Origin: a virus
Length of the DNA: 64,000 bases
IMG/VR virus record: IMGVR_UViG_3300050501_000129
Reading direction: 5' to 3' (one strand)
Shown: positions 1-64,000 of the stretch, one piece after another
How positions within the stretch are numbered: the stretch's first letter is position 1
Layout of the letters: each line of letters begins with the position of its first letter
Position numbers and translations under genes: made by a program
The notes under the pieces: generated by a model
The model's database searches: none
The model's input: only the letters and a program-made list of their open reading frames with translations
What the model was told of the DNA's origin: nothing

Positions 1-120
1 ATCTATCCGCTCGACAAGTGGATCAAGAACCAGCGGCGCTTCACGCGCAAGGTGTACCAGCGCGAGATCGAGGTCATCGCAGATTGGACGGAGGTTCCCC
101 ATGGCGATCAAGAAAGTTAA
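1..120 (+). CDS. 3' end of an upstream gene (partial), function unknown
   Basis: Frame 1 is open from the window edge to TAA at 118-120 (..IYPLDKWIKNQRRFTRKVYQREIEVIADWTEVPHGDQES). Third codon positions are GC-rich. Confidence 0.4.
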   Translation: MYPLDKWIKNQRRFTRKVYQREIEVIADWTEVPHGDQES

Positions 121-331
121 AGCCACCCAGGTCATCTGCGACGCGTGCGGCGCGATCCAGGTCGTCACCGATCACATCGATATCGTTGGCTTCAGCGGCG
201 TCGTCTCCGAGCAGGGAACGTGGGGAGGCACCGGGTCTGTCAAGTGGTTCGCCTGCAGCGCGACCTGCGTCAGCGCCGCGGTCGTCAACGCGATCAAGGA
301 GTCGTACGGAAATGACGAAGATCCGAGGTAA
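101..331 (+). CDS. hypothetical small protein (76 aa, CxxC-containing)
   Basis: Track ORF with ATG preceded by ggagg. Composition is protein-like (CDAC plus two more Cys). No family recognised. Confidence 0.55.
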   Translation: MAIKKVKATQVICDACGAIQVVTDHIDIVGFSGVVSEQGTWGGTGSVKWFACSATCVSAAVVNAIKESYGNDEDPR

Positions 332-539
332 GGGCACGTTCCGTGCGCAGCACGCCCAGAAGTCCGGGCGTGCTGCGCAGCGGACCCCGCTGCCGCCGCG
401 CTGCACCGAGTGCCGGATGCCCGGCACCTACATGATCAACGGACAACCACGGTGTGACGAACACCGTAAGCTCTGTACGTGTCCACATGGTGACGACTCT
501 CCCGCAAAGAATCACTGGTTCGAGTGTCCGAAGGAGTGA
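312..539 (+). CDS. hypothetical Cys/His-rich small protein (75 aa)
   Basis: In-frame ATG inside track ORF 18..539. The distal part (CTEC...C..H..CTCPH...C) looks coding. The proximal part of the track ORF is an Arg/Ser-rich shadow of 101..331. Confidence 0.45.
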   Translation: MTKIRGKGTFRAQHAQKSGRAAQRTPLPPRCTECRMPGTYMINGQPRCDEHRKLCTCPHGDDSPAKNHWFECPKE

Positions 540-544
540 TAAAG

Positions 545-727
545 ATGACAACGTGGTGGGATGACGTCGAGTACCTCGCCGCGCAGTCCCAGCGGATCGA
601 AGACATGGACGGCGACAACGAAGAGTGGGAGTGCGGCGTCAGTGAAGATCACGACTGGAAGCCTGGTGACCTTGAGTGTCGACGCTGTCACGCTGACCTC
701 AGTGAGTGGAATGAGGAGAAAGAATAG
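545..727 (+). CDS. hypothetical acidic small protein (60 aa)
   Basis: AAGGAG lies 8 nt upstream of ATG 545 (the track ORF starts at GTG 524). The protein is acidic with C..CxxC. Confidence 0.55.
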   Translation: MTTWWDDVEYLAAQSQRIEDMDGDNEEWECGVSEDHDWKPGDLECRRCHADLSEWNEEKE

Positions 728-729
728 TG

Positions 730-903
730 ATGCAGATTCGATTTGACCTCGTCAAGACGGCGTACGCGCTGATTTGGACCGAGGGCGGCCGCGGCCCGTT
801 CGCGGTGATGAGTAAGATAGAGTTCAGCAGGTTTCTCGAGACCTACGACGCGCGCAACATCAAGACCTACGTGTTCATCAGTATGAAGGGAGAAGAGCGA
901 TGA
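730..903 (+). CDS. hypothetical protein (57 aa, below track cutoff)
   Basis: ATG lies 3 nt after the preceding stop, with GAGGAG upstream. The ORF ends in an ATGA overlap with the gene starting at 900. Confidence 0.45.
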   Translation: MQIRFDLVKTAYALIWTEGGRGPFAVMSKIEFSRFLETYDARNIKTYVFISMKGEER

Positions 904-1865
904 GTGAAGAGCAGAGCACCCAGTTCAGCGTCCGTGAGGCGCCGTGGTTCAAACTCGGCAAGCTGGTCGACGAGCCGGTAACGGCCAAGGAGGCCGCAGA
1001 GCTTGGCGGACTCAACTTTGACGTTGAACTGCAAGAGGTCGGCACGTTCAAACGCGACGACAGCGGAAACATCTATCATACAAGTGTCGCACCGATCGAC
1101 AAGCGCCGTGCCGTCGTTGCCGTAGACAACGGCCAATTCATGGGATTCGTCTCGGCCAAAAAGTACACATCCCTCCAGTACGCGGACGCGTTCAACTTCA
1201 TGGACACGATCAACCCGCGCTACGTCGCCGCGGGCACGCTACGTGACCGCCGGCAGGGCTTTATGGTCGTCAAGCCGGAGATCCAGCTTAACGTCCTGGA
1301 CGGTGAGGATCCGCACGAGCTGTTCGCCGTGCTGCGGACGAGCCACGACTGCACCCGCGCCGTCGAGGTATCGGTGATGCCGCTGCGCGGACGCTGTATG
1401 AACCAGTTGACGCTCCGCAGCTTCGCCAAGGGTGTGCCACACCGCTGGTCGATCAAGCACACGACGACGCTGAACGCCAAGCTCGCGGAGGCAAAGAGCT
1501 CGCTGCAGCGTATCGGTATCTACGTCAAGCGCTACGAGCAGCTCGCACAACGTGTGGCGGATATAAACATCAGTGAGATGCAGGCGCGCGAGCTGCTGCA
1601 GATCTCGATCCCGCGACCGGCTAAGAAGACTGAGCGCATCGACCAGCAGTACCAGGACCGCATCAACGCCATGATAGATCTGTGGCAGACGTCGCCAACG
1701 GTGGCCTACGCGGGTACCGGTTGGGGCCTGGTCAACGCCGTCTCCGAGTACTACGACTGGTACCGGTCGGGCGGAACTCCCGAGTCCCGCTTCCTCAACG
1801 CGCTGGAGGGACAGACCCACAAGATCGTTAACAAGGTGGCGGGTCTCGTTCTGTCCGCCGCGTAG
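900..1865 (+). CDS. DUF932-family phage/plasmid protein
   Basis: 321 aa. Motifs LRTSHDCTRAVEVSVMPLRGRCMNQ and C-terminal WGLVNAVSEYYDW resemble the DUF932 (TIGR03299-type) family. Confidence 0.8.
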   Translation: MSEEQSTQFSVREAPWFKLGKLVDEPVTAKEAAELGGLNFDVELQEVGTFKRDDSGNIYHTSVAPIDKRRAVVAVDNGQFMGFVSAKKYTSLQYADAFNFMDTINPRYVAAGTLRDRRQGFMVVKPEIQLNVLDGEDPHELFAVLRTSHDCTRAVEVSVMPLRGRCMNQLTLRSFAKGVPHRWSIKHTTTLNAKLAEAKSSLQRIGIYVKRYEQLAQRVADINISEMQARELLQISIPRPAKKTERIDQQYQDRINAMIDLWQTSPTVAYAGTGWGLVNAVSEYYDWYRSGGTPESRFLNALEGQTHKIVNKVAGLVLSAA

Positions 1866-1875
1866 GGGAGGTCAG

Positions 1876-2199
1876 GTGTGGATCCTAGACGTGCCCCACT
1901 GGATGCTACGGGGTCGCTGCCGCGGAGCCAACCCAGAGATCTTTGACGGTGATCCGCTCTATGAGGAGACCGCCAAGGGCTTCTGCGCCCGGTGCGTCGT
2001 ACGTACCGAGTGTCTGAATTACGCCCTCGAACACGGCAGCGCCGTCATCGGAGTCTGGGGCGGACTTAGTGAAGATGAACGCAACGCCCACCGGCGTGGC
2101 GGTCCGCGTCTCTCGTGTCCCGGTTGCCGCACGACGTTACACTTCAGCGACGGCCGAACCGAGATCTGTCTCAGCTGCGGACTGACGTGGAAGTCTTAA
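1876..2199 (+). CDS. WhiB-like (Wbl) Fe-S transcription factor with C-terminal CxxC..CxxC extension
   Basis: Cys pattern C-x21-C-x2-C-x5-C (RCRG...FCARCVVRTEC) followed by the GVWGG turn. Extra C-terminal CPGC...CLSC zinc-ribbon-like tail. GGGGAGG RBS precedes the GTG start. Confidence 0.85.
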   Translation: MWILDVPHWMLRGRCRGANPEIFDGDPLYEETAKGFCARCVVRTECLNYALEHGSAVIGVWGGLSEDERNAHRRGGPRLSCPGCRTTLHFSDGRTEICLSCGLTWKS

Positions 2200-2219
2200 A
2201 GACGATGCTCTAAGACGCC

Positions 2220-2258
2220 ACTGGCCGTCTCTCGTACGAAACAACGGAGACGGCCAGT
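2220..2258. terminator. hairpin between convergent genes (bidirectional terminator candidate)
   Basis: Perfect 12-bp stem ACTGGCCGTCTC / GAGACGGCCAGT with a 15-nt loop. It sits between the WhiB-like gene (+) and the glycosyltransferase gene (-). Confidence 0.55.
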
Positions 2259-2275
2259 TCTATGTCCAGCGCACG

Positions 2276-3349
2276 CTACGTGCCGCTTGTTTCGCGTTCT
2301 AGCGTAACCGCGCGCGTCCACGCGTCCAGCCAGCGCCACGCGTTGCGCTCGATGGTCAGCTTGGCGGCGGCGTCTCGGCCGGCTAGCGCGCTCTCGGTGC
2401 GGCGGTCCGCGCTCTTAACCAAGCTATGAACGTACTTTCGCCACTCATGTGAATTTTTTGCGAGCAGACCGACGCCAAGACGCGCCAAGCGAGAGTACTC
2501 AGCGCGCGGTGACATGACGCACGGAACGCCGACCGCCGCGTACTCCAGCGGCTTAAGCCATGACTTAGCGGCGTTAAACTTAGAGTCCGCCAGCGGCGCG
2601 ACCCCGATACCGATCGTGTTAACCGCCAGGGGCCACGCGTTGATGTCCCTTATGACGTCCGTCGTGTCGATCGTGTAGCGCGTCGAGACGCCCAGCGCGG
2701 TATGAACGCCCGCCAGCGGGCCGGCGACACGGAACTGGCAGCCAAGCTGCAGCAGCTGCGCCATAGAGGGTCCCATAACCTGCAGGTCGGTCGGGTGTGA
2801 GTGCACCGAGCCAGCCCAACCGATGACGTTAGAGTCGGTATGTTCGATCTTCAGGTAGCGCTCGGGAACGCAGTTGCGCAGAATGTGTACCGGGGTCTTG
2901 GCGCCGTAGCGCGTCGCTAGCGCGTCGGTCGAGACCGTCACCAGTGACGCCGCGTCGCAGGCGAGCAGCGTGTTTTGCCACGAGTGTACCGCGTTGGGCC
3001 CGCTGGGATGCAGCGCGTGGAACGCTGGATTGGCCGGGTGGATGCACGTTAAGTCATCATCCATGTCGACGACGACGGCGGTACCCGCGTTGCGGATGAT
3101 CGGTATCGCCTGCACCAGGTACCGGTGCGTGACGCGTTGGAACACGATGACGTCCGCGTCCTGCGGAATCCGGACCTGGACAACGTGATCACCGTCGAGC
3201 TTGGCCTGCAGCATCTGGTCACGTTCCTGTGACGTGACGATCACGACGTCATGTCCCTGGCGCTGCAGCTCACGCGCTGGCCAGATCAGCCGGTAGTAGC
3301 CGCAGCCGGTGGTGTCGGCCGGAAAGATGTAGATCTTCACCGGATCCAC
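2276..3349 (-). CDS. glycosyltransferase (GT-B type, tentative)
   Basis: 357 aa. N-terminal IYIFPADTTGCGYY and C-terminal KSWLKPLEYAAVGVPCVMS resemble the GT1/GT4 nucleotide-sugar binding region. The start may instead be the GTG at 3340. Confidence 0.75.
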   Translation of the reverse strand: MDPVKIYIFPADTTGCGYYRLIWPARELQRQGHDVVIVTSQERDQMLQAKLDGDHVVQVRIPQDADVIVFQRVTHRYLVQAIPIIRNAGTAVVVDMDDDLTCIHPANPAFHALHPSGPNAVHSWQNTLLACDAASLVTVSTDALATRYGAKTPVHILRNCVPERYLKIEHTDSNVIGWAGSVHSHPTDLQVMGPSMAQLLQLGCQFRVAGPLAGVHTALGVSTRYTIDTTDVIRDINAWPLAVNTIGIGVAPLADSKFNAAKSWLKPLEYAAVGVPCVMSPRAEYSRLARLGVGLLAKNSHEWRKYVHSLVKSADRRTESALAGRDAAAKLTIERNAWRWLDAWTRAVTLERETSGT

Positions 3350-3438
3350 CGGACCTCATCATAGTCGACGTACCACATGCAGTAGCTGAGATAGAAGATC
3401 CATAAGCCAAGCAAGGCATCATACAGCAGTCTTACCAC
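3337..3438 (-). CDS. possible 33-aa hydrophobic micro-ORF between two glycosyltransferase genes
   Basis: The GTG overlaps the upstream TAA. The product is VVRLLYDALLGLWIFYLSYCMWYVDYDEVRWIR. Its TGA forms a GTGA overlap with an alternative GTG start of the downstream gene. It is short and unverified. Confidence 0.25.
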   Translation of the reverse strand: MVRLLYDALLGLWIFYLSYCMWYVDYDEVRWIR

Positions 3439-4034
3439 CGGTCCGGCCTTCCGCTCGTGTTGTTACCATGGTGGTGCCAGACCCAGGTCACCTCAGGAAC
3501 GTGCAGAAACGCCGCGCCAACCTCCAGCAGCCGCAGATAGAAGCCCCAGTCGTCATAGTCGCTGTCCGGTGACGTGGCCGGCGGACCGAACAGCGCCTGC
3601 TTGGCCAGGTTGGCGTACACGAGAGACGTCACCGGTATGTATGACTTCTGACGCAGCAGGTCAGCGTCGAACGGCTGACCGAAGCGTCCCCACTCCTCGC
3701 GCTGCGGAAGTATCTCGCCCCGCGCGTCGACCACGCGGCAGCCGGAATAGACCACAGTGGCACCGGACCGCAGCGCGTGATGCAGCAGGATCGTAAGGTG
3801 ATCCGGTAGAAGCTCATCATCGTCGTCGAGAAACGCGACCCACGTCGTTGATATGTGATACAGCGCCCGGTTGCGCGTCAGCGCCGAGCCGTCGTGTCGC
3901 TTGTCGAACGAGATGACGACGTTCTCCGGCTGGTGAGTCTGCGCCGCGACGCTCGTGACCGCGCGCGTCAGCTCGAAACGACGCGTCGGGATATGCGGTA
4001 TGATGACGGTTACCCTGTCCACAGCTGTCCCCAT
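3432..4034 (-). CDS. glycosyltransferase family 2 (GT-A)
   Basis: 200 aa. N-terminal VIIPHIPTR and DxD-type FLDDDDELLPDH are typical of GT2. Confidence 0.85.
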   Translation of the reverse strand: MGTAVDRVTVIIPHIPTRRFELTRAVTSVAAQTHQPENVVISFDKRHDGSALTRNRALYHISTTWVAFLDDDDELLPDHLTILLHHALRSGATVVYSGCRVVDARGEILPQREEWGRFGQPFDADLLRQKSYIPVTSLVYANLAKQALFGPPATSPDSDYDDWGFYLRLLEVGAAFLHVPEVTWVWHHHGNNTSGRPDRW

Positions 4035-4045
4035 TCAGTAACCCG

Positions 4046-4624
4046 TCACTGCCACCTGGTTGGCAGTCCGCTGGTGTGATGTCCGTGCAGCCGGTAGTGC
4101 CAGGTAATCTCACCGGTGCCGGCAAACTTCGCGCTGATGTTCATACACCGCAGGATGAACATCCAGTCCTCTCCCATCCAGTCTTGGTGAAGCGGACCAT
4201 CCGGCATGAGAAAACCGGCCTCCTTGGCGATTCGCGTTCGTACCATGACATTCATCGTCGTGTGATGTGGCTCAGTGGGATTGAACTGCCGGCCGCGATG
4301 CATCGGAAACGGGTTGTTGCCGTCGAACCACGAGTACAGGAAGTCGGCACCGGTATCATGTTGAAGGTTCAACAGCGTCTCAACGTGGTGCGGATACCAG
4401 AGGTCGTCGTCATCGAGAAAGGCAACCCACTCGGTCTGTACGGCGTCCAACGCCCGCTGACGGGTCCGCGCCGCACCCTCGTGATTACAGTCCAGCGCGA
4501 CGGAGATGCCACCGTGCAGCGTCACCGTCTGCGCCTGCACCGAGCTGACGGCCTCTGACAGGAGGTTGCCGACGCGCGGCGGAATGGCCGCGATCGCTGC
4601 CGTGACGTCTACCGTCTTCTTCAC
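4046..4624 (-). CDS. glycosyltransferase family 2 (GT-A)
   Basis: 192 aa, a paralogue-like copy of 3432..4034 (FLDDDDLWYPHH; similar C-terminal HHTSGLPTRW). Confidence 0.85.
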   Translation of the reverse strand: MKKTVDVTAAIAAIPPRVGNLLSEAVSSVQAQTVTLHGGISVALDCNHEGAARTRQRALDAVQTEWVAFLDDDDLWYPHHVETLLNLQHDTGADFLYSWFDGNNPFPMHRGRQFNPTEPHHTTMNVMVRTRIAKEAGFLMPDGPLHQDWMGEDWMFILRCMNISAKFAGTGEITWHYRLHGHHTSGLPTRWQ

Positions 4625-5139
4625 TTAGCCAGAGCTCCCACGGCACACTGCCACTTGGGGCGCGCGTCAGCGACCGGCCAAAGCAGCTTGACTTCATCCA
4701 TATTCATCGGCACGACGCTCGACCAGCCCGCGTCTTCCAGCAGCTCAACGAGTCGCGTCTCGGTACACTCCCACAGGTGAACGTCGCCAGCCCACCGGCC
4801 AGCGCCGAAGCGCAGCGAATCTAGCGTCGCGCCGTACTCGTCCGACCCGGTCTCACCGAGCAGCTCGCGGCCGCGGTCGACGTCCGGTCCAACGATCATG
4901 ATCGCGCCGTTAATGACCATACAGTCGCGCAGCCGTGACAGCAGCGTCCACGCGTCTGCACGCGTCAGGTGCTCTAGGACGTGTCCCGCGTAGACGCACT
5001 CGACGCTACCCGTCGGCCACGGCAGCTCACCGGTCAGGTCGACACGCTGGTCAGCGCGGTGCGGCATTTCAGGTAGGTCGACGTTGAGCCAGCCGTTTGC
5101 GTAGCGGTCGCCGCAGCCTAGGTTAAGTTGCACGCTCAT
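4621..5139 (-). CDS. class I SAM-dependent methyltransferase
   Basis: 172 aa. LNLGCGDRYANGWLNVD glycine-rich SAM motif plus VYAGHVLEHL. Forms a 4-nt overlap with the downstream gene. Confidence 0.8.
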   Translation of the reverse strand: MSVQLNLGCGDRYANGWLNVDLPEMPHRADQRVDLTGELPWPTGSVECVYAGHVLEHLTRADAWTLLSRLRDCMVINGAIMIVGPDVDRGRELLGETGSDEYGATLDSLRFGAGRWAGDVHLWECTETRLVELLEDAGWSSVVPMNMDEVKLLWPVADARPKWQCAVGALAK

Positions 5140-5144
5140 ACCTC

Positions 5145-6374
5145 CTACAGCAGGGTCGGCGCGGGAATCGGTAGGATCCAGTGGCCGCCGTCGATCGTGA
5201 ACTGCTGCTCATTACGCATGATTGAACCGGCGTAGTTCCACGCGAGTAGCAGGTAGGTGTCAGTAATCTCATGATCGACGACGGTCTGGTTGTAGATCTT
5301 TATTCCCGTTCCCGGAATGTAGCGCTCCTGCTTCGCTTCAGTCGTATCGGTGACGTAGCGTAGCAGCTCACCGTCGATGCCACAGAAGTTAAGCAGCGTC
5401 GTCGCCTTGGCCGGCGCGCCGTATCCAACAACTGCGTGACCGGCGTCACGTTCGTCAAGCAGCAGCTGCAGAAGCCGTTGTTTGAGCCGCTCAGCACGCC
5501 CCTGGAGCCCGAGGTAGACGTTCGTGTCCGTTAACCAGGCTTCAGAGCTGACGACGCTGGAGACTCGTCTAGAGACCTGACTCTGCCGGCGCAGCTTGAC
5601 ACGCAACGAGCCACCCTGTCGGTCAGTAAGCTGCGCGTCAACGACGTACAAGCCGTGGTTACGCGCCGCAGAGCGCAGACTGGTCAGCGAGAAGAAGTTG
5701 CGATGCTCGTGGTAGACCAGGTCGAACGCGTTATTGAGGATCAAGTCAGGTAGGTACTGCACCTCGACATACACGGTACCCTTGAACGCCAGCAACTCAT
5801 CGATACCGGCGAAGACGTCAGAGACGCTCTCGACGTGCGCCAAGACATGGTTCGCGATGATGACGTCTGCGGGCCCGTGCTGCGCGTGAATCTCGTGTGC
5901 CAGGTTGCGGCCGAATGGCTTGACGACCGTCTCGACGCCGCGCTGCGCGGCGACCTCAGCCGGTCCGTCAGCTGGATCAACTCCAATGACACGCCAGCCC
6001 GCGCGCAAGAGCAAGTGTGAGAAATCACCGTCGTTTGACCCGATCTCAACTACGAGCGGCTTGCGTGCCAGTCCGCTGTCGCTTAGATTCCACTCGTTAA
6101 GAACGTCGTTGGCGTAGCGCGCATGATAGAGCGACAGCGGCTTGGATGCACTTGAGTAGAACGAGTAGCCCGAGCCGAATAGGTCCGGCACCACCTCGAG
6201 CAGCTGAACCAGGTGGCAGCCGGCGCAGACCGCCAGCTGCAGCGGGTAGTGCGTCACCGTCTCGTTGTCCTTGGTGTAGTTGTCCGCGATCGGCGACAGT
6301 CCCAAGTCAAGAACCAGGCGCAAGTCGTCGTAGTTGCACGCGCTGCAGCGCGTCCTCTTCATCGTTGTCCCCAC
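5145..6374 (-). CDS. C-methyltransferase-family enzyme (NDP-hexose C-methyltransferase-like)
   Basis: 409 aa. N-terminal Zn-type CSAC...CAGCHLVQL, a central SAM domain (VVEIGSNDGDF), and the LVYHEHRNFFSLTSL motif typical of the TylCIII-like architecture. Confidence 0.75.
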   Translation of the reverse strand: MGTTMKRTRCSACNYDDLRLVLDLGLSPIADNYTKDNETVTHYPLQLAVCAGCHLVQLLEVVPDLFGSGYSFYSSASKPLSLYHARYANDVLNEWNLSDSGLARKPLVVEIGSNDGDFSHLLLRAGWRVIGVDPADGPAEVAAQRGVETVVKPFGRNLAHEIHAQHGPADVIIANHVLAHVESVSDVFAGIDELLAFKGTVYVEVQYLPDLILNNAFDLVYHEHRNFFSLTSLRSAARNHGLYVVDAQLTDRQGGSLRVKLRRQSQVSRRVSSVVSSEAWLTDTNVYLGLQGRAERLKQRLLQLLLDERDAGHAVVGYGAPAKATTLLNFCGIDGELLRYVTDTTEAKQERYIPGTGIKIYNQTVVDHEITDTYLLLAWNYAGSIMRNEQQFTIDGGHWILPIPAPTLL

Positions 6375-6997
6375 TTCGAGTTGAAGATCTCCTCGGCACG
6401 CAGCCGCATCTCGTGAGATTTCTCGGTCTTATAGCCGAAGGTCGTATGATGATAAGTGTCGATGTCAGCGACGTAGACCCGCTTGCCGGCGTGCCTTGCC
6501 TCGAGACAGACGTCATCGTAGCCGTGAAATTCATAGCGTTCATCGAAGCGCAGCTCCTGAATCGCCCACGGCGAGAACACCATAAATGATCCCTCAACGA
6601 TGTCGACGTCTCCCGCAGACCGGTCACCAAAGTGAAGAAGTGCGCTGTCGGTCGACTGGTGACCGATCGGGTCGACGTCCCACCAGTTAAGTGACGGTCC
6701 GCCCCCGGCGACACCGATGATTGCGATTTGCGGATCTGCCGCAAAGACGGAGATAATCATCGGTTCTGTCAACGGATCAGTCATCTCGAGGTCATCGTGA
6801 AGTAGAACGACGGCATCCAAGTCATAGACTCGAAAGCCGTCTAGAATCGCGTTATACGCCACCGAGATCGAAATCTGGTTAAACGCCGTTAGGACCGGTT
6901 GATTCTTTGGGATCCGCGGCTCGACGTACCGGTGAAACTTGTCCCACGTGCCGACGCAGCAGCCGTAGCCGATCTTCACCATGGCCGCCGTCCCCAC
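6359..6997 (-). CDS. GT-A-like glycosyltransferase (tentative)
   Basis: 212 aa with LLHDDLEM (DxD-like) and a GT-A-like length. Translationally overlapped on both sides within the cassette. The family assignment is weak. Confidence 0.5.
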   Translation of the reverse strand: MGTAAMVKIGYGCCVGTWDKFHRYVEPRIPKNQPVLTAFNQISISVAYNAILDGFRVYDLDAVVLLHDDLEMTDPLTEPMIISVFAADPQIAIIGVAGGGPSLNWWDVDPIGHQSTDSALLHFGDRSAGDVDIVEGSFMVFSPWAIQELRFDERYEFHGYDDVCLEARHAGKRVYVADIDTYHHTTFGYKTEKSHEMRLRAEEIFNSKWGQR

Positions 6998-7683
6998 TTA
7001 AGCGCGAACGTCTCACCGTCGCGGCCGGCCTGCTCAGCGAGTGCGCCGCACGTCGTCGAGTTGGCTAGCGTGTTGAGCGGCGCCTCGCCCGGTAGCATCA
7101 GAACGCCGCCGGCTTGGATCGCTTGCCACTCAAAGTCAGTGTCGCCCCACCACCAGTGCATCTTCTCGTCGGCGCGCAGACCAAGCTCGCCGCGAACAAC
7201 GAACGCCCACGGACACATACGAGTCATGATGTTGCCGTCGATCTGCGTCTTTAGGTGTGGCATGCCGGCAGTCGTTTGTGTGTACGTGCACGCGATCGCG
7301 GGAACGTTCAGATGCTTTAGCGACTCCGTCGTCCGAAACAGCGCTCCAGCAACGTTGTCATACCAATTGGCGGGCAGTGATGTGTCGTCATTGAGGACCG
7401 CGACATCCCACAGCTTTTCACCAAACGCCTTGACGGTCATCTCGATGACGTTAAACGCCGTGTTCCACATCTTATAGAGGTGAGGCGGCTGCTCGTCATC
7501 ACGGTGAACGATCGTCTTGACGTCCGGAACCTGCATACGCAGCCACAGCGAAGACAGAGGTAGGTCACTGGCATTGTCGATGACGTAGACGAAGTCGACC
7601 TGGCCAGCTAGCTGGCGCAGCAGCGAGATCAGCTGTTCGTGACGGTTACGTGTTGGGATAATCGCGTATCGGGGGACTCTCAC
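6976..7683 (-). CDS. glycosyltransferase family 2 (GT-A)
   Basis: 235 aa. YAIIPTRNRHEQLISLLRQL and VYVIDNASD are typical of the GT2 N-terminus. Confidence 0.8.
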   Translation of the reverse strand: MRVPRYAIIPTRNRHEQLISLLRQLAGQVDFVYVIDNASDLPLSSLWLRMQVPDVKTIVHRDDEQPPHLYKMWNTAFNVIEMTVKAFGEKLWDVAVLNDDTSLPANWYDNVAGALFRTTESLKHLNVPAIACTYTQTTAGMPHLKTQIDGNIMTRMCPWAFVVRGELGLRADEKMHWWWGDTDFEWQAIQAGGVLMLPGEAPLNTLANSTTCGALAEQAGRDGETFALKWGRRPW

Positions 7684-7711
7684 CGGCCTACCGTATCACG
7701 CGAAGGGGTCG

Positions 7712-8392
7712 CTACGGCGTCTCGGTGATCGTGCACGTGATGACGTCGAAGGTGTCGATGTTAACGTTACCGGCACCGAGAAACTTACGAAAGCGCAACG
7801 TGCACTCGTAGACGCCGGCCGCGAAGTCCGCTGGCAGGTGAAACGCGGCCCCGACGTTCAGGTGCTGCAGCGCGGTGTTATATATCATGTGTGTCGTCGT
7901 GTAGTCGGTACCGTCGATCTGGATCGCGCCCTCGACGCCGATGCCGTTAGCGCTGACGTACGCTGCCATATTGTGGTTAACGTGAATCCGACTTGACGTG
8001 TAGTACTTAACGAACCGGATCGTGGCGGGTACGGCGCTAACCAGAACGTCATGAAACGCCGTATCTCCGAAGACCTGTGCATCAGGAGCGATGTACGTCG
8101 ACTCCTGCGACGGACCAGGTCCGCGACTGAGGTTGTTAACGACGTAGTTTAGGTTTGGCAGCACCGACTGCACCATCACTCGATCGCCAGGCGCCGCGGT
8201 GCCAGTCATCAACGTCGCGGGAACGTTGACGACTGAGCTTCCCTCAAAGCCCTCACCGTCGAACTGAATCATAAGTGACGTGCTCTCGCCGGTGACTACC
8301 GTCGCCGGCCGAAGCTGCCACATGTCGCTGCGGTATGAGGGCGTTCCACGCAAGCCTGCAACGCTCTCGGCAATAGCTAGCGGTGTCGTCAC
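7712..8392 (-). CDS. minor tail / tail-tip associated protein
   Basis: Last gene of the tail block. The GTG at 8392 makes a GTGA overlap with the upstream stop (the track start 8467 would overlap by 79 nt). No family recognised. Confidence 0.55.
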   Translation of the reverse strand: MTTPLAIAESVAGLRGTPSYRSDMWQLRPATVVTGESTSLMIQFDGEGFEGSSVVNVPATLMTGTAAPGDRVMVQSVLPNLNYVVNNLSRGPGPSQESTYIAPDAQVFGDTAFHDVLVSAVPATIRFVKYYTSSRIHVNHNMAAYVSANGIGVEGAIQIDGTDYTTTHMIYNTALQHLNVGAAFHLPADFAAGVYECTLRFRKFLGAGNVNIDTFDVITCTITETP

Positions 8393-9459
8393 AGAAAAGT
8401 CCTTCGTAAGATATGACGCATTGGCCGTATGATATCTAGTGGAAGTGTCCAGCTGATTTCTTGCCACAGCTTTTCCTGCCAGCGGATGACGTCGTACGAG
8501 TCGTGACGTGGATCCGGCAACGTCTCCAGCTCAACCTGCTGAAAGAGCGTTTGTGTCTGTACGAGCTGCTGCGCGATCGCCGCGGCTTGACCACGTGTAG
8601 TAACTTGACGCGTCGTTACCTCAGACACGATAAAGCCGCGGTTAGCGATCGAGTGCGGCGCCGAGCTGGGAACGTCGGCCGATGCGATGACCGCTTCATC
8701 GAATACCGCGGCGCCGTTTCCGATGACGACAAACCGGTTGGGAGCGTTAATCAGGTTATCGCTCTCGATGATCTGGTCGCGTATCACATTACCAGAGTCA
8801 AAATCAAAGTCTGGAATCTCATGCACGGGATCGAAAGTGCGCTTAAGCTGTAGCACCGAGTTGTTGTCAAACCACGGCGACAGGTAGTCTCCGTCAACGG
8901 CGAGCTGCTCCAGCACCTGCCCGCCACGGGTACCAGCGGCCCACGATCCCAGCGTCGTGAACTCGGACGAACCGGCAATGTAGAAGTCAATGGGATACCG
9001 CGATAAAAAACGGGTCAGCGCTGCCGACGCGACTTCGCCGTTAAGCGAGTTGGCGCCAAATGCGTTCGGAATCTGCTGGTCGATGATGAATCCCTCATCA
9101 TAGAACGAGGCGATCGACTGATTTCCGCCGCTCAGTCGAAACTGCGCCCAGTCGGACGGGACGTATCGACCGAGCGGAAACTCCTCATCTTTAATGACCA
9201 TGAAAAGCTGTAGGCGTGAAGAGATGCTGTTGAACGCGTTCGTATCGACTGTGTCAAGCGTCACCCCGGTGAGAGTACGTTTGATTGTCGCAAGTGTGTT
9301 GTGGACTAGAGATCCCGACTGACTGATGATCGGATTAATCTCACGCGTGTAGCCGGTTACCGCATCTACGAGCTCAAAACGCAGCGTCGCCATACGCTGA
9401 CCAACGTACGGCCGGCTGTCAAGCAGCACGTTGACGGGAGTCTTAGTTAAGTGTGTCAC
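8389..9459 (-). CDS. minor tail protein
   Basis: 356 aa. It lies downstream of the large tail protein within the tail block. Assigned by synteny only. Confidence 0.6.
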   Translation of the reverse strand: MTHLTKTPVNVLLDSRPYVGQRMATLRFELVDAVTGYTREINPIISQSGSLVHNTLATIKRTLTGVTLDTVDTNAFNSISSRLQLFMVIKDEEFPLGRYVPSDWAQFRLSGGNQSIASFYDEGFIIDQQIPNAFGANSLNGEVASAALTRFLSRYPIDFYIAGSSEFTTLGSWAAGTRGGQVLEQLAVDGDYLSPWFDNNSVLQLKRTFDPVHEIPDFDFDSGNVIRDQIIESDNLINAPNRFVVIGNGAAVFDEAVIASADVPSSAPHSIANRGFIVSEVTTRQVTTRGQAAAIAQQLVQTQTLFQQVELETLPDPRHDSYDVIRWQEKLWQEISWTLPLDIIRPMRHILRRTFL

Positions 9460-9680
9460 CGTGATACCCGATTAATACTAGGCAACACCAAGCTGCAAAT
9501 CAGATAGAGACAGACCAGCGTCCACACGTATATGAGCGCAATCACGTCATCAGTTAGGTAGGTACGTGCCGCTTGCGTGACGTATGTCCCGATCATAATT
9601 CCTAGTCCGAGCACCGTAACCGCTAGAAGTGCACCGATCTTGACATTTAGTCGCCGACGACATCGTTCTACTTTATTCAT
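9456..9680 (-). CDS. small two-TM membrane protein
   Basis: 74 aa with two hydrophobic segments. It has its own GAGGAGG RBS and visibly lower GC than the flanking tail genes. Confidence 0.6.
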   Translation of the reverse strand: MNKVERCRRRLNVKIGALLAVTVLGLGIMIGTYVTQAARTYLTDDVIALIYVWTLVCLYLICSLVLPSINRVSR

Positions 9681-9717
9681 CTGAGTTTACCTCCTCTCAT
9701 CTTGATTTATCATAGTA

Positions 9718-12700
9718 TCACGCCGGATCAAACGGACTGGCTGTGTCCGTCGTCTGTATGACCTCGATCTCCGCGAGGTAGATCGTCCGGTCACCCTGAA
9801 CGACGCCGTCCGGCACGATGACCGTCGCAAACCAGCGGTTGCCCAGCTCGTCGCGGACACAGACGTAGTCCAAGTCTGCCCACACTAAGTCACGCAGCTG
9901 ACGGAAGTTCGCTAGACTCGGCAGCGCGATCGCCGCGTTATTGACCAGTATCGTGCGCTTAAAACGCTCACCACCACGTTCAAGCGGCCGCACCGCCATG
10001 AAAAAGTCTCGGCCGAACAGCCGTTGCAGCGAGACGGTGTCAGCCTCAGGGAAACTGAACAGCTCGGCCGGCCGGCTCTCCCACTGCATAACATACGCCA
10101 GGCTGGCGGCCACGCTCGCGTTGCTGGTGAAGATAAGTACCGAGTTACCCGCTCCGGGCGCGTTGAGCGTGACACCCGGTGCCGGGATCGTTCCCGAACC
10201 GGTTACCCAGGGTCCCGCGAAGTCCAAGACGTTCAGCGTCCGGATCCGGTACAGACTGAGTACGCCGACGCGCGCCTCAAAGTCACTAAATGCTGTGACC
10301 AGCGGATCTGTAGACAGCATGACCGTTTGCCAGTCGGTGAGAGCGTCGGACCGCTGGATCTCCAGCGCCGTAACCGACGTATTCACGGGAGTGGCGATGA
10401 TCTCAGCTTCACCATGTAGCGTCCAGACGCGACCGGCAGCGTCAGTGAAGGTCGTAGTACCGGCAGCCTGCAGCCTGAAGTCTGGGTTAGCCACCGCTGA
10501 GCCGGCGATGCCGTTGCGAACCTCAACCGCGTGAATGATACCCTGTGTAGGCGTAAGCGTGCCGTTGGAGTGCGTTCCGATCTCAAGCGCGGCGGTACCG
10601 GCGAAGATCGATGTCACGCCACCCTGGACGACCGGTGCCCCGAGTTGAACCCACGTCCCATCGATGGTGCTAGCGGTATAAAATGTGATCGTCCTACCGG
10701 CGGCGCCGTTGTCGACGTCCAGCGTCGCGCGTATGGCGAGTCGACCTCCGTTAACCACGGGTACGGTCGTAGTTGAAGACGCGGCAAGCGCGTTGATACC
10801 GTCACTGCTCCACACAAACTGAAGTCCACCAGTATCGGTAACCTGCAGCGCGTAGCTTCGCTGGTTGGTGCCTTCTTGGTTCCACTTAGAGACGACGGTC
10901 TCGAAGACTCCCGGTGACCAGTCACTCAACGTCAGGTCGGTACGCAGGTCGATGTCACCGACGATGTCTAGCGCGGCGTTATCAGGTGTCGAGGCGTAGG
11001 AACCAGGTATGCCCGGTAGACTGAGCGCGGTGGTGTACGGCAGCGTGCTCCACGTGAGCCGGTTGTACCGGACTCCCGTCGGAACGCAGGCGCTCGGCAG
11101 GCACGCCGTACCGATGCCGCTGACCGCCTGCGACAGCGTTGTGACGGCAAAACCAGTTACCGTCGGCGGATCCTGTGAAAAGATCAGAACCGCGTCGCTC
11201 GTCGTGTCGTTAGCGACGCCAGAGACGCCCGGCGACTGCCAGATCAGAGCGTCAGTGCTGCCCAGCGGTGCCCAGTACGTCGCGGGACCGGTCGCCGCGG
11301 CGTTAGCGTTCGGTCCCCACGCGCCGCTCGGACCGGAGGCAACCATCACCTGCCACTGGTTGCCAGTCAGCTCACTAGACGCGGACCAGCGCCAGTCGGA
11401 CGTGCCGGCACTCGGCGCTATCGCCACCGGCGTCGAAAACGTCAGGTTGACTTCACGCCAACCGTCGACGATCTCTTCTAGCGCGTCGAAGCTTGCGACG
11501 CTGATCGATACCTGCTCGCTACCGACGAGCGTCGCGGCGCCGTTAAGCGTCCACACCCGACCGGCGGCGTCGGTAAATGAGGTAGTTCCGGACGGCTGGA
11601 TCGCGAAATTCGGATTAGCTACCTCGGTGTCCGCGATGCCGTTGAGCACGGCGGCCGCGTAGACGATTCCGGTGACGTTGTTGATGGTTTCCTGCTGCGT
11701 GCCGACTCGAACCGGTGACGTGCTGTTAAAGATGGACGTTGTACCTGCCTGGGTAACCGTCGCGCCGACCTGCGTCCAGGGTCCGTCGATGGTTGGCGCG
11801 GTGTAGAACGTAGCCGTCTTACCACCCGCGCCGTTGTCGACGTCAAGAGTGAAGCGAAGTGCTAGACGTTGCCCGTCACGCGGGGAAATCGGCACCGTGG
11901 CCGCGAAGGAAGAGAGACCTACAAGTGTTCCGTCACTTGACACATTCGCATTCAGTGTGCCAGCTGAATCAATATAGAACTGCCAGCTCAACTGGCCTAC
12001 GGCGCCCCACTTAGACATCAACACCGGAACGTTCGCATCCGTCCAGTCGACCATTGAGAGGTCAATGCGAAGGTCGATGTCACCGAGAACGTCTAGCGCC
12101 GCGACGTCTGGCGTCGAGGCGAAGCTGCCGGCGGTGCCGGGTAGAACCATTCCGCCGTTGCGCGTAAGGGTCAGCGGTATCGTCGTGTTACCGTAGCGCC
12201 GCGCGTAGTAGCGTACCTGCGTGTACGCGCCAGCTGCCGGATCGTCCTCAATGCTCTGTGTTGCTATGCGCGCTCCGTAGATCGGCGCGCCGAAGCTGGT
12301 GCCGTACGGGTGAACGCCGGTGACGATCTGCGTCGCGGTATGCAACGTGATCTGTGTTAAAACCGGGTCTGGCTGAGCGATCGTAAACTGTTCATCTTCA
12401 ACAAGCGTCTGTTGGATCCAGCGAACCCGCTGACGCGGCAACTGGTAGTACTCACGGTTAGCGTGAATCTGCGGTGCACCCTGGTAGATTGAGCGTGATG
12501 ACATGTCTCGGTGATAGATCGTTACGACGTATTCACCCGCTGACAGAGTGTTTCCCTGTGTGAACGTCTCGGGGTTGTACAGGCGTGTAGCTATGGCTCC
12601 GGCGTTGTAGAATTCAATCGGCAGCACCGGTGAGTTGGCGATCGTGGTATCATATGTCTTGAAGCCGCCGTAGAGAACCCGAGTCTCCTCGCAGTATATG

Positions 12701-13479
12701 ACTTCAAGATCCATAAATCCGAGAAAGACGTCAAATCCAGTCGCGTTGTTTTGCAGAGAGACGACAAGCGGCGGACTGGCTCCTGACCGAAAGCGATTGA
12801 GTTCTTGAAATCGCCACGGTAGGATCGTCCGTTGCCCACGCGCGATGGCCGTCGTGTCCCAGAATGGGTTCATCTCGCTAATCGACAGGGTAGAGACCTT
12901 TGAAATGTTATCGATGCTAGTCATCTCAGTGGCCTGTGGAAATGTGATGGTGCTGTTTACGGTGTCTTTGATAGCGAACGAGAAGCTATCAGCGTTACCA
13001 AGGTTAAATGAGCTCAGCGCGTAGCGAATCCGGACATCGAGTATCCGCTTACCAAGCAAAATTGCGGCGTACGTGTTGGTGTCAAAACTGACGCGCAACT
13101 GTGAGCTGATGCCCGTATCCGCGGTAAAGATGATAAATTCGGTGTCTTCAGGATTAAGCAGCGCGTTGACGCCGGCGGTGACATCGATCGATCCAGGGTT
13201 ATTTACGGTGATTGCTGACGCGGGAATGTTAATCTTCTTAACGGGACCGCTCAGCATCTCTCGACCGGACGGATAAACCGCGATAAAGTCGCACGCATTG
13301 GCTAACCGGTTATCGGGAATCTTGTTGACGTAGAATGCGCCCGACACCGGAATTGTCGTTGCGTCAATCATGAACGTATAGCCACGTTCGATGACGCCGT
13401 CGGGAACATAAGGCGCGTGTCGGATCGGTACCCACTCTTGGCCCAGGATGTATGGCGCGTGCGGGTTGTACTGTCCCAT
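9718..13479 (-). CDS. large minor tail protein with two tandem LamG/ConA-like lectin domains and a C-terminal distal-tail-like region
   Basis: 1253 aa, immediately downstream of the tape measure gene. An internal ~207-aa duplication is present. The C-terminal ~220 aa resemble siphovirus distal tail proteins (by eye). Confidence 0.8.
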   Translation of the reverse strand: MGQYNPHAPYILGQEWVPIRHAPYVPDGVIERGYTFMIDATTIPVSGAFYVNKIPDNRLANACDFIAVYPSGREMLSGPVKKINIPASAITVNNPGSIDVTAGVNALLNPEDTEFIIFTADTGISSQLRVSFDTNTYAAILLGKRILDVRIRYALSSFNLGNADSFSFAIKDTVNSTITFPQATEMTSIDNISKVSTLSISEMNPFWDTTAIARGQRTILPWRFQELNRFRSGASPPLVVSLQNNATGFDVFLGFMDLEVIYCEETRVLYGGFKTYDTTIANSPVLPIEFYNAGAIATRLYNPETFTQGNTLSAGEYVVTIYHRDMSSRSIYQGAPQIHANREYYQLPRQRVRWIQQTLVEDEQFTIAQPDPVLTQITLHTATQIVTGVHPYGTSFGAPIYGARIATQSIEDDPAAGAYTQVRYYARRYGNTTIPLTLTRNGGMVLPGTAGSFASTPDVAALDVLGDIDLRIDLSMVDWTDANVPVLMSKWGAVGQLSWQFYIDSAGTLNANVSSDGTLVGLSSFAATVPISPRDGQRLALRFTLDVDNGAGGKTATFYTAPTIDGPWTQVGATVTQAGTTSIFNSTSPVRVGTQQETINNVTGIVYAAAVLNGIADTEVANPNFAIQPSGTTSFTDAAGRVWTLNGAATLVGSEQVSISVASFDALEEIVDGWREVNLTFSTPVAIAPSAGTSDWRWSASSELTGNQWQVMVASGPSGAWGPNANAAATGPATYWAPLGSTDALIWQSPGVSGVANDTTSDAVLIFSQDPPTVTGFAVTTLSQAVSGIGTACLPSACVPTGVRYNRLTWSTLPYTTALSLPGIPGSYASTPDNAALDIVGDIDLRTDLTLSDWSPGVFETVVSKWNQEGTNQRSYALQVTDTGGLQFVWSSDGINALAASSTTTVPVVNGGRLAIRATLDVDNGAAGRTITFYTASTIDGTWVQLGAPVVQGGVTSIFAGTAALEIGTHSNGTLTPTQGIIHAVEVRNGIAGSAVANPDFRLQAAGTTTFTDAAGRVWTLHGEAEIIATPVNTSVTALEIQRSDALTDWQTVMLSTDPLVTAFSDFEARVGVLSLYRIRTLNVLDFAGPWVTGSGTIPAPGVTLNAPGAGNSVLIFTSNASVAASLAYVMQWESRPAELFSFPEADTVSLQRLFGRDFFMAVRPLERGGERFKRTILVNNAAIALPSLANFRQLRDLVWADLDYVCVRDELGNRWFATVIVPDGVVQGDRTIYLAEIEVIQTTDTASPFDPA
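10399..11019 (-). repeat. intragenic repeat copy 2 (LamG-like domain, aa 821-1027)
   Basis: LPGIPGSYASTPDNAALDIVGDIDLRTDL...FTDAAGRVWTLHGEAEII. The offset from copy 1 is 375 aa. Confidence 0.85.
11524..12144 (-). repeat. intragenic repeat copy 1 (LamG-like domain, aa 446-652)
   Basis: LPGTAGSFASTPDVAALDVLGDIDLRIDL...FTDAAGRVWTLNGAATLV aligns collinearly with copy 2. Confidence 0.85.
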
Positions 13480-15771
13480 CTAGACCGCCCTTAGCTGAAC
13501 GCGAACGTTACGTGTCATAAGCTGGTCAGCGATGCCGTCGCCAACGGCGCGCCCGGCGGCGCGGGCCTGTCCCTCGGTCGGCAACGCACCGTTAAAGCTG
13601 ACGCTGATCGCTCCCGGTCCGAAGTTGACCGTCATCCCAGCTCCCGGCGCGTCACCGCCGAAGAACTTCTTGATGATGTCTTCCAGCGTCGAGATTGGAG
13701 AGACAACCTCATCCTCAGAGCCTTCACCGACGTTTGCCAGGATGCCGCCGGGCCGGTGACGGATGACGGCTCCCGAAGCCAGGCGGGGAATCCGCGCCAG
13801 GCTACCGGGTAGCAGGTCATCGATCGTCTTGATGCCTGAGTTGATTTTGTCGATCGCACGGTTGAGGAATCCCTTGACTGAGCTGACGATGTCACCCGCG
13901 ACGTCTCCGATGAACGACCCGACCGACCGGAAACCGTTCATGAACGACTGGATGAGGTTCTTACCAGCCTGCAGGAACAGCGGCGCGAGCGCGGCAATGC
14001 GGTTTGGCACCGAAAAGATGAACGCGACGATCTCGTTGAACTTCTGTACGATGAACGCCTGCGCGTCGTCAAGCGCGCGCTTGAAGATGTCCAGAAGCGT
14101 CGGTCCCGTGCTCGTCAGGGCAGCACCGATGCGTGACGGTAGTGACACAAAGAAGTCTACGATCTTTCCGGGAAGCACCTGAATCGCGAACAACAGCAGA
14201 CCGATCTGCGTTCCGATGACCTTAAACGCGGTGTCGACGGCGTTCGAGATCGCGCTTCCGATGATTCCCGGTATGGTCTCTAGAAACGCGCCAAGCTGGC
14301 GCATCTTGTCAGGAACCGTCCCGAAGAAGTCACCGATCACACCAATGAGATCTACGAAACCCTCACCGATCAGCTTGACGAGCTTTATCGTGTTGTTGAA
14401 CTGGAAGGTGAGAAATGAGAACACGGTCAGCGTCGCACCCAGCGAGACACCCAGCGCCTTGACCAGCAGAACAAGATCCTTTAACGCCTGCTGTCCGTCG
14501 GCGGACTTGAAGAAGTCATCGAGCCGCACCGTCAGGTCCGTCAACGTTACGATAAAGTCGTGACCTGACTCCTCGGTTCCGGCAAAGATCGTGCCGAGCA
14601 GCCCGCCGAGCGCCTTGGTTAGACCGATGAGTTCCTTGACGGTCCGAATGGCGTCCTCGACGAACTCGTTGAACGCGCCGCTCTCGATCGACTTGTTGAT
14701 GAAAGCCGTGAAGGTATCCAGCGCGCGCCCGAGCGCGTTGACCAACCGGTCGACGAACGGTAGGCCGGCGCTGGTTGTCACCGCGATCGCGTCCAGTAGA
14801 CGTATGATCGGTCCGCTGAGCTTATTGATGATGTTAGCGGTCGCGTTGAAGACGTCGTTGAGCGCGTTGACGGCGTTGATCGACGTCGCGAACTTGGCCA
14901 GCTGGTTAAAGAACTGGCCAAGCGTCGCGGCGATCAGCCTGAAGTTGTCGGAGATCAGCGGCAGCACGCTCGCTAGTAGGCTAAAGCTGCCGCGCACCTG
15001 TGAAAAGAACGCCTCCTGCACACCGCGCTGAAACTTCTTGAGCAGCGGCAGCAGACCAGCCACCTCACGCGCAACCAGGCGCGCTGACGGTGACAGCTTC
15101 TTGAGCGCCTCGTTGATCTTATCTATGTCACCCTCGGCGAGCGCCGAGACGGCGTCACCAAAGTTCTGAAACGCGACCACCGCGGGAACGATCGCCGCGA
15201 CGAGCACGCCGAGACCGGCCGGCAGGATGCCGACCAGCCCGATGAGCTGCGACAGCGCGGCCGCCAGCGCGATGATCGCGGGAACTAGCGCCAGGATCAA
15301 CGCAAGCAGCGGACTTGACGTGACAAATCCACCGAGACCCGAGCCGATCTGCCCGATCGCGCGGCCGGTCTCGGTGACGATGTCCGTAAGCTTTTCAAAG
15401 CCACGACGCAGCGGACCGAACACGCGGCGCTCGACGTCTTCCCCGACGTTATCGATGTCGTTACCGATGTTTTTAATGCTGCGTCTGATCGACCGACCGG
15501 CGTCGTCGAACTCGGTCTCCATGCGCTTCGTCAGGTGATTCGTGCTGTCTATGATCTCTTCGAAGACGGCGTCGGTGCTCTTCTCGAGGTCAACGAACCG
15601 CTTGTCGATCTTCTCGAACAGCTCGTCAAACTTGTCGTCGATACTCTTGAGGTCGTTACCGATGTTCTTGTCGATCTCGTCAAAGCTCTTATCGATGTCT
15701 TTCTCGAGCTTATCCAGTGACCTGTCACGAACAACGATGTCGACGTACGCGACGTCGATGGGGTTAGTCAC
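13480..15771 (-). CDS. tail tape measure protein
   Basis: 763 aa, directly after the chaperone pair. Helical charged N-terminus followed by long Ala/Leu/Gly/Ile-rich hydrophobic stretches typical of tape measure proteins. Confidence 0.85.
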   Translation of the reverse strand: MTNPIDVAYVDIVVRDRSLDKLEKDIDKSFDEIDKNIGNDLKSIDDKFDELFEKIDKRFVDLEKSTDAVFEEIIDSTNHLTKRMETEFDDAGRSIRRSIKNIGNDIDNVGEDVERRVFGPLRRGFEKLTDIVTETGRAIGQIGSGLGGFVTSSPLLALILALVPAIIALAAALSQLIGLVGILPAGLGVLVAAIVPAVVAFQNFGDAVSALAEGDIDKINEALKKLSPSARLVAREVAGLLPLLKKFQRGVQEAFFSQVRGSFSLLASVLPLISDNFRLIAATLGQFFNQLAKFATSINAVNALNDVFNATANIINKLSGPIIRLLDAIAVTTSAGLPFVDRLVNALGRALDTFTAFINKSIESGAFNEFVEDAIRTVKELIGLTKALGGLLGTIFAGTEESGHDFIVTLTDLTVRLDDFFKSADGQQALKDLVLLVKALGVSLGATLTVFSFLTFQFNNTIKLVKLIGEGFVDLIGVIGDFFGTVPDKMRQLGAFLETIPGIIGSAISNAVDTAFKVIGTQIGLLLFAIQVLPGKIVDFFVSLPSRIGAALTSTGPTLLDIFKRALDDAQAFIVQKFNEIVAFIFSVPNRIAALAPLFLQAGKNLIQSFMNGFRSVGSFIGDVAGDIVSSVKGFLNRAIDKINSGIKTIDDLLPGSLARIPRLASGAVIRHRPGGILANVGEGSEDEVVSPISTLEDIIKKFFGGDAPGAGMTVNFGPGAISVSFNGALPTEGQARAAGRAVGDGIADQLMTRNVRVQLRAV

Positions 15772-15965
15772 CGCGGCCTCCGCAGCTCGAGACCGATCTG
15801 GTTGACATCACTCAGAGTCGTCTCACGTACGTTGAACCACGCCGGCACGGGGATGCCGATCTCCGCGGCGAGCTGGTCCACCCGCGTCATCTCGCTACCG
15901 CTGGTCAGCCGGCCGAGCAGCTGCGCGCGCAGCTGGTCGACGCCGCGACGCTGCTCCTGTGACAT
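15768..15965 (-). CDS. tail assembly chaperone, distal (-1 frameshift) segment
   Basis: This ORF is in the -1 frame relative to 16031..16468. The -1 frame is open from 16151 through this ORF, so a G-T fusion is possible. Confidence 0.6.
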   Translation of the reverse strand: MSQEQRRGVDQLRAQLLGRLTSGSEMTRVDQLAAEIGIPVPAWFNVRETTLSDVNQIGLELRRPR

Positions 15966-16030
15966 CTCACCCTCCGCGACGGTCGCAAGAACGATCCAGT
16001 GTTGTACCAGGTCGAGAAACCGGACGGGAT

Positions 16031-16468
16031 CTAGCTCGAGGGGATCAACTGATCGAGCTGCGCACCAGCCGGAGAACTCGTGCCACCGTCGTCGCTCTGA
16101 GATGAGTCCGATGAGTCCGACGACGGCTGTGTAGGGCGTCGCGTATACACCTCAACGATCCACGAAACGATGGCAAGAAGCTGCTGCGTGTCGATCGGTT
16201 GCTTCGTGTCAGCCAGACGTCTCATGAATTGCGTGAACGACTCGGGCACCACAAAGACCTTGAAGATACCCTCAAGCACCTCAATGACCTTAGCGGCGTC
16301 ACCGTCTTTAATCGCCTGTGTCAGGTCGTTGCTCCGCCATAGCTTCATGACATCTTGCAGCGCAAAGATCGTCAATCCCGATACACACTCAAAGACATCG
16401 TCGTCGACCTGAAACTTTACGGGTACGCGCTTCTTGGTGAAGTCCTTGAACATAATCTCTTCGGACAC
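16031..16468 (-). CDS. tail assembly chaperone (G-like)
   Basis: 145 aa. It sits upstream of the tape measure gene, has an acidic Ser/Asp-rich C-terminus, and overlaps an open -1 frame. Confidence 0.75.
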   Translation of the reverse strand: MSEEIMFKDFTKKRVPVKFQVDDDVFECVSGLTIFALQDVMKLWRSNDLTQAIKDGDAAKVIEVLEGIFKVFVVPESFTQFMRRLADTKQPIDTQQLLAIVSWIVEVYTRRPTQPSSDSSDSSQSDDGGTSSPAGAQLDQLIPSS

Positions 16469-16529
16469 CGTATTCTCCGTTTCGTCAGATCTGGACCCTA
16501 CAACGCCCAGAGGTGACTCAGGTACAGAG

Positions 16530-16988
16530 CTACCCGGCGGTCCGGAACGCCGGCAGCGCGTCGGTCAGGAACGGGTTCGGTTTCATACCGCGAACGTACT
16601 TAGCGAAGACCAAGCCGGCGTGCTTTCCCTTCTTAGCGCCGTAGATCTTTGAGCGAAAGACGAGCACCTTGCTGAACCTTGGCCGGATAAGAGTGTGTTT
16701 TGGTCCGTAGAGACCGGTACCGTCGTGAACGTAGAGCGCGTAGTGCACACCGGTACCGACGCGCACGGCCAGTCCCTGCGGACGCATCAGCAGGTTGGTG
16801 CCGATGCTCGCGCGCAGGTGTCCGGTATCAATGCGTTTCGGCTTACCACCGACGCCGGCCAGGTTGCGCTTGGCGCGTGACTCGACGCGCTTACCGCGCT
16901 TGATGAGATCCTTCGCAACGGCACCGGCGGGATTCTTGAGCATGAACTGCAGCTGTGCCTCGTTGAAAACGTGGTGAACAGAAGACAC
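16530..16988 (-). CDS. HK97 gp10-like neck/tail-completion protein
   Basis: 152 aa. DTGHLRASIG...VGTGVHYALYVHDGTG matches the HK97 gp10-family pattern. Confidence 0.65.
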   Translation of the reverse strand: MSSVHHVFNEAQLQFMLKNPAGAVAKDLIKRGKRVESRAKRNLAGVGGKPKRIDTGHLRASIGTNLLMRPQGLAVRVGTGVHYALYVHDGTGLYGPKHTLIRPRFSKVLVFRSKIYGAKKGKHAGLVFAKYVRGMKPNPFLTDALPAFRTAG

Positions 16989-16998
16989 GATAAGCCTC

Positions 16999-17544
16999 CT
17001 AGATCAGCTCGAACTTGTAGGTCAACTCGACGCCAGCGCAGTTTCCCTCGGGACCGACGCGCATAGCGCGTCCGACGCTGAACTTGGCGATCTGGTAGCT
17101 GTCCTGTAGCGTCGTCAGGCAGCACTCGACGGCGCGGCGCAGCGCGAAGGCGTCGGCCTGCATAATTATCGCGGCGGCCCGCAGCGCGTCGCACGTTGGT
17201 GATCGCGGCGGAGTCGTATTGGTCATTCCCGGTACGCAACGGATGATCGATGCCAACACCGTGTAGACCAGTGGACGCGAGTTGCAGCCGCCGACTCCGA
17301 TCACCTGCTCTGAGGCGTCAGCCGGAAAGATCAGCGTCGGGTAGTCGTCCTGGATCGTCTGCGCAAACTGGCCGCAGTCACAGCCGTCCCACGCGATGTT
17401 TCCAGGTACGAGCAGGCAGACGCGCATCTTATCCGGTACGCCGCCGGACTCAGGTGTGTTCTCAAGCTCCTCGACAACACACATACCGATGCCGGTGACG
17501 ATGACGGCGGCGGTTAGAGACTCAATCACGGTGTTGTCCCCCAC
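16999..17544 (-). CDS. head-tail connector protein (tentative)
   Basis: 181 aa, Cys-rich. Assigned from its position between adaptor-like and gp10-like genes. Confidence 0.5.
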   Translation of the reverse strand: MGDNTVIESLTAAVIVTGIGMCVVEELENTPESGGVPDKMRVCLLVPGNIAWDGCDCGQFAQTIQDDYPTLIFPADASEQVIGVGGCNSRPLVYTVLASIIRCVPGMTNTTPPRSPTCDALRAAAIIMQADAFALRRAVECCLTTLQDSYQIAKFSVGRAMRVGPEGNCAGVELTYKFELI

Positions 17545-19160
17545 GCTCGGTGCTGCGGTCCGTCCAGGTCGTAGACCGTTGAGCGTGCGTCCAGGTGGTG
17601 TGGATTGGCGGTCTTGATGAGCAAATCACACATGCGCAGCTGGATGAAACCGGTGTTAAACAGGTCCGCGACGTTTGCGATCGTCATCGAGATGCCCTGC
17701 CGGCTGACGTCAACGACTCCCTGCGGCAGCTGACAGTCCAGACAGAGCAGGTACTTAGCGATCTCATTTGCCAGCTCACCGACCGCGAGCCGACCGAGCA
17801 TCGGAACAACCTCACCGTAGTCGACGGACACCGACCACGTGTCGACCTCCGTGTCTGCCAGGTTCATGTTCTGGCAGAACGGCCACAGGTTACCGCCGAG
17901 CCGAACGAGCTTGCGGTAGTCGTCAATCCGGTAGTCGACGTTCTTCTCCAGTACGACTCCGTTAACCTTTACCTCGGTGACGTCGTAGACCGGCCCGGGA
18001 AGAACCGTCTCCTCCAGCGCGACGCATGAGCAGGAGTCGTTCGGGCACGTCCCACAGGCCAGGTTGTACCACGTTCCGGCCCACCAGTACGGCTGCGGAT
18101 ACGTGCCGTACTGCCACCACGTGTGCCATGGAAACGTCGAGCTGCAGCTCTGCCGGCACGGACGAAGCTTAACGTTGCACAGCCCGAAGCGCTGCGCGGT
18201 CAGCTGGTATAGGATCTCCGATGCGGCCTGAACGGCGTCACCGGTTACGGCGGCCGCACCGGTCTCCAGTAGGACACTGCACGAACCTCCCGGCCAGATC
18301 GCGTCCCACGGCTCGCACGGACCGAACTTGTAGAGATGCACGTCACCCTCCTCTCCCGCGGAGGGCTGCGGCGCCCGCCCGGTACCGCTAGCGACGCCCG
18401 CCGTCACCGTAACGTTTACTGTAGCTGCTCCCGCGGTACCCGTTCCCGCTGCGACGTCCGCGTTGGCGACGTTGCCGCCGAACGCGTCAGCGTCCAGCGC
18501 CGCGCCGGTCCCGGTTGACACGCCCGCCGTAGTCGTCACAGCGACGGACGGCGTCGGCGCCGAGCCTGTGCCGTCTGAGACGCCCGTAGACGCCCGAACT
18601 AGCCCGGCCCCGGCGTTGGCTACCCCCGTTCCGGCGGCGTTTCCGGCGCTAGCCGTCGTACCGGCGGCCTCGACGTTGACGTCCGCGAAGAAGTACGCCT
18701 CATATGACGTCGCGGGCATGGCAGCTTGACCGGCGGCGTTGTTGAACCGTCCCGTGGTCGAGACGACCAGTCCGCCCGAGCCGACGGGAAACGTCTCGCT
18801 GCCGTCGTCGACGAAGACGCCCGTACCGATGAAGTAGACGTTGACGACGTAGTCTTCAGCGGGATCAAGCGCGACGTCACCGGGTGTGGTGAACAGCGCC
18901 GAAGAAAATGACATCCACGCGTTGGCGCCCGGACTGCCGTGTCCAGCGGCGTTGAGGTTGGAGTCAGCGATCAGCGTCGTGTCAGAGATGCGCCACAGCT
19001 GCCAGAAGAAGGTGCCCGGTCGACCTCCCGTAGGCACCCACGCGCGTCCGCCGGCGCACGTGGCGTCGGCCGAGACGGTAAACTCCATACCCCAGCCGTG
19101 ATTGGCGCCGTCGAAGTCGCTTCCCGTCGGGGTCTGACCGGTGAAGATGGTGTCGGTCAC
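17526..19160 (-). CDS. DUF4082-like N-terminal domain fused via an Ala/Gly/Thr linker to a head-tail adaptor-like domain
   Basis: 544 aa. The N-terminal ~165 aa (GMEFTV..GGRAWVP..FWQLWRI..YVVNVY) resemble DUF4082. A low-complexity AGTG-rich segment follows. The Cys-rich C-terminal ~270 aa resemble actinophage head-to-tail adaptors. Confidence 0.6.
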   Translation of the reverse strand: MTDTIFTGQTPTGSDFDGANHGWGMEFTVSADATCAGGRAWVPTGGRPGTFFWQLWRISDTTLIADSNLNAAGHGSPGANAWMSFSSALFTTPGDVALDPAEDYVVNVYFIGTGVFVDDGSETFPVGSGGLVVSTTGRFNNAAGQAAMPATSYEAYFFADVNVEAAGTTASAGNAAGTGVANAGAGLVRASTGVSDGTGSAPTPSVAVTTTAGVSTGTGAALDADAFGGNVANADVAAGTGTAGAATVNVTVTAGVASGTGRAPQPSAGEEGDVHLYKFGPCEPWDAIWPGGSCSVLLETGAAAVTGDAVQAASEILYQLTAQRFGLCNVKLRPCRQSCSSTFPWHTWWQYGTYPQPYWWAGTWYNLACGTCPNDSCSCVALEETVLPGPVYDVTEVKVNGVVLEKNVDYRIDDYRKLVRLGGNLWPFCQNMNLADTEVDTWSVSVDYGEVVPMLGRLAVGELANEIAKYLLCLDCQLPQGVVDVSRQGISMTIANVADLFNTGFIQLRMCDLLIKTANPHHLDARSTVYDLDGPQHRAWGTTP

Positions 19161-19172
19161 GGCACCACCTCA

Positions 19173-19649
19173 CTATGTATGCGTGTAGCGCAGGATGCCG
19201 TTCGCGTGCCAGGCTACGGTGAACTGACCGTTGGTGACGCCGTTCGAGCCGCCGAAGTAGTTGTAGCAGACGCCCTGGTTGGCGACCGGCGCGGCAAGCG
19301 TGTCGTCATAAACCTCACAACCGAAGACGTTCGCCAGCGTCGCCGCCGAGCCAGACGCCGTGTCATTGGCGTCGAGAAAGACGACATCGGACGTGGCGCT
19401 GTTCAGCGTCTGGCCCGTCAGCGCGACGCCGCCCTGTGGCCACTGGATCGCCTGGAAGACCTCGTTACCCGCGCTAGTCCACTGGCCGGCGTTGTACGCC
19501 GTGTTGGCTGACGACGCGTTTGAGTCAGGAGTGATGTCGTTGTCATAGAGCGCGACCAGCAGCGCGTCGGCGTCCAGGTCGAACGCCGCCACGTTTCCGA
19601 GGACGTCCGCTAGGAAGGCGCGAAAGATCTTAGACGCGGTCCAAGCCAC
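19173..19649 (-). CDS. virion-block protein of unknown function
   Basis: 158 aa track ORF in the structural operon, abutting the upstream gene (its start at 19649 coincides with the first base of that gene's stop codon). Confidence 0.5.
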   Translation of the reverse strand: MAWTASKIFRAFLADVLGNVAAFDLDADALLVALYDNDITPDSNASSANTAYNAGQWTSAGNEVFQAIQWPQGGVALTGQTLNSATSDVVFLDANDTASGSAATLANVFGCEVYDDTLAAPVANQGVCYNYFGGSNGVTNGQFTVAWHANGILRYTHT

Positions 19650-19954
19650 TATGACCTCCCGGACGCGGTAGCGATCGGCGCCAGGACGCGGCAGTCGGTT
19701 CCGTCCTCACGTACCGTGACGATAGCCATGATCGGCCGGCCCTCGCCGTCAGTCTGTACGACGTCACGACCGACGTAGTCCTCACGCTCGACGGCGATCA
19801 CCTTGGCCTTGACTCCGTCTTCGACCAGGGGCGCGATCAGGCCGAGCCCGCGACACGTGTGGATAACCGCCTGCTTTCCCGGCTTGAACGTAACACGCGT
19901 ATAGTCACAGTTGGGACACCCCCAGTGCCGCTCCATGCTCAGGTCAAAGGGCAT
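19649..19954 (-). CDS. virion-block protein of unknown function (CPNC motif)
   Basis: 101 aa track ORF in the structural operon. Confidence 0.5.
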   Translation of the reverse strand: MPFDLSMERHWGCPNCDYTRVTFKPGKQAVIHTCRGLGLIAPLVEDGVKAKVIAVEREDYVGRDVVQTDGEGRPIMAIVTVREDGTDCRVLAPIATASGRS

Positions 19955-19964
19955 AATTCCTCCC

Positions 19965-20648
19965 TTACGTCAGCAGGAACGCGCCGCAGATCGCGGGCTG
20001 GCTCGGCGGCGGCGTGGTTGTGATATTCCACAGGTAGTCGTCGATGTAGTTCGTCGTGTCGATGACGCCTGGCAGCCACGACGTGCCGGTACCGGGTCCG
20101 TCACCCCACAGCGGAGACGGGTAGGTTGTCATCGCCTCGAACGCGAGCTCCAGCGGCCCGTTCTCGATGCTGAACGAGTTGACCTTCGCGTTGAACACGT
20201 GCGGCCACGCCCAGTAGACGTAGCGCTGCAGACCCGTTACGGGATCGCACCGACCAGCGCCGGACAGCGGCTGCCACGTCTCGAGCGAGAAGTGCGCCGC
20301 CGGGTTGTTGTAGCCGTACGCGTTGCCGGAGCCAGTTACCGAGTTGGTAAGGATGAGCCGTGAACCGGTGATCAGTACGCCGGCGTCTGGATCAAGTACA
20401 CACATCGTTACGGTGACGTTCGAGTTGGCGTAGACGTTCGGTCCGACGAAGTTGACACACAGCTCTCCCGAGGCGGTCTTCGTCCGGAACGTGTCACCGT
20501 CCTCGTACTGCGGCTCGGGAGCGATCGAGGTGTATCCCTTGGTGACGACGACCGCGCTGGACGCGCCGGTGACCGGCGCCCCGCAGGCGTCAAGCTTGAC
20601 CAGTCGCAGAACAGTTCCCTGCACCGCGGGTCCGCACCACGCTGCCAC
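19965..20648 (-). CDS. major tail (tube)-like protein (tentative)
   Basis: 227 aa. LRLVKLDACGAPVTG...GELCVNFVG...MCVLDPD resembles actinophage major tail subunits from memory. The C-terminus is Thr/Pro-rich (NITTTPPPSQP). The position is atypical (upstream of the connectors). Confidence 0.45.
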   Translation of the reverse strand: MAAWCGPAVQGTVLRLVKLDACGAPVTGASSAVVVTKGYTSIAPEPQYEDGDTFRTKTASGELCVNFVGPNVYANSNVTVTMCVLDPDAGVLITGSRLILTNSVTGSGNAYGYNNPAAHFSLETWQPLSGAGRCDPVTGLQRYVYWAWPHVFNAKVNSFSIENGPLELAFEAMTTYPSPLWGDGPGTGTSWLPGVIDTTNYIDDYLWNITTTPPPSQPAICGAFLLT

Positions 20649-20656
20649 ATTTCCTC

Positions 20657-21559
20657 CTACGTGGGTGATGCGGCGGTGCCGGTGATGACTCCGCCGGTGC
20701 TAACGAGTAGACCGTAGTGACAGCAGTCCCAACCAAGCGCGAACCACTGCTCCGCGATCAGGACCGTGTCGTTGTTGGTGCGGTTTAAGAACTCGCGCGC
20801 GCTACGCGCCTTCCAGTCGACGTCCGACTGCCACAGCTTGACCGAGCCGGTGGCGTACATCCACTCTTGGCCAAACGGCGGGTTGACGCCAGCCGGTGAC
20901 GTTCCCGGGTAGCCCGGCGCGCCGACCACAATTGAGCCAGCCGGCGTAACGAGCCGCGAGCCCTTGCGTTCCAGGAGGTGATTGGCCGCCAGGTGCGCCA
21001 CGACGTTCATCGGCATGTGCAGGAACGGCGTGCCGCCGTAGCACGAGCCCATCAGACCCTCGAGCGTACCGACGGCTTCGACGACGTCAAACGTGCCGGT
21101 GACGACGGTAGCCGCGGTCTGCAGCGTGACGGTCGAGCCGCCGCTGACCTCAGTGACCGCGGTGTCCTCAGCCAGGTGTGGCATCGTGTTGTACAGGCCA
21201 CCGGTCCAGAAGATCTCTTCGATTCGCGTGTCGACGTTGCGCTCGTGCGCCAGCAGCGTCTTACGCTTAAGTTCCGCCTCACCGATACCGACCAGCCCGC
21301 AGTCTAGCCACGTGTAGACGACGAACGGCGTCGCGCCGCGGAAGTTGGCCAGCGCGTTCGGCGTCTTGGTCGGCCCGAGGCCAACGCCGGTGATACACTG
21401 CGTCGTGGCCTCGAGCGGGATGTTGCATGACTCAGCGTCGTAAAAGATGCCGAGCCTCTGGTGTCCCGTGAACGGGTGCGGTCCGTCGGCCGCGGCCCGC
21501 AGCCGGTACGGATGCGGCTGAAAGACCGGCGGCGATGCCCAGTCAAACTTGCTAACCAC
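20657..21559 (-). CDS. HK97-fold capsid-like protein (second capsid-type gene, tentative)
   Basis: 300 aa. Its C-terminal segment FLNRTNNDTVLIAEQWFALGW resembles the HK97 gp5 C-terminal segment FVKNMLTILCEERLALAHY. There is no N-terminal delta domain. Confidence 0.5.
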   Translation of the reverse strand: MVSKFDWASPPVFQPHPYRLRAAADGPHPFTGHQRLGIFYDAESCNIPLEATTQCITGVGLGPTKTPNALANFRGATPFVVYTWLDCGLVGIGEAELKRKTLLAHERNVDTRIEEIFWTGGLYNTMPHLAEDTAVTEVSGGSTVTLQTAATVVTGTFDVVEAVGTLEGLMGSCYGGTPFLHMPMNVVAHLAANHLLERKGSRLVTPAGSIVVGAPGYPGTSPAGVNPPFGQEWMYATGSVKLWQSDVDWKARSAREFLNRTNNDTVLIAEQWFALGWDCCHYGLLVSTGGVITGTAASPT

Positions 21560-21604
21560 CGGTTATCACTCCCTTCAGTACCGGCTCGCGGTTGACGGGA
21601 GTGA

Positions 21605-23269
21605 TTAGACGCCGCACTCGGTCAGGTCGGCCGCGCCGGTCGTACCGTCGGGGCAGATGTTAACGGTGAGACGCCGTACCTCGTGGCCCGGGTTGAAGAT
21701 CAACCAGCACTCTTCCATCCACTCGGCGGTGTAGTCGTTGGTGGCGTTGAGCACTGAGTCACGGATGATGCCGAGGTCCAAGCGCATGCCCTGACCGAGC
21801 ACGACGGTGCCCGGCGCGAACATCATGAACTCGACGGTCGTCGGCCACGCGGTCGGCAGCGTTCCGGGAACGCCCGGGAAGCCGGTGGTACGGACCTGGT
21901 AGTCGTTGACCCACTGGATCCGGACGTTGATCGCGTCGAACAGGCTCATCAGGTACGCGTCGGACGCGGACAGCATGTCCGTACCGGCACCCATGCGCTT
22001 GCGCAGGTCGGAACGCAGCACGCCGCGCAGCCAGCGGGGAGCGATGACCTCAAGGACCGCGTCTTGGCACATCGAGTAGCGGTCACGGTAGTCAATCGCC
22101 TGCAGCTCCATCGCGCCAAGGACCGGTGCGACGGCGCCCGCGCCCGCGGAGCCGTTGGTCACGGTGAACGACGCGGACAGCGCCCGGACCTCGTTGATGC
22201 GCGCACGGTTGATCTTGTGGAAGTGCGACGCCATCACCAAGCGGGTGTGGTTGGCGATCAGCTCGGGATACGCGTCCTCGGTCAGGTTGCCGACGGTGAG
22301 ACAGATACCGTCACAGTGGAGACGTGCCTCGTTGAAGCCGGGGCACGGCACCCGGCCGCAGGTCTTGGTACCCGACTGCCCGGTGCCCGTGACGGCCGCG
22401 ATGTCCTGCGTCTCGGTCCAAGTCCACAGCGCGCCGCCGAGGACGACGTCCGCGAATGACGGTGAGGTGGGCCAGCGGATGCCGCCGCGGTTGATACCGA
22501 CCGTCGGCAGGTCGAGCGCGCCGTCCTCACAGACGATGTTGAAGAAGTCGTAGCTGATCTCGGAGGGCGAGCACCAGCCACCGGCCGCGATCAAGATGTC
22601 GGGGTTGGCCGCCGCGGTCATCACCGCGTTGAACTCGGCGAGACTCGAGTCTAGACCGAGCATGTACTTGTGCTCTCGCATCAGCGACGCGATCGGGATG
22701 CGAGGCGCGGCGTCTCCCTTGTCGGTGATCGGCAGGTGCTTGGCACGAGCGGTCATCGCCGCGACGAGACCCTCCATACCCTCAAGCTTGGTACCCGACT
22801 GGAAGCCCGGGATGTCCGACGACGCGATGAGCACCGACTCGGGACGCGGCGCGTCGGCCGGCGGCGCGTTGCGCTGCGCGTCAGCCAGTGACGGGTTCTT
22901 GAACTTGCCCATCGGTCGGGGCTGCGTCGTGGCGCCGCCCTTAGCCGGTGTCGCGGCCGCCTCGACCGGCGTCTCAGCCGCGTCCTCGGGCTCTTCAGCT
23001 GCCTCTTCCAGCGCGGCCTTGCCCTTGGCGCGCTTGTCTGCGACAGCCGCGGCTTCCTCGGTCCGGCGGATCTTCTCCAGCTTGACGCGACCGATGCCGT
23101 CCGCAAGGGACTCCATCTCGTTGGCCTCGACGACCTGCACGGCGAGCTCGACCGTGTCGCTGGCGTACAGCTCGCTGATTCGCGCTCTCGCGGCGGTGAC
23201 GAACTGGTCTAGCTGCTCTACGCTGAGGGTGGTGATGTCCTCAGGCAGGCTCAGAATGTTCTCAGACAC
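21605..23269 (-). CDS. major capsid protein with N-terminal scaffold/delta-like region
   Basis: 554 aa. The N-terminal ~160 aa are coiled-coil and Ala/Glu/Pro-rich. The C-terminal ~390 aa carry capsid-like motifs (AAGGWCSPSEISYDF; NATNDYTAEWMEECW). It lies downstream of the protease gene. Confidence 0.7.
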   Translation of the reverse strand: MSENILSLPEDITTLSVEQLDQFVTAARARISELYASDTVELAVQVVEANEMESLADGIGRVKLEKIRRTEEAAAVADKRAKGKAALEEAAEEPEDAAETPVEAAATPAKGGATTQPRPMGKFKNPSLADAQRNAPPADAPRPESVLIASSDIPGFQSGTKLEGMEGLVAAMTARAKHLPITDKGDAAPRIPIASLMREHKYMLGLDSSLAEFNAVMTAAANPDILIAAGGWCSPSEISYDFFNIVCEDGALDLPTVGINRGGIRWPTSPSFADVVLGGALWTWTETQDIAAVTGTGQSGTKTCGRVPCPGFNEARLHCDGICLTVGNLTEDAYPELIANHTRLVMASHFHKINRARINEVRALSASFTVTNGSAGAGAVAPVLGAMELQAIDYRDRYSMCQDAVLEVIAPRWLRGVLRSDLRKRMGAGTDMLSASDAYLMSLFDAINVRIQWVNDYQVRTTGFPGVPGTLPTAWPTTVEFMMFAPGTVVLGQGMRLDLGIIRDSVLNATNDYTAEWMEECWLIFNPGHEVRRLTVNICPDGTTGAADLTECGV

Positions 23270-23374
23270 CCGACAACCCTCTCATGGATGCGACTAGGTA
23301 GGTCTTTAGAGAACAGCTCTGGCCCGCTGTTGATCGGATAATAATCGACACCAAGTTATTGAGCAAAAAACCGC

Positions 23375-23554
23375 TTACGAGCTGGCGTTTCGCGCGGCGT
23401 TAGCCGCTGACGAAGCATATGTCTCAGCCGTTCTAACCGCCTCGGCTTCAAGCATCGCCAGCGCGGCGTCAGCCGCGGCGCGGCGGTCAGCCTCAGTCTG
23501 CGCCGCCTGGACGCTGGTTACCGCGTCGGTGCTTCTACGTCCGCAGCCACACAT
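23375..23554 (-). CDS. possible small protein (59 aa)
   Basis: ATG lies directly after the protease stop. The product is Ala-rich and helical (MCGCGRRSTDAVTS...). It is below the track cutoff. Confidence 0.35.
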   Translation of the reverse strand: MCGCGRRSTDAVTSVQAAQTEADRRAAADAALAMLEAEAVRTAETYASSAANAARNASS

Positions 23555-25819
23555 CTAGATCAGCTCCAGTTCTTTCATCACTTGGTTCTTGCGGGTCTGG
23601 GGATCCAGTCCGACGCTGGCAACGAGCAGCCGCTTGGTCATCTGGATCGCGTTGAACGTGTCGTCATACCTTGGCCCGGTGACGTACGTCGGCGCCTTGA
23701 CGTGCTCGATCGGGATCGCCGAGGCGGTAATGACACCGTCGTTATACACAACTGACGCCTGCGTGCGAGCCATCGGGAACCCAGGTACCGGCACGAGGTG
23801 CGCCGCGATGAACTCCTGAACACCGGGACGATCAGGGTGCGGCTGCCAGTCGCCGGACAGCGAGCAGCCGAGCGCCTGCGCGACCTGGCGCGGATCAGCA
23901 CCGGGGTTCAGCGCGCCGGCTGCGTAGATGTAGCCCTGCTTTGACTCACCGATCTTGACGTTAGCTAGCACTGAGCACGAGTTGTCGTAGTGCTCGCGCC
24001 GGCGCTCGAGCGTGCCGTAGTTCTCGGTCGGCGCGTGACCGCAGGACGCGGTGATAACGCCGGTGACGACGCGGCCGCCGCCCTCGACGATCGTCTCGGC
24101 CTTGTGAAAGCGCGTGTAGTCGACGTTGCCGCGCGGCACCTTGCGTTTGACGCTGCGGTGCGTCGTGTTTCCCGGTGCCAGGATCCCATAGATGCGGCCC
24201 TCATCGGTGATCGTCAGCGCGCCAGACAGCTTGACGTCCGTCGGTTCGTTGAACCACGCGGCTTTCGGTAGGTTCGGAATCGTGATGGTGTGCACAGACG
24301 CGACGAGCGGATCATCATCGTCACATCCGCAGCCGTCAGGACCGCAGGACGCGGTCAGCGTCTCGGCATTGGTAAACGTCAGCTTGGCCTCGACAAACGC
24401 CGGGAAGGCGACCAGCGTCGCGCCGCGGATCCGGCCGCGGTGGAAGATCGTGGTCTCAGGCTTGGCGAACATGTTGCCGCCGTCACCGAACTCGTCATCC
24501 GCGTAGACCATCTCGACATCGGCGTCTTTGACCTTGTCAACGTCGACGGAGACGCCGCCGGTCTCCATCATGTGCCGGATGCTCTCGCCGTGCTCGCTTT
24601 TGAGCGCCGAGCCGAAGACGGTACCCTCGCCGCGGATTCGGCTACCGTGTCGAGTCATCTTGGTGATGTTACCAACCATGATAGAGCCGTTGTGTCCACC
24701 GACGTTGGCCGGCTGGTACATCAGCGGCTGTGGCGGCTTCTCCCAATCCAGGCTTCCCAGCCCAAACAGCCGACCGTCACCAGACTCAACGCCCTCAACG
24801 GTCAGGACGCCGCTCCACGGCTCGTCACCATCGCCGACCGCATAGCCGTCCATCGCGGGACTGTCATCATCCATGCACGAGCCGTCGTCCATCTGGTGCT
24901 GCCCCGGGCCGCAGTCGGTTTTCTTACCGGCAAACTCAACAGTCTTACCAGTGTAGTCGGTATCATCTTCACGATCAGCTCGACGATTTTCTTCCTCATC
25001 GAGATCTTCCATCATCTGACGTTCACTCTCAGCTGGACTGCGACGAGCACGTTTAGCACGCTCTCGATGAATCTCAGCAACACGCTTCTCGTGTTGCTTT
25101 TGAAGCTTGTCGAACAGATCAGCGTCGTTTAATTCTGGATCATAGACATCAAGATCGTCTTCATCCACGTCGGGAAGCAGGTCTTCCGGATCGACCTCGC
25201 CGCCAACGTCTCTGCGCCCGTACTTACTTTCGATCTCACGCAGTTCGCGCGCTTCGGCGTCTGTTACGTCATCGTTGAGAGACTTGTGACGCAGCTCGTT
25301 GTACCGCTTGGTAGACACCATATGAGGATTCTCATCCTCATCAACGCCTGGAACATGAAATCCCTTGTGTGGATTGTGATCCCGCTGGTTGTGAGTACCG
25401 TGCGCCTCGACCATGTCACTCATCGAGCTCTCTACCCCCTTCTCGGCCGGCCACTCGCCGGTAGCGGCCTTGTGGTACTCGGCACACAGACCCTGCGGAT
25501 TCTTGACGTACTTACCGAGGTGACGAACGCACCGGTCAAACGAGCCGTCGGTGCCCCAGCGGATCTTCGCCGCGCCCGGTCCCCGCACCCAGTGGTTCTT
25601 GAGGTTGTGGCTACCACCGGGTAGGTTGACGTCACTCTCTCTGTCGAACTCGAGATTGAAATCCTGGATCGCGAGCTTCAGCCCGTAGTCCTCGCTCGCG
25701 TAGAGCGCGCGCCGCTGCGCGTTCGCCTTCTCCTCGGTGTCGTGACACGCGACGACCGCGCCGTCGCTGATTTTTACGACACAGAACTTGGCGCCCTGCT
25801 TGGTTACCCTCCACGGCAT
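23555..25819 (-). CDS. capsid maturation protease (long form)
   Basis: 754 aa. The central GVLTVEGVESGDGRLF...LDWEKPPQPLMY is prohead-protease-like, and there is an acidic linker. Positioned between the MuF/2H genes and the capsid gene. Confidence 0.75.
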   Translation of the reverse strand: MPWRVTKQGAKFCVVKISDGAVVACHDTEEKANAQRRALYASEDYGLKLAIQDFNLEFDRESDVNLPGGSHNLKNHWVRGPGAAKIRWGTDGSFDRCVRHLGKYVKNPQGLCAEYHKAATGEWPAEKGVESSMSDMVEAHGTHNQRDHNPHKGFHVPGVDEDENPHMVSTKRYNELRHKSLNDDVTDAEARELREIESKYGRRDVGGEVDPEDLLPDVDEDDLDVYDPELNDADLFDKLQKQHEKRVAEIHRERAKRARRSPAESERQMMEDLDEEENRRADREDDTDYTGKTVEFAGKKTDCGPGQHQMDDGSCMDDDSPAMDGYAVGDGDEPWSGVLTVEGVESGDGRLFGLGSLDWEKPPQPLMYQPANVGGHNGSIMVGNITKMTRHGSRIRGEGTVFGSALKSEHGESIRHMMETGGVSVDVDKVKDADVEMVYADDEFGDGGNMFAKPETTIFHRGRIRGATLVAFPAFVEAKLTFTNAETLTASCGPDGCGCDDDDPLVASVHTITIPNLPKAAWFNEPTDVKLSGALTITDEGRIYGILAPGNTTHRSVKRKVPRGNVDYTRFHKAETIVEGGGRVVTGVITASCGHAPTENYGTLERRREHYDNSCSVLANVKIGESKQGYIYAAGALNPGADPRQVAQALGCSLSGDWQPHPDRPGVQEFIAAHLVPVPGFPMARTQASVVYNDGVITASAIPIEHVKAPTYVTGPRYDDTFNAIQMTKRLLVASVGLDPQTRKNQVMKELELI

Positions 25820-25866
25820 CGCGTCACCTCCGAACTGCGCGTTACGGTATCACCAGACGATCAATT

Positions 25867-26562
25867 TCACGAAACGAGCGGGATATCATGCACGTCGCCA
25901 CCGAACGCGAGCCGTACCCGGTCAAACGTCACCGGTCCCGTCTTATCCGCAAGCGCGACGACCCGCTGAATGTCGTCAGTGTAGACCAGCGTCAGGTGCG
26001 GTATCCAGGGAACGTGCTGCTCCGGTAGACCAAAGCCAGGTGACGTATCCTGTACATCACGCGCGACGCTGTCGACCGTCGTGTGAATCTGCTCGAGCTC
26101 ACGGCCGGACAGCCCTAGAACGATGCACGTATCCCGGTCCTTGCCGTCTTCCTTAGTGTGTCCCGGCGGGTTGAAAACGCTAACCGCGAAGCCCTCGCCG
26201 GCGACCGTGCCGCGTCCGCCGAGGACGTTCTTTAGGCGCTCAACCAGCTTGTTACGCGCGTTCGTCGAGATGTCGTCAGCTTCTCCGAGGTAAACCAGCG
26301 TTACGTGCAATTGATCTTGTGGTTCGCCGCCGTCAACAGTGAGTCGTTTGACGTCCGCGTCGCTCGGCACTAACGCAATCATCGCTCCAGTATGTACCTC
26401 AGCGGCTGCAACGGTGATCTTCGGTAGACCGAACGTGTTCATGTCTGCACCGGCCAGCAGCGCGTACGCCTCAGCCTCAGTAAGGCCGGGACGTTCCTCA
26501 ACTTCCTCAAAGAGGACGTTCTCCGGGTCAGAGAGCGGCGTCAGTCGTGTAGGATTTGTCAC
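25867..26562 (-). CDS. 2H phosphoesterase (LigT / cyclic phosphodiesterase-like)
   Basis: 231 aa with two HxTx motifs (H86-V-T-L in QLHVTLVYLG; H189-L-T-L in IPHLTLVY) at the spacing typical of the 2H superfamily. Confidence 0.8.
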   Translation of the reverse strand: MTNPTRLTPLSDPENVLFEEVEERPGLTEAEAYALLAGADMNTFGLPKITVAAAEVHTGAMIALVPSDADVKRLTVDGGEPQDQLHVTLVYLGEADDISTNARNKLVERLKNVLGGRGTVAGEGFAVSVFNPPGHTKEDGKDRDTCIVLGLSGRELEQIHTTVDSVARDVQDTSPGFGLPEQHVPWIPHLTLVYTDDIQRVVALADKTGPVTFDRVRLAFGGDVHDIPLVS

Positions 26563-29500
26563 TACGCCTCCACCCGCAGATGTACCTCTATCACGTTGTT
26601 GTACCCCGTATCTTTTACCGAGACGACGCGGTAGTTAAGCCCCAGCGCCAGCAGCATCTCATCTTCACTCGGGTTAGCGCTGATTGACTTGATGAACGCC
26701 GCCGGTGTACCCGCTGGCAGATCGATCGTCAGGTGTACGTTTCCGCTCCACGTTCCGGACGAGACGCTCGTTGACAGCGGCGCGCGGTCGACAAACAGCT
26801 TGCCCTCTAGCTTCTTTATGTCGGCATACCCGGAGCCGTTGGTCAGTCCCGGAAACTGTGACGCTCCTGTCTTACGGAAGACGCGAACGCTCTCCGGCAG
26901 CGGCCGCATGCCCGCTTGGATGTTGACCGCGGTCCGCGCGGCGAGCAGCTTCGCGTCTTCAGACATGTACTTGACTTCATTGGTAAGATCACGGATAACT
27001 GGGTTCATCTCGCTGTAGTAACTGCCGGAGTACTTCGTTAGCGCGGCCTTCTGCGCGCTCGTCCAGGGGGCGCTAGCCAGCATCTGGTTCTGCAGCGTCT
27101 GTGCCGTAGAGATGTTGAGCGTCTTGAAGGTCTTCGCGTTGAGATCAGGCGTCCCGATCTGTCCCGGTGTCTTGATCTTCGCGAGGGTGTCGAGAACCGC
27201 CTGCGAGAAGTTCGACTTGTAGACGTGACCGTTGACCGTCGTGGGGGGCGGCGGGTGCAGCAGGTCGGTCGCGAACTTAGCACCGGCCGGCGTTTGCAGC
27301 CACGCGACGATCGCCTTCTCGTACGCGTTGGTGTTGGTGACCTCCGGCGCGCTCGCGTCCTTCTGCTTGGCAACCGCGTTGGCCTTGTTGGTCGACTGCT
27401 CATCGACGATCTTCAGTAGCTGCAGCAGATTGAGCTTAGGTACAAGTGAAAGCTTGCTATCCTCGTTGTGCTTCTCAAGAGTTTCGTGCAGCGCGGTGAA
27501 CAGCGTCTCAGGAGTCGAGCTAAGCGTGACAAATCCCACGCTGCTCTGCTTCTTAAACCTGTCGAATATCGCGCGTTGTGCTGCAGAACTCATGTCAACG
27601 GGAATCTGTCCGTGCATCTTCTGCAGCGTTGCGACGTCAAACTTCTCCTGCGGCTTTGGTTTTACAGCCGGCGCGGAGACGGCGGTAGACGGCGTCGGAC
27701 CGGACGTCGAGATCTTCGGCGCAACCGAGCTGGTGCCAAAGACGCCACCGGAGCCAATCGCCGAGTCACCCGCCGGCGGCTCAAACCAGTTGCTTCCCTT
27801 ACCAAACGCGGCGTACGCGTCTTTCTTGCTGTGGAACGTCACATTTGTCCACAACGAGTTATCATTCTGTGACTGTTCCTGCAGCACGAACTTCTTTAGG
27901 TTGTCGTTCCAGACCAACCGGCTAATCTGGTCAGTGTTGGGATTCTTGTGATAGCCGACGACCGCGCCGTTCTGGTACTTCGTCGTGTGAATCGTCTTGG
28001 TGCTGATCTTCATCGGCTTCTTGAGGTCGCTCGCCTTGATCGGTCCGAGCGTCGGCGCGGTGGGTGCGCTCGGCGTGACCAGAGTCATGACGCTTGGCGC
28101 GACGGCGGGAGCTGGCGCGACGGCGGGATCCGGCGTCACCGGCGCGTTGATCGGTGACGAGCTAGTCGACGTCGACGGCACGATCGTGGCAACTACGACG
28201 TGCTCGGTACCCATACCGAACTTGGCCCTGTCCTCCGCGGTGGCCTTGCGGACCTCGTCGATCCGGTAGCTCGTTCCCGCGGCGAGGATGATTTCGTGCT
28301 CACTGTGCCCCGGGATGCCCGCGTCCGCGTAGACGGCCGGCGTACCCTCAGGCGTGTTGACGATCATCTGGATCGGCTTTTTGGCGTAGTCGTACGAGAC
28401 GGCCTTGGTCTCGTCGACGGTCGTCGAGAAGAAGCCCTTGTCGGTCAGCGTCTGGCCCTCGAGCGCCTTGAGCTTGGTGAAGTCGGCCGCGATCGTGTTC
28501 TGTCCGAACGCCTGCGCGCCCGTACCGCGGAACAGCCGTAGGCTGGACGGCAGCGGCTTCATCGCGTTCTGTAGGTTGACGGCGTGTTTGACGCCGTCCT
28601 GCAGCTGCGCGTCGCTGAACTTAGCGAGCTGGTTCTTGTCATCACGCAAGACCGCATTCATGCTGCGGTATCCGACGCTGGTGCCGTACTTCTTTATGGC
28701 AGCGATCTGTCCCGAGTTCCACGCGCCAGAGTCAGCAAACATCGACTTCTGCAGCTTGTCAGCCTGCGTCGGCGTGATAACGCTGTAGATCGCGTTCTTG
28801 ACCGGCGCGTTGGGCGTGCCGATCTCGCTGACCTTCTTGATCTTTCCGTGCACATCGACGTAAAACTTGCTACCAATCGTCGCCGATACCGTCGCCGGTA
28901 CCGACGTCTTAACCGGTGGTCTAGCCGTCACAGTCGCCGTTGGCGTAGGTGTAGCGCTCTGCCACTCCTCAATCTTCTGCTTCGGTGTGTTGAATCCCCA
29001 CACGTCAGCCTCGTTCGCGAGCAGCTTCAGCTTCTGCTGCTGCGGCGCGTCCAGCTGGTCCCAGTCGTTGGCGGTAACGCCCTTTGTGTGCAGATCGAAC
29101 CAGTCGGCGAACGCCGCCGGCGCAATCAGGTGACTAACGTCCTTGATGTCTTGGTCGAGCTTCTGCGCGACGGCACCGGCGCCGCCCTTGCCGGCTATGA
29201 AGCCTTTGATCTTGTCGCTAAACTTCTGCCCGAGCGGCGCGTTGACGTCGTAGAACGGTGCTTCATGAGCAATCACAGCCTGGTCAGACGCGGACAGCTT
29301 ATCGAAGTCGTCCTGCGTCAGCTTGGTGAAAAAGTCTGCGACAACGTGTGGTGGATCGTTATAGAAGTCAGGTATAGCTACGCCTGACCCGGATGGTGAC
29401 GTCAGCGGCGCCATGTTGAGCAGCGCCTCAGAGATGTTTGTGTGTTCAATCTTCGAAAGCTTACCCTGCAGCATCAATGTGGTATTTACCGCGTCAATCC

Positions 29501-32453
29501 CGTTGATGTCTGCGGGTGAAAACTTCTCGAGATCTTTCGGCGTCAGCGACAGCAGCCACGCGACCTTCTTATCTACCGGTAGCTGTAGGAACTTCTTAAA
29601 GGTGTCGACGTCACCAGTCTTCAGGGTAGATGGCACCGCCGGAGCTGCAACCGGCGCAGCTGATGGCGCTACCGGTTGCGTCCAGCCAGTCTGCTTCGAG
29701 AACTTCTTGTAGGCATCACCCTTGGTGAACAGGTGTTGTCCGAACGCGGGTCCCCAGTTACCAGACGGAGTCTTCTGCTGCAGGTTAAATTTCTTGAGAT
29801 TCTCACTCCACACCAGTCGTTGGTCACCTTTTTCGGCAACTACAGTGCCGTCCGCATACTTCGTCTTGTAGATCGCGACGGTGTTGAGCTTGATCGGCGC
29901 ACCGAGCGCCGGCGTCGCTCCGGGCGACTGAGCCAGGAGGGTCTTCATCTTAGAGGGAGCAACCGGTGGAGTCGCAGGGGCCGGCAACGGTGGTGCAGTT
30001 AGCGGCACCGGTGTATGCGGCTCAAACCAGCCCGTCTCCTTCGAGAACTTGGCATAGGCGTCCTTCTTGGTGTAGGCCTTGACGGTCGTCCAGTTGCCGT
30101 CCGCGTCGGCGCCCTGCAGCAGAAACTTCTTCTGGCCGGCATCCCACACCAGGCGTGACGGTCCCGCGTGCGCGTAGTTCTTCTCTGCGACGACGGCGCC
30201 GTCGGCATACTTGGTCGTGTAGATGACCTTGGTGTTGATATGAATTGGCTCAGCGTCGGTCATTGTGATTGGACCGTACTTAGACGGCAGTGTCTTCTTC
30301 GGTAACGTCGTCGCCTTCTTGGCAAACTTGCCCTCAGAATCACGCGGATGCTTCGCCTCGTCAGCCGCGGTCCACTCATCACTCGACGCCGTCACCAGGT
30401 CATAATAATCCTGGTTCGTGACGGTAGGCGAACCGGCTGTCATCGTTATGACATGAAAACCAGCGATCAGCGGCTCGTCGTACTTGGCGAGGATGTTGTC
30501 GATCTCCGCAGCCAGCGGCGCGACCAGCCGGTCGCGCGTCATCATCTCGCGGATCTGCTCCTCGGTGAGCCAGACGGCCTTCCACAGCTCACCCTCCTGG
30601 CGGTCGACCCGCGGTGTGAACTGCTCCGGCGCGTCCGCGACCACGTTCGTGTAGCGCCACGGTGGCTTACCCTCGACCGGCCGCAGGATCGAGTGCTCCC
30701 CGCGCGGCTGCAGGCTCTCAAGCAGCTCCGGCGTCGCCCCGATCTCCTCAAAGGCCTCACGCGCCGCGCCCTGCGCCGGCGTCTCGTTCTGCTCCAGCGC
30801 GCCGCCGGGCAGCTGCCACTTCCACTGGTTCTTGCCGGGGTTGGCGCGCTGGACTAGCAGGTAGCGCGGCGTACCTCGTTCATCAACGTGCCGCATCATG
30901 ACGCCGGCGGCGCCGTATTTTCCCCACATGCCGGGCGCGTACATACCGTCGCCGGACTTGCCCCGCAGCTCCTCCGGCAAGATGGTGAACGGTGACTTAG
31001 TGCCGAAGCGGCCGTCCGCGTCACGCGGGTGCTTCAGTTCGTCCTGCGGAGTCCACGCAGCCGTTTCGACACGATCCAAGTTAAGAACCCAAGCCTTAAG
31101 CAGTCCTAGTGGACCCCGCGCTGCTGCCCGGTGATGTCCGTCAATCAGATACGGTTTACCGTTCTTGATTATGACGAATGGATCAGCATCTCCGACCTCG
31201 TCATCACCGATCGCGTTGTCGTCTTCATCTTGTGTCGGAGTCAGTTCAATGACTTGAAACGTGTCTCGATAAAAGCTCTTATCTTTCTCAAAGTCGACGT
31301 TATCGGGTCCCGGCATGAGGTGCCCGTAGTCAAACTGTATGTCCTGTACCGGCGCGTACTTAAACGGTCCCCACGCACCGAGTTCACGTTTTCTTGGTTG
31401 CACATTGGATGCAACGCGCACCTTTAACGGTGGCCGTGGCGTCGACTTCTTTTTCTCAACGTTGTTAATGTGAGACTTTCGATCATATTGTCCCGACTGG
31501 ATCGTTACTATGTCTCCATTTATCTCCTTAATAACTCCTGAACCGGCGTTATCCTCGACTAAATCACCGACAGATACCTTCTTATCGGTGAACTGCCCCT
31601 GATGATCACGCGGGTGTTTGTCTTCATCCTCCGGCGTCCACGCAGCCGCAGTGATCGGCTCGTCATCAGAGTCTTCGGAGTCGTCAGTGAAGACGTACGC
31701 AACGGTGCACCGGCAGTTGATGACGTTCTCCGGCCGGCCAGTCGGGTCACCCGGCACCTGCAGAAAGTCACCGTCTACCTGGAACGGCTGGTTGACGCCG
31801 ACGCGCTGTCCGTCCGCCAGCCGGTGCGCCTCGCGAGTACGCGCGTCGTTCGTCGCCAGCCACTCCTTCTGGCACTCGGCGTCGGTGAACTCGGCAACCT
31901 TAAGCTGCTGCAGTGAGCCAAAGTTCGCGGCCGGCACGACCTCGGTACGCGCGATCATCTGGGCGTGCGGCTCAGAGATCTTGGCTACGCCGCGCAAGCG
32001 CGTCGCCAACTGGGTGATCGACTCGCCGGCCTCGTAACCGAGCGCCAGCTGGGTGCGCATGTCGTCCCAGACGACGTCCCCGATACCGGTGAGCCGGTTC
32101 TTGGCACCGGCCAGGTAGGTCGCCGCCAGGTCATAGGTGATCTTGGGAACACCGGCCGGCAGCGCGGCGTGGATGTCCTCTGCCGCGTCGACGAACGTCT
32201 GGACGACGTACGGGAACAGGACGTCGTCAACTTCCTGCGTCCACGTCGTCGTAACGACACCCAGCGCACCTGCGGGAATCGTCGGGTTCGGCGGGGGCGG
32301 CTCGGCGAACAGCGTGATCTCGGTAGCCGCAGTCATAACTGAGCCGTAGTTGATCGCGCGTAGCGCGCGTCGGATCGCCCGCGTTGTGAGGCCGTCAAAC
32401 ACCCTCTCGCGGGTCTCCAGCTCGTCGCTGGTTAGACCAACCGCGCGCCGCAT
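26562..32453 (-). CDS. MuF (SPP1 gp7-like) polyvalent virion protein with ParB-like, Nudix and two ADP-ribosyltransferase domains
   Basis: 1963 aa. MuF motif TNDARTREAHRLADGQ...NCRC (aa ~100-256). ParB-like PYLIDGHHRAAA (aa ~360-460). Nudix box G551-x5-E-x7-REAFEEIGA. ART1 has R1309 (LFRGTG), STT (FFSTTV) and ExE (SEHEI). ART2 has R1860 (VFRKTG), STS (LSTSV) and ExE (EDEML). Confidence 0.9.
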   Translation of the reverse strand: MRRAVGLTSDELETRERVFDGLTTRAIRRALRAINYGSVMTAATEITLFAEPPPPNPTIPAGALGVVTTTWTQEVDDVLFPYVVQTFVDAAEDIHAALPAGVPKITYDLAATYLAGAKNRLTGIGDVVWDDMRTQLALGYEAGESITQLATRLRGVAKISEPHAQMIARTEVVPAANFGSLQQLKVAEFTDAECQKEWLATNDARTREAHRLADGQRVGVNQPFQVDGDFLQVPGDPTGRPENVINCRCTVAYVFTDDSEDSDDEPITAAAWTPEDEDKHPRDHQGQFTDKKVSVGDLVEDNAGSGVIKEINGDIVTIQSGQYDRKSHINNVEKKKSTPRPPLKVRVASNVQPRKRELGAWGPFKYAPVQDIQFDYGHLMPGPDNVDFEKDKSFYRDTFQVIELTPTQDEDDNAIGDDEVGDADPFVIIKNGKPYLIDGHHRAAARGPLGLLKAWVLNLDRVETAAWTPQDELKHPRDADGRFGTKSPFTILPEELRGKSGDGMYAPGMWGKYGAAGVMMRHVDERGTPRYLLVQRANPGKNQWKWQLPGGALEQNETPAQGAAREAFEEIGATPELLESLQPRGEHSILRPVEGKPPWRYTNVVADAPEQFTPRVDRQEGELWKAVWLTEEQIREMMTRDRLVAPLAAEIDNILAKYDEPLIAGFHVITMTAGSPTVTNQDYYDLVTASSDEWTAADEAKHPRDSEGKFAKKATTLPKKTLPSKYGPITMTDAEPIHINTKVIYTTKYADGAVVAEKNYAHAGPSRLVWDAGQKKFLLQGADADGNWTTVKAYTKKDAYAKFSKETGWFEPHTPVPLTAPPLPAPATPPVAPSKMKTLLAQSPGATPALGAPIKLNTVAIYKTKYADGTVVAEKGDQRLVWSENLKKFNLQQKTPSGNWGPAFGQHLFTKGDAYKKFSKQTGWTQPVAPSAAPVAAPAVPSTLKTGDVDTFKKFLQLPVDKKVAWLLSLTPKDLEKFSPADINGIDAVNTTLMLQGKLSKIEHTNISEALLNMAPLTSPSGSGVAIPDFYNDPPHVVADFFTKLTQDDFDKLSASDQAVIAHEAPFYDVNAPLGQKFSDKIKGFIAGKGGAGAVAQKLDQDIKDVSHLIAPAAFADWFDLHTKGVTANDWDQLDAPQQQKLKLLANEADVWGFNTPKQKIEEWQSATPTPTATVTARPPVKTSVPATVSATIGSKFYVDVHGKIKKVSEIGTPNAPVKNAIYSVITPTQADKLQKSMFADSGAWNSGQIAAIKKYGTSVGYRSMNAVLRDDKNQLAKFSDAQLQDGVKHAVNLQNAMKPLPSSLRLFRGTGAQAFGQNTIAADFTKLKALEGQTLTDKGFFSTTVDETKAVSYDYAKKPIQMIVNTPEGTPAVYADAGIPGHSEHEIILAAGTSYRIDEVRKATAEDRAKFGMGTEHVVVATIVPSTSTSSSPINAPVTPDPAVAPAPAVAPSVMTLVTPSAPTAPTLGPIKASDLKKPMKISTKTIHTTKYQNGAVVGYHKNPNTDQISRLVWNDNLKKFVLQEQSQNDNSLWTNVTFHSKKDAYAAFGKGSNWFEPPAGDSAIGSGGVFGTSSVAPKISTSGPTPSTAVSAPAVKPKPQEKFDVATLQKMHGQIPVDMSSAAQRAIFDRFKKQSSVGFVTLSSTPETLFTALHETLEKHNEDSKLSLVPKLNLLQLLKIVDEQSTNKANAVAKQKDASAPEVTNTNAYEKAIVAWLQTPAGAKFATDLLHPPPPTTVNGHVYKSNFSQAVLDTLAKIKTPGQIGTPDLNAKTFKTLNISTAQTLQNQMLASAPWTSAQKAALTKYSGSYYSEMNPVIRDLTNEVKYMSEDAKLLAARTAVNIQAGMRPLPESVRVFRKTGASQFPGLTNGSGYADIKKLEGKLFVDRAPLSTSVSSGTWSGNVHLTIDLPAGTPAAFIKSISANPSEDEMLLALGLNYRVVSVKDTGYNNVIEVHLRVEA

Positions 32454-34064
32454 CTACGGCCTCCTCGGGCCGCTCGCGGCGCCAGACGGCGCATCTCGCT
32501 TGGCGGCCGCGCCGTTGGTCGCGCCGGATGGGGGTCCGGCGGCCGGCGCACCCGCGGCGGGCCGGCCAGGACCCATGGGAAGCGCGCCGGCCACCGAGCC
32601 GTCGGGAAGGATGTCGCCGGCCTTGGGCGGCTCTGGCTTGTCCTCCGGGTACAGGAGGAAGTACGCGTCGGACAGCGGCACACCCGCGACGGTCGCGTTG
32701 GTGAGCAGCATCCGGCGCAGCTCCTCGTCGTTGGGCTGGTCGGCCTTGTCCAGACCGATCACCTTGCGGTAGGCCACGTCGTCGATCGACATGCGCGTGC
32801 GCGCGTCGATCGCGTTCTGTGAGTTGTCGGGCTTCTGGATCAGGTCAGACGCGTCATACCAGACGACGCTACGACCCTCATCATTCTTGATCGGCAGGCC
32901 GGCAGCGCGCATGATCGGCCACAGGTACTTCTCGGTCAGGCCACCGACCAGGATCTCGATCGTCGACCCGAAGATGTACTTGATGTTATCCTCGGAGTCG
33001 ACATACGCGTTCCAGTGGTTGAGGTCGCTCTTGCCTTGCATAGCCTCGGGCGGCGCGGGCAGCTGCTTGGACAGGTTAGCTAGCGCCGCGGCACGTGCCT
33101 CGATGACCTTCGAGTCGATGCCAGTCGCGATGATGAGGTGCTTGAACTTCTCGATGAACTCGGCGGGAACGCGCAGCGGCACGGGAATGGCGCTGGCTGG
33201 CGAGCCCGGATCCCGGATGCCGCGCGACGCGATCGCAATCAGCTCAGCGATGAACGGGTCTGGCGCGTCCTTGAACTGTGGGTTGACCGGGAACGTGACC
33301 TCAGACGGGATGAACAGGAAACCGTTGAAGACCAGGCGAGACAGCAACGTCGCGATGATGTGCCGGTTGTACAGGTCGATCTCACGCAGCGTCGTGATCG
33401 CGGGACGCGCCCAGCTGGTGACCTCGTAGTCGAGCTCGTCGTCTGGCCGAAAGATGCGCGCGACCAGTGACGACGGCGCCAGCTGCCGCCACTCGTTGGG
33501 CGCTATCCGGACGTCGAATCCGGCAAGCAGCGGCTTACCGTCATCACCACGAACGATCTGATTGGTTATCGGATCACGGAACGGCTTCTGCGACCGCCGG
33601 ATCTGCTTGGCGGACTTGACCTCAAAGACGCGCGAGTCGCCGTCGACGTCGCCTACCTCATCTTCACCGATGAAGTACCCGACGCCGGCCACGCCGAGGT
33701 GCCGGCCCCACTTGTACAGGTACTGCGTCTCGCCGCCGCGGGCGTTGATCACTAGATCGTCGACGTACTGTGCGGCGGGTCCCTTGTCGGTCATCTCGGG
33801 TTCACGGATGCCGGGCTTCTGGTTGGCCGCGACCAGGTGCATGCGGCTGATGCCCGCAGAGAACCAGTCCATCACCGAGCCGAACTCGCCAATGGAGCGG
33901 GTGAACTCCCACATCTCATCCTGCCACGTCTTGTACTGCAGGGCGTACTGCTCACGCGCGGCGCCGGACAGCGTCTGCGCGGAACCGACCAGGATCTGCG
34001 GGTTGACCTGGTCTAGCGGCGCCGGCAGCCGGGGCCGGGTTCGTGCGGCGGGAGCGTTAGCCAC
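32454..34064 (-). CDS. portal protein
   Basis: 536 aa, immediately upstream of the MuF gene (canonical portal-MuF pairing). The C-terminus is Pro/Ala/Gly-rich. Confidence 0.8.
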   Translation of the reverse strand: MANAPAARTRPRLPAPLDQVNPQILVGSAQTLSGAAREQYALQYKTWQDEMWEFTRSIGEFGSVMDWFSAGISRMHLVAANQKPGIREPEMTDKGPAAQYVDDLVINARGGETQYLYKWGRHLGVAGVGYFIGEDEVGDVDGDSRVFEVKSAKQIRRSQKPFRDPITNQIVRGDDGKPLLAGFDVRIAPNEWRQLAPSSLVARIFRPDDELDYEVTSWARPAITTLREIDLYNRHIIATLLSRLVFNGFLFIPSEVTFPVNPQFKDAPDPFIAELIAIASRGIRDPGSPASAIPVPLRVPAEFIEKFKHLIIATGIDSKVIEARAAALANLSKQLPAPPEAMQGKSDLNHWNAYVDSEDNIKYIFGSTIEILVGGLTEKYLWPIMRAAGLPIKNDEGRSVVWYDASDLIQKPDNSQNAIDARTRMSIDDVAYRKVIGLDKADQPNDEELRRMLLTNATVAGVPLSDAYFLLYPEDKPEPPKAGDILPDGSVAGALPMGPGRPAAGAPAAGPPSGATNGAAAKRDAPSGAASGPRRP

Positions 34065-34074
34065 CGGTCACCTC

Positions 34075-34458
34075 CTAGTCGGGCTCACGTTGAGCGATCA
34101 GACCGGTGACGGACGACGCGACCAGCGTCATCAGTACCCACAGCATCGTCTCGTGCCAGCGCCACGTCAGGTACGTTAGGCCAGCACCGACCCAGATCGA
34201 AGTGCACCAGTCGCACTCCCAGGCATACGCGAGCGACCGCATGACCAGGTTCGTGTCGTGTCCGCTCATCGAGACCCGGCCGCGCTCCTCCGGTGGCGCA
34301 TCCGCGTAGACGCCCCACCGCGTGACGAACTTGTCGCGCATGACACAGTACAGTGGGAACTTGTCACGCGTCACCCAGCGGGTGATCCGGTGCGTCCCGA
34401 GCGCGAGCAGAATTACCGTCACGGAGAAGAGACCAACTGACACGCGCAGATCGTACAA
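34075..34458 (-). CDS. DUF1360-like integral membrane protein
   Basis: 127 aa with multiple TM segments and the WECDWCTSIW motif characteristic of DUF1360. TTG start with GGAGA RBS. Confidence 0.65.
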   Translation of the reverse strand: MYDLRVSVGLFSVTVILLALGTHRITRWVTRDKFPLYCVMRDKFVTRWGVYADAPPEERGRVSMSGHDTNLVMRSLAYAWECDWCTSIWVGAGLTYLTWRWHETMLWVLMTLVASSVTGLIAQREPD

Positions 34459-34473
34459 CGGATCTCCGAGCGG

Positions 34474-34545
34474 GCCGAAAAACGACGAAGGGGCCGTCCC
34501 GCGCTCGCTCCGGCATAGGAACGGAGGCGAGGGGACGGCCCCTTC
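34474..34545 (-). terminator. strong rho-independent terminator downstream of the SsgA-like gene
   Basis: 14-bp perfect GC-rich stem (GAAGGGGCCGTCCC / GGGACGGCCCCTTC) with further pairing inside the loop. On the minus strand it is followed by GTCGTTTTTCGG. Confidence 0.7.
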
Positions 34546-34681
34546 TCTGTGCGTTGACGCAGAAGCGGCGTACGCGCAGTTTGACCTGGGATGCGCGTTT
34601 CTCGTTATGAAGCTGAGCGGCTTCCGAGATGTCGCTTCTTACCGGCGGGTTTGCTGCTACCGGCTTGACGTCACCGTTAAG

Positions 34682-35095
34682 CTATGAGAATATCTTATCC
34701 AGGGCGTCGTTGACGGACTTGCGCAGCGTCTTCGGCGCGATCGCGTTGACGTCATCTAGGAAGCGCGCGACGTCCAGCGCGTTGCAGACCAGGTACGTGT
34801 GCTTCTCGCCCGTCGGTACGTGCGTAGCCAGCCGCAGCGACAGCAGCGTGGGATCGGACATACGCAGCTGCAGCGACGCGACACCGCTGGGCATCGGGAT
34901 ACCCGGAACGCAGCTCGCCAGCGCGTCCGAGAAGTGCTGGCGGTCAAGCTGCCAGAACTCGTCGGTGCCCTCCGCGTGCAGGGTCAGCGCGAACGGGTCG
35001 TCATCCTCGTAGGTCCACATCACCGATATGCCGCCATGATCATGCATCTTTCGGCAGCTGACGACGGTCAAGATCCGCATGTTCTTCGTAGTCAT
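34682..35095 (-). CDS. SsgA/SsgB-like sporulation-specific cell division protein (SALP)
   Basis: 137 aa from ATG 35095 (GAGGAGAG RBS). WTYEDDDPFALTLHAEGTDEFWQLDRQHFSDAL and PTLLSLRL..HVPTGEKHTYL..ALDVARFL follow the SsgA-like family pattern. The longer track ORF (to 35266) is an upstream shadow. Confidence 0.7.
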   Translation of the reverse strand: MTTKNMRILTVVSCRKMHDHGGISVMWTYEDDDPFALTLHAEGTDEFWQLDRQHFSDALASCVPGIPMPSGVASLQLRMSDPTLLSLRLATHVPTGEKHTYLVCNALDVARFLDDVNAIAPKTLRKSVNDALDKIFS

Positions 35096-35108
35096 CTCTC
35101 TTCTCTCC

Positions 35109-35258
35109 TCACCTGGCGGTTGCGGTGATTTCCGCGACGCAGTCCGGGCAGAGCAGCAGCTCGACGCCGTTGTCCGCGCGGACGGAGACCAGTTCGGTCT
35201 CTGGCACGATCTCACCCATCCGCTCGCAGCGGCCCAGGTGATCAGTGTACTCGTACAT
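35109..35258 (-). CDS. possible small Cys-containing protein (49 aa)
   Basis: GAGGAG RBS precedes the ATG at 35258. The product is MYEYTDHLGRCERMGEIVPETELVSVRADNGVELLLCPDCVAEITATAR. It is below the track cutoff. Confidence 0.45.
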   Translation of the reverse strand: MYEYTDHLGRCERMGEIVPETELVSVRADNGVELLLCPDCVAEITATAR

Positions 35259-35286
35259 CTTCTCACTCCTCACTTTAGCTTACGCG

Positions 35287-35360
35287 TAGACCGCGCGGGG
35301 CTCGAACCCGCGACCTCCGGATTGAGAGTCCGGTGTGCTAACCAGCTGCACCAGCGGTCC
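35287..35360 (-). tRNA. tRNA-Glu (anticodon CUC)
   Basis: Hand-folded 74-nt cloverleaf: acceptor GGACCGC/GCGGTCT (G1-U72), D stem GTGC/GCAC, anticodon stem CCGGA/TCCGG with loop CTCTCAA, T arm GCGGG-TTCGAGC-CCCGC. CCA is not encoded. Confidence 0.8.
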
Positions 35361-35443
35361 CTAGTTGAGGCGGTGTACGCAGCTTGTTTCCACGTACAGG
35401 CCTTGTGCTCCTTCGGGTTTTTCTCCCTCTCCGACACTCAACG

Positions 35444-35516
35444 TGCATGATGCAGGATTCGAACCCGCCCATTCTGCTTGGAAGGCAGACATGCTAGCCA
35501 CTAACATCAATCATGC
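35444..35516 (-). tRNA. tRNA-Gly (anticodon UCC)
   Basis: Hand-folded 73-nt cloverleaf: acceptor GCATGAT/ATCATGC, anticodon stem TCTGC/GCAGA with loop CTTCCAA, T arm GCGGG-TTCGAAT-CCTGC. Confidence 0.85.
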
Positions 35517-35631
35517 ATTTTGTGATCCGCGGTGGTGAAGGGTCAGACTATGCCCTACGCCCCGTCTCCTACGGGAGCACCCAGTCCCTTGGCCTTCGGG
35601 ATCTGCTTTACCGCGGATCTAGTTCATATTA

Positions 35632-35859
35632 TCACAACAGCTTGCCAGACGCAATCTCGATCACGAGCGCCGCGATGGCGGTCAGCGTACCGCCCGCGCC
35701 GGCCAGCAGCGCCAGCGCCAGGAACCGGCAGCTCTTCTGCGGCGGCTTGCCACTCCCACCGGACGCGGTCGTATGTCCCATGTCTTGCATCCTCTTCGCG
35801 CCGGCCGCCAAGCCACGGTAGTGGCCGAGCGCCTTGCGCAGGTCACCGTTTCCGCTCAC
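35632..35859 (-). CDS. small membrane protein
   Basis: 75 aa with a C-terminal hydrophobic segment. GTGA overlap with the upstream gene and GC-rich third positions. Confidence 0.55.
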   Translation of the reverse strand: MSGNGDLRKALGHYRGLAAGAKRMQDMGHTTASGGSGKPPQKSCRFLALALLAGAGGTLTAIAALVIEIASGKLL

Positions 35860-36185
35860 TTGTCCTCCTCTAGCTCAACGTCGGGAAAGTAGACGATGAC
35901 GTCAAACGCCATGGTGTCAGCGCGTGAACGCGTTATCATCTGATAACCAAGCTCAAGCTCGTCCTCATCGATATCTTCATCATCTTTCATCCCGTTAAAT
36001 GTGATCGCGATCGCCGCGCCGAGCGCTAGCTGCGCACGTGACGAGATGACAAACCCGATGCACGTCTTACCGTACATGCCACGTCCCGAGTAGTCTGACC
36101 GGAACGTCTCGTCATCAGTCTCAACGTCGAACATGTTGCGCATGATGTCGATGATCTCATCGACCTGCGACTTCGTGATCTTCAC
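35856..36185 (-). CDS. hypothetical acidic protein
   Basis: 109 aa track ORF, GTG start with GAGGAGAG RBS. Confidence 0.6.
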   Translation of the reverse strand: MKITKSQVDEIIDIMRNMFDVETDDETFRSDYSGRGMYGKTCIGFVISSRAQLALGAAIAITFNGMKDDEDIDEDELELGYQMITRSRADTMAFDVIVYFPDVELEEDK

Positions 36186-36235
36186 CGCTCTCTCCTCTGC
36201 TCGTCGTTCACTCTAACTGTATCAAAGGTATGAGT

Positions 36236-36269
36236 AAAAGGCACCCCGGCCGGCTATCAACCGGTCGGG
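36236..36269 (-). terminator. terminator-like hairpin
   Basis: On the minus strand: CCCGACCGG-TTGATAG-CCGGCCGGG (one mismatch) followed by TGCCTTTTAC. Confidence 0.45.
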
Positions 36270-36276
36270 ATGCGGA

Positions 36277-36435
36277 CTACTCAGCCCCGTCTAGCTTACC
36301 CGCCGCGACGCAGCACAGCTCGCTGGTACAGGTGCGCGGCTCAGGACACGGCAACGTCGCCGCGTGGTAGTGTCCGCACTCGTGGTAGGGAACCTCCTCC
36401 CGCACGAGCTCGAACTGGATGTCGTCGTTGAACAT
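36277..36435 (-). CDS. possible small Cys-rich protein (52 aa)
   Basis: TAATG overlap with the upstream gene. The product is MFNDDIQFELVREEVPYHECGHYHAATLPCPEPRTCTSELCCVAAGKLDGAE. It is below the track cutoff. Confidence 0.45.
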   Translation of the reverse strand: MFNDDIQFELVREEVPYHECGHYHAATLPCPEPRTCTSELCCVAAGKLDGAE

Positions 36436-36833
36436 TACTCACTCTCCTTCTCCCAAACGATCTCGGGCCGGAACACCCGCGCGACCTCATTGACGACCTT
36501 GAGCCGCCACATGTCACCGTTAACCTCGCCCTCGGCGTCGATCCGGCCGGTGTAGATCCGCTCTGGAAACGCGTTAACGAGCTCCTGCAGGTGCTTCTGC
36601 ATCGTCTCTGGGCTGCCATAGTTGGAGAACGTCGGCACCAGTGCGACCGCCTCCTTGCGGATCAGCGTGCCCTCGTTGGTCTCAACCTGCGTCTCTTCGA
36701 TCACAAATCGCAGCTGACGACCAGTCTTACTGTGCTGTGCGTTGATCTCCAGAAAGACGCTACCCTGCACATCTCGCCAGGACAGCGGCGGCTCGATCTG
36801 GATCTCACCGGTCAGCGTGATCTCGTAACTCAT
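36435..36833 (-). CDS. hypothetical protein
   Basis: 132 aa track ORF with AAGGAG RBS. Confidence 0.65.
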   Translation of the reverse strand: MSYEITLTGEIQIEPPLSWRDVQGSVFLEINAQHSKTGRQLRFVIEETQVETNEGTLIRKEAVALVPTFSNYGSPETMQKHLQELVNAFPERIYTGRIDAEGEVNGDMWRLKVVNEVARVFRPEIVWEKESE

Positions 36834-36871
36834 CTCTATTCACTCCTTTATGAGATCTTGGGTCTCATCGG

Positions 36872-36918
36872 CAGCCGCCTAACGGCTGGACGGAGTTCTG
36901 CCTCCCGGCGATCTCCGT
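36872..36918 (-). promoter_or_regulatory. conserved intergenic double-hairpin element, copy A
   Basis: Contains CCGCCTAACGG inside the stem-loop CAGCCG/CGGCTG, plus GCCTCCCGGCG. The same two strings recur at 37360-37391. Confidence 0.5.
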
Positions 36919-36927
36919 TTCGACCTG

Positions 36928-37320
<393 letters not shown>

Positions 37321-37359
37321 GATGTTTCTCCCTCTTAATGGTCTTCTGGCCATCTTCAG

Positions 37360-37391
37360 AACCCGCCTAACGGGTTGACGCCTCCCGGCGT
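37360..37391 (-). promoter_or_regulatory. conserved intergenic double-hairpin element, copy B
   Basis: Stem AACCCG/CGGGTT around the same loop as copy A (compensatory stem changes), followed by ACGCC-TCCC-GGCGT. Confidence 0.5.
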
Positions 37392-37399
37392 TTCGGCCT

Positions 37400-37717
37400 C
37401 TACTTCACGATCGCGATGATCAGGTCAGACGCGGTGCCGTCGTAGCGAAACTTGATGACCTCACCGTCGGTGAGCACGATGCTCGCGTCGATCCCGATCT
37501 TCTCGTAGCCGTCGTTAAACGTGTCCGCGCCGTCCCACCAGCGTGACTCTTCCCAGGTAGACGCGTCGTAGTTGATCCCAATGGTCGCGACACGCTCACG
37601 CTTGCTTTCCCAGTCGCGCGCCAGATATCCCCACGCGGTGTTACCGTCGCGCAGCGGCAATCCCTCGCTGACGACCACGTCAATGAACGCCCGCTTGAAC
37701 TCACTCTTCCAGCTCAT
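37400..37717 (-). CDS. hypothetical protein
   Basis: 105 aa from ATG 37717 (GAGGAGAG RBS). The track ORF start at 37804 lacks an RBS. Confidence 0.6.
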   Translation of the reverse strand: MSWKSEFKRAFIDVVVSEGLPLRDGNTAWGYLARDWESKRERVATIGINYDASTWEESRWWDGADTFNDGYEKIGIDASIVLTDGEVIKFRYDGTASDLIIAIVK

Positions 37718-37806
37718 CGCTCTCTCCTCGCTCGTCGTGTTCCTATTAACTATAACGCCCGGGAGCGCCGTTTGGTTCAACACCGTGTGATGAATTTTTA
37801 TCATCT

Positions 37807-37920
37807 CTATGACATAAGCTCGGTGATGATCAGGACCCAGGTGCCGACGGTGACTAGGATGCCGAACAGCTCAAATGGCCACCAGACGCTGGTCTTGAGG
37901 TGGTTTCGCAGGGCTTTCAT
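37807..37920 (-). CDS. possible 37-aa single-TM peptide
   Basis: GAGGAG RBS. The product is MKALRNHLKTSVWWPFELFGILVTVGTWVLIITELMS. Confidence 0.4.
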   Translation of the reverse strand: MKALRNHLKTSVWWPFELFGILVTVGTWVLIITELMS

Positions 37921-37937
37921 CTCTTCGCTCCTCATCT

Positions 37938-38126
37938 TTATGACACGAGTACGATTACCAGGTAGATCAGTACTCCGAAACAGATCGAACCTAAGACGAC
38001 GACAACCTTGATCACATCTTGGTCATCCCGGCCAAAGCTAGCGTAAAAGCGCCCGATCTTGGTGTGGTACAGGAACCGCTCGGCCAGGTTCGGCTTGCCC
38101 CAGGTGTCTTTTCGCTCGTTCTTCAT
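37938..38126 (-). CDS. small membrane protein (C-terminal TM)
   Basis: 62 aa track ORF with GAGGAG RBS. Confidence 0.55.
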   Translation of the reverse strand: MKNERKDTWGKPNLAERFLYHTKIGRFYASFGRDDQDVIKVVVVLGSICFGVLIYLVIVLVS

Positions 38127-38161
38127 CTTTTCACTCCTCGCTCGTTTTTTCCTCTACGTTA

Positions 38162-38191
38162 ATCATACCATGACGATGACAGCTTTGCCAA
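38162..38191 (-). promoter_or_regulatory. sigma-70-like promoter candidate
   Basis: On the minus strand: TTGGCA, an 18-nt spacer, then TATGAT, about 35 nt upstream of the 38126 start. Confidence 0.35.
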
Positions 38192-38208
38192 CTCTATGAC
38201 GGTGACTT

Positions 38209-38388
38209 TTATGTCATCTTCATGACAGCGCAGCAGTCCTCTCGATCGCAGCCGGTGCAGCCGCAGTCTCCCTTAAGATCACACGCTCCCGTGCAGTCCG
38301 GATTATCACAAAACCCGTACCAGTCGCCGTCAACGCAGCACTCTCCCTCGAGCGGGTCGCCGCAGCTCGGCGGCGCCAGTGACGTCAC
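38209..38388 (-). CDS. Cys-rich microprotein (11 Cys in 59 aa)
   Basis: The GTG at 38388 forms a GTGA overlap with the terminase stop. Contains CC, CxxxxC, CGC and CxxC clusters. Confidence 0.55.
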   Translation of the reverse strand: MTSLAPPSCGDPLEGECCVDGDWYGFCDNPDCTGACDLKGDCGCTGCDREDCCAVMKMT

Positions 38389-39947
38389 CGCCGGTCCCAC
38401 GGCGACAGGCTGCGCGCCCCGAGCAGGTCACCCGGCAGGACGTTCTCGAGCAGGGACGGCGCCGCGAGCAGGCCATCCGTGTGCGTCTCGGCGGACCAGG
38501 ACGCCGGCACGAACGCCAGCAGCACCGACTCGGCGACGTCGGGCGAAACGCCGAGCCGGTCGATGATGTCCTTCTTCGCCTCGATCTGGACCTGGCCCTT
38601 GGCGGCAACGATCTTGTACAGCGGCATCGTCAGCTCGCGGATCAGCCGGTCCTGGGTGTCCGGGCTGAGCGCCGAGAAGTCCCAGTGTCGCGTACGGGAC
38701 AGCTCCCGGCCCAGCCACCACATCTCGGCACGCCGGTTGTAGTACAGGTGCTCGTTTCCCGCGGTCGGTGACATGGCAACGTTGATCGGCACGACGCTGG
38801 CGTCGTGTCCCGTTGAGGCGGTCGCGCGCTGCGCGTCGAGCACCTCCAGCGGCGACGCGTCATGACGGCTAGACAGCGCCCGCAGGTGGCCGTAGACGCC
38901 CCAGCCGACGCCGATGCTGTCTACCTTGACGGTCTTGACGTTCCACTCACGTAGCACCAGGACGATCGCGCCGACGGTCGTCGTCGGGTCCGGACTAGTG
39001 AACTCCTGGATGTAGAGAATCGCGCCACCGCGCCGGATCGTCACCACCGTGCGGTCGTTTCCCGCGCCGACGTCGACGCCGGCCTCGACGTCGTCGGTTT
39101 CGTGTACCGGCATCTCGAGGTAGCGGCACTGTGCCGCCCAGTTGTGCGGCACCACCTGCCACGGCGAGCCGACCTTCGGGAACTGGCCGGCGCACTTCGA
39201 GGTGAACAACGCCGACTCTTCTCCCCAGTTGTGCCGGCGGTCCTCGACCCACCCCGGTGAGATCAGCATCTCGCGCAACCGGTCCGAGACCGGCTCATCC
39301 GTAAAGTTGGGCGTGTCCTCGTAGGAGATGTGAATGACGTGCCACCCAGAGCCGGGCTGACAGATCTTCTCGAACTCGCCCGAGCCATCCGGGTTGCCGA
39401 CGGCGACCATCCGCGCGTTCTCGTTGGACGCCAGCGACGAGCCCTCGTTCCACAGGTGCAGCGGGATACCGTACGCCTCGTCAAAGATAACCATCAGGTA
39501 GCGCGCGTGCAGGCCCTGGAAAGCGGCCTCGACGTGATCCGGCGGCTTGCGGCCCAGCGCCGCCAGGAACTTGCCGATGTACCACTCGCGCTTATTGGTG
39601 TGTCCCTGCAGGCCGATCCGCGAGTGATGCTGGTTGATCTCGTTCCACAGCACCGCGTCGACCTGCTTCGAGGTCGGCGCGGTGCTGATGACTCTCGCCT
39701 CGCCGGCGGCGTGTGCGTCGATCCACCAGCAGCAGAGCAGACCCATCGTGAAGCTCTTGCCAGAGGAGTGACATGAGTGGATCGCCACCTTCGGGTGGTC
39801 GCGGACGGCCCGCAGAATCTCCTTCTGCTTGGACCAGACCTCGACGCGCGCCCGGTCCGTCGCCCAGCTCACCGGGTCTTGGCGCCAGCGTACGTTCGCC
39901 GGCGTGGCAAGCTCGGCGTAGACCTGAGCACGCGTCTTGGTCTCCAC
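38385..39947 (-). CDS. terL: terminase large subunit
   Basis: 520 aa. Walker A-like HSCHSSGKSF, Walker B-like MVIFDEAYG, and a C-terminal nuclease-like region with acidic motifs. Confidence 0.85.
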   Translation of the reverse strand: METKTRAQVYAELATPANVRWRQDPVSWATDRARVEVWSKQKEILRAVRDHPKVAIHSCHSSGKSFTMGLLCCWWIDAHAAGEARVISTAPTSKQVDAVLWNEINQHHSRIGLQGHTNKREWYIGKFLAALGRKPPDHVEAAFQGLHARYLMVIFDEAYGIPLHLWNEGSSLASNENARMVAVGNPDGSGEFEKICQPGSGWHVIHISYEDTPNFTDEPVSDRLREMLISPGWVEDRRHNWGEESALFTSKCAGQFPKVGSPWQVVPHNWAAQCRYLEMPVHETDDVEAGVDVGAGNDRTVVTIRRGGAILYIQEFTSPDPTTTVGAIVLVLREWNVKTVKVDSIGVGWGVYGHLRALSSRHDASPLEVLDAQRATASTGHDASVVPINVAMSPTAGNEHLYYNRRAEMWWLGRELSRTRHWDFSALSPDTQDRLIRELTMPLYKIVAAKGQVQIEAKKDIIDRLGVSPDVAESVLLAFVPASWSAETHTDGLLAAPSLLENVLPGDLLGARSLSPWDRR

Positions 39948-39949
39948 GG

Positions 39950-40273
39950 CTAGATCTTACCCGATCCCAGCTCGACGGCGATCCAGAACAGCGCGTCCGG
40001 GTGACTGACGTGAAACGGCTTGGGACCGGTCAGAAACAGCATGTTTATCTTGTCACGCGTCTCACGCCACGTGCGGTTTACCAACGTTACCGTGCCGGGC
40101 AGAAAGACCGCGTCCGCGGCCGCGCGCAGCGACCCGTACGCAGCGATTGCCCGCAGCGCCCACGCGTGTGGCATCTCGACCTCAATCGGCGCGTCCTTAT
40201 GCAGTCGCATCCGGTACCGGTATTCCTGCGCCTGCAGCTGCAGCGCGCTCAGGACGTCGGGCAGAGTCTCCAT
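39950..40273 (-). CDS. hypothetical protein (adjacent to terminase)
   Basis: 107 aa with GAGGAGAG RBS and GC-rich third positions. Could be a small terminase, but no motif supports that. Confidence 0.55.
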   Translation of the reverse strand: METLPDVLSALQLQAQEYRYRMRLHKDAPIEVEMPHAWALRAIAAYGSLRAAADAVFLPGTVTLVNRTWRETRDKINMLFLTGPKPFHVSHPDALFWIAVELGSGKI

Positions 40274-40463
40274 ATCTCTCCTCTACGAAGGCACGGCTCG
40301 TCAGATGCCACTGGTTGCCAGCGGGACAGGCGTAGACACGCAGAAGCTTGCCGCCGGCAGCCATGTGTCGCGCGGCCGAGGCGCTGGCCGCGGCCTCACT
40401 CGGCCAGCGGCGCTTGCGGCACACGCGACACAGTCGGGGACGGCGCGTCTTCCGCGTCTTCAA
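40197..40463 (-). CDS. possible zinc-ribbon protein (88 aa)
   Basis: The TTG start forms a TTGA overlap with the upstream stop. Contains CRVC...CPAGNQWHLTS. Its 3' end overlaps the next gene by 77 nt. Confidence 0.35.
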   Translation of the reverse strand: MKTRKTRRPRLCRVCRKRRWPSEAAASASAARHMAAGGKLLRVYACPAGNQWHLTSRAFVEERYGDSARRPERAAAAGAGIPVPDATA

Positions 40464-40639
40464 TTCACGCGTCCGTCCATTCCGCGCCGCTTCGCCGGAA
40501 CGACGGACTTCTTGGCGTTGTTTCCGGACGGAGCCGGATCTACCCGGCCGGAGCCGGCCTTGCCGCCGGTCGGCTTGGCGGCCTTCCCCTTGCCGCCCCG
40601 CTTGTTCGGGTCCCACCACTGCCACCACTTCTTTGCCAT
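40460..40639 (-). CDS. small basic Lys/Gly-rich protein (59 aa)
   Basis: ATG 40639 with GAGGAG RBS. The product begins MAKKWWQWWDPNKRGGKGKAAKPTGGK. Third positions are strongly GC-rich. Confidence 0.55.
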   Translation of the reverse strand: MAKKWWQWWDPNKRGGKGKAAKPTGGKAGSGRVDPAPSGNNAKKSVVPAKRRGMDGRVN

Positions 40640-40640
40640 C

Positions 40641-40910
40641 TCACTTCTCCTCATCCTCGTTGTCGTACTGGATCCATCCTACGCCTCCGCGTATCGGCTT
40701 TGTCACCTCAATCATGTGATCGAGCGCGGCGTCGACGAGCCGCTGGTACTCCTCGTTGCTGATGCCCCACGGAATCACCTGGACGTCCTCGAGCGTCATC
40801 TCCTCGAAGGACGGACACGGCGGAACACACGGTTTTGAGCTGAGATCTAGCTCTCTGTCTTCATCGACCAGTCGCCAATCTTCGGGTCTCTCGTTCAGCA
40901 TGTCACTCAT
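40641..40910 (-). CDS. hypothetical acidic protein
   Basis: 89 aa track ORF. Confidence 0.6.
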   Translation of the reverse strand: MSDMLNERPEDWRLVDEDRELDLSSKPCVPPCPSFEEMTLEDVQVIPWGISNEEYQRLVDAALDHMIEVTKPIRGGVGWIQYDNEDEEK

Positions 40911-41220
40911 GTATCACCTGTGTTGGTGCGCACCAGCCACGCACGTCAGCTATGACGACCGTGTCGTCGGTCTTTCCGCGGTGCAGCTCATCGTACCGTT
41001 CCTGGTCGTGGGGTAGGAAGACCGGCACGTAGACGACGCGCACCGCGTACGGCACGCCCCTCTGGTCACCGATCGCCGCGCGCATGCGCCACGACGAGCG
41101 GACACCGGCCATCGGCTCGGCGTCGGTACGCGCACCGATGACGATCTCCAGTGTCTCACCCGGCAGCCCGAGAAGCTCAAGCACCCGGTTGAAGTCCGCG
41201 TTGCTTATGAACTCTTTCAC
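40903..41220 (-). CDS. hypothetical protein
   Basis: The GTG at 41220 makes a GTGA overlap with the upstream stop. 105 aa. Confidence 0.55.
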   Translation of the reverse strand: MKEFISNADFNRVLELLGLPGETLEIVIGARTDAEPMAGVRSSWRMRAAIGDQRGVPYAVRVVYVPVFLPHDQERYDELHRGKTDDTVVIADVRGWCAPTQVIHE

Positions 41221-41717
41221 GCGTCCCCCAGCGGTACGACCGTCCACGGCGTCCGCAGGACGGTCTGCGTCTTGACCAACACAGGACTGTGCAGCGTGCC
41301 GTCCGCGGTATTTCCGCGCGCCCGGTCCTCGTTCATCAGCCGGGCGTGTCTGGCGGTCCGGTCTAACGACTCGTCCTCGTACAGCGCGGCGCGCGTCAGC
41401 AGCTCACGCAAACTCTCGGGCAGGTTGACCAGCTCGGGTGCGTCCGGGTCGTTGAAGATCGCGAAGTACGTCGAGCTGTCGAAGTCGTTGACGTCGAAAC
41501 CGAGCAGCTTGTCAACCTCGTATACCGGCTGGTAGTTGGCCAGGTCGAGCTTCTCATCGTCCATTACAATGATATCGACCTGCGGCTGTGGGACGTAGTT
41601 GACGCCGTCCCAGTTGATGACGCTGCGGTCAGCTGCGGCAAAGCAGCCCGGACCAATCGTCACGGTGTCACCTAGGTCATTCGGGTCTTGATGCAGCTCA
41701 ACGATGTCATGATTCAT
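41217..41717 (-). CDS. hypothetical protein
   Basis: 166 aa track ORF, translationally coupled on both sides. Confidence 0.6.
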   Translation of the reverse strand: MNHDIVELHQDPNDLGDTVTIGPGCFAAADRSVINWDGVNYVPQPQVDIIVMDDEKLDLANYQPVYEVDKLLGFDVNDFDSSTYFAIFNDPDAPELVNLPESLRELLTRAALYEDESLDRTARHARLMNEDRARGNTADGTLHSPVLVKTQTVLRTPWTVVPLGDA

Positions 41718-42067
41718 TTCTGGTAGATCCCCCTCGCTCGGCTGAGCCGGCCGTTCGGCTCACGTGTACGATAACCGCCGTAGCGCGCGGTCCGGACCAA
41801 GCCGATCATCGGCTTGGAACGCGCGGTCACGATCTGCTGGTCCTTGTTGAAGATCCCCACGGCCTCTAGAACCTCGCGAATCTCCCGCTGCAGCGCCTCG
41901 TCCCGGAGCGCGTTTTCCAGGCTGACGATGTCATCCATCGCCGCGGACGTCAGCACCAGTTGCGCGGCGCGTACCTGGTCCGGCGTCCGTTCGGTTACCA
42001 TTAACTGTGTGGCCGCGCTGGAGACGTCCGAGAGGCTGTCTCCGTACGGGCTTTTTGGCTTAGGCAA
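41714..42067 (-). CDS. hypothetical protein
   Basis: 117 aa track ORF. Confidence 0.6.
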   Translation of the reverse strand: MPKPKSPYGDSLSDVSSAATQLMVTERTPDQVRAAQLVLTSAAMDDIVSLENALRDEALQREIREVLEAVGIFNKDQQIVTARSKPMIGLVRTARYGGYRTREPNGRLSRARGIYQK

Positions 42068-42323
42068 TGACTTCTCCGTCAGTCTCTTCGGGATTGGTGA
42101 TCTCTTCAGGTGATTCGTGTAGCTGCGCCGCTAGTTCCGGCGGCAGGCTTGACCAGCCCGAGATCGAGTCACCCTCTGCATCCAGATGCTTCATGATAGC
42201 ACGCATCGATTCAATCACCTCAGGTGTCTGCCATGATTCATCATCACCAAAGGGTATACCGCCGGCGTCTAGACGCTCAGAGACGTGTCTGCGCGCCGGT
42301 TCATCAGACTCAGACTCAGTCAC
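42060..42323 (-). CDS. hypothetical acidic protein
   Basis: 87 aa track ORF. Confidence 0.55.
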   Translation of the reverse strand: MTESESDEPARRHVSERLDAGGIPFGDDESWQTPEVIESMRAIMKHLDAEGDSISGWSSLPPELAAQLHESPEEITNPEETDGEVIA

Positions 42324-42417
42324 AGTAGTATCTTAAACCGGCGCGTCCCTTTTGCTCGCGTCTGCCATTAGGCTTCAGATGTGGGGCGCGGCGTCGTGGG
42401 ACGCGCCGGAGCTTCTT

Positions 42418-42873
42418 CTAGTCGATGACCTCTGGCTTGTATGCCTGCGCGCGGCCGTCGGTCGGCTCCGTCTGTGGCCACGACGGCGAGACGAACGACG
42501 TCTGCTCACCGCGGATCACCGGCGCTTGTCCCGCCGGCATGTCTGCCGTCAGGATGTCTTTTGCCGCCTCGGTAACGTCGACCCAGGCCGTCGCGACCTG
42601 GACGTTCTCGGCCGCCGGATACTGGACGACAAACTCGATCAGTTCGTCGTAGGTGTGAATCGACCGTCGGTGCTGACCTGTCAAAGACCAGCCCATCGGC
42701 GTCTTGACGGCGGCGTAGGTGTACGTCTTTCCGGTCCCGTCCTGCGCATCGTGTGTCTTGTTGAACCGGATGACGTCACCGTTTTCAAACCGGTCCCGGC
42801 CAAACCGCTTGAGCTGGAAGATCTCCCGCTCCAGGTGGCGCAGCCGCTGCTCAGCCTCTTCTAACCTGCTCAC
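42418..42873 (-). CDS. hypothetical protein
   Basis: GTG 42873 is preceded by GAGGAGGAAAA. 151 aa with an N-terminal coiled-coil-like segment. Confidence 0.6.
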   Translation of the reverse strand: MSRLEEAEQRLRHLEREIFQLKRFGRDRFENGDVIRFNKTHDAQDGTGKTYTYAAVKTPMGWSLTGQHRRSIHTYDELIEFVVQYPAAENVQVATAWVDVTEAAKDILTADMPAGQAPVIRGEQTSFVSPSWPQTEPTDGRAQAYKPEVID

Positions 42874-42883
42874 TTTTCCTCCT

Positions 42884-43036
42884 CTACCAGGGCTTTCCGT
42901 AGCTCTGGACCAGCGGAAGCAACCCACTGGTCATCGCGTTTCCGATCTCATAATCTAGCATAACAAGCAGCGCGAGTAGCGCCGCCAGCTCGTAGACACC
43001 GAAGCGCCAGCGGCGCTCCCAGAGAAACTGGTTCAT
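42884..43036 (-). CDS. small membrane protein (50 aa)
   Basis: ATG 43036 with GAGGAGG RBS and one TM segment. Confidence 0.45.
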   Translation of the reverse strand: MNQFLWERRWRFGVYELAALLALLVMLDYEIGNAMTSGLLPLVQSYGKPW

Positions 43037-43266
43037 ACTTCCTCCTCTACGTAACCGATTTCTTGCCACACGGCCGCGTAGCCCTCAGGCCAGTGGTTGA
43101 CCAGCAGACCGGTGGCGTCTAGTTCCTTGTCGAAGTTGATGTGTGCCAAATAGACGCCGCGGTAGACGCGAACCGGCTGGCTTTGGTGGCCGCCGTTAAG
43201 CTCGCGCAGCATGACGAGAAACTGCTCCTGCGGCGCGCGCCAGTCCTCGGGTAGATCCTTCAACAT
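43033..43266 (-). CDS. hypothetical protein
   Basis: ATG 43266 with GAGGAGAG RBS. 77 aa. Confidence 0.55.
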   Translation of the reverse strand: MLKDLPEDWRAPQEQFLVMLRELNGGHQSQPVRVYRGVYLAHINFDKELDATGLLVNHWPEGYAAVWQEIGYVEEEV

Positions 43267-43277
43267 CTCTTCTCTCC

Positions 43278-43442
43278 TCACTCTACGGGATGAATCTTAC
43301 AGTCCCTATCGTAGCTTATGATGCGCTCCACCCACTCCTCAGGATAGTCACCGACGCCGAAGCCCCGCAGCCACGTGCACGTGCAGCCGGCCTGCCGCGC
43401 CTCATAGCACGGCTGGCCGGGCTGCGGCTCTGTGGCGCTCAC
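43278..43442 (-). CDS. possible small Cys-containing protein (54 aa)
   Basis: GTGA overlap with the upstream stop. The upstream part of the 43278..43637 track ORF is an Arg-rich shadow of 43439..43630. Confidence 0.4.
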   Translation of the reverse strand: MSATEPQPGQPCYEARQAGCTCTWLRGFGVGDYPEEWVERIISYDRDCKIHPVE

Positions 43443-43630
43443 AGAAAGATCACCTTGTTGTCGCGGTCGACACAGATCTCGTTGTCTCTCACCGAGATGA
43501 TGTGTCCACCGACGTCGTGACACTGCCGGCGGTAGCTGTCTACGCTGGCGTAGATAAGACCGATTATCCCGCCCAGTACGGTAGCGACGACTACCGTAAC
43601 GACCAGGCCGAACCACGGAAAGTCTCTCAT
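43439..43630 (-). CDS. small membrane-anchored protein
   Basis: 63 aa with an N-terminal TM segment. Confidence 0.55.
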   Translation of the reverse strand: MRDFPWFGLVVTVVVATVLGGIIGLIYASVDSYRRQCHDVGGHIISVRDNEICVDRDNKVIFL

Positions 43631-43633
43631 CTT

Positions 43634-43951
43634 TCACTTCTCTCTCGGCCGGCCGCAGGCGTCGCGATCAAGCACACGTGACACCCAGTCGGTGCCGTCG
43701 GGGTTGCGCTGCAGCGTTCCCGCAACCGTAAGCAAGATCTTACGGTCTCCTTCTATGATTACGTGTCCCGCGTTGTTGCGTATCGTATCGTCGCTCTCGT
43801 CTATGTCTACCGTGACCGTCAGGTACGGTCGTACGACGCAGATGAACTCTAGCGGATTTCCACCGGCCTGGACAACGCGCAGCACGTGCAGTCCGTCGTT
43901 GTTCTTCGTAAACGACAGCTCCGTCGAGCGGACCGTAAACTCGTAGATCAC
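43634..43951 (-). CDS. hypothetical protein
   Basis: 105 aa track ORF. Confidence 0.6.
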   Translation of the reverse strand: MIYEFTVRSTELSFTKNNDGLHVLRVVQAGGNPLEFICVVRPYLTVTVDIDESDDTIRNNAGHVIIEGDRKILLTVAGTLQRNPDGTDWVSRVLDRDACGRPREK

Positions 43952-43955
43952 TTTT

Positions 43956-44168
43956 TCACTCCTCGTTGATGTCTTCGCCGGCCTTGATCAGCAGCACCTG
44001 GTCGTGCAGCGTGTCCGCACAGACACGCAGGTAGCGCTCATCCGGATGATTTTTCTTATTCAAGAGGTCCCGGAACTCGGCTAGCGCCAGGTCAAGCACC
44101 CGCAGGTCGGTATCGGTTAAGTTGATCAGCGACGACTCGAGGGTGCGTCGGTACCTAATTTGTGCCAT
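43956..44168 (-). CDS. hypothetical protein
   Basis: 70 aa track ORF with RBS. Confidence 0.55.
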   Translation of the reverse strand: MAQIRYRRTLESSLINLTDTDLRVLDLALAEFRDLLNKKNHPDERYLRVCADTLHDQVLLIKAGEDINEE

Positions 44169-44177
44169 CTTTTGTCC

Positions 44178-44423
44178 TCACTCCTCATTATCGTGCGTCG
44201 TATCGACGTACCCGTCACCCGCGCGGTAGCGCACCATAGGTACGGTCCAGTCGTGCGTTGAGCGTCGCTGAACATGCTCAGACCGCGGAAGCAGCTGCGC
44301 CGCGGCAAATCCTACAACACCTCCGCCAATCACTCCCAGCGGGTGGAGGTAGCTACCTGTGAACACCAGCGCGATAACTCCGCCGAACACGATCCCCAGG
44401 GAGATGAACAGCGCTGTCCTCAT
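44178..44423 (-). CDS. small two-TM membrane protein
   Basis: 81 aa with two hydrophobic segments. Confidence 0.55.
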   Translation of the reverse strand: MRTALFISLGIVFGGVIALVFTGSYLHPLGVIGGGVVGFAAAQLLPRSEHVQRRSTHDWTVPMVRYRAGDGYVDTTHDNEE

Positions 44424-44659
44424 TTCTCACTTCTCTCGATCAAGGCAGCAGCGACCTCAACAGCGGTAGCTCCGTTACCAAACGTAACTGCGCCACCGTC
44501 CCCGTAGTCAACGTGAAAGCGATAGTCGTGCTCTGGCAGCGGACGACCGATGACGTAACTAGCCGCTTCGTCACCACCAAACATGCGACGCGCGGTGTCA
44601 GCGACATCAACGATGCTAACAGTGAACAGCACGTGGTCACCTATCTCGTTCAAGTTCAT
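44420..44659 (-). CDS. hypothetical protein
   Basis: 79 aa track ORF with a 4-nt overlap to the downstream gene. Confidence 0.55.
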   Translation of the reverse strand: MNLNEIGDHVLFTVSIVDVADTARRMFGGDEAASYVIGRPLPEHDYRFHVDYGDGGAVTFGNGATAVEVAAALIERSEK

Positions 44660-45467
44660 CTTCTCTCCTCGCTGTTCCCGTCTGCTCGGCCTCGAGCGCG
44701 AGCAGGTTCCTACTCATTATACCAAGCGCAAGCTCTCTCTGGTCCTCCGGTAGGCCAAGTTCATCCATAGTCAGCGTCGTCGCGCGCAGCATCAGCTGCG
44801 CCTCCAGTTCGACCTGCCGGACGAACCGCTCAGCCACACCCGCGTCGATCGCCAGCTTCGAGACACGGGCCAGCTTCTCGTGCCACAGCTCAGACTGCTT
44901 GACCCAGTGGTACAACCGGCCCGTTGGCTCCAGGTCCGCGTCGTCGTCAGCCGTGCCCAGCTTCGCCTCGCAGAACGCGAGCTTACCGGCGGCGACCCGC
45001 ACAGCCCACAGCAGGCCCTCCCACGGCGTCGTCTCCAGCGCGCGTGCAAACGCGTGTGCCACTATCCACGCTCCCGTCCCCTGTCCCAGTCGGCGCTTGT
45101 GCCGCGCGCACGCACCGATCCCCGCATGATCCGTCCCGTACCCGGCGGGCCTCTCGCAGTATTCAACCCAGCCTCCCCTTTCCGGTCCTCCCCGGCGCTG
45201 GATCGGCTCACCGCACCACGGCACATCGGGACCCTCGGCCGGCGGCCAGTTCCAGCCTAGCACCTCGATCGGCTCACCCGTGACCGGGTGCTCGATCCAG
45301 TCGCGCGTCAGCTCGACCTCTACGTGCCGGCCGTCGCGAACGAACGCCAGCGCGTCCCTCATCGAGCGCTCCTGCTCGTCCCGTTCACGCTGGGTCTCGG
45401 GCCGGCCAAAGCCCTCCCACCTGTGAGCCCAGTCGTCGTCCTGCGGCAACCGAGACCTCCCTACCAC
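44637..45467 (-). CDS. hypothetical protein (first gene after the AT-rich region)
   Basis: 276 aa, GTG start with AGGAG RBS. The C-terminal half is helical. No family recognised. Confidence 0.65.
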   Translation of the reverse strand: MVGRSRLPQDDDWAHRWEGFGRPETQRERDEQERSMRDALAFVRDGRHVEVELTRDWIEHPVTGEPIEVLGWNWPPAEGPDVPWCGEPIQRRGGPERGGWVEYCERPAGYGTDHAGIGACARHKRRLGQGTGAWIVAHAFARALETTPWEGLLWAVRVAAGKLAFCEAKLGTADDDADLEPTGRLYHWVKQSELWHEKLARVSKLAIDAGVAERFVRQVELEAQLMLRATTLTMDELGLPEDQRELALGIMSRNLLALEAEQTGTARREDELERDR

Positions 45468-45475
45468 CTGCTCCT

Positions 45476-45806
45476 GTTACGCTTCCCGTTACGTGTTGGC
45501 AAAAAGTATGTAGCCAGAAGGGACGATGATTAATTACTACAATATTTCGGACAACTTGGACATTAAGTCATATACAATAGCTACAACCGCTTTGGAGTTA
45601 ACTTCTATATAAACTAGTAAACTAGTAACAGAATATATAATAATAGATATATACTAGGTTATAATCGCAGCTCAGTAACCAAATCATATGAATGATTTGG
45701 TGTTACGTGTTGTGTTACGTGTTGCTCGGTGTTACGTGTCCAAACCAGTAACGCTCCCGGTCGCTGTTACGTGCTACGCGGCCGCTGTTACGCGGCGCGT
45801 TACGTC
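45476..45806. promoter_or_regulatory. AT-rich core flanked by eight same-orientation GTTACG(T/C)(G/T/C) repeats (origin or operator array candidate)
   Basis: Copies at 45476, 45488, 45702, 45714, 45731, 45766, 45787 and 45799; three are the exact 10-mer TGTTACGTGT. The ~200-bp core is strongly AT-rich and contains a tandem AACTAGTA x2 (45612-45627) and a 9-bp inverted repeat CCAAATCAT/ATGATTTGG (45679-45700). Confidence 0.6.
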
Positions 45807-45825
45807 TTTGACCTACGCGGGCGTC

Positions 45826-48363
45826 CTAGACCCCCGCCGAAACGAGCCGCAGCCCCAGCCGGACGCGCCGCTGGACGCCGTCCAGCCGGACCGGGTTGGG
45901 CGACGTCGTGAACCCGCGCGCCGTCAGCTCGCGACCGAAGATCGTGATGTTGCCGGCGTCGAAGCCGCGCAGCGCCGCCCAGATCTGCCACGAGCCGAAC
46001 AGGACGGATGAGTGTGACATCTCTTCGCTGCCCACGACGCAGCACTCGTCTAGCCACTGACCAATGTGATCCTCTTCCTCCCGGTACTCGGCCGTCGCCG
46101 CGTCAACGGCCGCCACGCCGCCCAGCTGTCCCAGCTGGACCCAGTCCGCCAGGCCCACGAGCGCCCAGTTCAGGATCCCCGGCAGCTCACGCTTGAGGAT
46201 CTCGTCATATCCCAGGATTCGCTGGTCCGCGCCCAGCTTCGCCGTGTACGGCACCAGCTTGAGCCGGCGCCAGATCCCGTCGTCTCCGCCGCGGATCTCC
46301 GGCTTGTGGTTGCCGGAGATCCAGACCTTGAACCGCGGCGTGTACGTGAAGAAGTCCTGCCGCATGAACCGGGCCTTGATCTGCTTGCCGGTCATCATCT
46401 TGATCCGCTGCTCCGCCAGCTTCTTCTCCCGGTCCGTCTCGTCACAGACGACCAGCCGGGCGCCCCGCAGGTCCGCCAGCTGGGTGGGATGCGCCGACGT
46501 GCTGGTGAGCAGGCTCTCGTCCCCGACGCTGGCGTACGAGCCGAGCAGCGCCAGGATGACGTCCAGAAACGTGCTCTTGCCGTTGGCGCCCGTCCCCCAC
46601 AGGAAGAACAGCTGCTGCTCGTCCGTCAGGCCGGTGAGCGTGTAGCCGACCGCGCGCCGCAGCCACGCCGCCAGGCCCGCGTCTCCCCGCGTCACGAACG
46701 CGACGTGCTGCAGCCACAGCGGGCAGGCCGCGCCGGGATCCCAGTCTACCTCCGCGCGCCGCGTGAACAGGTCGTCTGGCCGCGCCTCCCGCGCCGCGCC
46801 GGTCCGCAGGTCTAGCGCCACGCCCCCGCGCAGAGCCAGCAGCCACGGGTCCGCGTCTAGCTGGTCCGGCACCACCGCGATCCCGGGCTGCGCCGCGGCC
46901 GCGGTAAGCATCGCCTGCCGGCGCCCGACCGACTGCGACGTGTGTGCCCAGGCCTCGTGCCGGTCCCGCTCCGCGCCGTCTAGGCCGGCCGCCTCCACGT
47001 ACAGGTCCTTGACGATCTCACCGGTGAGGTAGAACACGCGGTTGAGCGCGTCTGGCGCCCAGCGCGTCCCGTCCCACAGGTACCAGCGCTGCTCACCCGT
47101 GCAGTACCGGACCACGTCCCGCATCCGCTGCGCGAACCGCTCGCCGTTGCCGGTGTCCGTCCGGCGCAGCGCCAGCTCCGGCCGGGACAGCAGCTCCGCG
47201 GCCGTCCTACCTGTTACAGTCGCTTCCTGACGGGAATCATGAAGCTCCCCGTTCACGGTCCCGGACTCGGCAAGGCTCGCTGAGTTCGGGACCGTTCCTA
47301 TCAGACCGGCTGGCGGTCGCCACGCCGGTACGTCCGCGACGTCCTCCGGCTTGACCTCGTCCCAGACGCGGTTCAGCTTGTAGACGCAGGCCTCCCAGCC
47401 GAACTCGTCCCCGGCCGGGTTCTCCATCCGCAGCCACTCGCGGCGCAGGGCCTCCGCGGCGTCCTCTATCGCCGCGCCCGCCCGGCGCAGCCGGAAGCAC
47501 AGGTCGTTGACGAAGTAGTCCCGGTGTCCCGCCGGGCAGCCGTCACCGGCGACGATTCTCCTAAAGTCATAGTCGTCTGGCACGGCGGGCGCACCCGCGC
47601 CGGACCGGCGCGTCACGTACCGGCCGCCCCTCACGGTGAGCAGCCACGCCAGCAGCTCCTGTGAAACGTACGGCGGCTCGACGTCCCTGATCACCGCGTA
47701 GAAGCCGCCCGAGACGTGCGCCGACGGCGGCACCAGGACATAGCCGCCGTCCGCCTTGACGTCGATCGCGGGCAGCACGCGGTTGCCGGACTTGACGCGG
47801 ACGTCCGGGTCTACCCGCAGCCACAGGTGCAGGCCGCCGGAGCCCGTTCTAATCACGCGGGAGTTCGCCGGCAGGCTGGTACCCTTCGTCCACGTCTCCC
47901 AGTCGTCTAGGACCTCTATGCCGGTTGGGAGGTCCGTCCGGGTCTGGCGGGCCTCCGCGTCTATGACGACCAGGCCACGACCGGTCGCTACGGCCAGGTT
48001 CCAGGGGATCCAGTCTGGCTCGTCTCGGACGCGGAACCAGTCCGCGACGGCGACCGGGTCCGTGACGGCGTCATTGTGGCCGTGTGGGACGAGCCAGCCG
48101 ACGGGGTGCTTGGCCGGGTTGTTGCAGGCCGGCCGGCAGCACGTGCACCGCGCGACGCGCCGCGGCTCACCGTCCGGGCCGGGCTCGGTTACCCAGCGGA
48201 CCGAGTGCACCGGAAAGACGCGGATCCCGCGCGCGGCCAGCGCCCGCGCCTCCCGTAGGATCTCCTCTCCCTGTGTTGCGGCGTCTAGCGGCTCTTGTGG
48301 TAGATTGGGCAACGGGAGACCCTCCTTAAGTTGTTTCGCTTGCCGACGTCCTCCCCAGGTCAC
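45826..48363 (-). CDS. bifunctional primase-polymerase / SF3 (P4, D5-type) helicase
   Basis: 845 aa. N-terminal prim-pol-like region (RGIRVFPVH...DGGYVLVPPS). C-terminal Walker A in FFLWGTGANGKSTF and Walker B in LVVCDE. Confidence 0.85.
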   Translation of the reverse strand: MTWGGRRQAKQLKEGLPLPNLPQEPLDAATQGEEILREARALAARGIRVFPVHSVRWVTEPGPDGEPRRVARCTCCRPACNNPAKHPVGWLVPHGHNDAVTDPVAVADWFRVRDEPDWIPWNLAVATGRGLVVIDAEARQTRTDLPTGIEVLDDWETWTKGTSLPANSRVIRTGSGGLHLWLRVDPDVRVKSGNRVLPAIDVKADGGYVLVPPSAHVSGGFYAVIRDVEPPYVSQELLAWLLTVRGGRYVTRRSGAGAPAVPDDYDFRRIVAGDGCPAGHRDYFVNDLCFRLRRAGAAIEDAAEALRREWLRMENPAGDEFGWEACVYKLNRVWDEVKPEDVADVPAWRPPAGLIGTVPNSASLAESGTVNGELHDSRQEATVTGRTAAELLSRPELALRRTDTGNGERFAQRMRDVVRYCTGEQRWYLWDGTRWAPDALNRVFYLTGEIVKDLYVEAAGLDGAERDRHEAWAHTSQSVGRRQAMLTAAAAQPGIAVVPDQLDADPWLLALRGGVALDLRTGAAREARPDDLFTRRAEVDWDPGAACPLWLQHVAFVTRGDAGLAAWLRRAVGYTLTGLTDEQQLFFLWGTGANGKSTFLDVILALLGSYASVGDESLLTSTSAHPTQLADLRGARLVVCDETDREKKLAEQRIKMMTGKQIKARFMRQDFFTYTPRFKVWISGNHKPEIRGGDDGIWRRLKLVPYTAKLGADQRILGYDEILKRELPGILNWALVGLADWVQLGQLGGVAAVDAATAEYREEEDHIGQWLDECCVVGSEEMSHSSVLFGSWQIWAALRGFDAGNITIFGRELTARGFTTSPNPVRLDGVQRRVRLGLRLVSAGV

Positions 48364-48546
48364 CGGCCGGAACGCGGGACGGGGACGTACGGACCGGACC
48401 GGCTACGAACTGGCCCGGCACGGACGTTCCCTCCCGGTTCTCCTGATTCTATCCCCGTCTCCTGCGGACACGTTGCCACAGAGGAGCGTATCTTCCGGAC
48501 GCGTTGTACGATCTAGATGTCGCAACTGAGTGAAAAGGAGAGAAAA
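48364..48546. promoter_or_regulatory. divergent intergenic region (leftward and rightward promoters expected)
   Basis: 183 nt separate the divergently oriented primase gene and gene 48547. No hexamers could be assigned confidently. Confidence 0.4.
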
Positions 48547-49032
48547 GTGAACAAGACCGATAAGATCACCCAGACCGCTACCGACGCCGCCGGCCCGACG
48601 CGGACCGTCCGGCTGGCTGGCCGTGACGGCCAGGAGTACAGCTTCACCGGCTACGCGCTGGGCGTCGCCACCAGCCGCGCCGACCAGCACACTCACAGCA
48701 CGCGCTACGCCGCGCCCGGTGACAAGTGCTCCGCCTGCCGCTGGTTCTCGGTCGGGATCTACCGCGTCTTCGCTGAACCGACCGGCTCCGGTGAGCGGCT
48801 CAAGCCGCGCGGCTATGTCGTCCAGACCGTCGGGGAGTCCGTCATCCCGGGAGAGCAGCGTCTGGCACGCGTCGAGGAGACGCCCAGCGCCTACGACGTG
48901 CTCGAGCTGCTGACGGTCCGGCGTCGCGGCGCCGAGCCGTTCATCACCAGCCAGTCGCTGCGCGCGCTGGCGCAGGCCGCGCGGCTGGACGAGGACCTGC
49001 GTGACGCGTACATCAACCGCGCGGTGGTGTAA
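48547..49032 (+). CDS. hypothetical protein (CxxC)
   Basis: GTG 48547 lies 6 nt after AAGGAGAG. 161 aa. No family recognised. Confidence 0.65.
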   Translation: MNKTDKITQTATDAAGPTRTVRLAGRDGQEYSFTGYALGVATSRADQHTHSTRYAAPGDKCSACRWFSVGIYRVFAEPTGSGERLKPRGYVVQTVGESVIPGEQRLARVEETPSAYDVLELLTVRRRGAEPFITSQSLRALAQAARLDEDLRDAYINRAVV

Positions 49033-49037
49033 TTAAC

Positions 49038-49277
49038 ATGACACTTGTCCAGGTCATCCACAACCTCGCCTGGCTCGGCACAGCGACCGGTGCCGTCATC
49101 CTGACGCTTGGTCTCGGCGCGCTGCTAGGCGTCTTTCGCAACACCGACGACGGCTACCAGCCGGTCGGTGAACCAGCTCCTTCCCCGCCGCGCACGTCGC
49201 CGTTCGCTAGGCCTTCCCCGTGCGGTGACGGCGACGAGCCCGGCCGCAGCCGCGCGGCAGGGGAGGTCCAACCGTGA
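49038..49277 (+). CDS. small membrane protein
   Basis: 79 aa with an N-terminal TM segment and a Pro-rich tail. Confidence 0.5.
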   Translation: MTLVQVIHNLAWLGTATGAVILTLGLGALLGVFRNTDDGYQPVGEPAPSPPRTSPFARPSPCGDGDEPGRSRAAGEVQP

Positions 49278-49567
49278 ACCCATACCGCTCCGGCGCGGTG
49301 GTCGACTACGTGCAGGGCACCGGCGGCCGGATCAGCGATCTACCGGGATATATGCTCGACGCGGCGGCCAAGGTCATAACATACGTGCATCCGCGCCAGC
49401 TGACGTGGCGGGTCGCTGACCAGCTCGTCTCCGGCCGGTTCGTCCGGTCGTCTCACCCGAGGCTCCGCGACGTCCGCGACGCCGCTGACCTGCGCCGCCG
49501 GCGCCGCCGGGGCAACATGATACTATGTTCATCTGAACTTGAAGATGATACGATGGATACCAGATAA
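49274..49567 (+). CDS. hypothetical protein
   Basis: GTGA overlap with the upstream gene. 97 aa. Confidence 0.45.
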   Translation: MNPYRSGAVVDYVQGTGGRISDLPGYMLDAAAKVITYVHPRQLTWRVADQLVSGRFVRSSHPRLRDVRDAADLRRRRRRGNMILCSSELEDDTMDTR

Positions 49568-49633
49568 GAGTTCGCGGGCGGTCGTTGGCGCTCGGGTTGC
49601 GGCCGCTCGTAGTTACGTGATACAACTGGATAC

Positions 49634-49709
49634 CGCGGAGTGGTGCAGCTCGGTCGTGCACGCCAGTCTCATAAGCTGGAGGTCGCCGGTTCGAATCCGG
49701 CCTCCGCGT
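49634..49709 (+). tRNA. tRNA-Met type (anticodon CAU; elongator or Ile-lysidine type)
   Basis: Hand-folded 76-nt cloverleaf: acceptor CGCGGAG/CTCCGCG, D stem GTGC/GCAC, anticodon stem CCAGT/GCTGG with loop CTCATAA, T arm GCCGG-TTCGAAT-CCGGC. C1-G72 is paired, so it is not initiator-like. Confidence 0.85.
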
Positions 49710-50031
49710 CGGGAAGATCCCCGGCCGTCGGCGGCCGTCGGGAATAGCAGGCTCGAGCGGAACAGACCGGTCCGAGACCATCCGGCGTCTTCCCGCGAGC
49801 CACAACTTAAGACTTAGGCCTACGTAGCCCCACGTGTCGGCTCTCTGGACGGGTTGAAGAGGGACGCATTCGTCTGGACCCAGCAGCGGCGTGACGGTGG
49901 CTTCAGTCCCGCGGCAGCTACGGTTAACGGGATGCGATGGAAGCGGCGTGCGCCGGCGCAAGGATATGGCGCTTCTCGGGTAAGGATTCCACCGGCGCAC
50001 AGAAGATGACCAGAGAAGAGAGGAGTGACAG

Positions 50032-50277
50032 GTGAATGAAAACGTCTCTGCAGCTGAGCAGGCCGTGATCGCGTATCACGAGATGCGCCGGTCTCTGCGC
50101 AGCTTCGCGAGCCTCGAGGCCGACATCGCGGCGCGGCGCGCGGCCGACCGGCTGCCGCCCAACGTCGAGACTATGCTGTCAGCTGAGCGTGACTCACACC
50201 GCAACCGCGCCCTGCTGTTCGCCGCGGTCTATCACGTTGAGCGTGACGTGGCTACGCACGGCCGCGTCCTGTGGTAG
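50032..50277 (+). CDS. hypothetical protein
   Basis: 81 aa, GTG start after GAGAGGAG. Confidence 0.5.
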   Translation: MNENVSAAEQAVIAYHEMRRSLRSFASLEADIAARRAADRLPPNVETMLSAERDSHRNRALLFAAVYHVERDVATHGRVLW

Positions 50278-50333
50278 GATCACCGCTAAGTGCAATGATG
50301 TACAGTCATCCAGACAGAGAGAAGTGAAAAGTT

Positions 50334-51257
50334 ATGGGAAACGTCAACGGCTGGCAGCGTAACTTCATACTACGTTGCGAGGCAGTCGGCTGGAGCGTCG
50401 AGCGCGGCGGATCCGATCACTACAAGGTCAAGGATCAGAACGGTAAGTTCCTGTTCTCGTTCGGATCGACGTCCAGCGACCAGCACGCGCTGAAGAAGAC
50501 CGTCGCCGACGCCAAGCGCGCCGGCATCGAGCAGCTCGAGACGCTCGCCAAGCTGCGCGCCGAGCACGAGCGACTGACGCGCATCGAGACGGACCGGCAG
50601 GCCAACGCCGTCGCACTGGCTAAGGTCACAGAAAATCTGACGTCAAGCGTCACCCTAGGTGACGTCGACGGCGTCACAATCATCGCGACCGCACCGGCTA
50701 AGATCAAGACACCGGTTACGCCGGTACCGAAGGCGCTCACCGATGGTGAGGAGCTGCTGCTGGCAGACGACCGTGTGGTGTACCGGTGCCTCAAACCCGC
50801 GGCTACGGTCAGTCACCCCGAACTTACGGGTGTCTGCCACCGTATCTTCGAGACGGCTAGCAGCCTCAGCGTGCATATCTCATATCACAGTCGCACGTCA
50901 CTTCCTCCAATGACACGGAAGGGACACACCAAACCAGTGAGGGAGCTGAGTGTGCAGACAGACGTTAAGCCAGACCCGACCGCTGACGCCGCGCCGGTGA
51001 AGTCAACGACGAAATCAACGGCGAAGTCAACGGCGAAGTCCGCGACATCAGGCCCCGCGCTTGCGCTCGCGCAGCGGATCGAGACCGCAATCAAGATGAT
51101 CGACCGCGTGGCAGCCACCGCGGCTACGCTCAAGCTTGACCTCACCGGCATCAAAGATGACCTGGTAATGCTGCCGGTCGTCGATCCCGAGGTTACCGAA
51201 AAGGCGCGTCAGTTCGATACCCTCCGGGGCATCTTCACCGGACAGACCGACAGCTAG
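50334..51257 (+). CDS. hypothetical protein with Lys/Ser/Thr tandem repeat
   Basis: 307 aa. The N-terminal ~50 aa (GGSDHYKVKDQNGKFLFSF) are faintly HicA/YcfA-like. A 12-nt tandem repeat at about 51001-51048 encodes (KSTx)4. Confidence 0.6.
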   Translation: MGNVNGWQRNFILRCEAVGWSVERGGSDHYKVKDQNGKFLFSFGSTSSDQHALKKTVADAKRAGIEQLETLAKLRAEHERLTRIETDRQANAVALAKVTENLTSSVTLGDVDGVTIIATAPAKIKTPVTPVPKALTDGEELLLADDRVVYRCLKPAATVSHPELTGVCHRIFETASSLSVHISYHSRTSLPPMTRKGHTKPVRELSVQTDVKPDPTADAAPVKSTTKSTAKSTAKSATSGPALALAQRIETAIKMIDRVAATAATLKLDLTGIKDDLVMLPVVDPEVTEKARQFDTLRGIFTGQTDS

Positions 51258-51337
51258 GATAGCAACCGGCGCGCGGCGCGGCGCAGCGCGGCGTTGCGCC
51301 ACGCGCCGTCTCATATTCCAGGTGAGGAAAGAAGCTT

Positions 51338-51844
51338 ATGAACGTTATCACCGCTACGCCCGAGACGGGATCTCCGGCAGCCACCGGCGAGCTTGGTCTC
51401 TCTTTCATCGACGGTGAGTCCACCCTGGTGATCGACGTTACCCCGGTCTCGACGCCTGATTCAGTCGTGTCACCGGCTCCGCGTAAGGGCATCCTAGCGC
51501 GCGTCGCGTGTGCCATGCGCGTCGCAGCCGGTACGCTCGCGCGACTAGCTGGTGTCCTGGTGCGCGCGGTGACGCGCGGCTGCGTCGCTATACGGTACGA
51601 GACGTCTCGAACGCTACGAGCTCATTCATACCGGCCGCGACACGTGACGCGCCGGACGTGGTACGCCCGCCAGCGCTCGACCTGCCAGTACAACGCCGCG
51701 CGTCGCGAGCAGGCCAAGGAGGGTGAATTACGTTACCCGCCCGAGTTCATCAGCCTGCTTGAGACGTTCGTTGAGACGCTGCGCTGCGAGGAAGATGTAC
51801 TACATCCCACCCGACCGCCAGGGAGACACTTCATATGCTCGTAA
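51338..51844 (+). CDS. hypothetical protein
   Basis: 168 aa track ORF with GAGGAAAG RBS. Confidence 0.5.
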   Translation: MNVITATPETGSPAATGELGLSFIDGESTLVIDVTPVSTPDSVVSPAPRKGILARVACAMRVAAGTLARLAGVLVRAVTRGCVAIRYETSRTLRAHSYRPRHVTRRTWYARQRSTCQYNAARREQAKEGELRYPPEFISLLETFVETLRCEEDVLHPTRPPGRHFICS

Positions 51845-52425
51845 TTTTTGAAGAAACGCGTATGCTACAATAAAAATTATGGATTTACATGCGCAAGTAG
51901 ATGATCTTTTTCCAGGCGATAAGAGAACAATGATAAGAATTCTTGTCCACGCTCTTATCGATTTAGAACAAATTACATCACTGGACTGTATGTGGAGTTT
52001 GTGTGTACTTCCCGGTATACCTCTTTCTCCTGCAGGTACGCGTAAAGCATGTGCAACATTAGATCACATTCAAGCACGTACAAACGGTGGATCGGACCAC
52101 TGGCGCAACGTTCAACTACTTCATCATACATGTAACATGCGTAAAAGTCATGATTTCACTGAAGAACATAGACAAAAAATTAGTGATGCGGTGCGTAAAC
52201 GCTGGCAAGATCCTGAGTATCGAGCCACTGTTGCGCCTAAAGTTGCAGCAAAACTTCGTGACCCAGAAGTAAGAAAACGAAAAAGTGAAGCAATGAAACG
52301 CCACTGGGCTGATCCTGAACGTAAAGCACAGCACTCAGCTAAGCTTGCACGCGGTGAAGACTGGCGAAGGGCAAGAAGTTAACTATGTTAATAATATTGG
52401 AAGGTCCTGATGGTTCTGGCAAGTC
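51845..52425 (+). mobile_element. AT-rich island carrying a free-standing HNH homing endonuclease
   Basis: There is an abrupt drop in GC by eye from the stop at 51844 to about 52425. The island contains the HNH ORF and extends into the first ~13 codons of the next gene. Confidence 0.65.
51879..52382 (+). CDS. HNH homing endonuclease with NUMOD-like C-terminal repeats
   Basis: 167 aa. HNH core LDHIQARTNGGSDHWRNVQLLHHTCNMRK. Repeated basic helices (EEHRQKISDAVRKRWQDPEYR, RKRKSEAMKRHWADPERK). Confidence 0.85.
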   Translation: MDLHAQVDDLFPGDKRTMIRILVHALIDLEQITSLDCMWSLCVLPGIPLSPAGTRKACATLDHIQARTNGGSDHWRNVQLLHHTCNMRKSHDFTEEHRQKISDAVRKRWQDPEYRATVAPKVAAKLRDPEVRKRKSEAMKRHWADPERKAQHSAKLARGEDWRRARS

Positions 52426-53479
52426 GACGCTGGCGCAGGAGATCGCCGCCGAGCTGGGCCGGACGACCAGCGACAGGGTCGAGATCTGGCACCGCGGCCG
52501 GCCGACCGGTCACCCGCTAGACGAGTACCTGCGGCCGCTGTACGGCTACCGACCCGGCACCGGTTACCACCTGATCCTGGACCGCTGGCACTGGGGCGAG
52601 GTCGTCTATCCGAAGATTCTCAACCGGCCGACGAGCCAGAACAGCGCTGTCTTCTGGGCGATTGAGGCGTATCTGCTGCGACTCGGTGCGTTGGTCATTA
52701 ACTGTGACAATAACTTCACGTTCCAGTATCACAACATCTACCGTGAACGCGAGCTTGACGGTACTTCCGACGCCTGGCAGATCACTCACTTGAACCGGAT
52801 TCGTGACGAGTTTTCTCGTATGATCTATCGCTCGGCGCTACCGTCGTTGACGTATTCCTACGGCCACGACCCCCAACCCAATATCATCGACTTAGCGCGC
52901 CGCTACGAGACTCAGGCACGTGAGCTCAACGACTTCGTGACGTACTCTGGTCCGGTCAAACCTCACATGCTGCTGCTCGGTGACGTTCGCAACCTGCAGC
53001 CGATCGATCCACTGAACTCACCGGCATTCGTTCCCACCAAGCAGTCGTCCGGTCACTTCCTACTCAAGTCGTTGACGTCTCTAACGTCCCGCACATGGGT
53101 GCACGGCGTCGGACTGGCCAACGTCAACGACGTCGACAACGTGTATAAACTATGGCAGACTCTCGGGCAGCCGTCAGTCGTCGCGCTTGGTAGGAAAGCC
53201 CACGCCCGTACTCTCTACGTGCTAAACCAGGAATATGGTGTCGTTCCCCATCCCCAGTACGTCCGCCGGTTTCACCACGGTAAAAGTGAGCAGTACGGCT
53301 GGCTCATCTGTCAGGCCAGCCAGACGAGAGAGGACTACAGCAAGTGGCCACAGTCATCCACGCCCGTGACGGGCGAACCGCCTACGTCGATGTCATCACC
53401 AAGCTCCGGCTCTTTGGCGTCAGCCGACCCAGTCGCAACGGCCCGACCCGTGACCTCGGACACACCACTATCATCCTAG
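52385..53479 (+). CDS. thymidylate/dNMP kinase-like P-loop domain fused to a UDG-superfamily-like domain
   Basis: 364 aa. N-terminus has ILEGPDGSGKST and LDRWHWGEVVY (Tmk-like P-loop and DR motif). The C-terminal ~170 aa have the UDG family-4-like layout (LLLGDVRN...PAFVP..SSGHFLL; VGLANVN; VPHPQYVRR) with altered catalytic residues. Confidence 0.7.
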   Translation: MLIILEGPDGSGKSTLAQEIAAELGRTTSDRVEIWHRGRPTGHPLDEYLRPLYGYRPGTGYHLILDRWHWGEVVYPKILNRPTSQNSAVFWAIEAYLLRLGALVINCDNNFTFQYHNIYRERELDGTSDAWQITHLNRIRDEFSRMIYRSALPSLTYSYGHDPQPNIIDLARRYETQARELNDFVTYSGPVKPHMLLLGDVRNLQPIDPLNSPAFVPTKQSSGHFLLKSLTSLTSRTWVHGVGLANVNDVDNVYKLWQTLGQPSVVALGRKAHARTLYVLNQEYGVVPHPQYVRRFHHGKSEQYGWLICQASQTREDYSKWPQSSTPVTGEPPTSMSSPSSGSLASADPVATARPVTSDTPLSS

Positions 53480-54204
53480 ACGAGCCGTGCGACGCGCTAC
53501 CTATCGACGTCGGTCGCGGGCTCAGCGAGCGGATCGCCGCGCTAGAGGCGATCCAGCTAGTTGGCGCCTTCTCTGACCCCGACTGGCTCGTCGAGAGGGC
53601 TCCCCAGCTGTCTCCCTACAGGGAGCCGTCCGGTGCGTTCTGGGGCGCGTACGGACGCCGGATCGGCTGGCAGATCCGCGACGCCGTCGCCAAGCTGCGT
53701 GCCGACCCGTGGACGCGCCAGGCCGTCGCCACTCTCTGGGATCCCATGTACGACAACTACCCGGAGAAGCGTGACTACCCGTGCACCGTCGCGCTTGGTT
53801 TCACCCAGCAGCCGACGTTTACCAGTGACCAGCTCAACATGCACGTCACGATGCGCTCAAACGACGCGTGGCTTGGACTACCGTATGACATGTTTCAGTT
53901 CACCCAGCTCTTCCAGACCGTCTGCCGCTGCCTGGACGTCCGACCCGGCACGTACACTCACACCGCGTGGTCGCTGCACCTGTATGACCGAGACGTCGAC
54001 CGCACGCACGACGTCGCGCTGGCCGGCGACACCGGCTACCGGTTTGACCCGACCGGTTTCGGTGAACCGAACATGTCGTTCACTGACGTCAGCCAGCGAG
54101 CGCACGTGATCGCGCTGACCCCGGACAAGATCGACTGGGAGCTTACTCCGAGTGAGAGGTGGTACCGTGACGCTATCCATGGCGATCCGACCAAGTTGGC
54201 ATGA
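53344..54204 (+). CDS. thymidylate synthase (ThyA)-family pyrimidine C5 (hydroxy)methylase, Asp at the specificity position
   Basis: 286 aa. RQAVATLWDP, YPC (catalytic Cys), MRSNDAWLGLPYDMFQF and HLY align to ThyA RRIIVSAWNV, APCH, QRSCDVFLGLPFNIASY and THLY. The gene overlaps the upstream gene by 136 nt. Confidence 0.85.
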   Translation: MATVIHARDGRTAYVDVITKLRLFGVSRPSRNGPTRDLGHTTIILDEPCDALPIDVGRGLSERIAALEAIQLVGAFSDPDWLVERAPQLSPYREPSGAFWGAYGRRIGWQIRDAVAKLRADPWTRQAVATLWDPMYDNYPEKRDYPCTVALGFTQQPTFTSDQLNMHVTMRSNDAWLGLPYDMFQFTQLFQTVCRCLDVRPGTYTHTAWSLHLYDRDVDRTHDVALAGDTGYRFDPTGFGEPNMSFTDVSQRAHVIALTPDKIDWELTPSERWYRDAIHGDPTKLA

Positions 54205-54664
54205 CGTGCGACTCGCGATGGCCACCGAGCTGGCCAAGCGCAGCCTGTGCAGCCGTGACCAGGTCGGCGCGGTGGTTGTCGACAAGTACAACAAGATCAT
54301 CGGTGAGGGCTACAACGGCCCGCCGCGTGGCTTCTGGCACGGTGGAGAGCCGTGCACCAAGTGGTGCCAGCGTACGATGAACTTTAAGCTCGCGGGTGAC
54401 GATGGACTTCATACAACATATGATGACTGTCCGTCACTGCACGCCGAAGCCAACGCCCTGCTGCAGGCCGACCGCTCGTTCTGCCTCGGCGGTACCATCT
54501 TCGTGACGAGCCACGTCTGCATGGGTTGTGCCAAGCTCATCGCCAACTCCGGCCTGGGAATGCTAGTCGTCCGATCCGTCGTCAAGGATCACCGACGCTC
54601 GGAAGAGGTCTACAACTTCCTGCGCGACTGCAAGATCGAGCTGGGTATCTGGGAGGACAGGTGA
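54167..54664 (+). CDS. dCMP deaminase
   Basis: Zinc motifs CPSLHAEANAL and HVCMGCAKLI (the HAE...PCxxC class). The start is ambiguous (GTG 54152, GTG 54167 or ATG 54179). Confidence 0.85.
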   Translation: MTLSMAIRPSWHDVRLAMATELAKRSLCSRDQVGAVVVDKYNKIIGEGYNGPPRGFWHGGEPCTKWCQRTMNFKLAGDDGLHTTYDDCPSLHAEANALLQADRSFCLGGTIFVTSHVCMGCAKLIANSGLGMLVVRSVVKDHRRSEEVYNFLRDCKIELGIWEDR

Positions 54665-56466
54665 CCGGTACCGGGGTACTTGACCGCGTCAAGCTGCACT
54701 ACATCGAGTCGTTCGACGACGTTCAGGCGTACATCGACTGGTTCTCCAACAAGGCTTATGATGACCCGATCGCCGTCGACACCGAGTCGACCGGCTTCTA
54801 CTGGCACCGTGATGACTACGTCCGGATGGTCCAGGTCGGTGACGAAGTCGACGGCTGGGCAATGCGCTGGGACCGATTCTCGGGCCTGTTCGAGGCGACC
54901 GTCGCGGTGCACGAGGGTCCGATCGACCTGATGAACGCCAAGTTCGACTACGCGTTCCTGCGCAAGGCCGGCGTCAAGCTTAGGCAGCCGCTGATCCGCG
55001 ACGTCGGTGTCATGTCGTACGTTCTCGAGCCGCACATGTCACGCGCGCTCAAGAACCAGGCCAAGCGGCACGTCGACCCGCGCGCCGGCACGCTCCAGTG
55101 GCAGCTCGACGAGGCGATCGGTGGTCGCAGCGAGTGGACGTGGGCGACGATCCCGCACGACTTTCCGCTGTACTGGCAGTACGCCGCGATGGACCCGGTG
55201 CTGACCGCTCTGATCCGTGAGCACCACTGGCCGCTCGTTCAGGAGCGCGCGCCGCGCGCCTATGAGATCGAGAACGAGTTCCAGTGGGTCGCGCTTAAGG
55301 CCGAGACGTACGGCGTCTGCATCGACGTCGACTACGCGGATCGGCACTACTCCAAGTTCACCGCGTACTGCGAGGACGTCGAGCGATGGTGTGAGAGTGA
55401 GTACGGCGTCAAGCCGGGCAGCAACCAGGCCATCGTGCGCAAGCTGGTCGAGCTTGGTTTCAGTGAAGATCACTACTTCTCTAAGTCAACCGCCAAGGGC
55501 GCGGTCGCGCTCGACTCTAGCGTCCTAGAAGTCATCGATCACCCGCTCGCGCAGGCGGTTCTCCAGCGGCGGCAGCTGCAGAAGATCGCATCAACGTACC
55601 TGCGGTTCTACGTCGGTCACGTCGACTCGAACTCGCTGATTCACCCGTCGATCAACACCGTCGGCGCGCTGACCGGCCGGATGACCGTCTCGGAGCCCAA
55701 CCTGCAGAACCTGCCGGTCCGCGGCACCAACCCAGCGCACAGGGTCGTCCGCAACTGCGTCGTCGCGCGGCCCGGTCACACGCTTATCATGGTCGACTTC
55801 GACCAGGTCGAGATGCGCGGACTGGCGATCGACTCCGGTGACGCCGGCTTGATCGCGGCGTTTCAGGCCGACGAGGACTTCTTCGTCTCGATCGCGCGCC
55901 AGGTCTACGACGACCCGACGCTGGTCAAGGCGGACCCGCGCCGGCAGCCGGTTAAGAACGGCATGTACGCCCGGATCTACGGCGCCGGGCTGGTCAAACA
56001 GGCCGCCACGGCCGGCGTGTCCGTCGAGCAGATGCGCTATGTCAACACGTCGCTGAACCTCAAGTTCCCGGGCATCGAGTCGTACGCGCGCGGCATCATC
56101 GACCAGGCGATCCGCGACGGTCGCAACGAGGGCGGACTGGCGTTCACGACCTGCTCGCTGACCGGCCAGCGTCACTACGCCGAGCGCGGCAAGGAGTACG
56201 CGCTGGTCAACTACAAGATCCAGGGATGGGCCGCCAAGCTGTTGAAGCTCAAGGCGCTCGAGTTAGACGCGGCCGGTCTCGGTGACTACATCATCGCGTT
56301 CATCCATGACGAAATCATCTTTGACATGCCGAATGACCTGGTCCGTGACGCGGTGCACACCATTCAAAAGATCATGAACGACACGACGATGTTCCCCGTC
56401 GCGATCACGGCCAGCGTCTCGACGGGGCAGCGGTGGGGAGAGAAGAAAGAGTGGAGTGAAGATTAA
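54661..56466 (+). CDS. polA: DNA polymerase I (family A) with 3'-5' exonuclease domain
   Basis: The GTG at 54661 makes a GTGA overlap with the deaminase stop. Exo I IAVDTESTGF; motif A MVDFDQVEMRGLA; motif B RRQPVKNGMYARIYG; motif C FIHDEIIFD. Confidence 0.9.
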   Translation: MTGTGVLDRVKLHYIESFDDVQAYIDWFSNKAYDDPIAVDTESTGFYWHRDDYVRMVQVGDEVDGWAMRWDRFSGLFEATVAVHEGPIDLMNAKFDYAFLRKAGVKLRQPLIRDVGVMSYVLEPHMSRALKNQAKRHVDPRAGTLQWQLDEAIGGRSEWTWATIPHDFPLYWQYAAMDPVLTALIREHHWPLVQERAPRAYEIENEFQWVALKAETYGVCIDVDYADRHYSKFTAYCEDVERWCESEYGVKPGSNQAIVRKLVELGFSEDHYFSKSTAKGAVALDSSVLEVIDHPLAQAVLQRRQLQKIASTYLRFYVGHVDSNSLIHPSINTVGALTGRMTVSEPNLQNLPVRGTNPAHRVVRNCVVARPGHTLIMVDFDQVEMRGLAIDSGDAGLIAAFQADEDFFVSIARQVYDDPTLVKADPRRQPVKNGMYARIYGAGLVKQAATAGVSVEQMRYVNTSLNLKFPGIESYARGIIDQAIRDGRNEGGLAFTTCSLTGQRHYAERGKEYALVNYKIQGWAAKLLKLKALELDAAGLGDYIIAFIHDEIIFDMPNDLVRDAVHTIQKIMNDTTMFPVAITASVSTGQRWGEKKEWSED

Positions 56467-56726
56467 TGCAGTACTGGTCTTGGATTCTAGCCACGATCGG
56501 AATCACCGCAATGTGGCTTGCCGGTCGACATAACAAGCTCGGTTGGCTGATCGGTGTCGCTGCACAGATCATTTGGTTTGTTTACGCGATCGTCACTCGA
56601 CAGTGGGGTTTCATCGCCACAGCGATCGCTTACAGCTTCGTCTACGCCCGTAACTGGTACCGCTGGCGTCAGCTTGAACATGCTGTAACCAGTCCGGTAA
56701 GAGAGTCAGAGAGTGTGAGTATATGA
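56466..56726 (+). CDS. three-TM membrane protein, PnuC-like (tentative)
   Basis: 86 aa. MWLAGRHNKLGWLIGVAAQIIWFVYAI...YARNWYRW resembles one repeat unit of nicotinamide riboside transporter PnuC. Confidence 0.5.
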   Translation: MQYWSWILATIGITAMWLAGRHNKLGWLIGVAAQIIWFVYAIVTRQWGFIATAIAYSFVYARNWYRWRQLEHAVTSPVRESESVSI

Positions 56727-57175
56727 TACTCGTCGGTGTGGACCCTGGCAACGTGACCGGCGTTGCAGTCTGGTGGGACCCGGACTTCTACGACTCGTCC
56801 AAGCGCGGACGTGACGTCGACGTCGCTGAGGTTGAAGATTCAACGAAGGTTTCAGCGGTGATCCGCCGGATGCTCAACGGTCACCGGCCGCACCTCATCC
56901 TCGTCGAGCGGTTCAAGCAGAATGCGCGCAAGACGCACCAGCCGGCCGCCAGCGAGGTCACCGGCGCCGTGCGCTCGCTCGCGGAGGAGCTGCACGTCCG
57001 CTGCGTCTACCAGTCGCCGTCGCCGGCCAAGCGGCTCGGTACCACCGCGCTGCTTAAGCAGCTAGACTGGTGGACGCCGTCACGCGACGACCATGGCAAC
57101 TCGGCCTGTCGGCACATCCTGCTCGGCATGGCGACGTTCCAACCCGTAAGGTTTGCGCGGCTGACCGGTATATAA
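56723..57175 (+). CDS. ruvC: RuvC-like Holliday junction resolvase
   Basis: 150 aa. The N-terminal ILVGVDPGNVTGVAVW and LILVERF acidic motifs are typical of RuvC-fold resolvases. Confidence 0.8.
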   Translation: MILVGVDPGNVTGVAVWWDPDFYDSSKRGRDVDVAEVEDSTKVSAVIRRMLNGHRPHLILVERFKQNARKTHQPAASEVTGAVRSLAEELHVRCVYQSPSPAKRLGTTALLKQLDWWTPSRDDHGNSACRHILLGMATFQPVRFARLTGI

Positions 57176-57211
57176 TAAGAACCATAGAAAAACGACGAGA
57201 GAGGAGCGACG

Positions 57212-57385
57212 TTGACGACATCGATAGGTGAAGAGCCGGAGATCGACGCGCACCAGTTCTGCAGCGTCGACTGCCCGTGCGGTCACTGGAGCGAGTACCG
57301 CCGCCGGGCGACGACCCGCGCGGACGGCCGACGCGGCAAGCCGAACCTCGACGTCATCGAGGAGAACCGCGATGCCGCACGCTGA
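57212..57385 (+). CDS. possible small protein (57 aa)
   Basis: TTG follows AGAGGAG. Contains CSVDCPCGH. It overlaps the SNF2 start by 14 nt and is below the track cutoff. Confidence 0.3.
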   Translation: MTTSIGEEPEIDAHQFCSVDCPCGHWSEYRRRATTRADGRRGKPNLDVIEENRDAAR

Positions 57386-59243
57386 CGTCATCGAAGACCG
57401 GATCTTCGTCCAGACCGAGTGGAACGAGCGTGACCTAGTCAAGCTCATTCCCGGCGCACGATGGCACACCGAGCGCAAGCTGTGGCACGTCCCGCTGACA
57501 TGGGTCGCGTGCCTGCAGCTGCGCGGCGTCTTCAGGGAGCGGCTGACCGTCGGCAGCGCGCTCATCGAGTGGTCTACCGGTGTCTTTCTCGACCGGATAG
57601 AACCGGCGCAAATGCTGCGCAGTCTCAGTAAACCACACTCTTATGACGAGCGTGACCTGTTGCGCGCGTTCCAGCGCGCCGGCGTGGACTTTATGTCCGT
57701 TGCCGGTTCGTGCCTACTCGGTGACGATACGGGGCTCGGTAAGACGATCCAGATGCTGGAGCTGTTCTCAGTCCTGCGCGTGACGGGAAACGGTCTACCG
57801 GCGCTTATCATCTGTCCAAAGTCCCTGAAGGTCAACTGGGCACGCGAGGCCGAGACATGGCTTCCGCTAGCCAACACGTACGTGATTAGCGGCGGAGCCG
57901 TCCAGCGGCACAGGCAGCTGGTCGCGGCGTCAAAGGACCGCAACGCGCTTGTGATGGTTTCGTACGACACGCTACGCAGCCACTCGCGCCTAGCGCCGTA
58001 CGGCTCGATCCGCCTGCGCCGGTGCCGTGAGTGTGGCGGCGTCGGTGAGCACGAGGTACCGGCGTCACGCTGTGAGGTCCACCTCGGTGAGCTCAACTGG
58101 ATCAAGTTCAAGACCGTCGTCCTCGACGAGGCGCACCGGATCAAGGATCCCGCGTCGAAGCAGACGCGCGCCGCCTGGGCCGTCGGTCACATGCCGCACG
58201 TTGAGCGCCGGTTCGCGCTGACCGGCACACCGATTGGTGACGCGGTTGACGACCTGTGGTCAATCATGCACTTCCTGGCACCGGACGAGCATCCCGTCCG
58301 CTCAACGTTCGTCGACCGCTACACGCTGACGTCGTGGGGAACCTACGGCGGCATCGAGATCTCGGGGCTCAATCCTGACACTCGGCGGGAGTTCTACGAC
58401 GTCATCGAGCCGCGATTTCGTCGGATGCCCAAGGCGCTAGTCCTCGACCAGCTGCCGCCGGTCGTCCGCAGCCGGCGATACGTCGAGCTGTCTCCCAAGC
58501 AGCGCAGGGCGTACAACGACATCGCCTACGGCAAGGAGAACGGCTACGCGCTGGTCACTAAGCTGCCCGACGGCAACATCCTCGTGGCACCAAGCGACCT
58601 GGAGGCGCAGCTGCGCCTGATGCAGTTCTCCAGCGCCACGATGAAGCAGATCGGGATCGACGAGAAGACCGGCAAGCCGAAGTTTGAGATGTGCGAGCCA
58701 TCTTCCAAGATCGACGCGCTGGAGGAGTTCATCGGCGAGTACGGCAACCGCCAGCTCGCGGTCTGCGCCGAGCACCGGCAGCTGGTCAACCTGGCCGCGC
58801 ACCGGCTCGACAAGATCGGAATCAAGTACAGCTTAGTCGTCGGCGGACAGCGGGACTTTGAGCGCGACTCAGCGCTGCGTCAGGCCGTTAAGGGTGACGT
58901 GCAGGTGCTGCTGTTCACGATCAAAGCCGGCGGCGAGGGTCTGACGATGACGTTTACCGACACGCTGGCGTTTCTCCAGCGGTCGTGGTCGATGCTGGCC
59001 AACCTACAGACCGAGGGCCGGATCAACCGGATCGGCGCCGAGAAGCACGACTCGCTCAACTACGTCGATTTCATCGCAGACACCGACGCCGAGCAGGTCC
59101 AGCTGACCCGGCTGTATCAGCGGCTCGAGCGGCTCGAAGAGATCACGCGTGACCGCGAGACGCTGCGCGCCGCCGGCGTCGACGTCCGCGAGCTAGACGC
59201 CGAGGAGCAGCGGATCCTCGCCGGAAACCTGGGGGTGCTGTAG
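57372..59243 (+). CDS. SNF2/RAD54-family helicase
   Basis: 623 aa from ATG 57372. Motif I LLGDDTGLGKTIQ and motif II VVLDEAHRIKD. The track ORF N-terminus (from 57228) is an Arg/Ser/Thr-rich shadow. Confidence 0.85.
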   Translation: MPHADVIEDRIFVQTEWNERDLVKLIPGARWHTERKLWHVPLTWVACLQLRGVFRERLTVGSALIEWSTGVFLDRIEPAQMLRSLSKPHSYDERDLLRAFQRAGVDFMSVAGSCLLGDDTGLGKTIQMLELFSVLRVTGNGLPALIICPKSLKVNWAREAETWLPLANTYVISGGAVQRHRQLVAASKDRNALVMVSYDTLRSHSRLAPYGSIRLRRCRECGGVGEHEVPASRCEVHLGELNWIKFKTVVLDEAHRIKDPASKQTRAAWAVGHMPHVERRFALTGTPIGDAVDDLWSIMHFLAPDEHPVRSTFVDRYTLTSWGTYGGIEISGLNPDTRREFYDVIEPRFRRMPKALVLDQLPPVVRSRRYVELSPKQRRAYNDIAYGKENGYALVTKLPDGNILVAPSDLEAQLRLMQFSSATMKQIGIDEKTGKPKFEMCEPSSKIDALEEFIGEYGNRQLAVCAEHRQLVNLAAHRLDKIGIKYSLVVGGQRDFERDSALRQAVKGDVQVLLFTIKAGGEGLTMTFTDTLAFLQRSWSMLANLQTEGRINRIGAEKHDSLNYVDFIADTDAEQVQLTRLYQRLERLEEITRDRETLRAAGVDVRELDAEEQRILAGNLGVL

Positions 59244-59348
59244 GTGGAGGTCGTCAAGCTTGTCCTAAGCTGGCTCTGCGGCTGCGCGTGTGCCACCGTC
59301 GTGGCCGTCGGATTCATAGCCTGGTGGTTTAAGGATGTGTACAGGTGA
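59244..59348 (+). CDS. possible 34-aa TM peptide
   Basis: GTG lies directly after the SNF2 stop. The product is VEVVKLVLSWLCGCACATVVAVGFIAWWFKDVYR. Confidence 0.3.
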   Translation: MEVVKLVLSWLCGCACATVVAVGFIAWWFKDVYR

Positions 59349-59503
59349 CCACTATTGAAGTTCTTCTTTGTCTTTGTGATAAGTTCACAAAGTGGTATGA
59401 TAACGTTTGCCGATGTGGTCATCGTAACATTGAACACATCGATGAGACTGGTTCGTGTACCGGTGAAAGCGTCTTAGAACGAGGTTTAAATGACCGTAGT
59501 TGA
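59345..59503 (+). CDS. possible small Cys/His-rich protein (52 aa)
   Basis: GTGA overlap with the upstream ORF. The segment is visibly AT-richer. Cys/His pattern CLC...CRCGH..H...C. Confidence 0.35.
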   Translation: MTTIEVLLCLCDKFTKWYDNVCRCGHRNIEHIDETGSCTGESVLERGLNDRS

Positions 59504-60512
59504 CGGCGTCCGTCTCGTGTCGAACTCTGAGGTCCAGACGTTCAAAGACTGCCCGCGCAAGTGGTGGCTGGCCTGGTACCGCGGCTTAAAATCGCGCAAT
59601 CGACAGGTTGTCAGTGCGCGCTCGACCGGCACACGGATTCACGTCGCGCTGGCGGAGCTGTACCGACCGAACGGCGTAACGCATGATGCCATGCGAATGC
59701 TGCTCGACGCGCAGGACGTTGACCGCAGAGAATTCGAAACGCAGCGCGCCGCGGTCAACTTTAACGAAGACACTGAGCTAAAGTCGTTCGACGAGTATGA
59801 ACGTACGCTGCTGAGCGCGTTTGACCTTGAACACGCGATGATTGAAGGTTACCTCGAGTGGATCCAAGAGACCGGCGTCGACTCGCAGCTCGAGGTGATC
59901 TCAGCCGAGCAGAAGATTGAGGTCGAGCTGACCACGTTGCCCCTGTCACTTCGGTCCGCGTGGGGTGACACCATCAAACTGATCGCCAAGCTTGACGCCC
60001 GCGTCCGCTCAACGGTTACCGGTGCCATCAAGTTTATAGATCACAAGACGGTCGGTTCACTGTACGACGCGACTCTTGGGATCAACCAGCAGATGCTACA
60101 TTATCATGTCATCGAAGACGCGACAACCGAGCCGGGTCAGCCGCGTGCTGAGGGTGCGCTGTACAACATGCTGCGTAAGGTCAAGCGAACACGTGCTTCA
60201 AGGAAACCGTACTACCTACGAATCCCAATCGATCATAATAGATATGAGCTGAACGGCTACCGCAACCAGCTGTACGGCGTCATCTCGCGTCTTAACCTCA
60301 CCGAGGTGTGGCTTGGTCAGCGACCGCAGCAGCACCAGGCGGTCGTACCGCCGCGGCCGTCGCGCGACTGCACCTGGAAGTGTGAATTCTTCAAGATCTG
60401 TCGGATGTTCGACGACGGCAGCCGCGTCGAAGCCGCGATAGAGGAGCACTACGTCGCCGGCGACCCGCTGGCGTACTACGACGACAAGGAGGAAAGTGGA
60501 GAGAGTAATTGA
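59490..60512 (+). CDS. Cas4/RecB-like PD-(D/E)XK exonuclease with 4-Cys cluster
   Basis: 340 aa. N-terminal Cys in DCPRKWW, core IDHKT and QQMLHYH, and C-terminal CTWKCEFFKIC. Confidence 0.85.
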   Translation: MTVVDGVRLVSNSEVQTFKDCPRKWWLAWYRGLKSRNRQVVSARSTGTRIHVALAELYRPNGVTHDAMRMLLDAQDVDRREFETQRAAVNFNEDTELKSFDEYERTLLSAFDLEHAMIEGYLEWIQETGVDSQLEVISAEQKIEVELTTLPLSLRSAWGDTIKLIAKLDARVRSTVTGAIKFIDHKTVGSLYDATLGINQQMLHYHVIEDATTEPGQPRAEGALYNMLRKVKRTRASRKPYYLRIPIDHNRYELNGYRNQLYGVISRLNLTEVWLGQRPQQHQAVVPPRPSRDCTWKCEFFKICRMFDDGSRVEAAIEEHYVAGDPLAYYDDKEESGESN

Positions 60513-61272
60513 GCGGCAACGTGTCCTGTCTCAACTGTTTCACTCAGCATCTAAGGCGGGAAAGTCGACGCTGTCCAGTACCGCGCCAACGCCCCATCTC
60601 GTGTTAGATGCGGAGGGCAGCTGGAGCTTCATTGAAGAGATGGGTTACAAGTCGGGGATACCGCTGCGCAAGAAGCTGTGGGATCCGCTGAAGGACGTCG
60701 TCCCGCGGTGGGACGATACGTGGGACGTGATTCGCGTTCACGTTGACTCGTGGCAGGTACTCAGCCAGACGTACATGCACCTGACGCAGTCTAAGTGGGA
60801 CTTCGTCTCTCTAACCGTCGACTCGGTGACGGAGTCTCAGCGGCGCTGCAAAGCCAACATCAAGGGAACCGGACCGATGCAGATCCAACAGTGGGGCATG
60901 CTGCTCGACAGCATGGACGCGCTAATCCGCGGCTTTCGTGACCTGCTGTTCCAGGCCAACCCACTGCGCGTCGTGACGTTCAACGCTGAGACAGCGATGA
61001 AAGACGGCAAGTGGCGTCCGTTCATGCAGGGCCAGATCCGTGACACAATGCCATATTGGGTCGACATCTGCGGCTACCTGTTCACCGAGATGCGTCCCGA
61101 CGGTGACCAGCAAGTCAAGTTCAAACGCATGCTGGTTGGTGAGGGTATCAACGACGCCTACGTCACCGGCGAGCGCGTCCAGGGACGCCTACCCGATATC
61201 ATCGATAACCCCAACATCTCGGCTATGCTGGCCGCGGTGTACCCGACAAGTCAGGAGCTAGCACGTGGCTGA
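60496..61272 (+). CDS. AAA_24 / Sak4-like RecA-fold ATPase
   Basis: 258 aa with Walker A SASKAGKST. It occupies the typical position between the Cas4-like exonuclease and the DUF669-like gene. Confidence 0.65.
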   Translation: MERVIERQRVLSQLFHSASKAGKSTLSSTAPTPHLVLDAEGSWSFIEEMGYKSGIPLRKKLWDPLKDVVPRWDDTWDVIRVHVDSWQVLSQTYMHLTQSKWDFVSLTVDSVTESQRRCKANIKGTGPMQIQQWGMLLDSMDALIRGFRDLLFQANPLRVVTFNAETAMKDGKWRPFMQGQIRDTMPYWVDICGYLFTEMRPDGDQQVKFKRMLVGEGINDAYVTGERVQGRLPDIIDNPNISAMLAAVYPTSQELARG

Positions 61273-61837
61273 CACCAACTGGGCCGATCTTCACAAGCAC
61301 GCGACGACGTCGCTCGAGGGTGAGTTTCCCCTCGTGATCGTCGAGGCGACGGCGACCAAGACGAACGACCAGACGAAAGATATGATCAAGTGGAAGGCGA
61401 AGATCGAGTCGGGTCCGTTCGTGGACCGACCGATCAGCGGCAACTTCACAATCTCACCAGATTCACCCATCGCGCTACGGATCTTCTTCTCGCAGATGTC
61501 CGTCCTCGGCTTGGACGGCGTATTTTTTCAGGCCAACCCGAACGCGCCCGTCGAGCTGATCGCGCAAGCGCTCGTCGGACGGCGCGCGATCGGTGTTCTC
61601 GGTACCCGCCAGTGGCAGGGCCGCGACTTTGATGAGGTCAAGGAGTGGAAGCCGGCGCTCGGTGGTCCAGGCGGCTCTGCCCTCTCTGCGGGCCCGCTCG
61701 GCGGACACGTTGCGACGCCCGCAACGGCGCTCGCCGGTGGCTCTCCGGTCACCTCGCCGGCCTCTCCGGCGGCTTCTCCGTCGTCCCCGGTTGCCGTCGC
61801 GCAGCCGCAGACCGCGCCGCCAGTAATCAACTTCTAG
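61265..61837 (+). CDS. DUF669-like (SSB-like) protein
   Basis: 190 aa. Assigned from synteny with the Sak4-like ATPase. The C-terminal tail is Pro/Ala/Ser-rich. Confidence 0.5.
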   Translation: MADTNWADLHKHATTSLEGEFPLVIVEATATKTNDQTKDMIKWKAKIESGPFVDRPISGNFTISPDSPIALRIFFSQMSVLGLDGVFFQANPNAPVELIAQALVGRRAIGVLGTRQWQGRDFDEVKEWKPALGGPGGSALSAGPLGGHVATPATALAGGSPVTSPASPAASPSSPVAVAQPQTAPPVINF

Positions 61838-61907
61838 ATATATGATCATATGGTAGAGTGGTGGATGTTAGATCCGCCGCTCTACCGTCTTAGAGAGGAG
61901 AGAGAAG

Positions 61908-63173
61908 GTGAAGAGACGAATCGGCTACGCCAAGCTCGGCCGCTCGATGCCGCTGCAGCTCGGTGACTGTGGCTCTAACGGCGGTGACGTTGAGATGATT
62001 CCGACGCTCCAGCTGCTCGCCGAGCGTCACCCAGACGTCGAGTTCGTTATCATCGGTCGCAACTCCGGTGAGGAGCCGGCGCGCGTCGGCCTACCTGCCA
62101 ACATCACCAATCCGTGGACCGGTTGGTGGCCCAAGATCCGCGCTGAGATGAACGCAGCGAAGCTGAATCATCCGGCTCTAAGCGTCGACGAGCACCTACG
62201 ACTTGCCGAGATCTTTGACCGGTACACACGCGACGCCTTTGTGCTGCTTGACGGCGTTGTTATGTGGCTTGGCCAGCACGGCACAACACACACTCCGCTG
62301 CCGTCAATTAAAGATCGCAGCGTCTTGACCAAACCATATGACTCATTGTCACTCTACGGCGGCTACCTGCTACGTGGCGTCAACGCGTGGCGCGACGTCG
62401 ATCCGCATAATCGTGAGGAGGTGCTGCTCAACCCAGACCCGCGCAACGTGCCAAAGTACCGGGACGGCCGGTATCCGTGGCGGCACGCCGTCTTGAGCCA
62501 GCACGACCAGGTAAACGCGATTAAGCACGAGGAGGGTGACCGGGTCGTTTCGTCGACGGTTCTCAGCGTCTACTCGCGCCTGGAGATCTCGGGTCTGCTC
62601 CCTAGTACGCCGTTCACCAACCTCATTAAGTTCAATGACGACCACAACCGACCGCACGACTTCGGCATCGTGTTCAATGAGACACGGCGTGACGTCGCGC
62701 TCGAGAAGTCACGACGTTACATCCTAGAGAAGTGGGTGTTCCCGCTGTCTCCCGGCTTTATCTACGGACAATGGAGCGACGCAACTCGGCGGCAGCTCGG
62801 CATCCGGATTGAACCGATCGACGTGCTGAACTACTTCAGTACGATCCAGACCACGCGCTGCACGTTGACGACCCCGTCATCTGGCTCCGGCTGGGCGACT
62901 GCCAAACCGTGGGAGTGCTTCGCCGCCGGCGTGGTCTGCTTCTTTCACCCAGCGTACGACGACCAGAACCACATACTCAACGACGCACCCTACGCGCTTG
63001 CGTCGTGGCTGCGCGTCCGTCACCCGATTGACCTACGTGACCGGATCCGCTACATGCGAGACAACCCAGAGTATTGGCAGGAAATCGTTCGGCTTCAACG
63101 CAATCACTACCTAAAAGCTATCGACGAGCTCAGCTACATAACAAAGATCGAACAGAGACTGGGACTGGACTAA
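61908..63173 (+). CDS. GT-B-like glycosyltransferase (tentative)
   Basis: 421 aa. The C-terminal TTPSSGSGWATAKPWECFAAGVVCFFHP resembles the GT4 PSxxEgfG..lEAmAxGxPV region. Confidence 0.55.
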   Translation: MKRRIGYAKLGRSMPLQLGDCGSNGGDVEMIPTLQLLAERHPDVEFVIIGRNSGEEPARVGLPANITNPWTGWWPKIRAEMNAAKLNHPALSVDEHLRLAEIFDRYTRDAFVLLDGVVMWLGQHGTTHTPLPSIKDRSVLTKPYDSLSLYGGYLLRGVNAWRDVDPHNREEVLLNPDPRNVPKYRDGRYPWRHAVLSQHDQVNAIKHEEGDRVVSSTVLSVYSRLEISGLLPSTPFTNLIKFNDDHNRPHDFGIVFNETRRDVALEKSRRYILEKWVFPLSPGFIYGQWSDATRRQLGIRIEPIDVLNYFSTIQTTRCTLTTPSSGSGWATAKPWECFAAGVVCFFHPAYDDQNHILNDAPYALASWLRVRHPIDLRDRIRYMRDNPEYWQEIVRLQRNHYLKAIDELSYITKIEQRLGLD

Positions 63174-63859
63174 TGGACGCGATAATCCTCGCCGGCGGGC
63201 GCGGCACCCGCGTCATGGAGCTGGCTCCCGAGTTCCACAAGCCGCTGCTGCCAGTCAACGGCGTCCCGATGGTGACGCTGGCCGTCGACCTGGCGCTGCG
63301 CGCCGGCGTCACGTGTCCCGTCGTCGTGGCCGCGCCCGCCAACACCGAGGCGATCTGCGGCGCACTGGACGGCCGACCCGCGTTCGTCGTCATCCAGCGC
63401 CAGCCGCTCGGCGCCGGCCACGCGCTGCTGCTCGGGCTGCAGGCCAGTCCGCGCCCGCTCGTCGATTGCGATCGGGTGCTCGTGCTACTCAGTGACAACG
63501 TCTCGACGGACACCGACGTCACCGCGGTGATGCAACACCCAACCGCGATCGGGATCCAGTACATCGAGCGGGTCAACGCGTTTCGCTTCGCGCGGCTGAA
63601 CGACGACGGCCGCTGGTGCGAAAAGGAACGCCTCAAGCTTGACGGTCCGCCCGTAGCGTGTTGGGTTGGACCGTTCATCGGCTGGCGCAACCGAATGGTG
63701 CGGGTGCTTGCCGAGGCGGTCGCCGCGCGCAAGCCGAATGAAGAGGTTTACATCGGACCCCACCTCGGTAACTTCATGTACAGCGAGACGAAGTGTCCCC
63801 TCGTGCCGGTCGACTCGCTCGACCTGGGCGTGACGGACGAGTACCGGAGGTTAACATGA
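63173..63859 (+). CDS. sugar-phosphate nucleotidyltransferase
   Basis: 228 aa from ATG 63173 (TAATG overlap with the upstream stop). AIILAGGRGTRV...KPLLPV is the GxGTR(x)n K signature of NDP-sugar pyrophosphorylases. Confidence 0.8.
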   Translation: MDAIILAGGRGTRVMELAPEFHKPLLPVNGVPMVTLAVDLALRAGVTCPVVVAAPANTEAICGALDGRPAFVVIQRQPLGAGHALLLGLQASPRPLVDCDRVLVLLSDNVSTDTDVTAVMQHPTAIGIQYIERVNAFRFARLNDDGRWCEKERLKLDGPPVACWVGPFIGWRNRMVRVLAEAVAARKPNEEVYIGPHLGNFMYSETKCPLVPVDSLDLGVTDEYRRLT

Positions 63860-63999
63860 ATGAAAACGAGACTGAAGAGATGAACGACGGTAAAATGAAC
63901 TGGCCGGCCGCGGTCGTCAACGTCGTACTTATCCTGGCCGTCGTCGCGATCGTATTCATTATCTGCGGCAACGACATCTTGAAGGGCTGGCTGACGTGA
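63856..63999 (+). CDS. small single-TM protein (47 aa)
   Basis: ATGA overlap with the upstream stop. The product begins MNENETEEMNDGKMNWPAAVVNVVLILAVVAIVFIICG. Confidence 0.45.
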   Translation: MNENETEEMNDGKMNWPAAVVNVVLILAVVAIVFIICGNDILKGWLT

Positions 64000-64000
64000 C

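Follow-up and report, generated by a model that had tools for sequence, protein, structure and literature searches.

The window analyzed here is a 64,000 nt stretch of DNA from what is apparently a lytic actinobacterial siphophage from soil with a genome of approximately 68 kb. At positions 2276–7683 it carries a cassette of seven co-oriented ORFs on the minus strand (g1–g7 in the direction of transcription), encoding five glycosyltransferases (GTs) and two methyltransferases. An earlier note on this DNA had listed the same seven ORFs, and both their positions and the gene content it proposed (five GTs, a TylC3-like C-methyltransferase and a small methyltransferase) were borne out. The cassette and its surroundings are as follows.

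7712..9459, minus strand: last two ORFs of the tail module (context), a 356 aa tail protein (8389–9459) and a 251 aa ORF (7712–8467)
7684..7711, minus strand: 28 nt gap between ORF 7712–8467 and g1, read directly from the sequence
6976..7683, minus strand: g1, divergent GT-A (GT2-like) glycosyltransferase, 235 aa, from homologs, NDD motif and AF2 model
6359..6997, minus strand: g2, GT-A-like glycosyltransferase, 212 aa, from Pfam
5145..6374, minus strand: g3, NDP-hexose 3-C-methyltransferase homolog, 409 aa, from Pfam and PDB matches
4621..5139, minus strand: g4, small class-I SAM methyltransferase-like protein, 172 aa, from weak class-I signals
4046..4624, minus strand: g5, GT2 glycosyltransferase, 192 aa, from Pfam and PHROG
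3432..4034, minus strand: g6, GT2 glycosyltransferase, 200 aa, from Pfam and PHROG
2276..3349, minus strand: g7, GT-B (GT4-like) glycosyltransferase, 357 aa, from PHROG and a family profile
2220..2258, no strand assigned: strong hairpin in the 76 nt convergent gap between the g7 and whiB stops

The genes are as tightly packed as had been described, with successive spacings from g1 to g7 of -22, -16, +5, -4, +11 and +82 nt. The GTG start of g1 is preceded at 5 nt by GGTAGG. The 28 nt distance to the upstream ORF also stands, though the tail identity given to that ORF (7712–8467) is positional, as it has no family match in the Pfam or PHROG searches. The ORF before it (8389–9459) matches the phrog_1887 tail protein (2.2e-10), and its homologs mark the cassette position in 56 of 60 related contigs. 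A terminator scan and reading of the sequence identified no hairpin or terminator-like site in the 28 nt gap. Beyond g7, the RNA of 2200–2275 folds at -37.3 kcal/mol (z = -4.18, equalled by 0 of 200 shuffles), and the hairpin within it probably acts as a bidirectional terminator at the end of the late operon. The tight packing, the shared orientation with the tail genes, the hairpin-free gap and the strong hairpin after g7 together make late co-transcription with the tail genes plausible, in agreement with the earlier proposal.

Four of the GTs are of the GT-A type and one is a GT4-like GT-B enzyme. The g1 product has no direct Pfam or PHROG match; many of its 318 homologs carry PF00535, and the NDD motif at residues 98–100 is invariant. 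Its AF2 model (pLDDT 92.8) has a GT-A fold, with the GT-A enzymes AvpGT and RmlT, a wall-teichoic-acid rhamnosyltransferase, as top Foldseek matches, and also matches "TET-associated glycosyltransferases". The next product, g2, features Glyco_tranf_2_5 (Pfam, 9.5e-8; 32.4 bits, the cut-off being 27) and matches PDB 2qgi/2nxv at 1e-4. It has zero homologs among 50,697 GenBank phage records, and its gene adjoins the C-methyltransferase gene in most related contigs. The paralogs g5 and g6 (35% identity) both match Glycos_transf_2 (Pfam, 2.8e-10 and 8.5e-11) and phrog_14775 (3.6e-34 and 2.4e-36). Their resemblance to TuaG, WcaA and PglI-type enzymes, which use undecaprenyl-linked acceptors, is confined to the N-terminal half and lies far below the cut-offs. 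Among cultured phages, g6 homologs are limited to the Streptomyces phages Zuko and KimJongPhill plus three Arthrobacter jumbo phages. The g7 product matches the phrog_7162 glycosyltransferase (4e-41), Glyco_trans_1_4, Glyco_trans_1_2 and Glyco_transf_4 all being sub-threshold in Pfam, and a profile of 26 homologs matches the GT4 GT-B enzymes MshA (3c4q) and BshA (2jjm) at ~6e-4. It is the commonest cassette gene across relatives.

The g3 product carries Methyltransf_13, Methyltransf_23 and Methyltransf_14 (Pfam) and matches TylC3 (4rv9, 1.5e-66), TcaB9 (3ndi, 3.2e-66) and KijD1 (5t64) in the PDB, sharing with them a three-domain architecture, a Zn-Cys4 site and the catalytic Tyr/His/Tyr-x-Glu-His residues (E ~1e-66). 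Cys10/13/50/53 align with the Zn ligands of TcaB9, and Tyr70, His180, Tyr221, Glu223 and His224 with its Y76, H181, Y222, E224 and H225, so that all probed catalytic residues are intact. With the Zn-Cys4 site and the counterparts of all five probed TcaB9 residues preserved, the C-branched sugar anticipated by the earlier note is a reasonable prediction for the cassette output. The g4 product has an N-terminal LNLGCG motif, a below-cut-off match to Methyltransf_11 (Pfam, 0.0083), a match to the phrog_6636 methyltransferase (1.1e-8) and weak PDB matches, and is a conserved neighbor of the C-methyltransferase gene in ~20 contigs. TylC3, TcaB9 and KijD1 belong to actinomycete deoxysugar pathways, whereas g3 is phage-borne, and the window lacks the 4,6-dehydratase, 2,3-dehydratase, aminotransferase and 4-ketoreductase of those pathways. 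Neither a 4,6-dehydratase nor a 4-ketoreductase was found in the remaining 4.3 kb of the phage either, and the sugar pathway that it encodes is incomplete. In half of the relatives, the C-methyltransferase gene neighbors a Gmd-like SDR without the catalytic Glu, which hints at a GDP-linked 6-deoxyhexose substrate rather than a TDP-2,6-dideoxy sugar.

The cassette, whole or partial, is present in more than 100 IMG/VR viral contigs. It is not a chance assembly, since homologs of all seven genes, at 30–100% identity, keep the same order in dozens of independent viral contigs. Among 60 phages with related tails, 56 encode two to six GTs at the tail-end position with very variable content, and this stretch, flanked by conserved tail genes on one side and a conserved whiB/DUF932 pair on the other, is a hotspot for changes in gene content. 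The cassettes of relatives add SDR, RmlC-like and RmlD-like sugar-nucleotide enzymes. The cassette also lies immediately upstream of a capsid gene (L007, L014, L127, L141) and, in an unrelated lineage (L013/L021), between a phrog_10 capsid gene and the head-tail adaptor. These three different structural-module contexts are new support for a role in the virion. None of the seven proteins has a transmembrane segment, and no polytopic flippase, polymerase or GT-C was found among 542 distinct ORFs from 115 cassette variants, which points to an acceptor that is cytoplasmic or exported by the host.

No cultured phage carries the full cassette, and a subset is present in Zuko, which with KimJongPhill (genes 106–109 plus 4–5) represents the nearest cultured carriers. 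They encode homologs of g1 (36% identity, Zuko gp108), g5/g6 (41% for g5 and Zuko gp106) and g7 (27%), with a small methyltransferase between GTs in the same GT, methyltransferase, GT order as the window. Unlike the window, they lack g2 and the C-methyltransferase, and their genes are split between the two ends of the genome, next to a UDP-glucose dehydrogenase and the terminase rather than past the tail genes.

Freeman 2023, as related in PMC12363180, PMC11600133 and PMC12619734, describes phage GTs of Che8, Corndog and Myrna that glycosylate the C-termini of capsid and tail-tube proteins, and PMC11600133 describes an O-methyltransferase and three GTs in Corndog. Like the window, these actinobacteriophages have clusters of small soluble GT-A-type GTs with a methyltransferase (Freeman et al. 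2023, Cell Host Microbe 31:1216); their O-glycan function is known, whereas that of the window's cassette is predicted. In Corndog the cluster is part of the structural operon, with portal on one side and protease on the other, and Che8 has three GTs (gp108–110). The cassette is indeed larger than those of Corndog and Che8, as had been claimed for mycobacteriophages, with five GTs rather than three, the additional GT-B and the NDP-sugar 3-C-methyltransferase, and the phage has a different capsid type with a hexamer and pentamer protein pair. BLASTP of the cassette GTs against Corndog gp36–38 and Che8 gp108–110 gave nothing at 1e-2 except g6 against gp108 (1e-4). The GTs thus share a fold only and the cassette is not orthologous to these systems, which counts against a virion role. 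Chloroviruses, Mimivirus and bacterial O-antigen clusters also combine self-encoded GTs with rare-sugar nucleotide enzymes, in gene sets that are hypervariable from one relative to the next. However, the first two are eukaryotic viruses, and O-antigen clusters serve cellular export through Wzx/Wzy or ABC transporters, none of which is present in the cassette variants.

If virion proteins are the acceptors, the candidates lie together on the minus strand.

19965..23269, minus strand: candidate acceptors, comprising the major tail protein (19965–20648), pentamer capsid protein (20657–21559) and hexamer capsid protein (21605–23269)

The three have PHROG matches to phrog_792, phrog_779 and phrog_777, the last being the main (hexamer) capsid protein. 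The "capsid-like" acceptor proposed earlier, ending GGVITGTAASPT, is a capsid protein, though it is the homolog of the "major capsid pentamer protein" of relatives rather than the main capsid protein; as an acceptor it is a candidate, like the others. In ~45 cassette-bearing relatives, the C-termini of the pentamer and tail-tube proteins are nearly always short S/T/G/P-rich tails of changing sequence, which the cassette-less Gordonia phage Wizard lacks, and in the related two-capsid-protein phage Jabs a C-terminal extension of the hexamer protein forms an outward turret. Both observations favor a virion role. Against it, the candidates end in V, T and T, whereas four proteins taken as Che8/Corndog acceptors, chosen by analogy with reported sites, end in G-S or D-S. 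The tail-tube motif NITTTPPPSQP, also put forward earlier as an acceptor, loses weight: its TTTPPP core is conserved family-wide, occurs in degenerate form in Wizard and Microbacterium phage Jayden, which have no GT cassette, and is Thr-free in the cassette-bearing relative L144.

The acceptor might instead be DNA, with the cassette elongating and methylating a glycan begun on 5-hydroxymethylcytosine by a T4 β-glucosyltransferase (BGT)-like enzyme. One protein encoded in the genome has a thymidylate-synthase fold, matches the MilA CMP 5-hydroxymethylase best in the PDB (3.5e-11, compared with 1.7e-7 for any ThyA) and carries Asp where base specificity is set; another, of 421 aa, is BGT-like according to its top 6 Foldseek matches. 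A sugar-1-P nucleotidylyltransferase, a dNMP-kinase-like protein, a dUTPase_2/MazG-like protein and a C5 DNA methylase are also present, and on the circular map just ~6–9 kb separates all of these genes from the g7 side of the cassette. The phage DNA very probably contains hydroxymethyl-cytosine, and with this set in the genome DNA stays a live rival acceptor, one that the earlier note did not mention. A cytoplasmic acceptor would fit the absence of export genes, and the match of g1 to TET-associated enzymes and the extra ThyA-like gene of Zuko (besides ThyX, and with MazG) point the same way. Phage Mu mom is a precedent for a late-expressed DNA modification gene adjoining tail genes. DNA glycosylation in phages (T4 α/β-glucosyltransferases; MT/TET-associated GTs) likewise uses soluble GTs on a cytoplasmic acceptor with sugars varying between relatives, and some phage GTs are known to attach a range of glycans to 5hmC (Pyle 2024, cited in PMC12619734). 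However, the modification genes are grouped in a separate module within the replication genes of the opposite strand, complete with a GT and a nucleotidyltransferase, and this module is constant across relatives while the cassette ranges from two to six GTs. The cassette adjoins capsid and tail genes in three lineages, not nucleotide-metabolism genes, and five GTs with a C- and an O-methyltransferase acting on a nucleobase would have no precedent. DNA is therefore considered an unlikely acceptor; if it were the acceptor, its variable sugar coats would protect it from restriction and type IV nucleases.

Remodeling of the host envelope, the alternative named in the earlier note, is more doubtful still. 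Here the enzymes would attach new sugars to the infected cell's lipid-linked precursors of wall or surface glycans, hiding the receptor, preventing superinfection or keeping progeny off debris. Lipid-linked wall precursors can also be targets of soluble GTs, and many wall-glycan GTs are peripheral proteins without transmembrane helices. The likeness of g5/g6 to TuaG, WcaA and PglI-type enzymes and of g1 to RmlT fits such a role, as do the homologous GTs of Arthrobacter phage Racecar, which lie in a non-structural region and count against a virion role. The 115 cassette variants, however, encode no flippase, polymerase, ligase, GT-C or polytopic protein, late expression would leave little time for rebuilding an envelope, and the prophage relatives from Micromonosporaceae are exactly those without the cassette. 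Lysogenic conversion is unlikely, as no integrase or repressor was found, which also favors the virion. It is very improbable that the product is a free oligosaccharide or glycoside, or that the acceptor is a phage or host protein without a structural role, such as a defense factor or regulator to be disarmed, with the genes hitch-hiking at a recombination-prone operon end. The hotspot fits this reading, as does the otherwise known place of g3-family C-methyltransferases in antibiotic deoxysugar pathways, but unrelated lineages have these same enzymes next to capsid genes and no cassette variant has aglycone-biosynthesis genes.

Cytoplasmic glycosylation of virion proteins, by analogy with Corndog and Che8, is thus the reading tentatively preferred here, at close to an even chance, and with similar reserve the cassette is regarded as the variable stretch that ends the late (virion) operon. 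Late in infection, the seven soluble enzymes would be produced together with the head and tail proteins. The g3 product may C-methylate an NDP-4-keto-6-deoxyhexose at C-3, the keto-sugar coming most likely from a host GDP-mannose or dTDP-glucose 4,6-dehydratase and the sugar being completed by a host reductase, while g4 would add another methyl, probably an O-methyl on a sugar. The five GTs, four GT-A and one GT-B, would then build a short methylated branched-deoxysugar glycan on exposed Ser/Thr residues of subunits before or during particle assembly, with the C-terminal tails of the pentamer capsid, hexamer capsid and tail-tube proteins as the best candidate sites; both a protein acceptor and the choice of proteins are predictions from sequence. 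The cassette is most likely a larger and more variable version, with unusual methylated sugars, of a decoration known from only a few mycobacteriophages. As the content of the island varies from phage to phage, related phages would then carry differently decorated particles.

Seven minus-strand ORFs occupy positions 2276-7683, as the earlier note had proposed, and form a contiguous cassette of five glycosyltransferases (GTs) and two methyltransferases, designated g1 to g7.

Genes of the cassette
6976-7683, minus strand: g1, GT
6359-6997, minus strand: g2, GT matching Glyco_tranf_2_5 (PF13712)
5145-6374, minus strand: g3, C-methyltransferase
4621-5139, minus strand: g4, small class-I methyltransferase-like protein
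4046-4624, minus strand: g5, GT matching Pfam GT2 (PF00535)
3432-4034, minus strand: g6, GT matching Pfam GT2 (PF00535)
2276-3349, minus strand: g7, GT

The ORF at 7712-8467 is separated from g1 by 28 nt, and the successive genes follow at intervals of -22, -16, +5, -4, +11 and +82 nt. The 28-nt gap upstream of g1 contains no hairpin, and the 76-nt convergent gap past g7 folds into a hairpin of -37.3 kcal/mol (z = -4.18). This is the arrangement of a late operon ending in the cassette; a scan for consensus promoters found nothing beyond shuffled expectation. None of the seven proteins contains a transmembrane-like segment. The g1 product has no direct family match, PF00535 is present in many of its 318 homologues and an NDD motif is invariant in the family. 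Its structural model (pLDDT 92.8) is of the GT-A type, with AvpGT and RmlT nearest by Foldseek, and a GT-A fold with a DxD-type motif is found in g1, g2, g5 and g6. A fold search of g1 against viral structures returned only generic GT-A matches, DNA-directed ones included, and was not discriminating. The g7 product matches the phage GT family phrog_7162 (4e-41), its Pfam matches being sub-threshold, and the profile of its family reaches the GT4 GT-B enzymes MshA and BshA at ~6e-4 over the C-domain. The g4 product is weakly recognisable as a class-I methyltransferase, and both PDB and profile searches with it stay weak.

The window covers most of an uncultured actinobacteriophage's genome, with a GC content of ~61%, a WhiB gene and three tRNAs. 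No near-identical DNA was found among 50,697 GenBank phage records for either the cassette or 25 kb of structural genes; an exact-protein contig look-up with g3 also returned no record. A 26-kb IMG/VR contig (IMGVR_UViG_3300006853_000185) is 96-97% identical to the window and spans both of its ends, which gives a genome of ~68.3 kb with 4.3 kb unseen in the window. This segment, between window 64000 and window 1, corresponds to 10520-14800 of the related contig locus L005 and encodes a dUTPase_2/MazG-like protein, a C5 cytosine DNA methylase of 504 aa and a DUF6011 protein. It also holds two small holin-like membrane proteins and an Amidase_2 lysin, which places lysis outside the window. The long late operon is on the minus strand and runs from the terminase (38385-39947) through the portal, a 1963-aa MuF/ADP-ribosyltransferase fusion, the hexamer-type major capsid protein (21605-23269), its pentamer partner (20657-21559), the major tail protein (19965-20648) and the tape measure to tail proteins of 1253 and 356 aa. 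The 1963-aa ORF between portal and capsid (26562-32453, minus strand) combines MuF-like head-morphogenesis, NUDIX and ADP-ribosyltransferase-toxin-like regions, with matches to phrog_2468, phrog_1198 and phrog_3895, and is followed by a 231-aa RNA-ligase/2H-like ORF.

The position of the cassette beside structural genes is repeated in three contexts. In the first, exemplified by the window, it follows the tail genes, and in the second it lies immediately upstream of the capsid gene (four contig loci: L007, L014, L127 and L141). The third characterises an unrelated lineage (at least 18 contigs), in which the major capsid gene and the head-tail adaptor flank the cassette in the order protease, phrog_10 capsid, two-GT fusion, g2, C-methyltransferase, Gmd-like short-chain dehydrogenase/reductase (SDR), GT2, adaptor. 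Phage Corndog likewise carries a validated O-methyltransferase and three GTs beside structural genes, between portal and protease. Among the computational arguments for a virion-related product, this recurrence is the strongest.

An IMG/VR scan with the C-methyltransferase, in which the full contigs of relatives were read only within ±10 kb, returned 61 loci, 48 of them 50-100% identical. The same neighbours recur in a tblastn search of all cassette proteins against these loci, and the complete seven-gene order is also present in six (L006, L008, L035, L042, L047 and L051). A second scan, with a profile built on the 356-aa tail protein, found 80 distinct contigs. In 60 of them the downstream sequence extends for 6 kb or more, and 56 of these carry two to six homologous GTs at the same position, with a C-methyltransferase as well in 19. 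The variants range from GT2 plus GT-B, or g1 plus GT2 plus GT-B, up to two GT-Bs with the C-methyltransferase and SDRs. Clustering of the unassigned ORFs in the interval added an NAD-dependent epimerase/dehydratase, an RmlC-like 3,5-epimerase (1.9e-40), an RmlD-like reductase, a TOD1/MUCI70 GT-like family, further methyltransferases and an FAD oxidoreductase. Hydrophobic segments occur in just nine of the 542 distinct ORFs of 115 cassette variants, and no ORF is polytopic. The flanks are constant among relatives, with tail genes on one side and whiB and a DUF932 gene on the other. The DUF932 gene (window 900-1865, plus strand; 10410-11384 in the related locus L001) accompanies whiB at this position throughout the clade. 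A homologue (29%) lies in the middle of a GT cluster, beside a nucleotidyltransferase, in the Arthrobacter jumbo phage Racecar, and a functional link between DUF932 and GT clusters is possible. In a comparison of window 7712-9459 with L004:1058-2805, from the near-identical contig, the 356-aa and 251-aa ORFs immediately upstream of the cassette are just 86-88% identical and the cassette genes 99-100%, a local mosaic of the kind usual for rapidly evolving distal tail or receptor-binding proteins. Relatives without the cassette are high-GC prophage-like loci, identified in a scan of a genome collection as Micromonospora, Actinoplanes and Catenuloplanes prophages. Genome contigs L229-L238 belong to these tail-module relatives (37-40% identity); they are prophages of GC ~0.70 without a GT cassette. 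Their hosts hint that the range of the wider group includes Micromonosporaceae.

Full-length matches link the product of g3 to the 3-C-methyltransferases of solved structure TylC3, TcaB9 and KijD1 (~1e-66), and its alignments to 4rv9 and 3ndi span the whole protein. Three domains were identified, namely the Zn-binding N-domain PF08421 (2.7e-13), the class-I SAM domain PF13489 (7.9e-20) and the Methyltransf_14 C-domain PF08484 (2.9e-42). Residues C10, C13, C50, C53, Y70, H180, Y221, E223 and H224 align with the Zn cysteines and catalytic residues of TcaB9, the latter being Tyr76/His181/Tyr222/Glu224/His225. The roles of these Tyr/His/Tyr-x-Glu-His residues were reportedly probed by mutation by Bruender and Holden. 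In every sequence feature tested, g3 is a good member of the TylC3/TcaB9 family. The family usually has pathway partners, whereas g3 stands without them in the window: no 4,6-dehydratase or 4-ketoreductase was found there or in the unseen 4.3 kb. In the related loci an SDR, either Gmd-like or RmlB-like, flanks the C-methyltransferase in 26 of the 54 that could be judged. The RmlB-like SDR matches the dTDP-glucose 4,6-dehydratase model (2.2e-45). The Gmd-like SDR (4.4e-53; L013:11104-12069 and homologues in 24 loci) has P. aeruginosa Gmd as its best PDB match, but Ser-Ser-Ala replaces the catalytic Thr-Ser-Glu of GDP-mannose 4,6-dehydratase. Loss of the catalytic Glu makes a dehydratase role doubtful, and the protein may instead be a Gmd-derived 4-ketoreductase. 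The C-branched sugar predicted in the earlier note is plausible on this footing, with a host-made NDP-4-keto-6-deoxyhexose and a host reductase both assumed.

By analogy, the cassette would work most like the virion glycosylation systems of Corndog and Che8. A GT cluster with or without an O-methyltransferase is shared with the Che8, Corndog and Myrna systems, and the likeness is at the level of fold: in a blastp search (1e-2) against Che8 gp108-110 and Corndog gp36-38, the only match was between g6 and gp108 (1e-4 over 78 residues), so homology to these GTs was set aside as a mark of membership. According to papers citing the primary study, the defining trait of these systems is the covalent linkage of glycans to the C-terminal ends of capsid and tail-tube subunits. 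Cultured phages in GenBank lack the cassette; g2 has no match among them, g1 matches only Zuko and KimJongPhill, and the C-methyltransferase reaches at most 31% identity, solely to jumbo-phage MAGs.

Ser/Thr/Pro-rich acceptors had been proposed in the earlier note. Of these, the "capsid-like" protein with the C-terminus GGVITGTAASPT corresponds to the pentamer capsid protein and is distinct from the main one. The tail-tube motif N-I-T-T-T-P-P-P...C-G-A is conserved family-wide: at this position the cassette-less phages Wizard (Gordonia) and Jayden (Microbacterium) have FQTPVPPPAITAGAIALAA and ETTIAPPPEACDP, and the cassette-bearing locus L144 has the Thr-free FNLAPLPLPALTGCGAAALA. The motif was therefore discounted as a cassette-specific acceptor and is mainly structural. 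Roughly 360 cultured Gordonia and Microbacterium phages have homologous tail-tube and pentamer proteins and lack GTs. The capsid and tail-tube ends of Che8 (..KTGS and ..SDGS) and Corndog (..LVGS and ..KGDS) were taken as acceptors by analogy with the sites reported for these phages; the candidates in the window end instead in ..TECGV, ..AASPT and ..AFLLT. Almost all pentamer and tail-tube proteins of ~45 cassette-bearing relatives close with a short tail rich in S/T/G/P, and the tail sequence differs between lineages. The Micromonospora and Actinoplanes prophages are cassette-less, but their head and tail-tube genes are unrelated and allow no comparison as negative controls. The capsid itself is built of two proteins (20657-23269, minus strand), a hexamer protein with a long Ala/Glu-rich N-terminal region and a 300-aa pentamer protein. 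Conserved C-terminal cysteines (..CPDGTTGAADLTEC.. and ..WDCCHY.., with ..CGAF.. in the tail tube, 19965-20648, minus strand) give it a resemblance to the disulfide-cross-linked M. abscessus phage Jabs. In this structurally related phage, which also has two capsid proteins, an exposed turret is formed by the C-terminal extension of the hexamer protein. Virion glycosylation is plausible and better grounded by synteny than when first proposed, with candidate acceptors, one acceptor motif discounted and a serious DNA-directed rival added.

That rival, in which DNA is a chemically available cytoplasmic acceptor for further cassette sugars, arises from a second gene set in the replication arm.

Genes of the DNA-modification module
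52385-53479, plus strand: dNMP-kinase-like protein adjoining the thymidylate-synthase-fold protein
53344-54204, plus strand: thymidylate-synthase-fold protein, best solved relative the CMP 5-hydroxymethylase MilA (3.5e-11), above any ThyA
61908-63173, plus strand: 421-aa BGT-like protein (model pLDDT 86.8), with T4 β-glucosyltransferase as its top six PDB matches
~63173-63859, plus strand: sugar-1-phosphate nucleotidylyltransferase, translationally coupled to the 421-aa protein

The thymidylate-synthase-fold protein has a PC catalytic motif and an Asp in 'LGLPYD' where ThyA has Asn; with its dNMP-kinase-like neighbour, this MilA-like protein suggests 5-hydroxymethylcytosine DNA. The 421-aa protein is conserved in 762 metagenomic homologues, and 61908-63859 is probably a DNA-hmC glycosylation pair, separate from the cassette. 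With the dUTPase_2/MazG-like protein and C5 DNA methylase of the unseen part, the set is a DNA hypermodification module, which is conserved in relatives with differing tail-adjacent cassettes and provides the phage with a dedicated DNA glycosyltransferase of its own. The module, together with an extra ThyA-like gene in Zuko, a cultured carrier of part of the cassette, keeps DNA in consideration as an unlikely acceptor. Against it, the clustering of GTs with hydroxymethylase, TET or methyltransferase and nucleotide-metabolism genes is accounted for by 53344-54204, 61908-63859 and the unseen C5-methyltransferase and MazG genes, and the cassette is flanked by tail genes and whiB/DUF932 rather than base-modification genes. 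Were DNA the acceptor, no nucleobase glycan pathway described so far would match this one in complexity. Surface-glycan modification by lysogenic conversion, in which a temperate phage encodes a GtrABC-like flippase and polytopic GT, is opposed by the lack of transmembrane segments in the seven proteins and of polytopic proteins in the 115 variants, by prophage relatives that lack the cassette and by searches of the phage genes that found no integrase.

Returning to virion glycosylation, a large uncultured soil actinophage clade and at least two unrelated lineages may, tentatively, share an O-antigen-like hypervariable 'glyco-island' in the virion operon, close relatives wearing different branched, methylated glycan coats as phage 'serotypes'. 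Such an island would combine 3-C-methylation, O-methylation, epimerisation and keto-reduction of rare-sugar nucleotides with two to six glycosyltransferases. To our knowledge, documented cases of phage-encoded virion glycosylation come from no more than a few mycobacteriophages, in which it reduces recognition by antibodies. Soil holds no antibodies, which would point to a non-immune role: the glycans might stabilise the particle, help it to adhere, or let it escape bacterial defences that recognise capsid or tail proteins. If the cassettes do the same job, their compact soluble GTs and phage-borne C-methyltransferase would serve as tools for the glyco-engineering of therapeutic phages. Virion glycosylation would then be widespread among soil phages (dozens to hundreds of contigs), its chemistry would be far richer than known, with branched-chain methylated deoxysugars partly phage-made, its diversification would resemble that of bacterial surface antigens, and what selects glycan coats away from animal hosts would become the question.

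Follow-up and report, generated by a model that had tools for sequence, protein, structure and literature searches.

A giant MuF-anchored polyvalent protein, probably a virion-delivered effector, in an uncultured actinophage-like virus

Between the portal gene and the downstream head genes of an uncultured virus lies a single gene of 1963 aa, in which a head-morphogenesis domain is joined with a series of enzyme domains, and the question is what such a protein may do for the phage. Fusions of MuF to ADP-ribosyltransferase (ART), Nudix and 2H domains are already known, as are polyvalent phage proteins. MuF-VIP2 ART fusions were found in lytic actinophages (PMC7302621), fusions of MuF or portal proteins to Alt/VIP2 ARTs, Nudix and 2H domains are predicted injected effectors (PMC9503650), and polyvalent proteins with ParB-like domains, described by Iyer, Burroughs, Anand, de Souza and Aravind in 2017, are predicted to be packaged and delivered at invasion (PMC5512222). 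A preceding sequence-only reading had rightly remarked that both kinds of protein are in the literature. It had also called two ARTs plus a Nudix domain on one ejected protein notable; the domains are reproduced here, but with these precedents published the combination is less unusual than was implied.

In this study we analyzed the gene in its window, namely the whole stretch of 64,000 nucleotides of IMG/VR record IMGVR_UViG_3300050501_000129. We consider, with a probability of about 60%, that it encodes a head-associated polyvalent effector which is probably delivered by the virion. Beyond the sequence-only reading, the analysis adds a triplicated junction motif, a triplicated domain named X, a cassette polymorphism and a linked 2H gene.

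The gene, its neighbourhood and its relatives

The genes concerned are as follows.
32454..34064, minus strand: portal protein gene, directly upstream (phrog_776 portal, 6.6e-73)
26562..32453, minus strand: giant MuF-anchored gene of the predicted polyvalent effector, 1963 aa (open reading frame list, translation, Pfam, PHROGs)
25867..26562, minus strand: 2H (LigT-like) phosphoesterase gene, next downstream (PF13563, E 7e-7, 29.8 bits against a cut-off of 27)
23555..25819, minus strand: gene of a 754-aa protease-like head protein (phrog_859; phrog_18402 'head maturation protease')

The open reading frame list and the translation agree on an ATG start on the minus strand, and the extent is exactly that first reported. 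The TAG stop of the portal gene abuts this ATG, with GGAGG 8 nt upstream of it, while at the other end the TAG of the giant frame shares 1 nt with the GTG start of the 2H gene; both junctions are of the translationally coupled kind. The genes of the portal, the giant protein, the 2H phosphoesterase, the protease-like head protein and the major capsid protein follow in this order as one tightly packed run, a context which fits a head-associated protein. The 2H product has two HxTx motifs (HVTL and HLTL) and shares 54% identity with aa 599-771 of P0028, a MuF fusion from Micromonospora. The 754-aa head protein is 55% identical to aa 1205-1407 of the same fusion and matches the C-terminal part of MuF-2H fusions in collinear order. 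The 2H domain is fused to MuF in relatives, and the giant gene, the 2H gene and the 754-aa gene together are collinear with single MuF-2H-protease fusions such as P0028.

The source looks like an uncultured, lytic, actinophage-like siphovirus, and its host is most likely an actinobacterium. A lytic-type replication module is present (PolA, primase-helicase, SNF2, PD-(D/E)XK), and the larger open reading frames scanned in the window, which covers 64 of about 68.4 kb, yielded neither integrase nor repressor. The giant protein has about 20 full-length relatives in independent metagenomes, all with the MuF domain; P0001, identical or near-identical to it, also comes from an independent metagenome. 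Of 20 family members, 18 keep the dual-ART layout, and both triads are intact in them. No close cultured phage was found for the protein, and the ART2 module used as query against 185,579 species genomes found no relatives. Because of the relatives, P0001 in an independent metagenome and the triads kept in both ART groups, the observation is confirmed and far beyond chance. A kinase-like domain occurs in the relatives P0005 and P0014.

Enzyme domains along the chain

From the N-terminus, the protein runs through MuF, a putative ParB/Srx-like cassette, Nudix, and two diverged paralogous modules, each made of X domain, intervening region and R-S-ExE ART.
31668..32276, minus strand: MuF / SPP1 gp7-like head-morphogenesis domain, aa 60-262 (PF04233, phrog_2468)
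31569..31655, minus strand: junction motif 1, aa 267-295, AAWTPEDEDKHPRDHQGQF (internal repeat, motif HMM across the family)
31419..31568, minus strand: short segment at the start of the variable cassette, aa 296-345 (beta-rich by eye only)
31071..31418, minus strand: putative ParB/Srx-like domain, aa 346-461 (PTQ at 406-408, DGHHR at 438-442)
30969..31070, minus strand: junction motif 2, aa 462-495, AAWTPQDELKHPRDADGRF (internal repeat, motif HMM)
30396..30968, minus strand: RenU-like Nudix hydrolase domain, aa 496-686 (PF00293, RenU match)
30294..30395, minus strand: junction motif 3, aa 687-720, EWTAADEAKHPRDSEGKF (internal repeat, motif HMM)
30009..30290, minus strand: X repeat copy 1, aa 722-815 (internal repeats)
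29649..29930, minus strand: X repeat copy 2, aa 842-935 (internal repeats)
28944..29636, minus strand: region upstream of ART1, aa 940-1170 (helical, repeat-rich by eye only)
28209..28937, minus strand: ART1, VIP2/iota/CdtA-like R-S-ExE, aa 1173-1415 (PF03496, toxin alignment)
28062..28208, minus strand: Pro/Ala-rich linker (18-nt, PAVAPA, copy-number difference from the ENA contig)
27759..28046, minus strand: X repeat copy 3, aa 1470-1565 (internal repeats)
27273..27758, minus strand: conserved region before ART2, aa 1566-1727 (helical by eye only)
26565..27272, minus strand: ART2, C3/VIP2-like R-S-ExE, aa 1728-1963 (PF03496, toxin alignment)

The MuF/gp7 domain of the sequence-only reading is recovered by Pfam (Phage_Mu_F, PF04233, aa 131-251, E 6.5e-15, 56.3 bits against a cut-off of 29.6), and PHROGs agrees with the Pfam calls, for MuF through phrog_2468 head morphogenesis (6e-38). 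Two stretches match ADPrib_exo_Tox (PF03496, E 4.7e-39), and every residue named earlier for two intact R-S-ExE enzymes holds. ART1 has R1309 in LFRGTG, S1343-T-T and E1385-H-E1387, and when it is aligned to the solved toxins CdtA, iota Ia and Vip2 (E 9e-11), the YRR, STS and EYE of the toxins lie opposite its R, STT and EHE. ART2 has R1860 in VFRKTG, S1894-T-S and E1930-D-E1932, and aligns with C3stau2, Vip2 and Lmo0066 (E 1.6e-7). The two are paralogues of 35-42% identity, and the catalytic triads are conserved in both orthologue groups; QxE replaces ExE in the ART1 orthologues of P0010 and P0013. R-S-E enzymes include Asn-specific and nucleic-acid-modifying members, and the target class of an ART is not readable from sequence.

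The Nudix call is verified (PF00293, aa 524-637, E 2.1e-15), with a complete box G-x5-E-x7-REAFEEIGA at aa 551-573 (nt 30735-30803). Its best solved relative is the mycobacterial RenU (PDB 6uuf; a match of about 130 aa at E 1.3e-13), a hydrolase of ADP-ribose, FAD and NADH, not of NAD+ (PMC4401782). Since this is the nearest solved relative, the earlier idea that the domain acts on ADP-ribose or NAD-derived molecules gains support. RenU is, however, a stand-alone cellular enzyme of redox homeostasis regulated by PknG and L13 (PMC4401782), whereas the phage domain forms part of a head protein, with a substrate that is predicted from homology.

Cassette exchange, junction motif and X repeats

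The ParB/Srx-like domain proposed earlier does carry DGHHR at aa 438-442, but the matches behind the assignment, though concordant, are individually non-significant. ParBc_2 matches aa 423-496 below threshold (E 0.009, 16.6 bits against a cut-off of 23.6); all 9 top matches of a PDB profile search have the ParB/Srx fold (E 0.06-1.5); and for an AF2 model of pLDDT 86, Foldseek matches 2-19 are almost all sulfiredoxin, ParB, Noc or PadC (best E 0.09). P-x-Q and DGHHR are invariant, and 1.8e9 proteins gave 16 representatives. Several weak but concordant lines suggest a ParB/Srx-like domain.

In phage L082 the slot between MuF and Nudix holds a third ART, to which the ParB-like stretch (window 31680-31033) has no homology, while the flanks on the two sides are 92.4% and 98.3% identical. 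The segment aa 296-345, without Pfam match, lies inside the non-homologous part; the right breakpoint is junction motif 2, with the DNA matching L082 again from window nt 31032 on. To judge from this comparison, the slot is a swappable cassette for putative effectors, and an exchangeable cassette after MuF is consistent with an arms race against host defences.

The junction motif, [FW]xExxHPRDxxG[KR]F, precedes the ParB-like cassette, the Nudix domain and the first X repeat, and its peptide consensus in the giant protein is W-x3-[DE]-E-x-K-HPRD-x2-G-x-F. In at least 120 IMG/VR contigs it also marks portal fusions and effector genes that stand by themselves next to the portal, and the main text of PMC5512222 does not mention it; a short peptide motif at the starts of enzyme modules, here and in many other phages, is a new lead. 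The X domain (about 90 aa, three copies of 37-54% identity, AF2 pLDDT 88) has invariant W40, W58, K66 and W79 in a 57-sequence alignment. It gave no significant match in PDB, BFVD, Pfam or phage records, and because no Pfam family matches, it falls outside Pfam's LPD families. The regions aa 940-1170 and aa 1566-1727 match no Pfam family either; the former is conserved in relatives, the latter in P0001-P0022.

Known systems, proposed function and alternatives

With polyvalent proteins the giant protein shares many unrelated effector domains per polypeptide, encoded among late or virion genes, and MuF, ART, ParB-like and 2H are recognised components of theirs (PMC5512222). It differs in that typical polyvalent ARTs belong to the H-Y-D 'HYD2' clade (PMC5512222) while both ARTs here are R-S-ExE of Alt/VIP2 type, and in that it has no zincin-like MPTase, so that no processing peptidase domain of this kind lies within it. 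The MuF-VIP2 fusions of Microbacterium clusters EH and EJ (PMC7302621) and of the M. abscessus prophage BK061310 (gp56) likewise have a C-terminal VIP2-type ART on MuF right after the portal, in lytic or temperate actinophages, and gp56 shares the kinase-like domain with P0005 and P0014. However, they have one ART each, at about 1200 aa or fewer, and lack the Nudix domain, ParB-like cassette, X domain and HPRD junction motif; ART identity to them is only 27-34%. In its record gp56 is labelled 'minor capsid protein and ADP-ribosyltransferase fusion protein'.

T4 Alt is similarly an R-S-ExE ART; it is carried in the phage head, enters the host with the DNA and modifies RNA polymerase and other host proteins (PMC5512222). 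The only sequence link to it is a faint PHROG match (phrog_802, E 1.4e-4). Unlike the giant protein, Alt has no MuF fusion; it is targeted by the T4 capsid-targeting sequence and cut by gp21.

By analogy with MuF/SPP1 gp7 and T4 Alt, we infer packaging, ejection and an Alt-like host takeover. MuF would take the protein into the procapsid beside the portal, as SPP1 gp7 does; the head protease encoded nearby may then cleave the chain in or close to the junction motifs or Pro/Ala linkers; and the pieces would exit with the DNA at infection. Each of the two ExE ARTs would then mono-ADP-ribosylate its own set of host proteins, probably at arginine residues, and so redirect or disable them. Free ADPR, NADH, ADPR-derived immune signals and cyclic phosphate products are candidates for the ADP-ribose-type nucleotides that the Nudix domain and the co-encoded 2H enzyme may hydrolyse. 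If the Nudix substrate range is RenU-like, NAD+, the substrate of the ARTs, would be spared. The ParB-like domain may be an NTP-binding nuclease or kinase-like module acting on DNA or nucleotides. SPP1 gp7 has only 1-2 copies per capsid (quoted in PMC5576092), thus the delivered dose may be tiny.

Two alternatives concern whether, and against whom, the protein is delivered. MuF polymorphic toxins (Jamet et al. 2017, PMC5576092), of which 14% are ARTs and for which capsid delivery was hypothesised, share an N-terminal MuF with variable C-terminal toxin-type domains, and cassette polymorphism between near-identical phages is typical of them; the capsid of a temperate phage or prophage would here deliver toxins lethal or inhibitory to non-immune competitor bacteria, with lysogens protected by cognate immunity proteins. 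We regard this as improbable, for such toxins are single-toxin proteins with an expected immunity gene, found almost only in temperate phages and mostly in Firmicutes prophages (PMC5576092), whereas the giant protein strings several enzymes together and belongs to a genome that appears lytic, with its replication module and neither integrase nor repressor found in the larger frames scanned. Moreover no immunity gene is evident, the genes directly downstream being those of the 2H phosphoesterase and head proteins instead of small immunity-like genes, and the ART2 query found nothing in the species genomes. It is somewhat less improbable, though still unlikely, that ejection does not occur at all, and that the enzymes act late in the producing cell or capsid (for example on host, phage or capsid-internal proteins or packaged DNA), or that the MuF fusion only ensures co-expression and the effector part is trimmed, by the head protease. 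A protease-like head gene does lie two genes downstream, and a Mu-type portal reportedly loses a C-terminal piece during maturation. The T4 ARTs ModA and ModB also act unpackaged (PMC5512222), but late position with portal-associated fusion is the published signature of packaged effectors (PMC5512222, PMC9503650), and about 1700 aa of enzymatic cargo behind MuF, kept in about 20 phages, would be costly if discarded.

We give equally low odds to a protein that is packaged and ejected but whose chemistry is other than arginine ADP-ribosylation of proteins. For the ARTs this would mean modification of nucleic acids or small molecules, ModB-like attachment of NAD-capped RNA, or NADase activity, and for the Nudix domain either the decapping of RNA with NAD or other caps or the conversion of ADP-ribose on proteins to phosphoribose. 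Nudix substrate ranges are indeed broad and RNAylation by ModB is known (PMC9503650), and the QxE variants of ART1 show specificity drift within the family; yet the closest solved ART relatives, CdtA, iota, Vip2 and C3, are protein-targeting toxins, and RenU prefers free ADPR, FAD and NADH (PMC4401782).

The proposed function is further supported by a close relative in which the gene of an Acb2/Tad1-like sponge lies immediately upstream of the portal gene, a sign that nucleotide-signalling defences exert pressure.

Composition and setting of the giant gene

Both the ORF list and the translation confirm the giant gene as one reading frame on the minus strand (26562..32453), with an ATG start and a product of 1963 aa. 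The gene order around it is terminase, portal, giant gene, 2H phosphoesterase, a 754-aa protease-like head protein, major capsid protein and then the tail genes. The start of the giant gene abuts the portal stop codon, with GGAGG 8 nt upstream, and its TAG shares one base with the GTG of the 2H gene.

Table. Genes accompanying the giant gene in the window
38385-39947, minus: terminase
32454-34064, minus: portal
25867-26562, minus: 2H phosphoesterase (PF13563, 29.8 bits, cut-off 27; HVTL and HLTL in the translation)
23555-25819, minus: 754-aa protease-like head protein
21605-23269, minus: major capsid protein
4046-4624, minus: glycosyltransferase (phrog_14775)
3432-4034, minus: glycosyltransferase (phrog_14775)
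2276-3349, minus: glycosyltransferase (phrog_7162)

The glycosyltransferases, three in the whole window, are consecutive and stand past the tail genes, on the distal edge of the block of structural genes. Elsewhere the window encodes a family A DNA polymerase, a primase/D5-helicase, an SNF2 helicase, a PD-(D/E)XK nuclease and an HNH endonuclease.

In the giant protein itself, the head-morphogenesis domain proposed by the sequence-only reading is borne out by Phage_Mu_F (PF04233) at aa 131-251 (E 6.5e-15, 56.3 bits, curated cut-off 29.6), and several PHROG head-morphogenesis families agree; the TIGR01641 model scores 30.8 bits, under its cut-off of 39.65. Pfam further places NUDIX at aa 524-637 (E 2.1e-15) and ADPrib_exo_Tox (PF03496) on two separate stretches (E 4.7e-39), and the picture obtained with PHROGs is the same. 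These two stretches are ADP-ribosyltransferase (ART) domains, and every catalytic residue that had been named for them was found at its assigned position: R1309, S1343-T-T and E1385-H-E1387 in ART1, R1860, S1894-T-S and E1930-D-E1932 in ART2. The catalytic YRR, STS and EYE of CdtA, iota Ia and Vip2 are matched by R, STT and EHE when ART1 is aligned with these toxins (E 9e-11), and the catalytic residues of ART2 are matched likewise in the alignment with C3stau2, Vip2 and Lmo0066 (E 1.6e-7). The family model and the alignment of the catalytic Arg, S-T-S and (E/Q)-x-E together uphold an R-S-ExE ART domain with intact catalytic motifs in each copy. The two are paralogues of 35-42% identity, and the duplicated unit of the giant protein comprises an X domain, an intervening region and an ART. 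The linker that follows ART1 (28062-28208) is rich in Pro and Ala and has one extra PAVAPA (aa 1443-1448) in comparison with an ENA metagenome contig to which the window is nearly identical (ERZ27257663:k141_5056494, 68,403 nt); this in-frame 18-nt indel is the sole difference between the two in 25.9 kb of aligned sequence. A different start codon was considered for the shorter related protein P0001 (1957 aa) and ruled out, the gap in length being this internal 6-aa PAVAPA indel.

The 2H gene downstream has both H-x-T/S-x motifs as well as a family-model match above the Pfam cut-off, and it belongs functionally with the giant protein because 2H domains are fused to MuF in relatives. One such fusion is P0028, a 1528-aa protein of Micromonospora sp. 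which unites MuF, 2H and the protease-like part. The 2H gene (25867-26562) and the gene of the 754-aa protein (23555-25819) are collinear with parts of it at 54-55% identity, so that three genes of the window correspond to one Micromonospora gene. Against PDB sequences the 2H protein gave spurious matches only, and an Acb1-like anti-CBASS role is therefore no more than a conjecture.

Exchangeable modules and the family of relatives

The complete Nudix box announced by the sequence-only reading, G-x5-E-x7-R-E-U-x-E-E-x-G-U, is present at aa 551-573 (nt 30735-30803), and the closest solved relative of the domain is the mycobacterial RenU (6uuf, E 1.3e-13). RenU acts on ADP-ribose, FAD and NADH, not on NAD+ (PMC4401782). 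This likeness in sequence supports, without proving, the proposal of the sequence-only reading that the Nudix domain acts on ADP-ribose or on products derived from NAD; with the same substrates as RenU, it would spare NAD+, the substrate of the ARTs. A RenU-like Nudix domain beside ARTs predicts hydrolysis of ADP-ribose or NADH without destruction of NAD+.

The ParB-like claim stood in its motifs and fell short in its scores: DGHHR (aa 438-442) and P-x-Q are present and invariant in 16 relatives, but the profile and fold scores are below threshold. ParBc_2 of Pfam matches aa 423-496 with E 0.009 and falls short of its cut-off (16.6 bits, 23.6 required). When a profile of the domain was compared with the PDB, all nine top matches were of the ParB/Srx fold (E 0.06-1.5, best 0.059), among them Spo0J, the serine kinase SerK, Atu1540, 1vk1 and SbnI. 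The AF2 model (pLDDT 86) gave Foldseek hits of which numbers 2-19 are nearly all sulfiredoxin, ParB-CDP, Noc, PadC or KorB; the best ParB/Srx hit has E 0.09 and probability 0.91, and none reaches 1e-3. From profile and model together, the assignment of this cassette to the ParB/Srx fold is probable. An exhaustive HMMER search of 1.8 billion proteins returned 16 representatives only, and many of them lie within other multi-domain proteins of 900-1900 aa with ART, X and Nudix. In genome contigs the pattern [YFL]L[IVM]DGHHRA recovered 112 relatives of the core; the best 80 of the 112 (L002-L081) are almost all archaeal metagenome-assembled genomes (Thermoplasmata, Archaeoglobaceae and Methanomicrobia), and for this reason they are of no use for host assignment. 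One protein from the protein search, P0049, has two DGHHR ParB-like domains and, by eye, a CBS-linked look.

The X domain, of about 90 aa, occurs in three copies in the giant protein and in about 70 in the family set.

Table. Copies of the X repeat in the giant gene
30009-30290: X repeat, first copy
29649-29930: X repeat, second copy
27759-28046: X repeat, third copy

In its AF2 model (pLDDT 88) a short helix is followed by a four-stranded antiparallel sheet and a second helix. No significant match was found in Pfam, in phage records by tblastn, in the PDB by profile and Foldseek, or in BFVD; the best Foldseek E-values were 0.29 (PDB) and 0.089 (BFVD), and the weak matches to a WD40 blade, a lectin or a Tudor-like fold were judged to be noise.

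Metagenome contigs, many with a length of 65-69 kb, yielded about 20 full-length relatives of 1650-2335 aa, which share the layout MuF - variable slot - (Nudix) - X - X - intervening region - ART1 - X - intervening region - ART2. Of the 20 members, 18 retain the two ARTs; P0005 and P0014 have in ART1's place a kinase-like domain with weak Fam20C/HipA_C matches and HDSH..DKGQAFKY. The same domain was also seen by eye in gp56, the MuF-ART fusion of a cultured M. abscessus prophage (L083). Each of the two orthologue groups keeps its R/S/ExE triad, with QxE in the ART1 of P0010 and P0013, where the catalytic motif reads Q-N-E, not E-x-E; in C3-type enzymes such a Q-for-E change goes with Asn, not Arg, specificity. 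By eye, the MuF domain of the distant relatives P0025, P0026, P0031 and the locus L137 is interrupted just ahead of the conserved N-C-R-C by an insertion of about 250-300 aa, which has an intein-like look with C...HN-C boundaries.

The slot between MuF and Nudix is polymorphic across the family: the window has the ParB-like domain there, P0002 (Pfam E 2e-10) and P0010 (6e-12) have a third ART, as do P0004 and P0006 by eye, P0005 has a segment containing HExxH (HEGSH, by eye), and in several other relatives the slot is empty. The contig of P0002 (L082, ENA ERZ27257760) agrees with the window at 92.4% DNA identity over the portal and MuF region, shows no homology at 31680-31033 and returns to 98.3% identity over the next 7.5 kb, and the right-hand breakpoint is the second HPRD motif. 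On these alignments, the replacement between ParB-like domain and third ART is a recent cassette exchange, and flanks of 92-98% identity place this turnover of effectors on a very short evolutionary scale.

A recurrent motif at module junctions

The motif at that breakpoint, W-x3-[DE]-E-x-K-HPRD-x2-G-x-F, occurs three times in the giant protein.

Table. Copies of the junction motif in the giant gene
31569-31655 (aa 267-295): ahead of the ParB-like cassette
30969-31070 (aa 462-495): ahead of Nudix
30294-30395 (aa 687-720): ahead of the first X repeat

The motif stands at the same module boundaries throughout the family, and a six-frame translation shows it in no long ORF of the window besides the giant gene. 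Its wider form is [FW]-x-E-x-x-H-P-R-D-x-x-G-[KR]-F-x-x-G-G-G, which ends in a Gly-rich tail. Among other uncultured phages, L085 has the motif in the C-terminal part of its portal protein. Of the six genes that come next, five have it near their start, among them those of a PI3/PI4-kinase-like protein, the ParB-like P0045 and an ADPrib_exo_Tox protein; the sixth gene (91 aa) has a degenerate motif near its C-terminus. In another locus, L087, two consecutive post-portal proteins begin with it.

We then searched IMG/VR with a back-translated HPRDxxGKF pattern and obtained at least 120 stretches (L089-L208). All of those listed are in frame within an ORF, and positions outside the pattern are conserved among them as well: F/W at -5 in 96%, E at -3 in 84% and G at +13 in 70%. 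Domains were recorded for 66 sampled motif ORFs among these matches, and the portal (20) and ART (12) lead, followed by Nudix (6), DUF2213 (6), Zeta toxin (4), topoisomerase IB (3-4) and 2H (2), others being PBECR nucleases. In fusions the motif lies between portal and effector domains, for instance portal-[motif]-LPD13/PBECR2, and other architectures are motif-Zeta toxin and motif-Topo IB; one polyvalent ORF of 1351 aa has six copies, the maximum seen among the matches listed. A consensus 24-mer also located the motif in cultured phages of Proteobacteria: in those of Burkholderia and Xanthomonas it lies in annotated portal proteins, and in those of Pseudomonas syringae in a hypothetical protein encoded close to the left genome end. 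The 35-aa motif segment of the window itself gave no match by tblastn. A string search of the literature returned no papers, and the motif is absent from the main texts of Iyer 2017, Zhang 2012 and Jamet 2017, which weakly suggests that it is undescribed so far.

One reading is that the motif is a general head-cargo signal of phages, that is, a site for targeting to the capsid, for docking to portal or MuF, or for processing by the head protease, on proteins or domains that are packaged and ejected, and we give it roughly one chance in three. It is mildly favoured by the N-terminal motif on separate portal-adjacent genes for ParB-like, ART and kinase-like proteins (L085, L087), by the position between portal and effector, the up to six copies and the kinds of partner domains, and by the 84-96% conservation of the flanks together with the occurrence in cultured phages. 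Were the motif such a signal, the giant protein would be a chain of tagged cassettes. A packaging or processing tag would also account for the recruitment of unrelated enzymes as ejected cargo in many phage lineages, would make ejected effectors predictable from sequence alone, and would be a transferable means of loading proteins of choice into phage capsids. Among the leads of this study, the motif is the one that could reach beyond the giant protein.

Proposed mode of action, kinship with known systems, and probable host

With its PF04233 match and its position directly downstream of the portal, the giant gene resembles those of the MuF/SPP1 gp7 proteins. It also fits the polyvalent proteins of Iyer et al. 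2017, which join at least two unrelated effector domains in the company of virion or late genes, and ART1 and ART2 agree in model and residues with the R-S-E ARTs (C3/VIP2/iota/Alt). The commonest hub domain of polyvalent proteins, the zincin-like MPTase for self-processing, is frequent, not obligatory (Iyer et al. 2017), and Pfam found no peptidase family in the giant protein. MuF-VIP2 fusions in lytic actinophages (PMC7302621), fusions of MuF or portal to Alt/VIP2 ARTs, Nudix and 2H (PMC9503650), and ParB-like domains within polyvalent proteins (PMC5512222) have all been published; the kind of the giant protein is therefore already known. What is added is a well-preserved clade of about 20 phages with MuF-anchored polyvalent effectors, known from metagenomes only (contigs of 65-69 kb), and its main interest lies in the clean design of two ARTs with a RenU-like Nudix, in the demonstrable cassette swap and in the junction motif.

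By the precedent of SPP1 gp7, T4 Alt and P1 Dar/DdrB (PMC5512222, PMC9503650, PMC5576092), MuF would bring the chain into the procapsid, the head protease may cut the cassettes apart, and the pieces would enter the host together with the DNA. There the two ARTs could modify two sets of host proteins, the Nudix and 2H enzymes could clear ADP-ribose-type nucleotides or signals, and the ParB-like domain might act on DNA or nucleotides. Two conserved yet diverged R-S-ExE ARTs on one head protein lead us to predict two distinct host targets; that the ARTs have non-protein targets is less well supported. The same holds for late action inside the producing cell without ejection, set against these precedents. 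An inter-bacterial MuF polymorphic toxin (Jamet et al. 2017) would share the MuF domain with the giant protein; such toxins belong almost only to temperate phages and are expected beside an immunity gene. Among the ORFs scanned in the window (about 4.4 kb of the contig lies beyond it) there is no integrase or repressor family and the replication genes are of lytic type. The genes downstream of the giant gene are 2H and head proteins, and the 26 kb surrounding it have no recorded ARH or macro-type family. The reading as a polymorphic toxin is less well supported than that as an effector injected with the DNA.

Compared by megablast with 50,697 phage records, the giant gene had no match, and tblastn gave domain-wise matches of less than 45% identity, mostly in phages of Mycobacterium, Gordonia, Microbacterium and Streptomyces, so that there is no close cultured relative. 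A search of genome contigs with the ART2 module yielded 52 pattern matches and zero relatives. An actinobacterial host is likely in view of the G+C content of the window (about 60%), the RenU-like Nudix, the identity to P0028, the presence of DUF6205 and DUF1360, and a weak SsgA-like match. The last concerns a 194-aa ORF (34682-35266, minus) that scores E 9.7e-4 and 19.4 bits, under the cut-off of 25; SsgA is a sporulation and cell-division protein of Streptomyces, and the resemblance may be a hint to an actinomycete host.

In L082, the contig encoding P0002, an extra 72-aa gene (1158-1376) with a Pfam Acb2_Tad1_hairpin match separates the DUF1360 gene from the portal gene, and it is absent from the corresponding position of the window (34064/34075). 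Acb2_Tad1_hairpin is a family of anti-CBASS/anti-Thoeris sponges, and such a gene by the portal of a close relative hints that the clade faces nucleotide-signalling defences.
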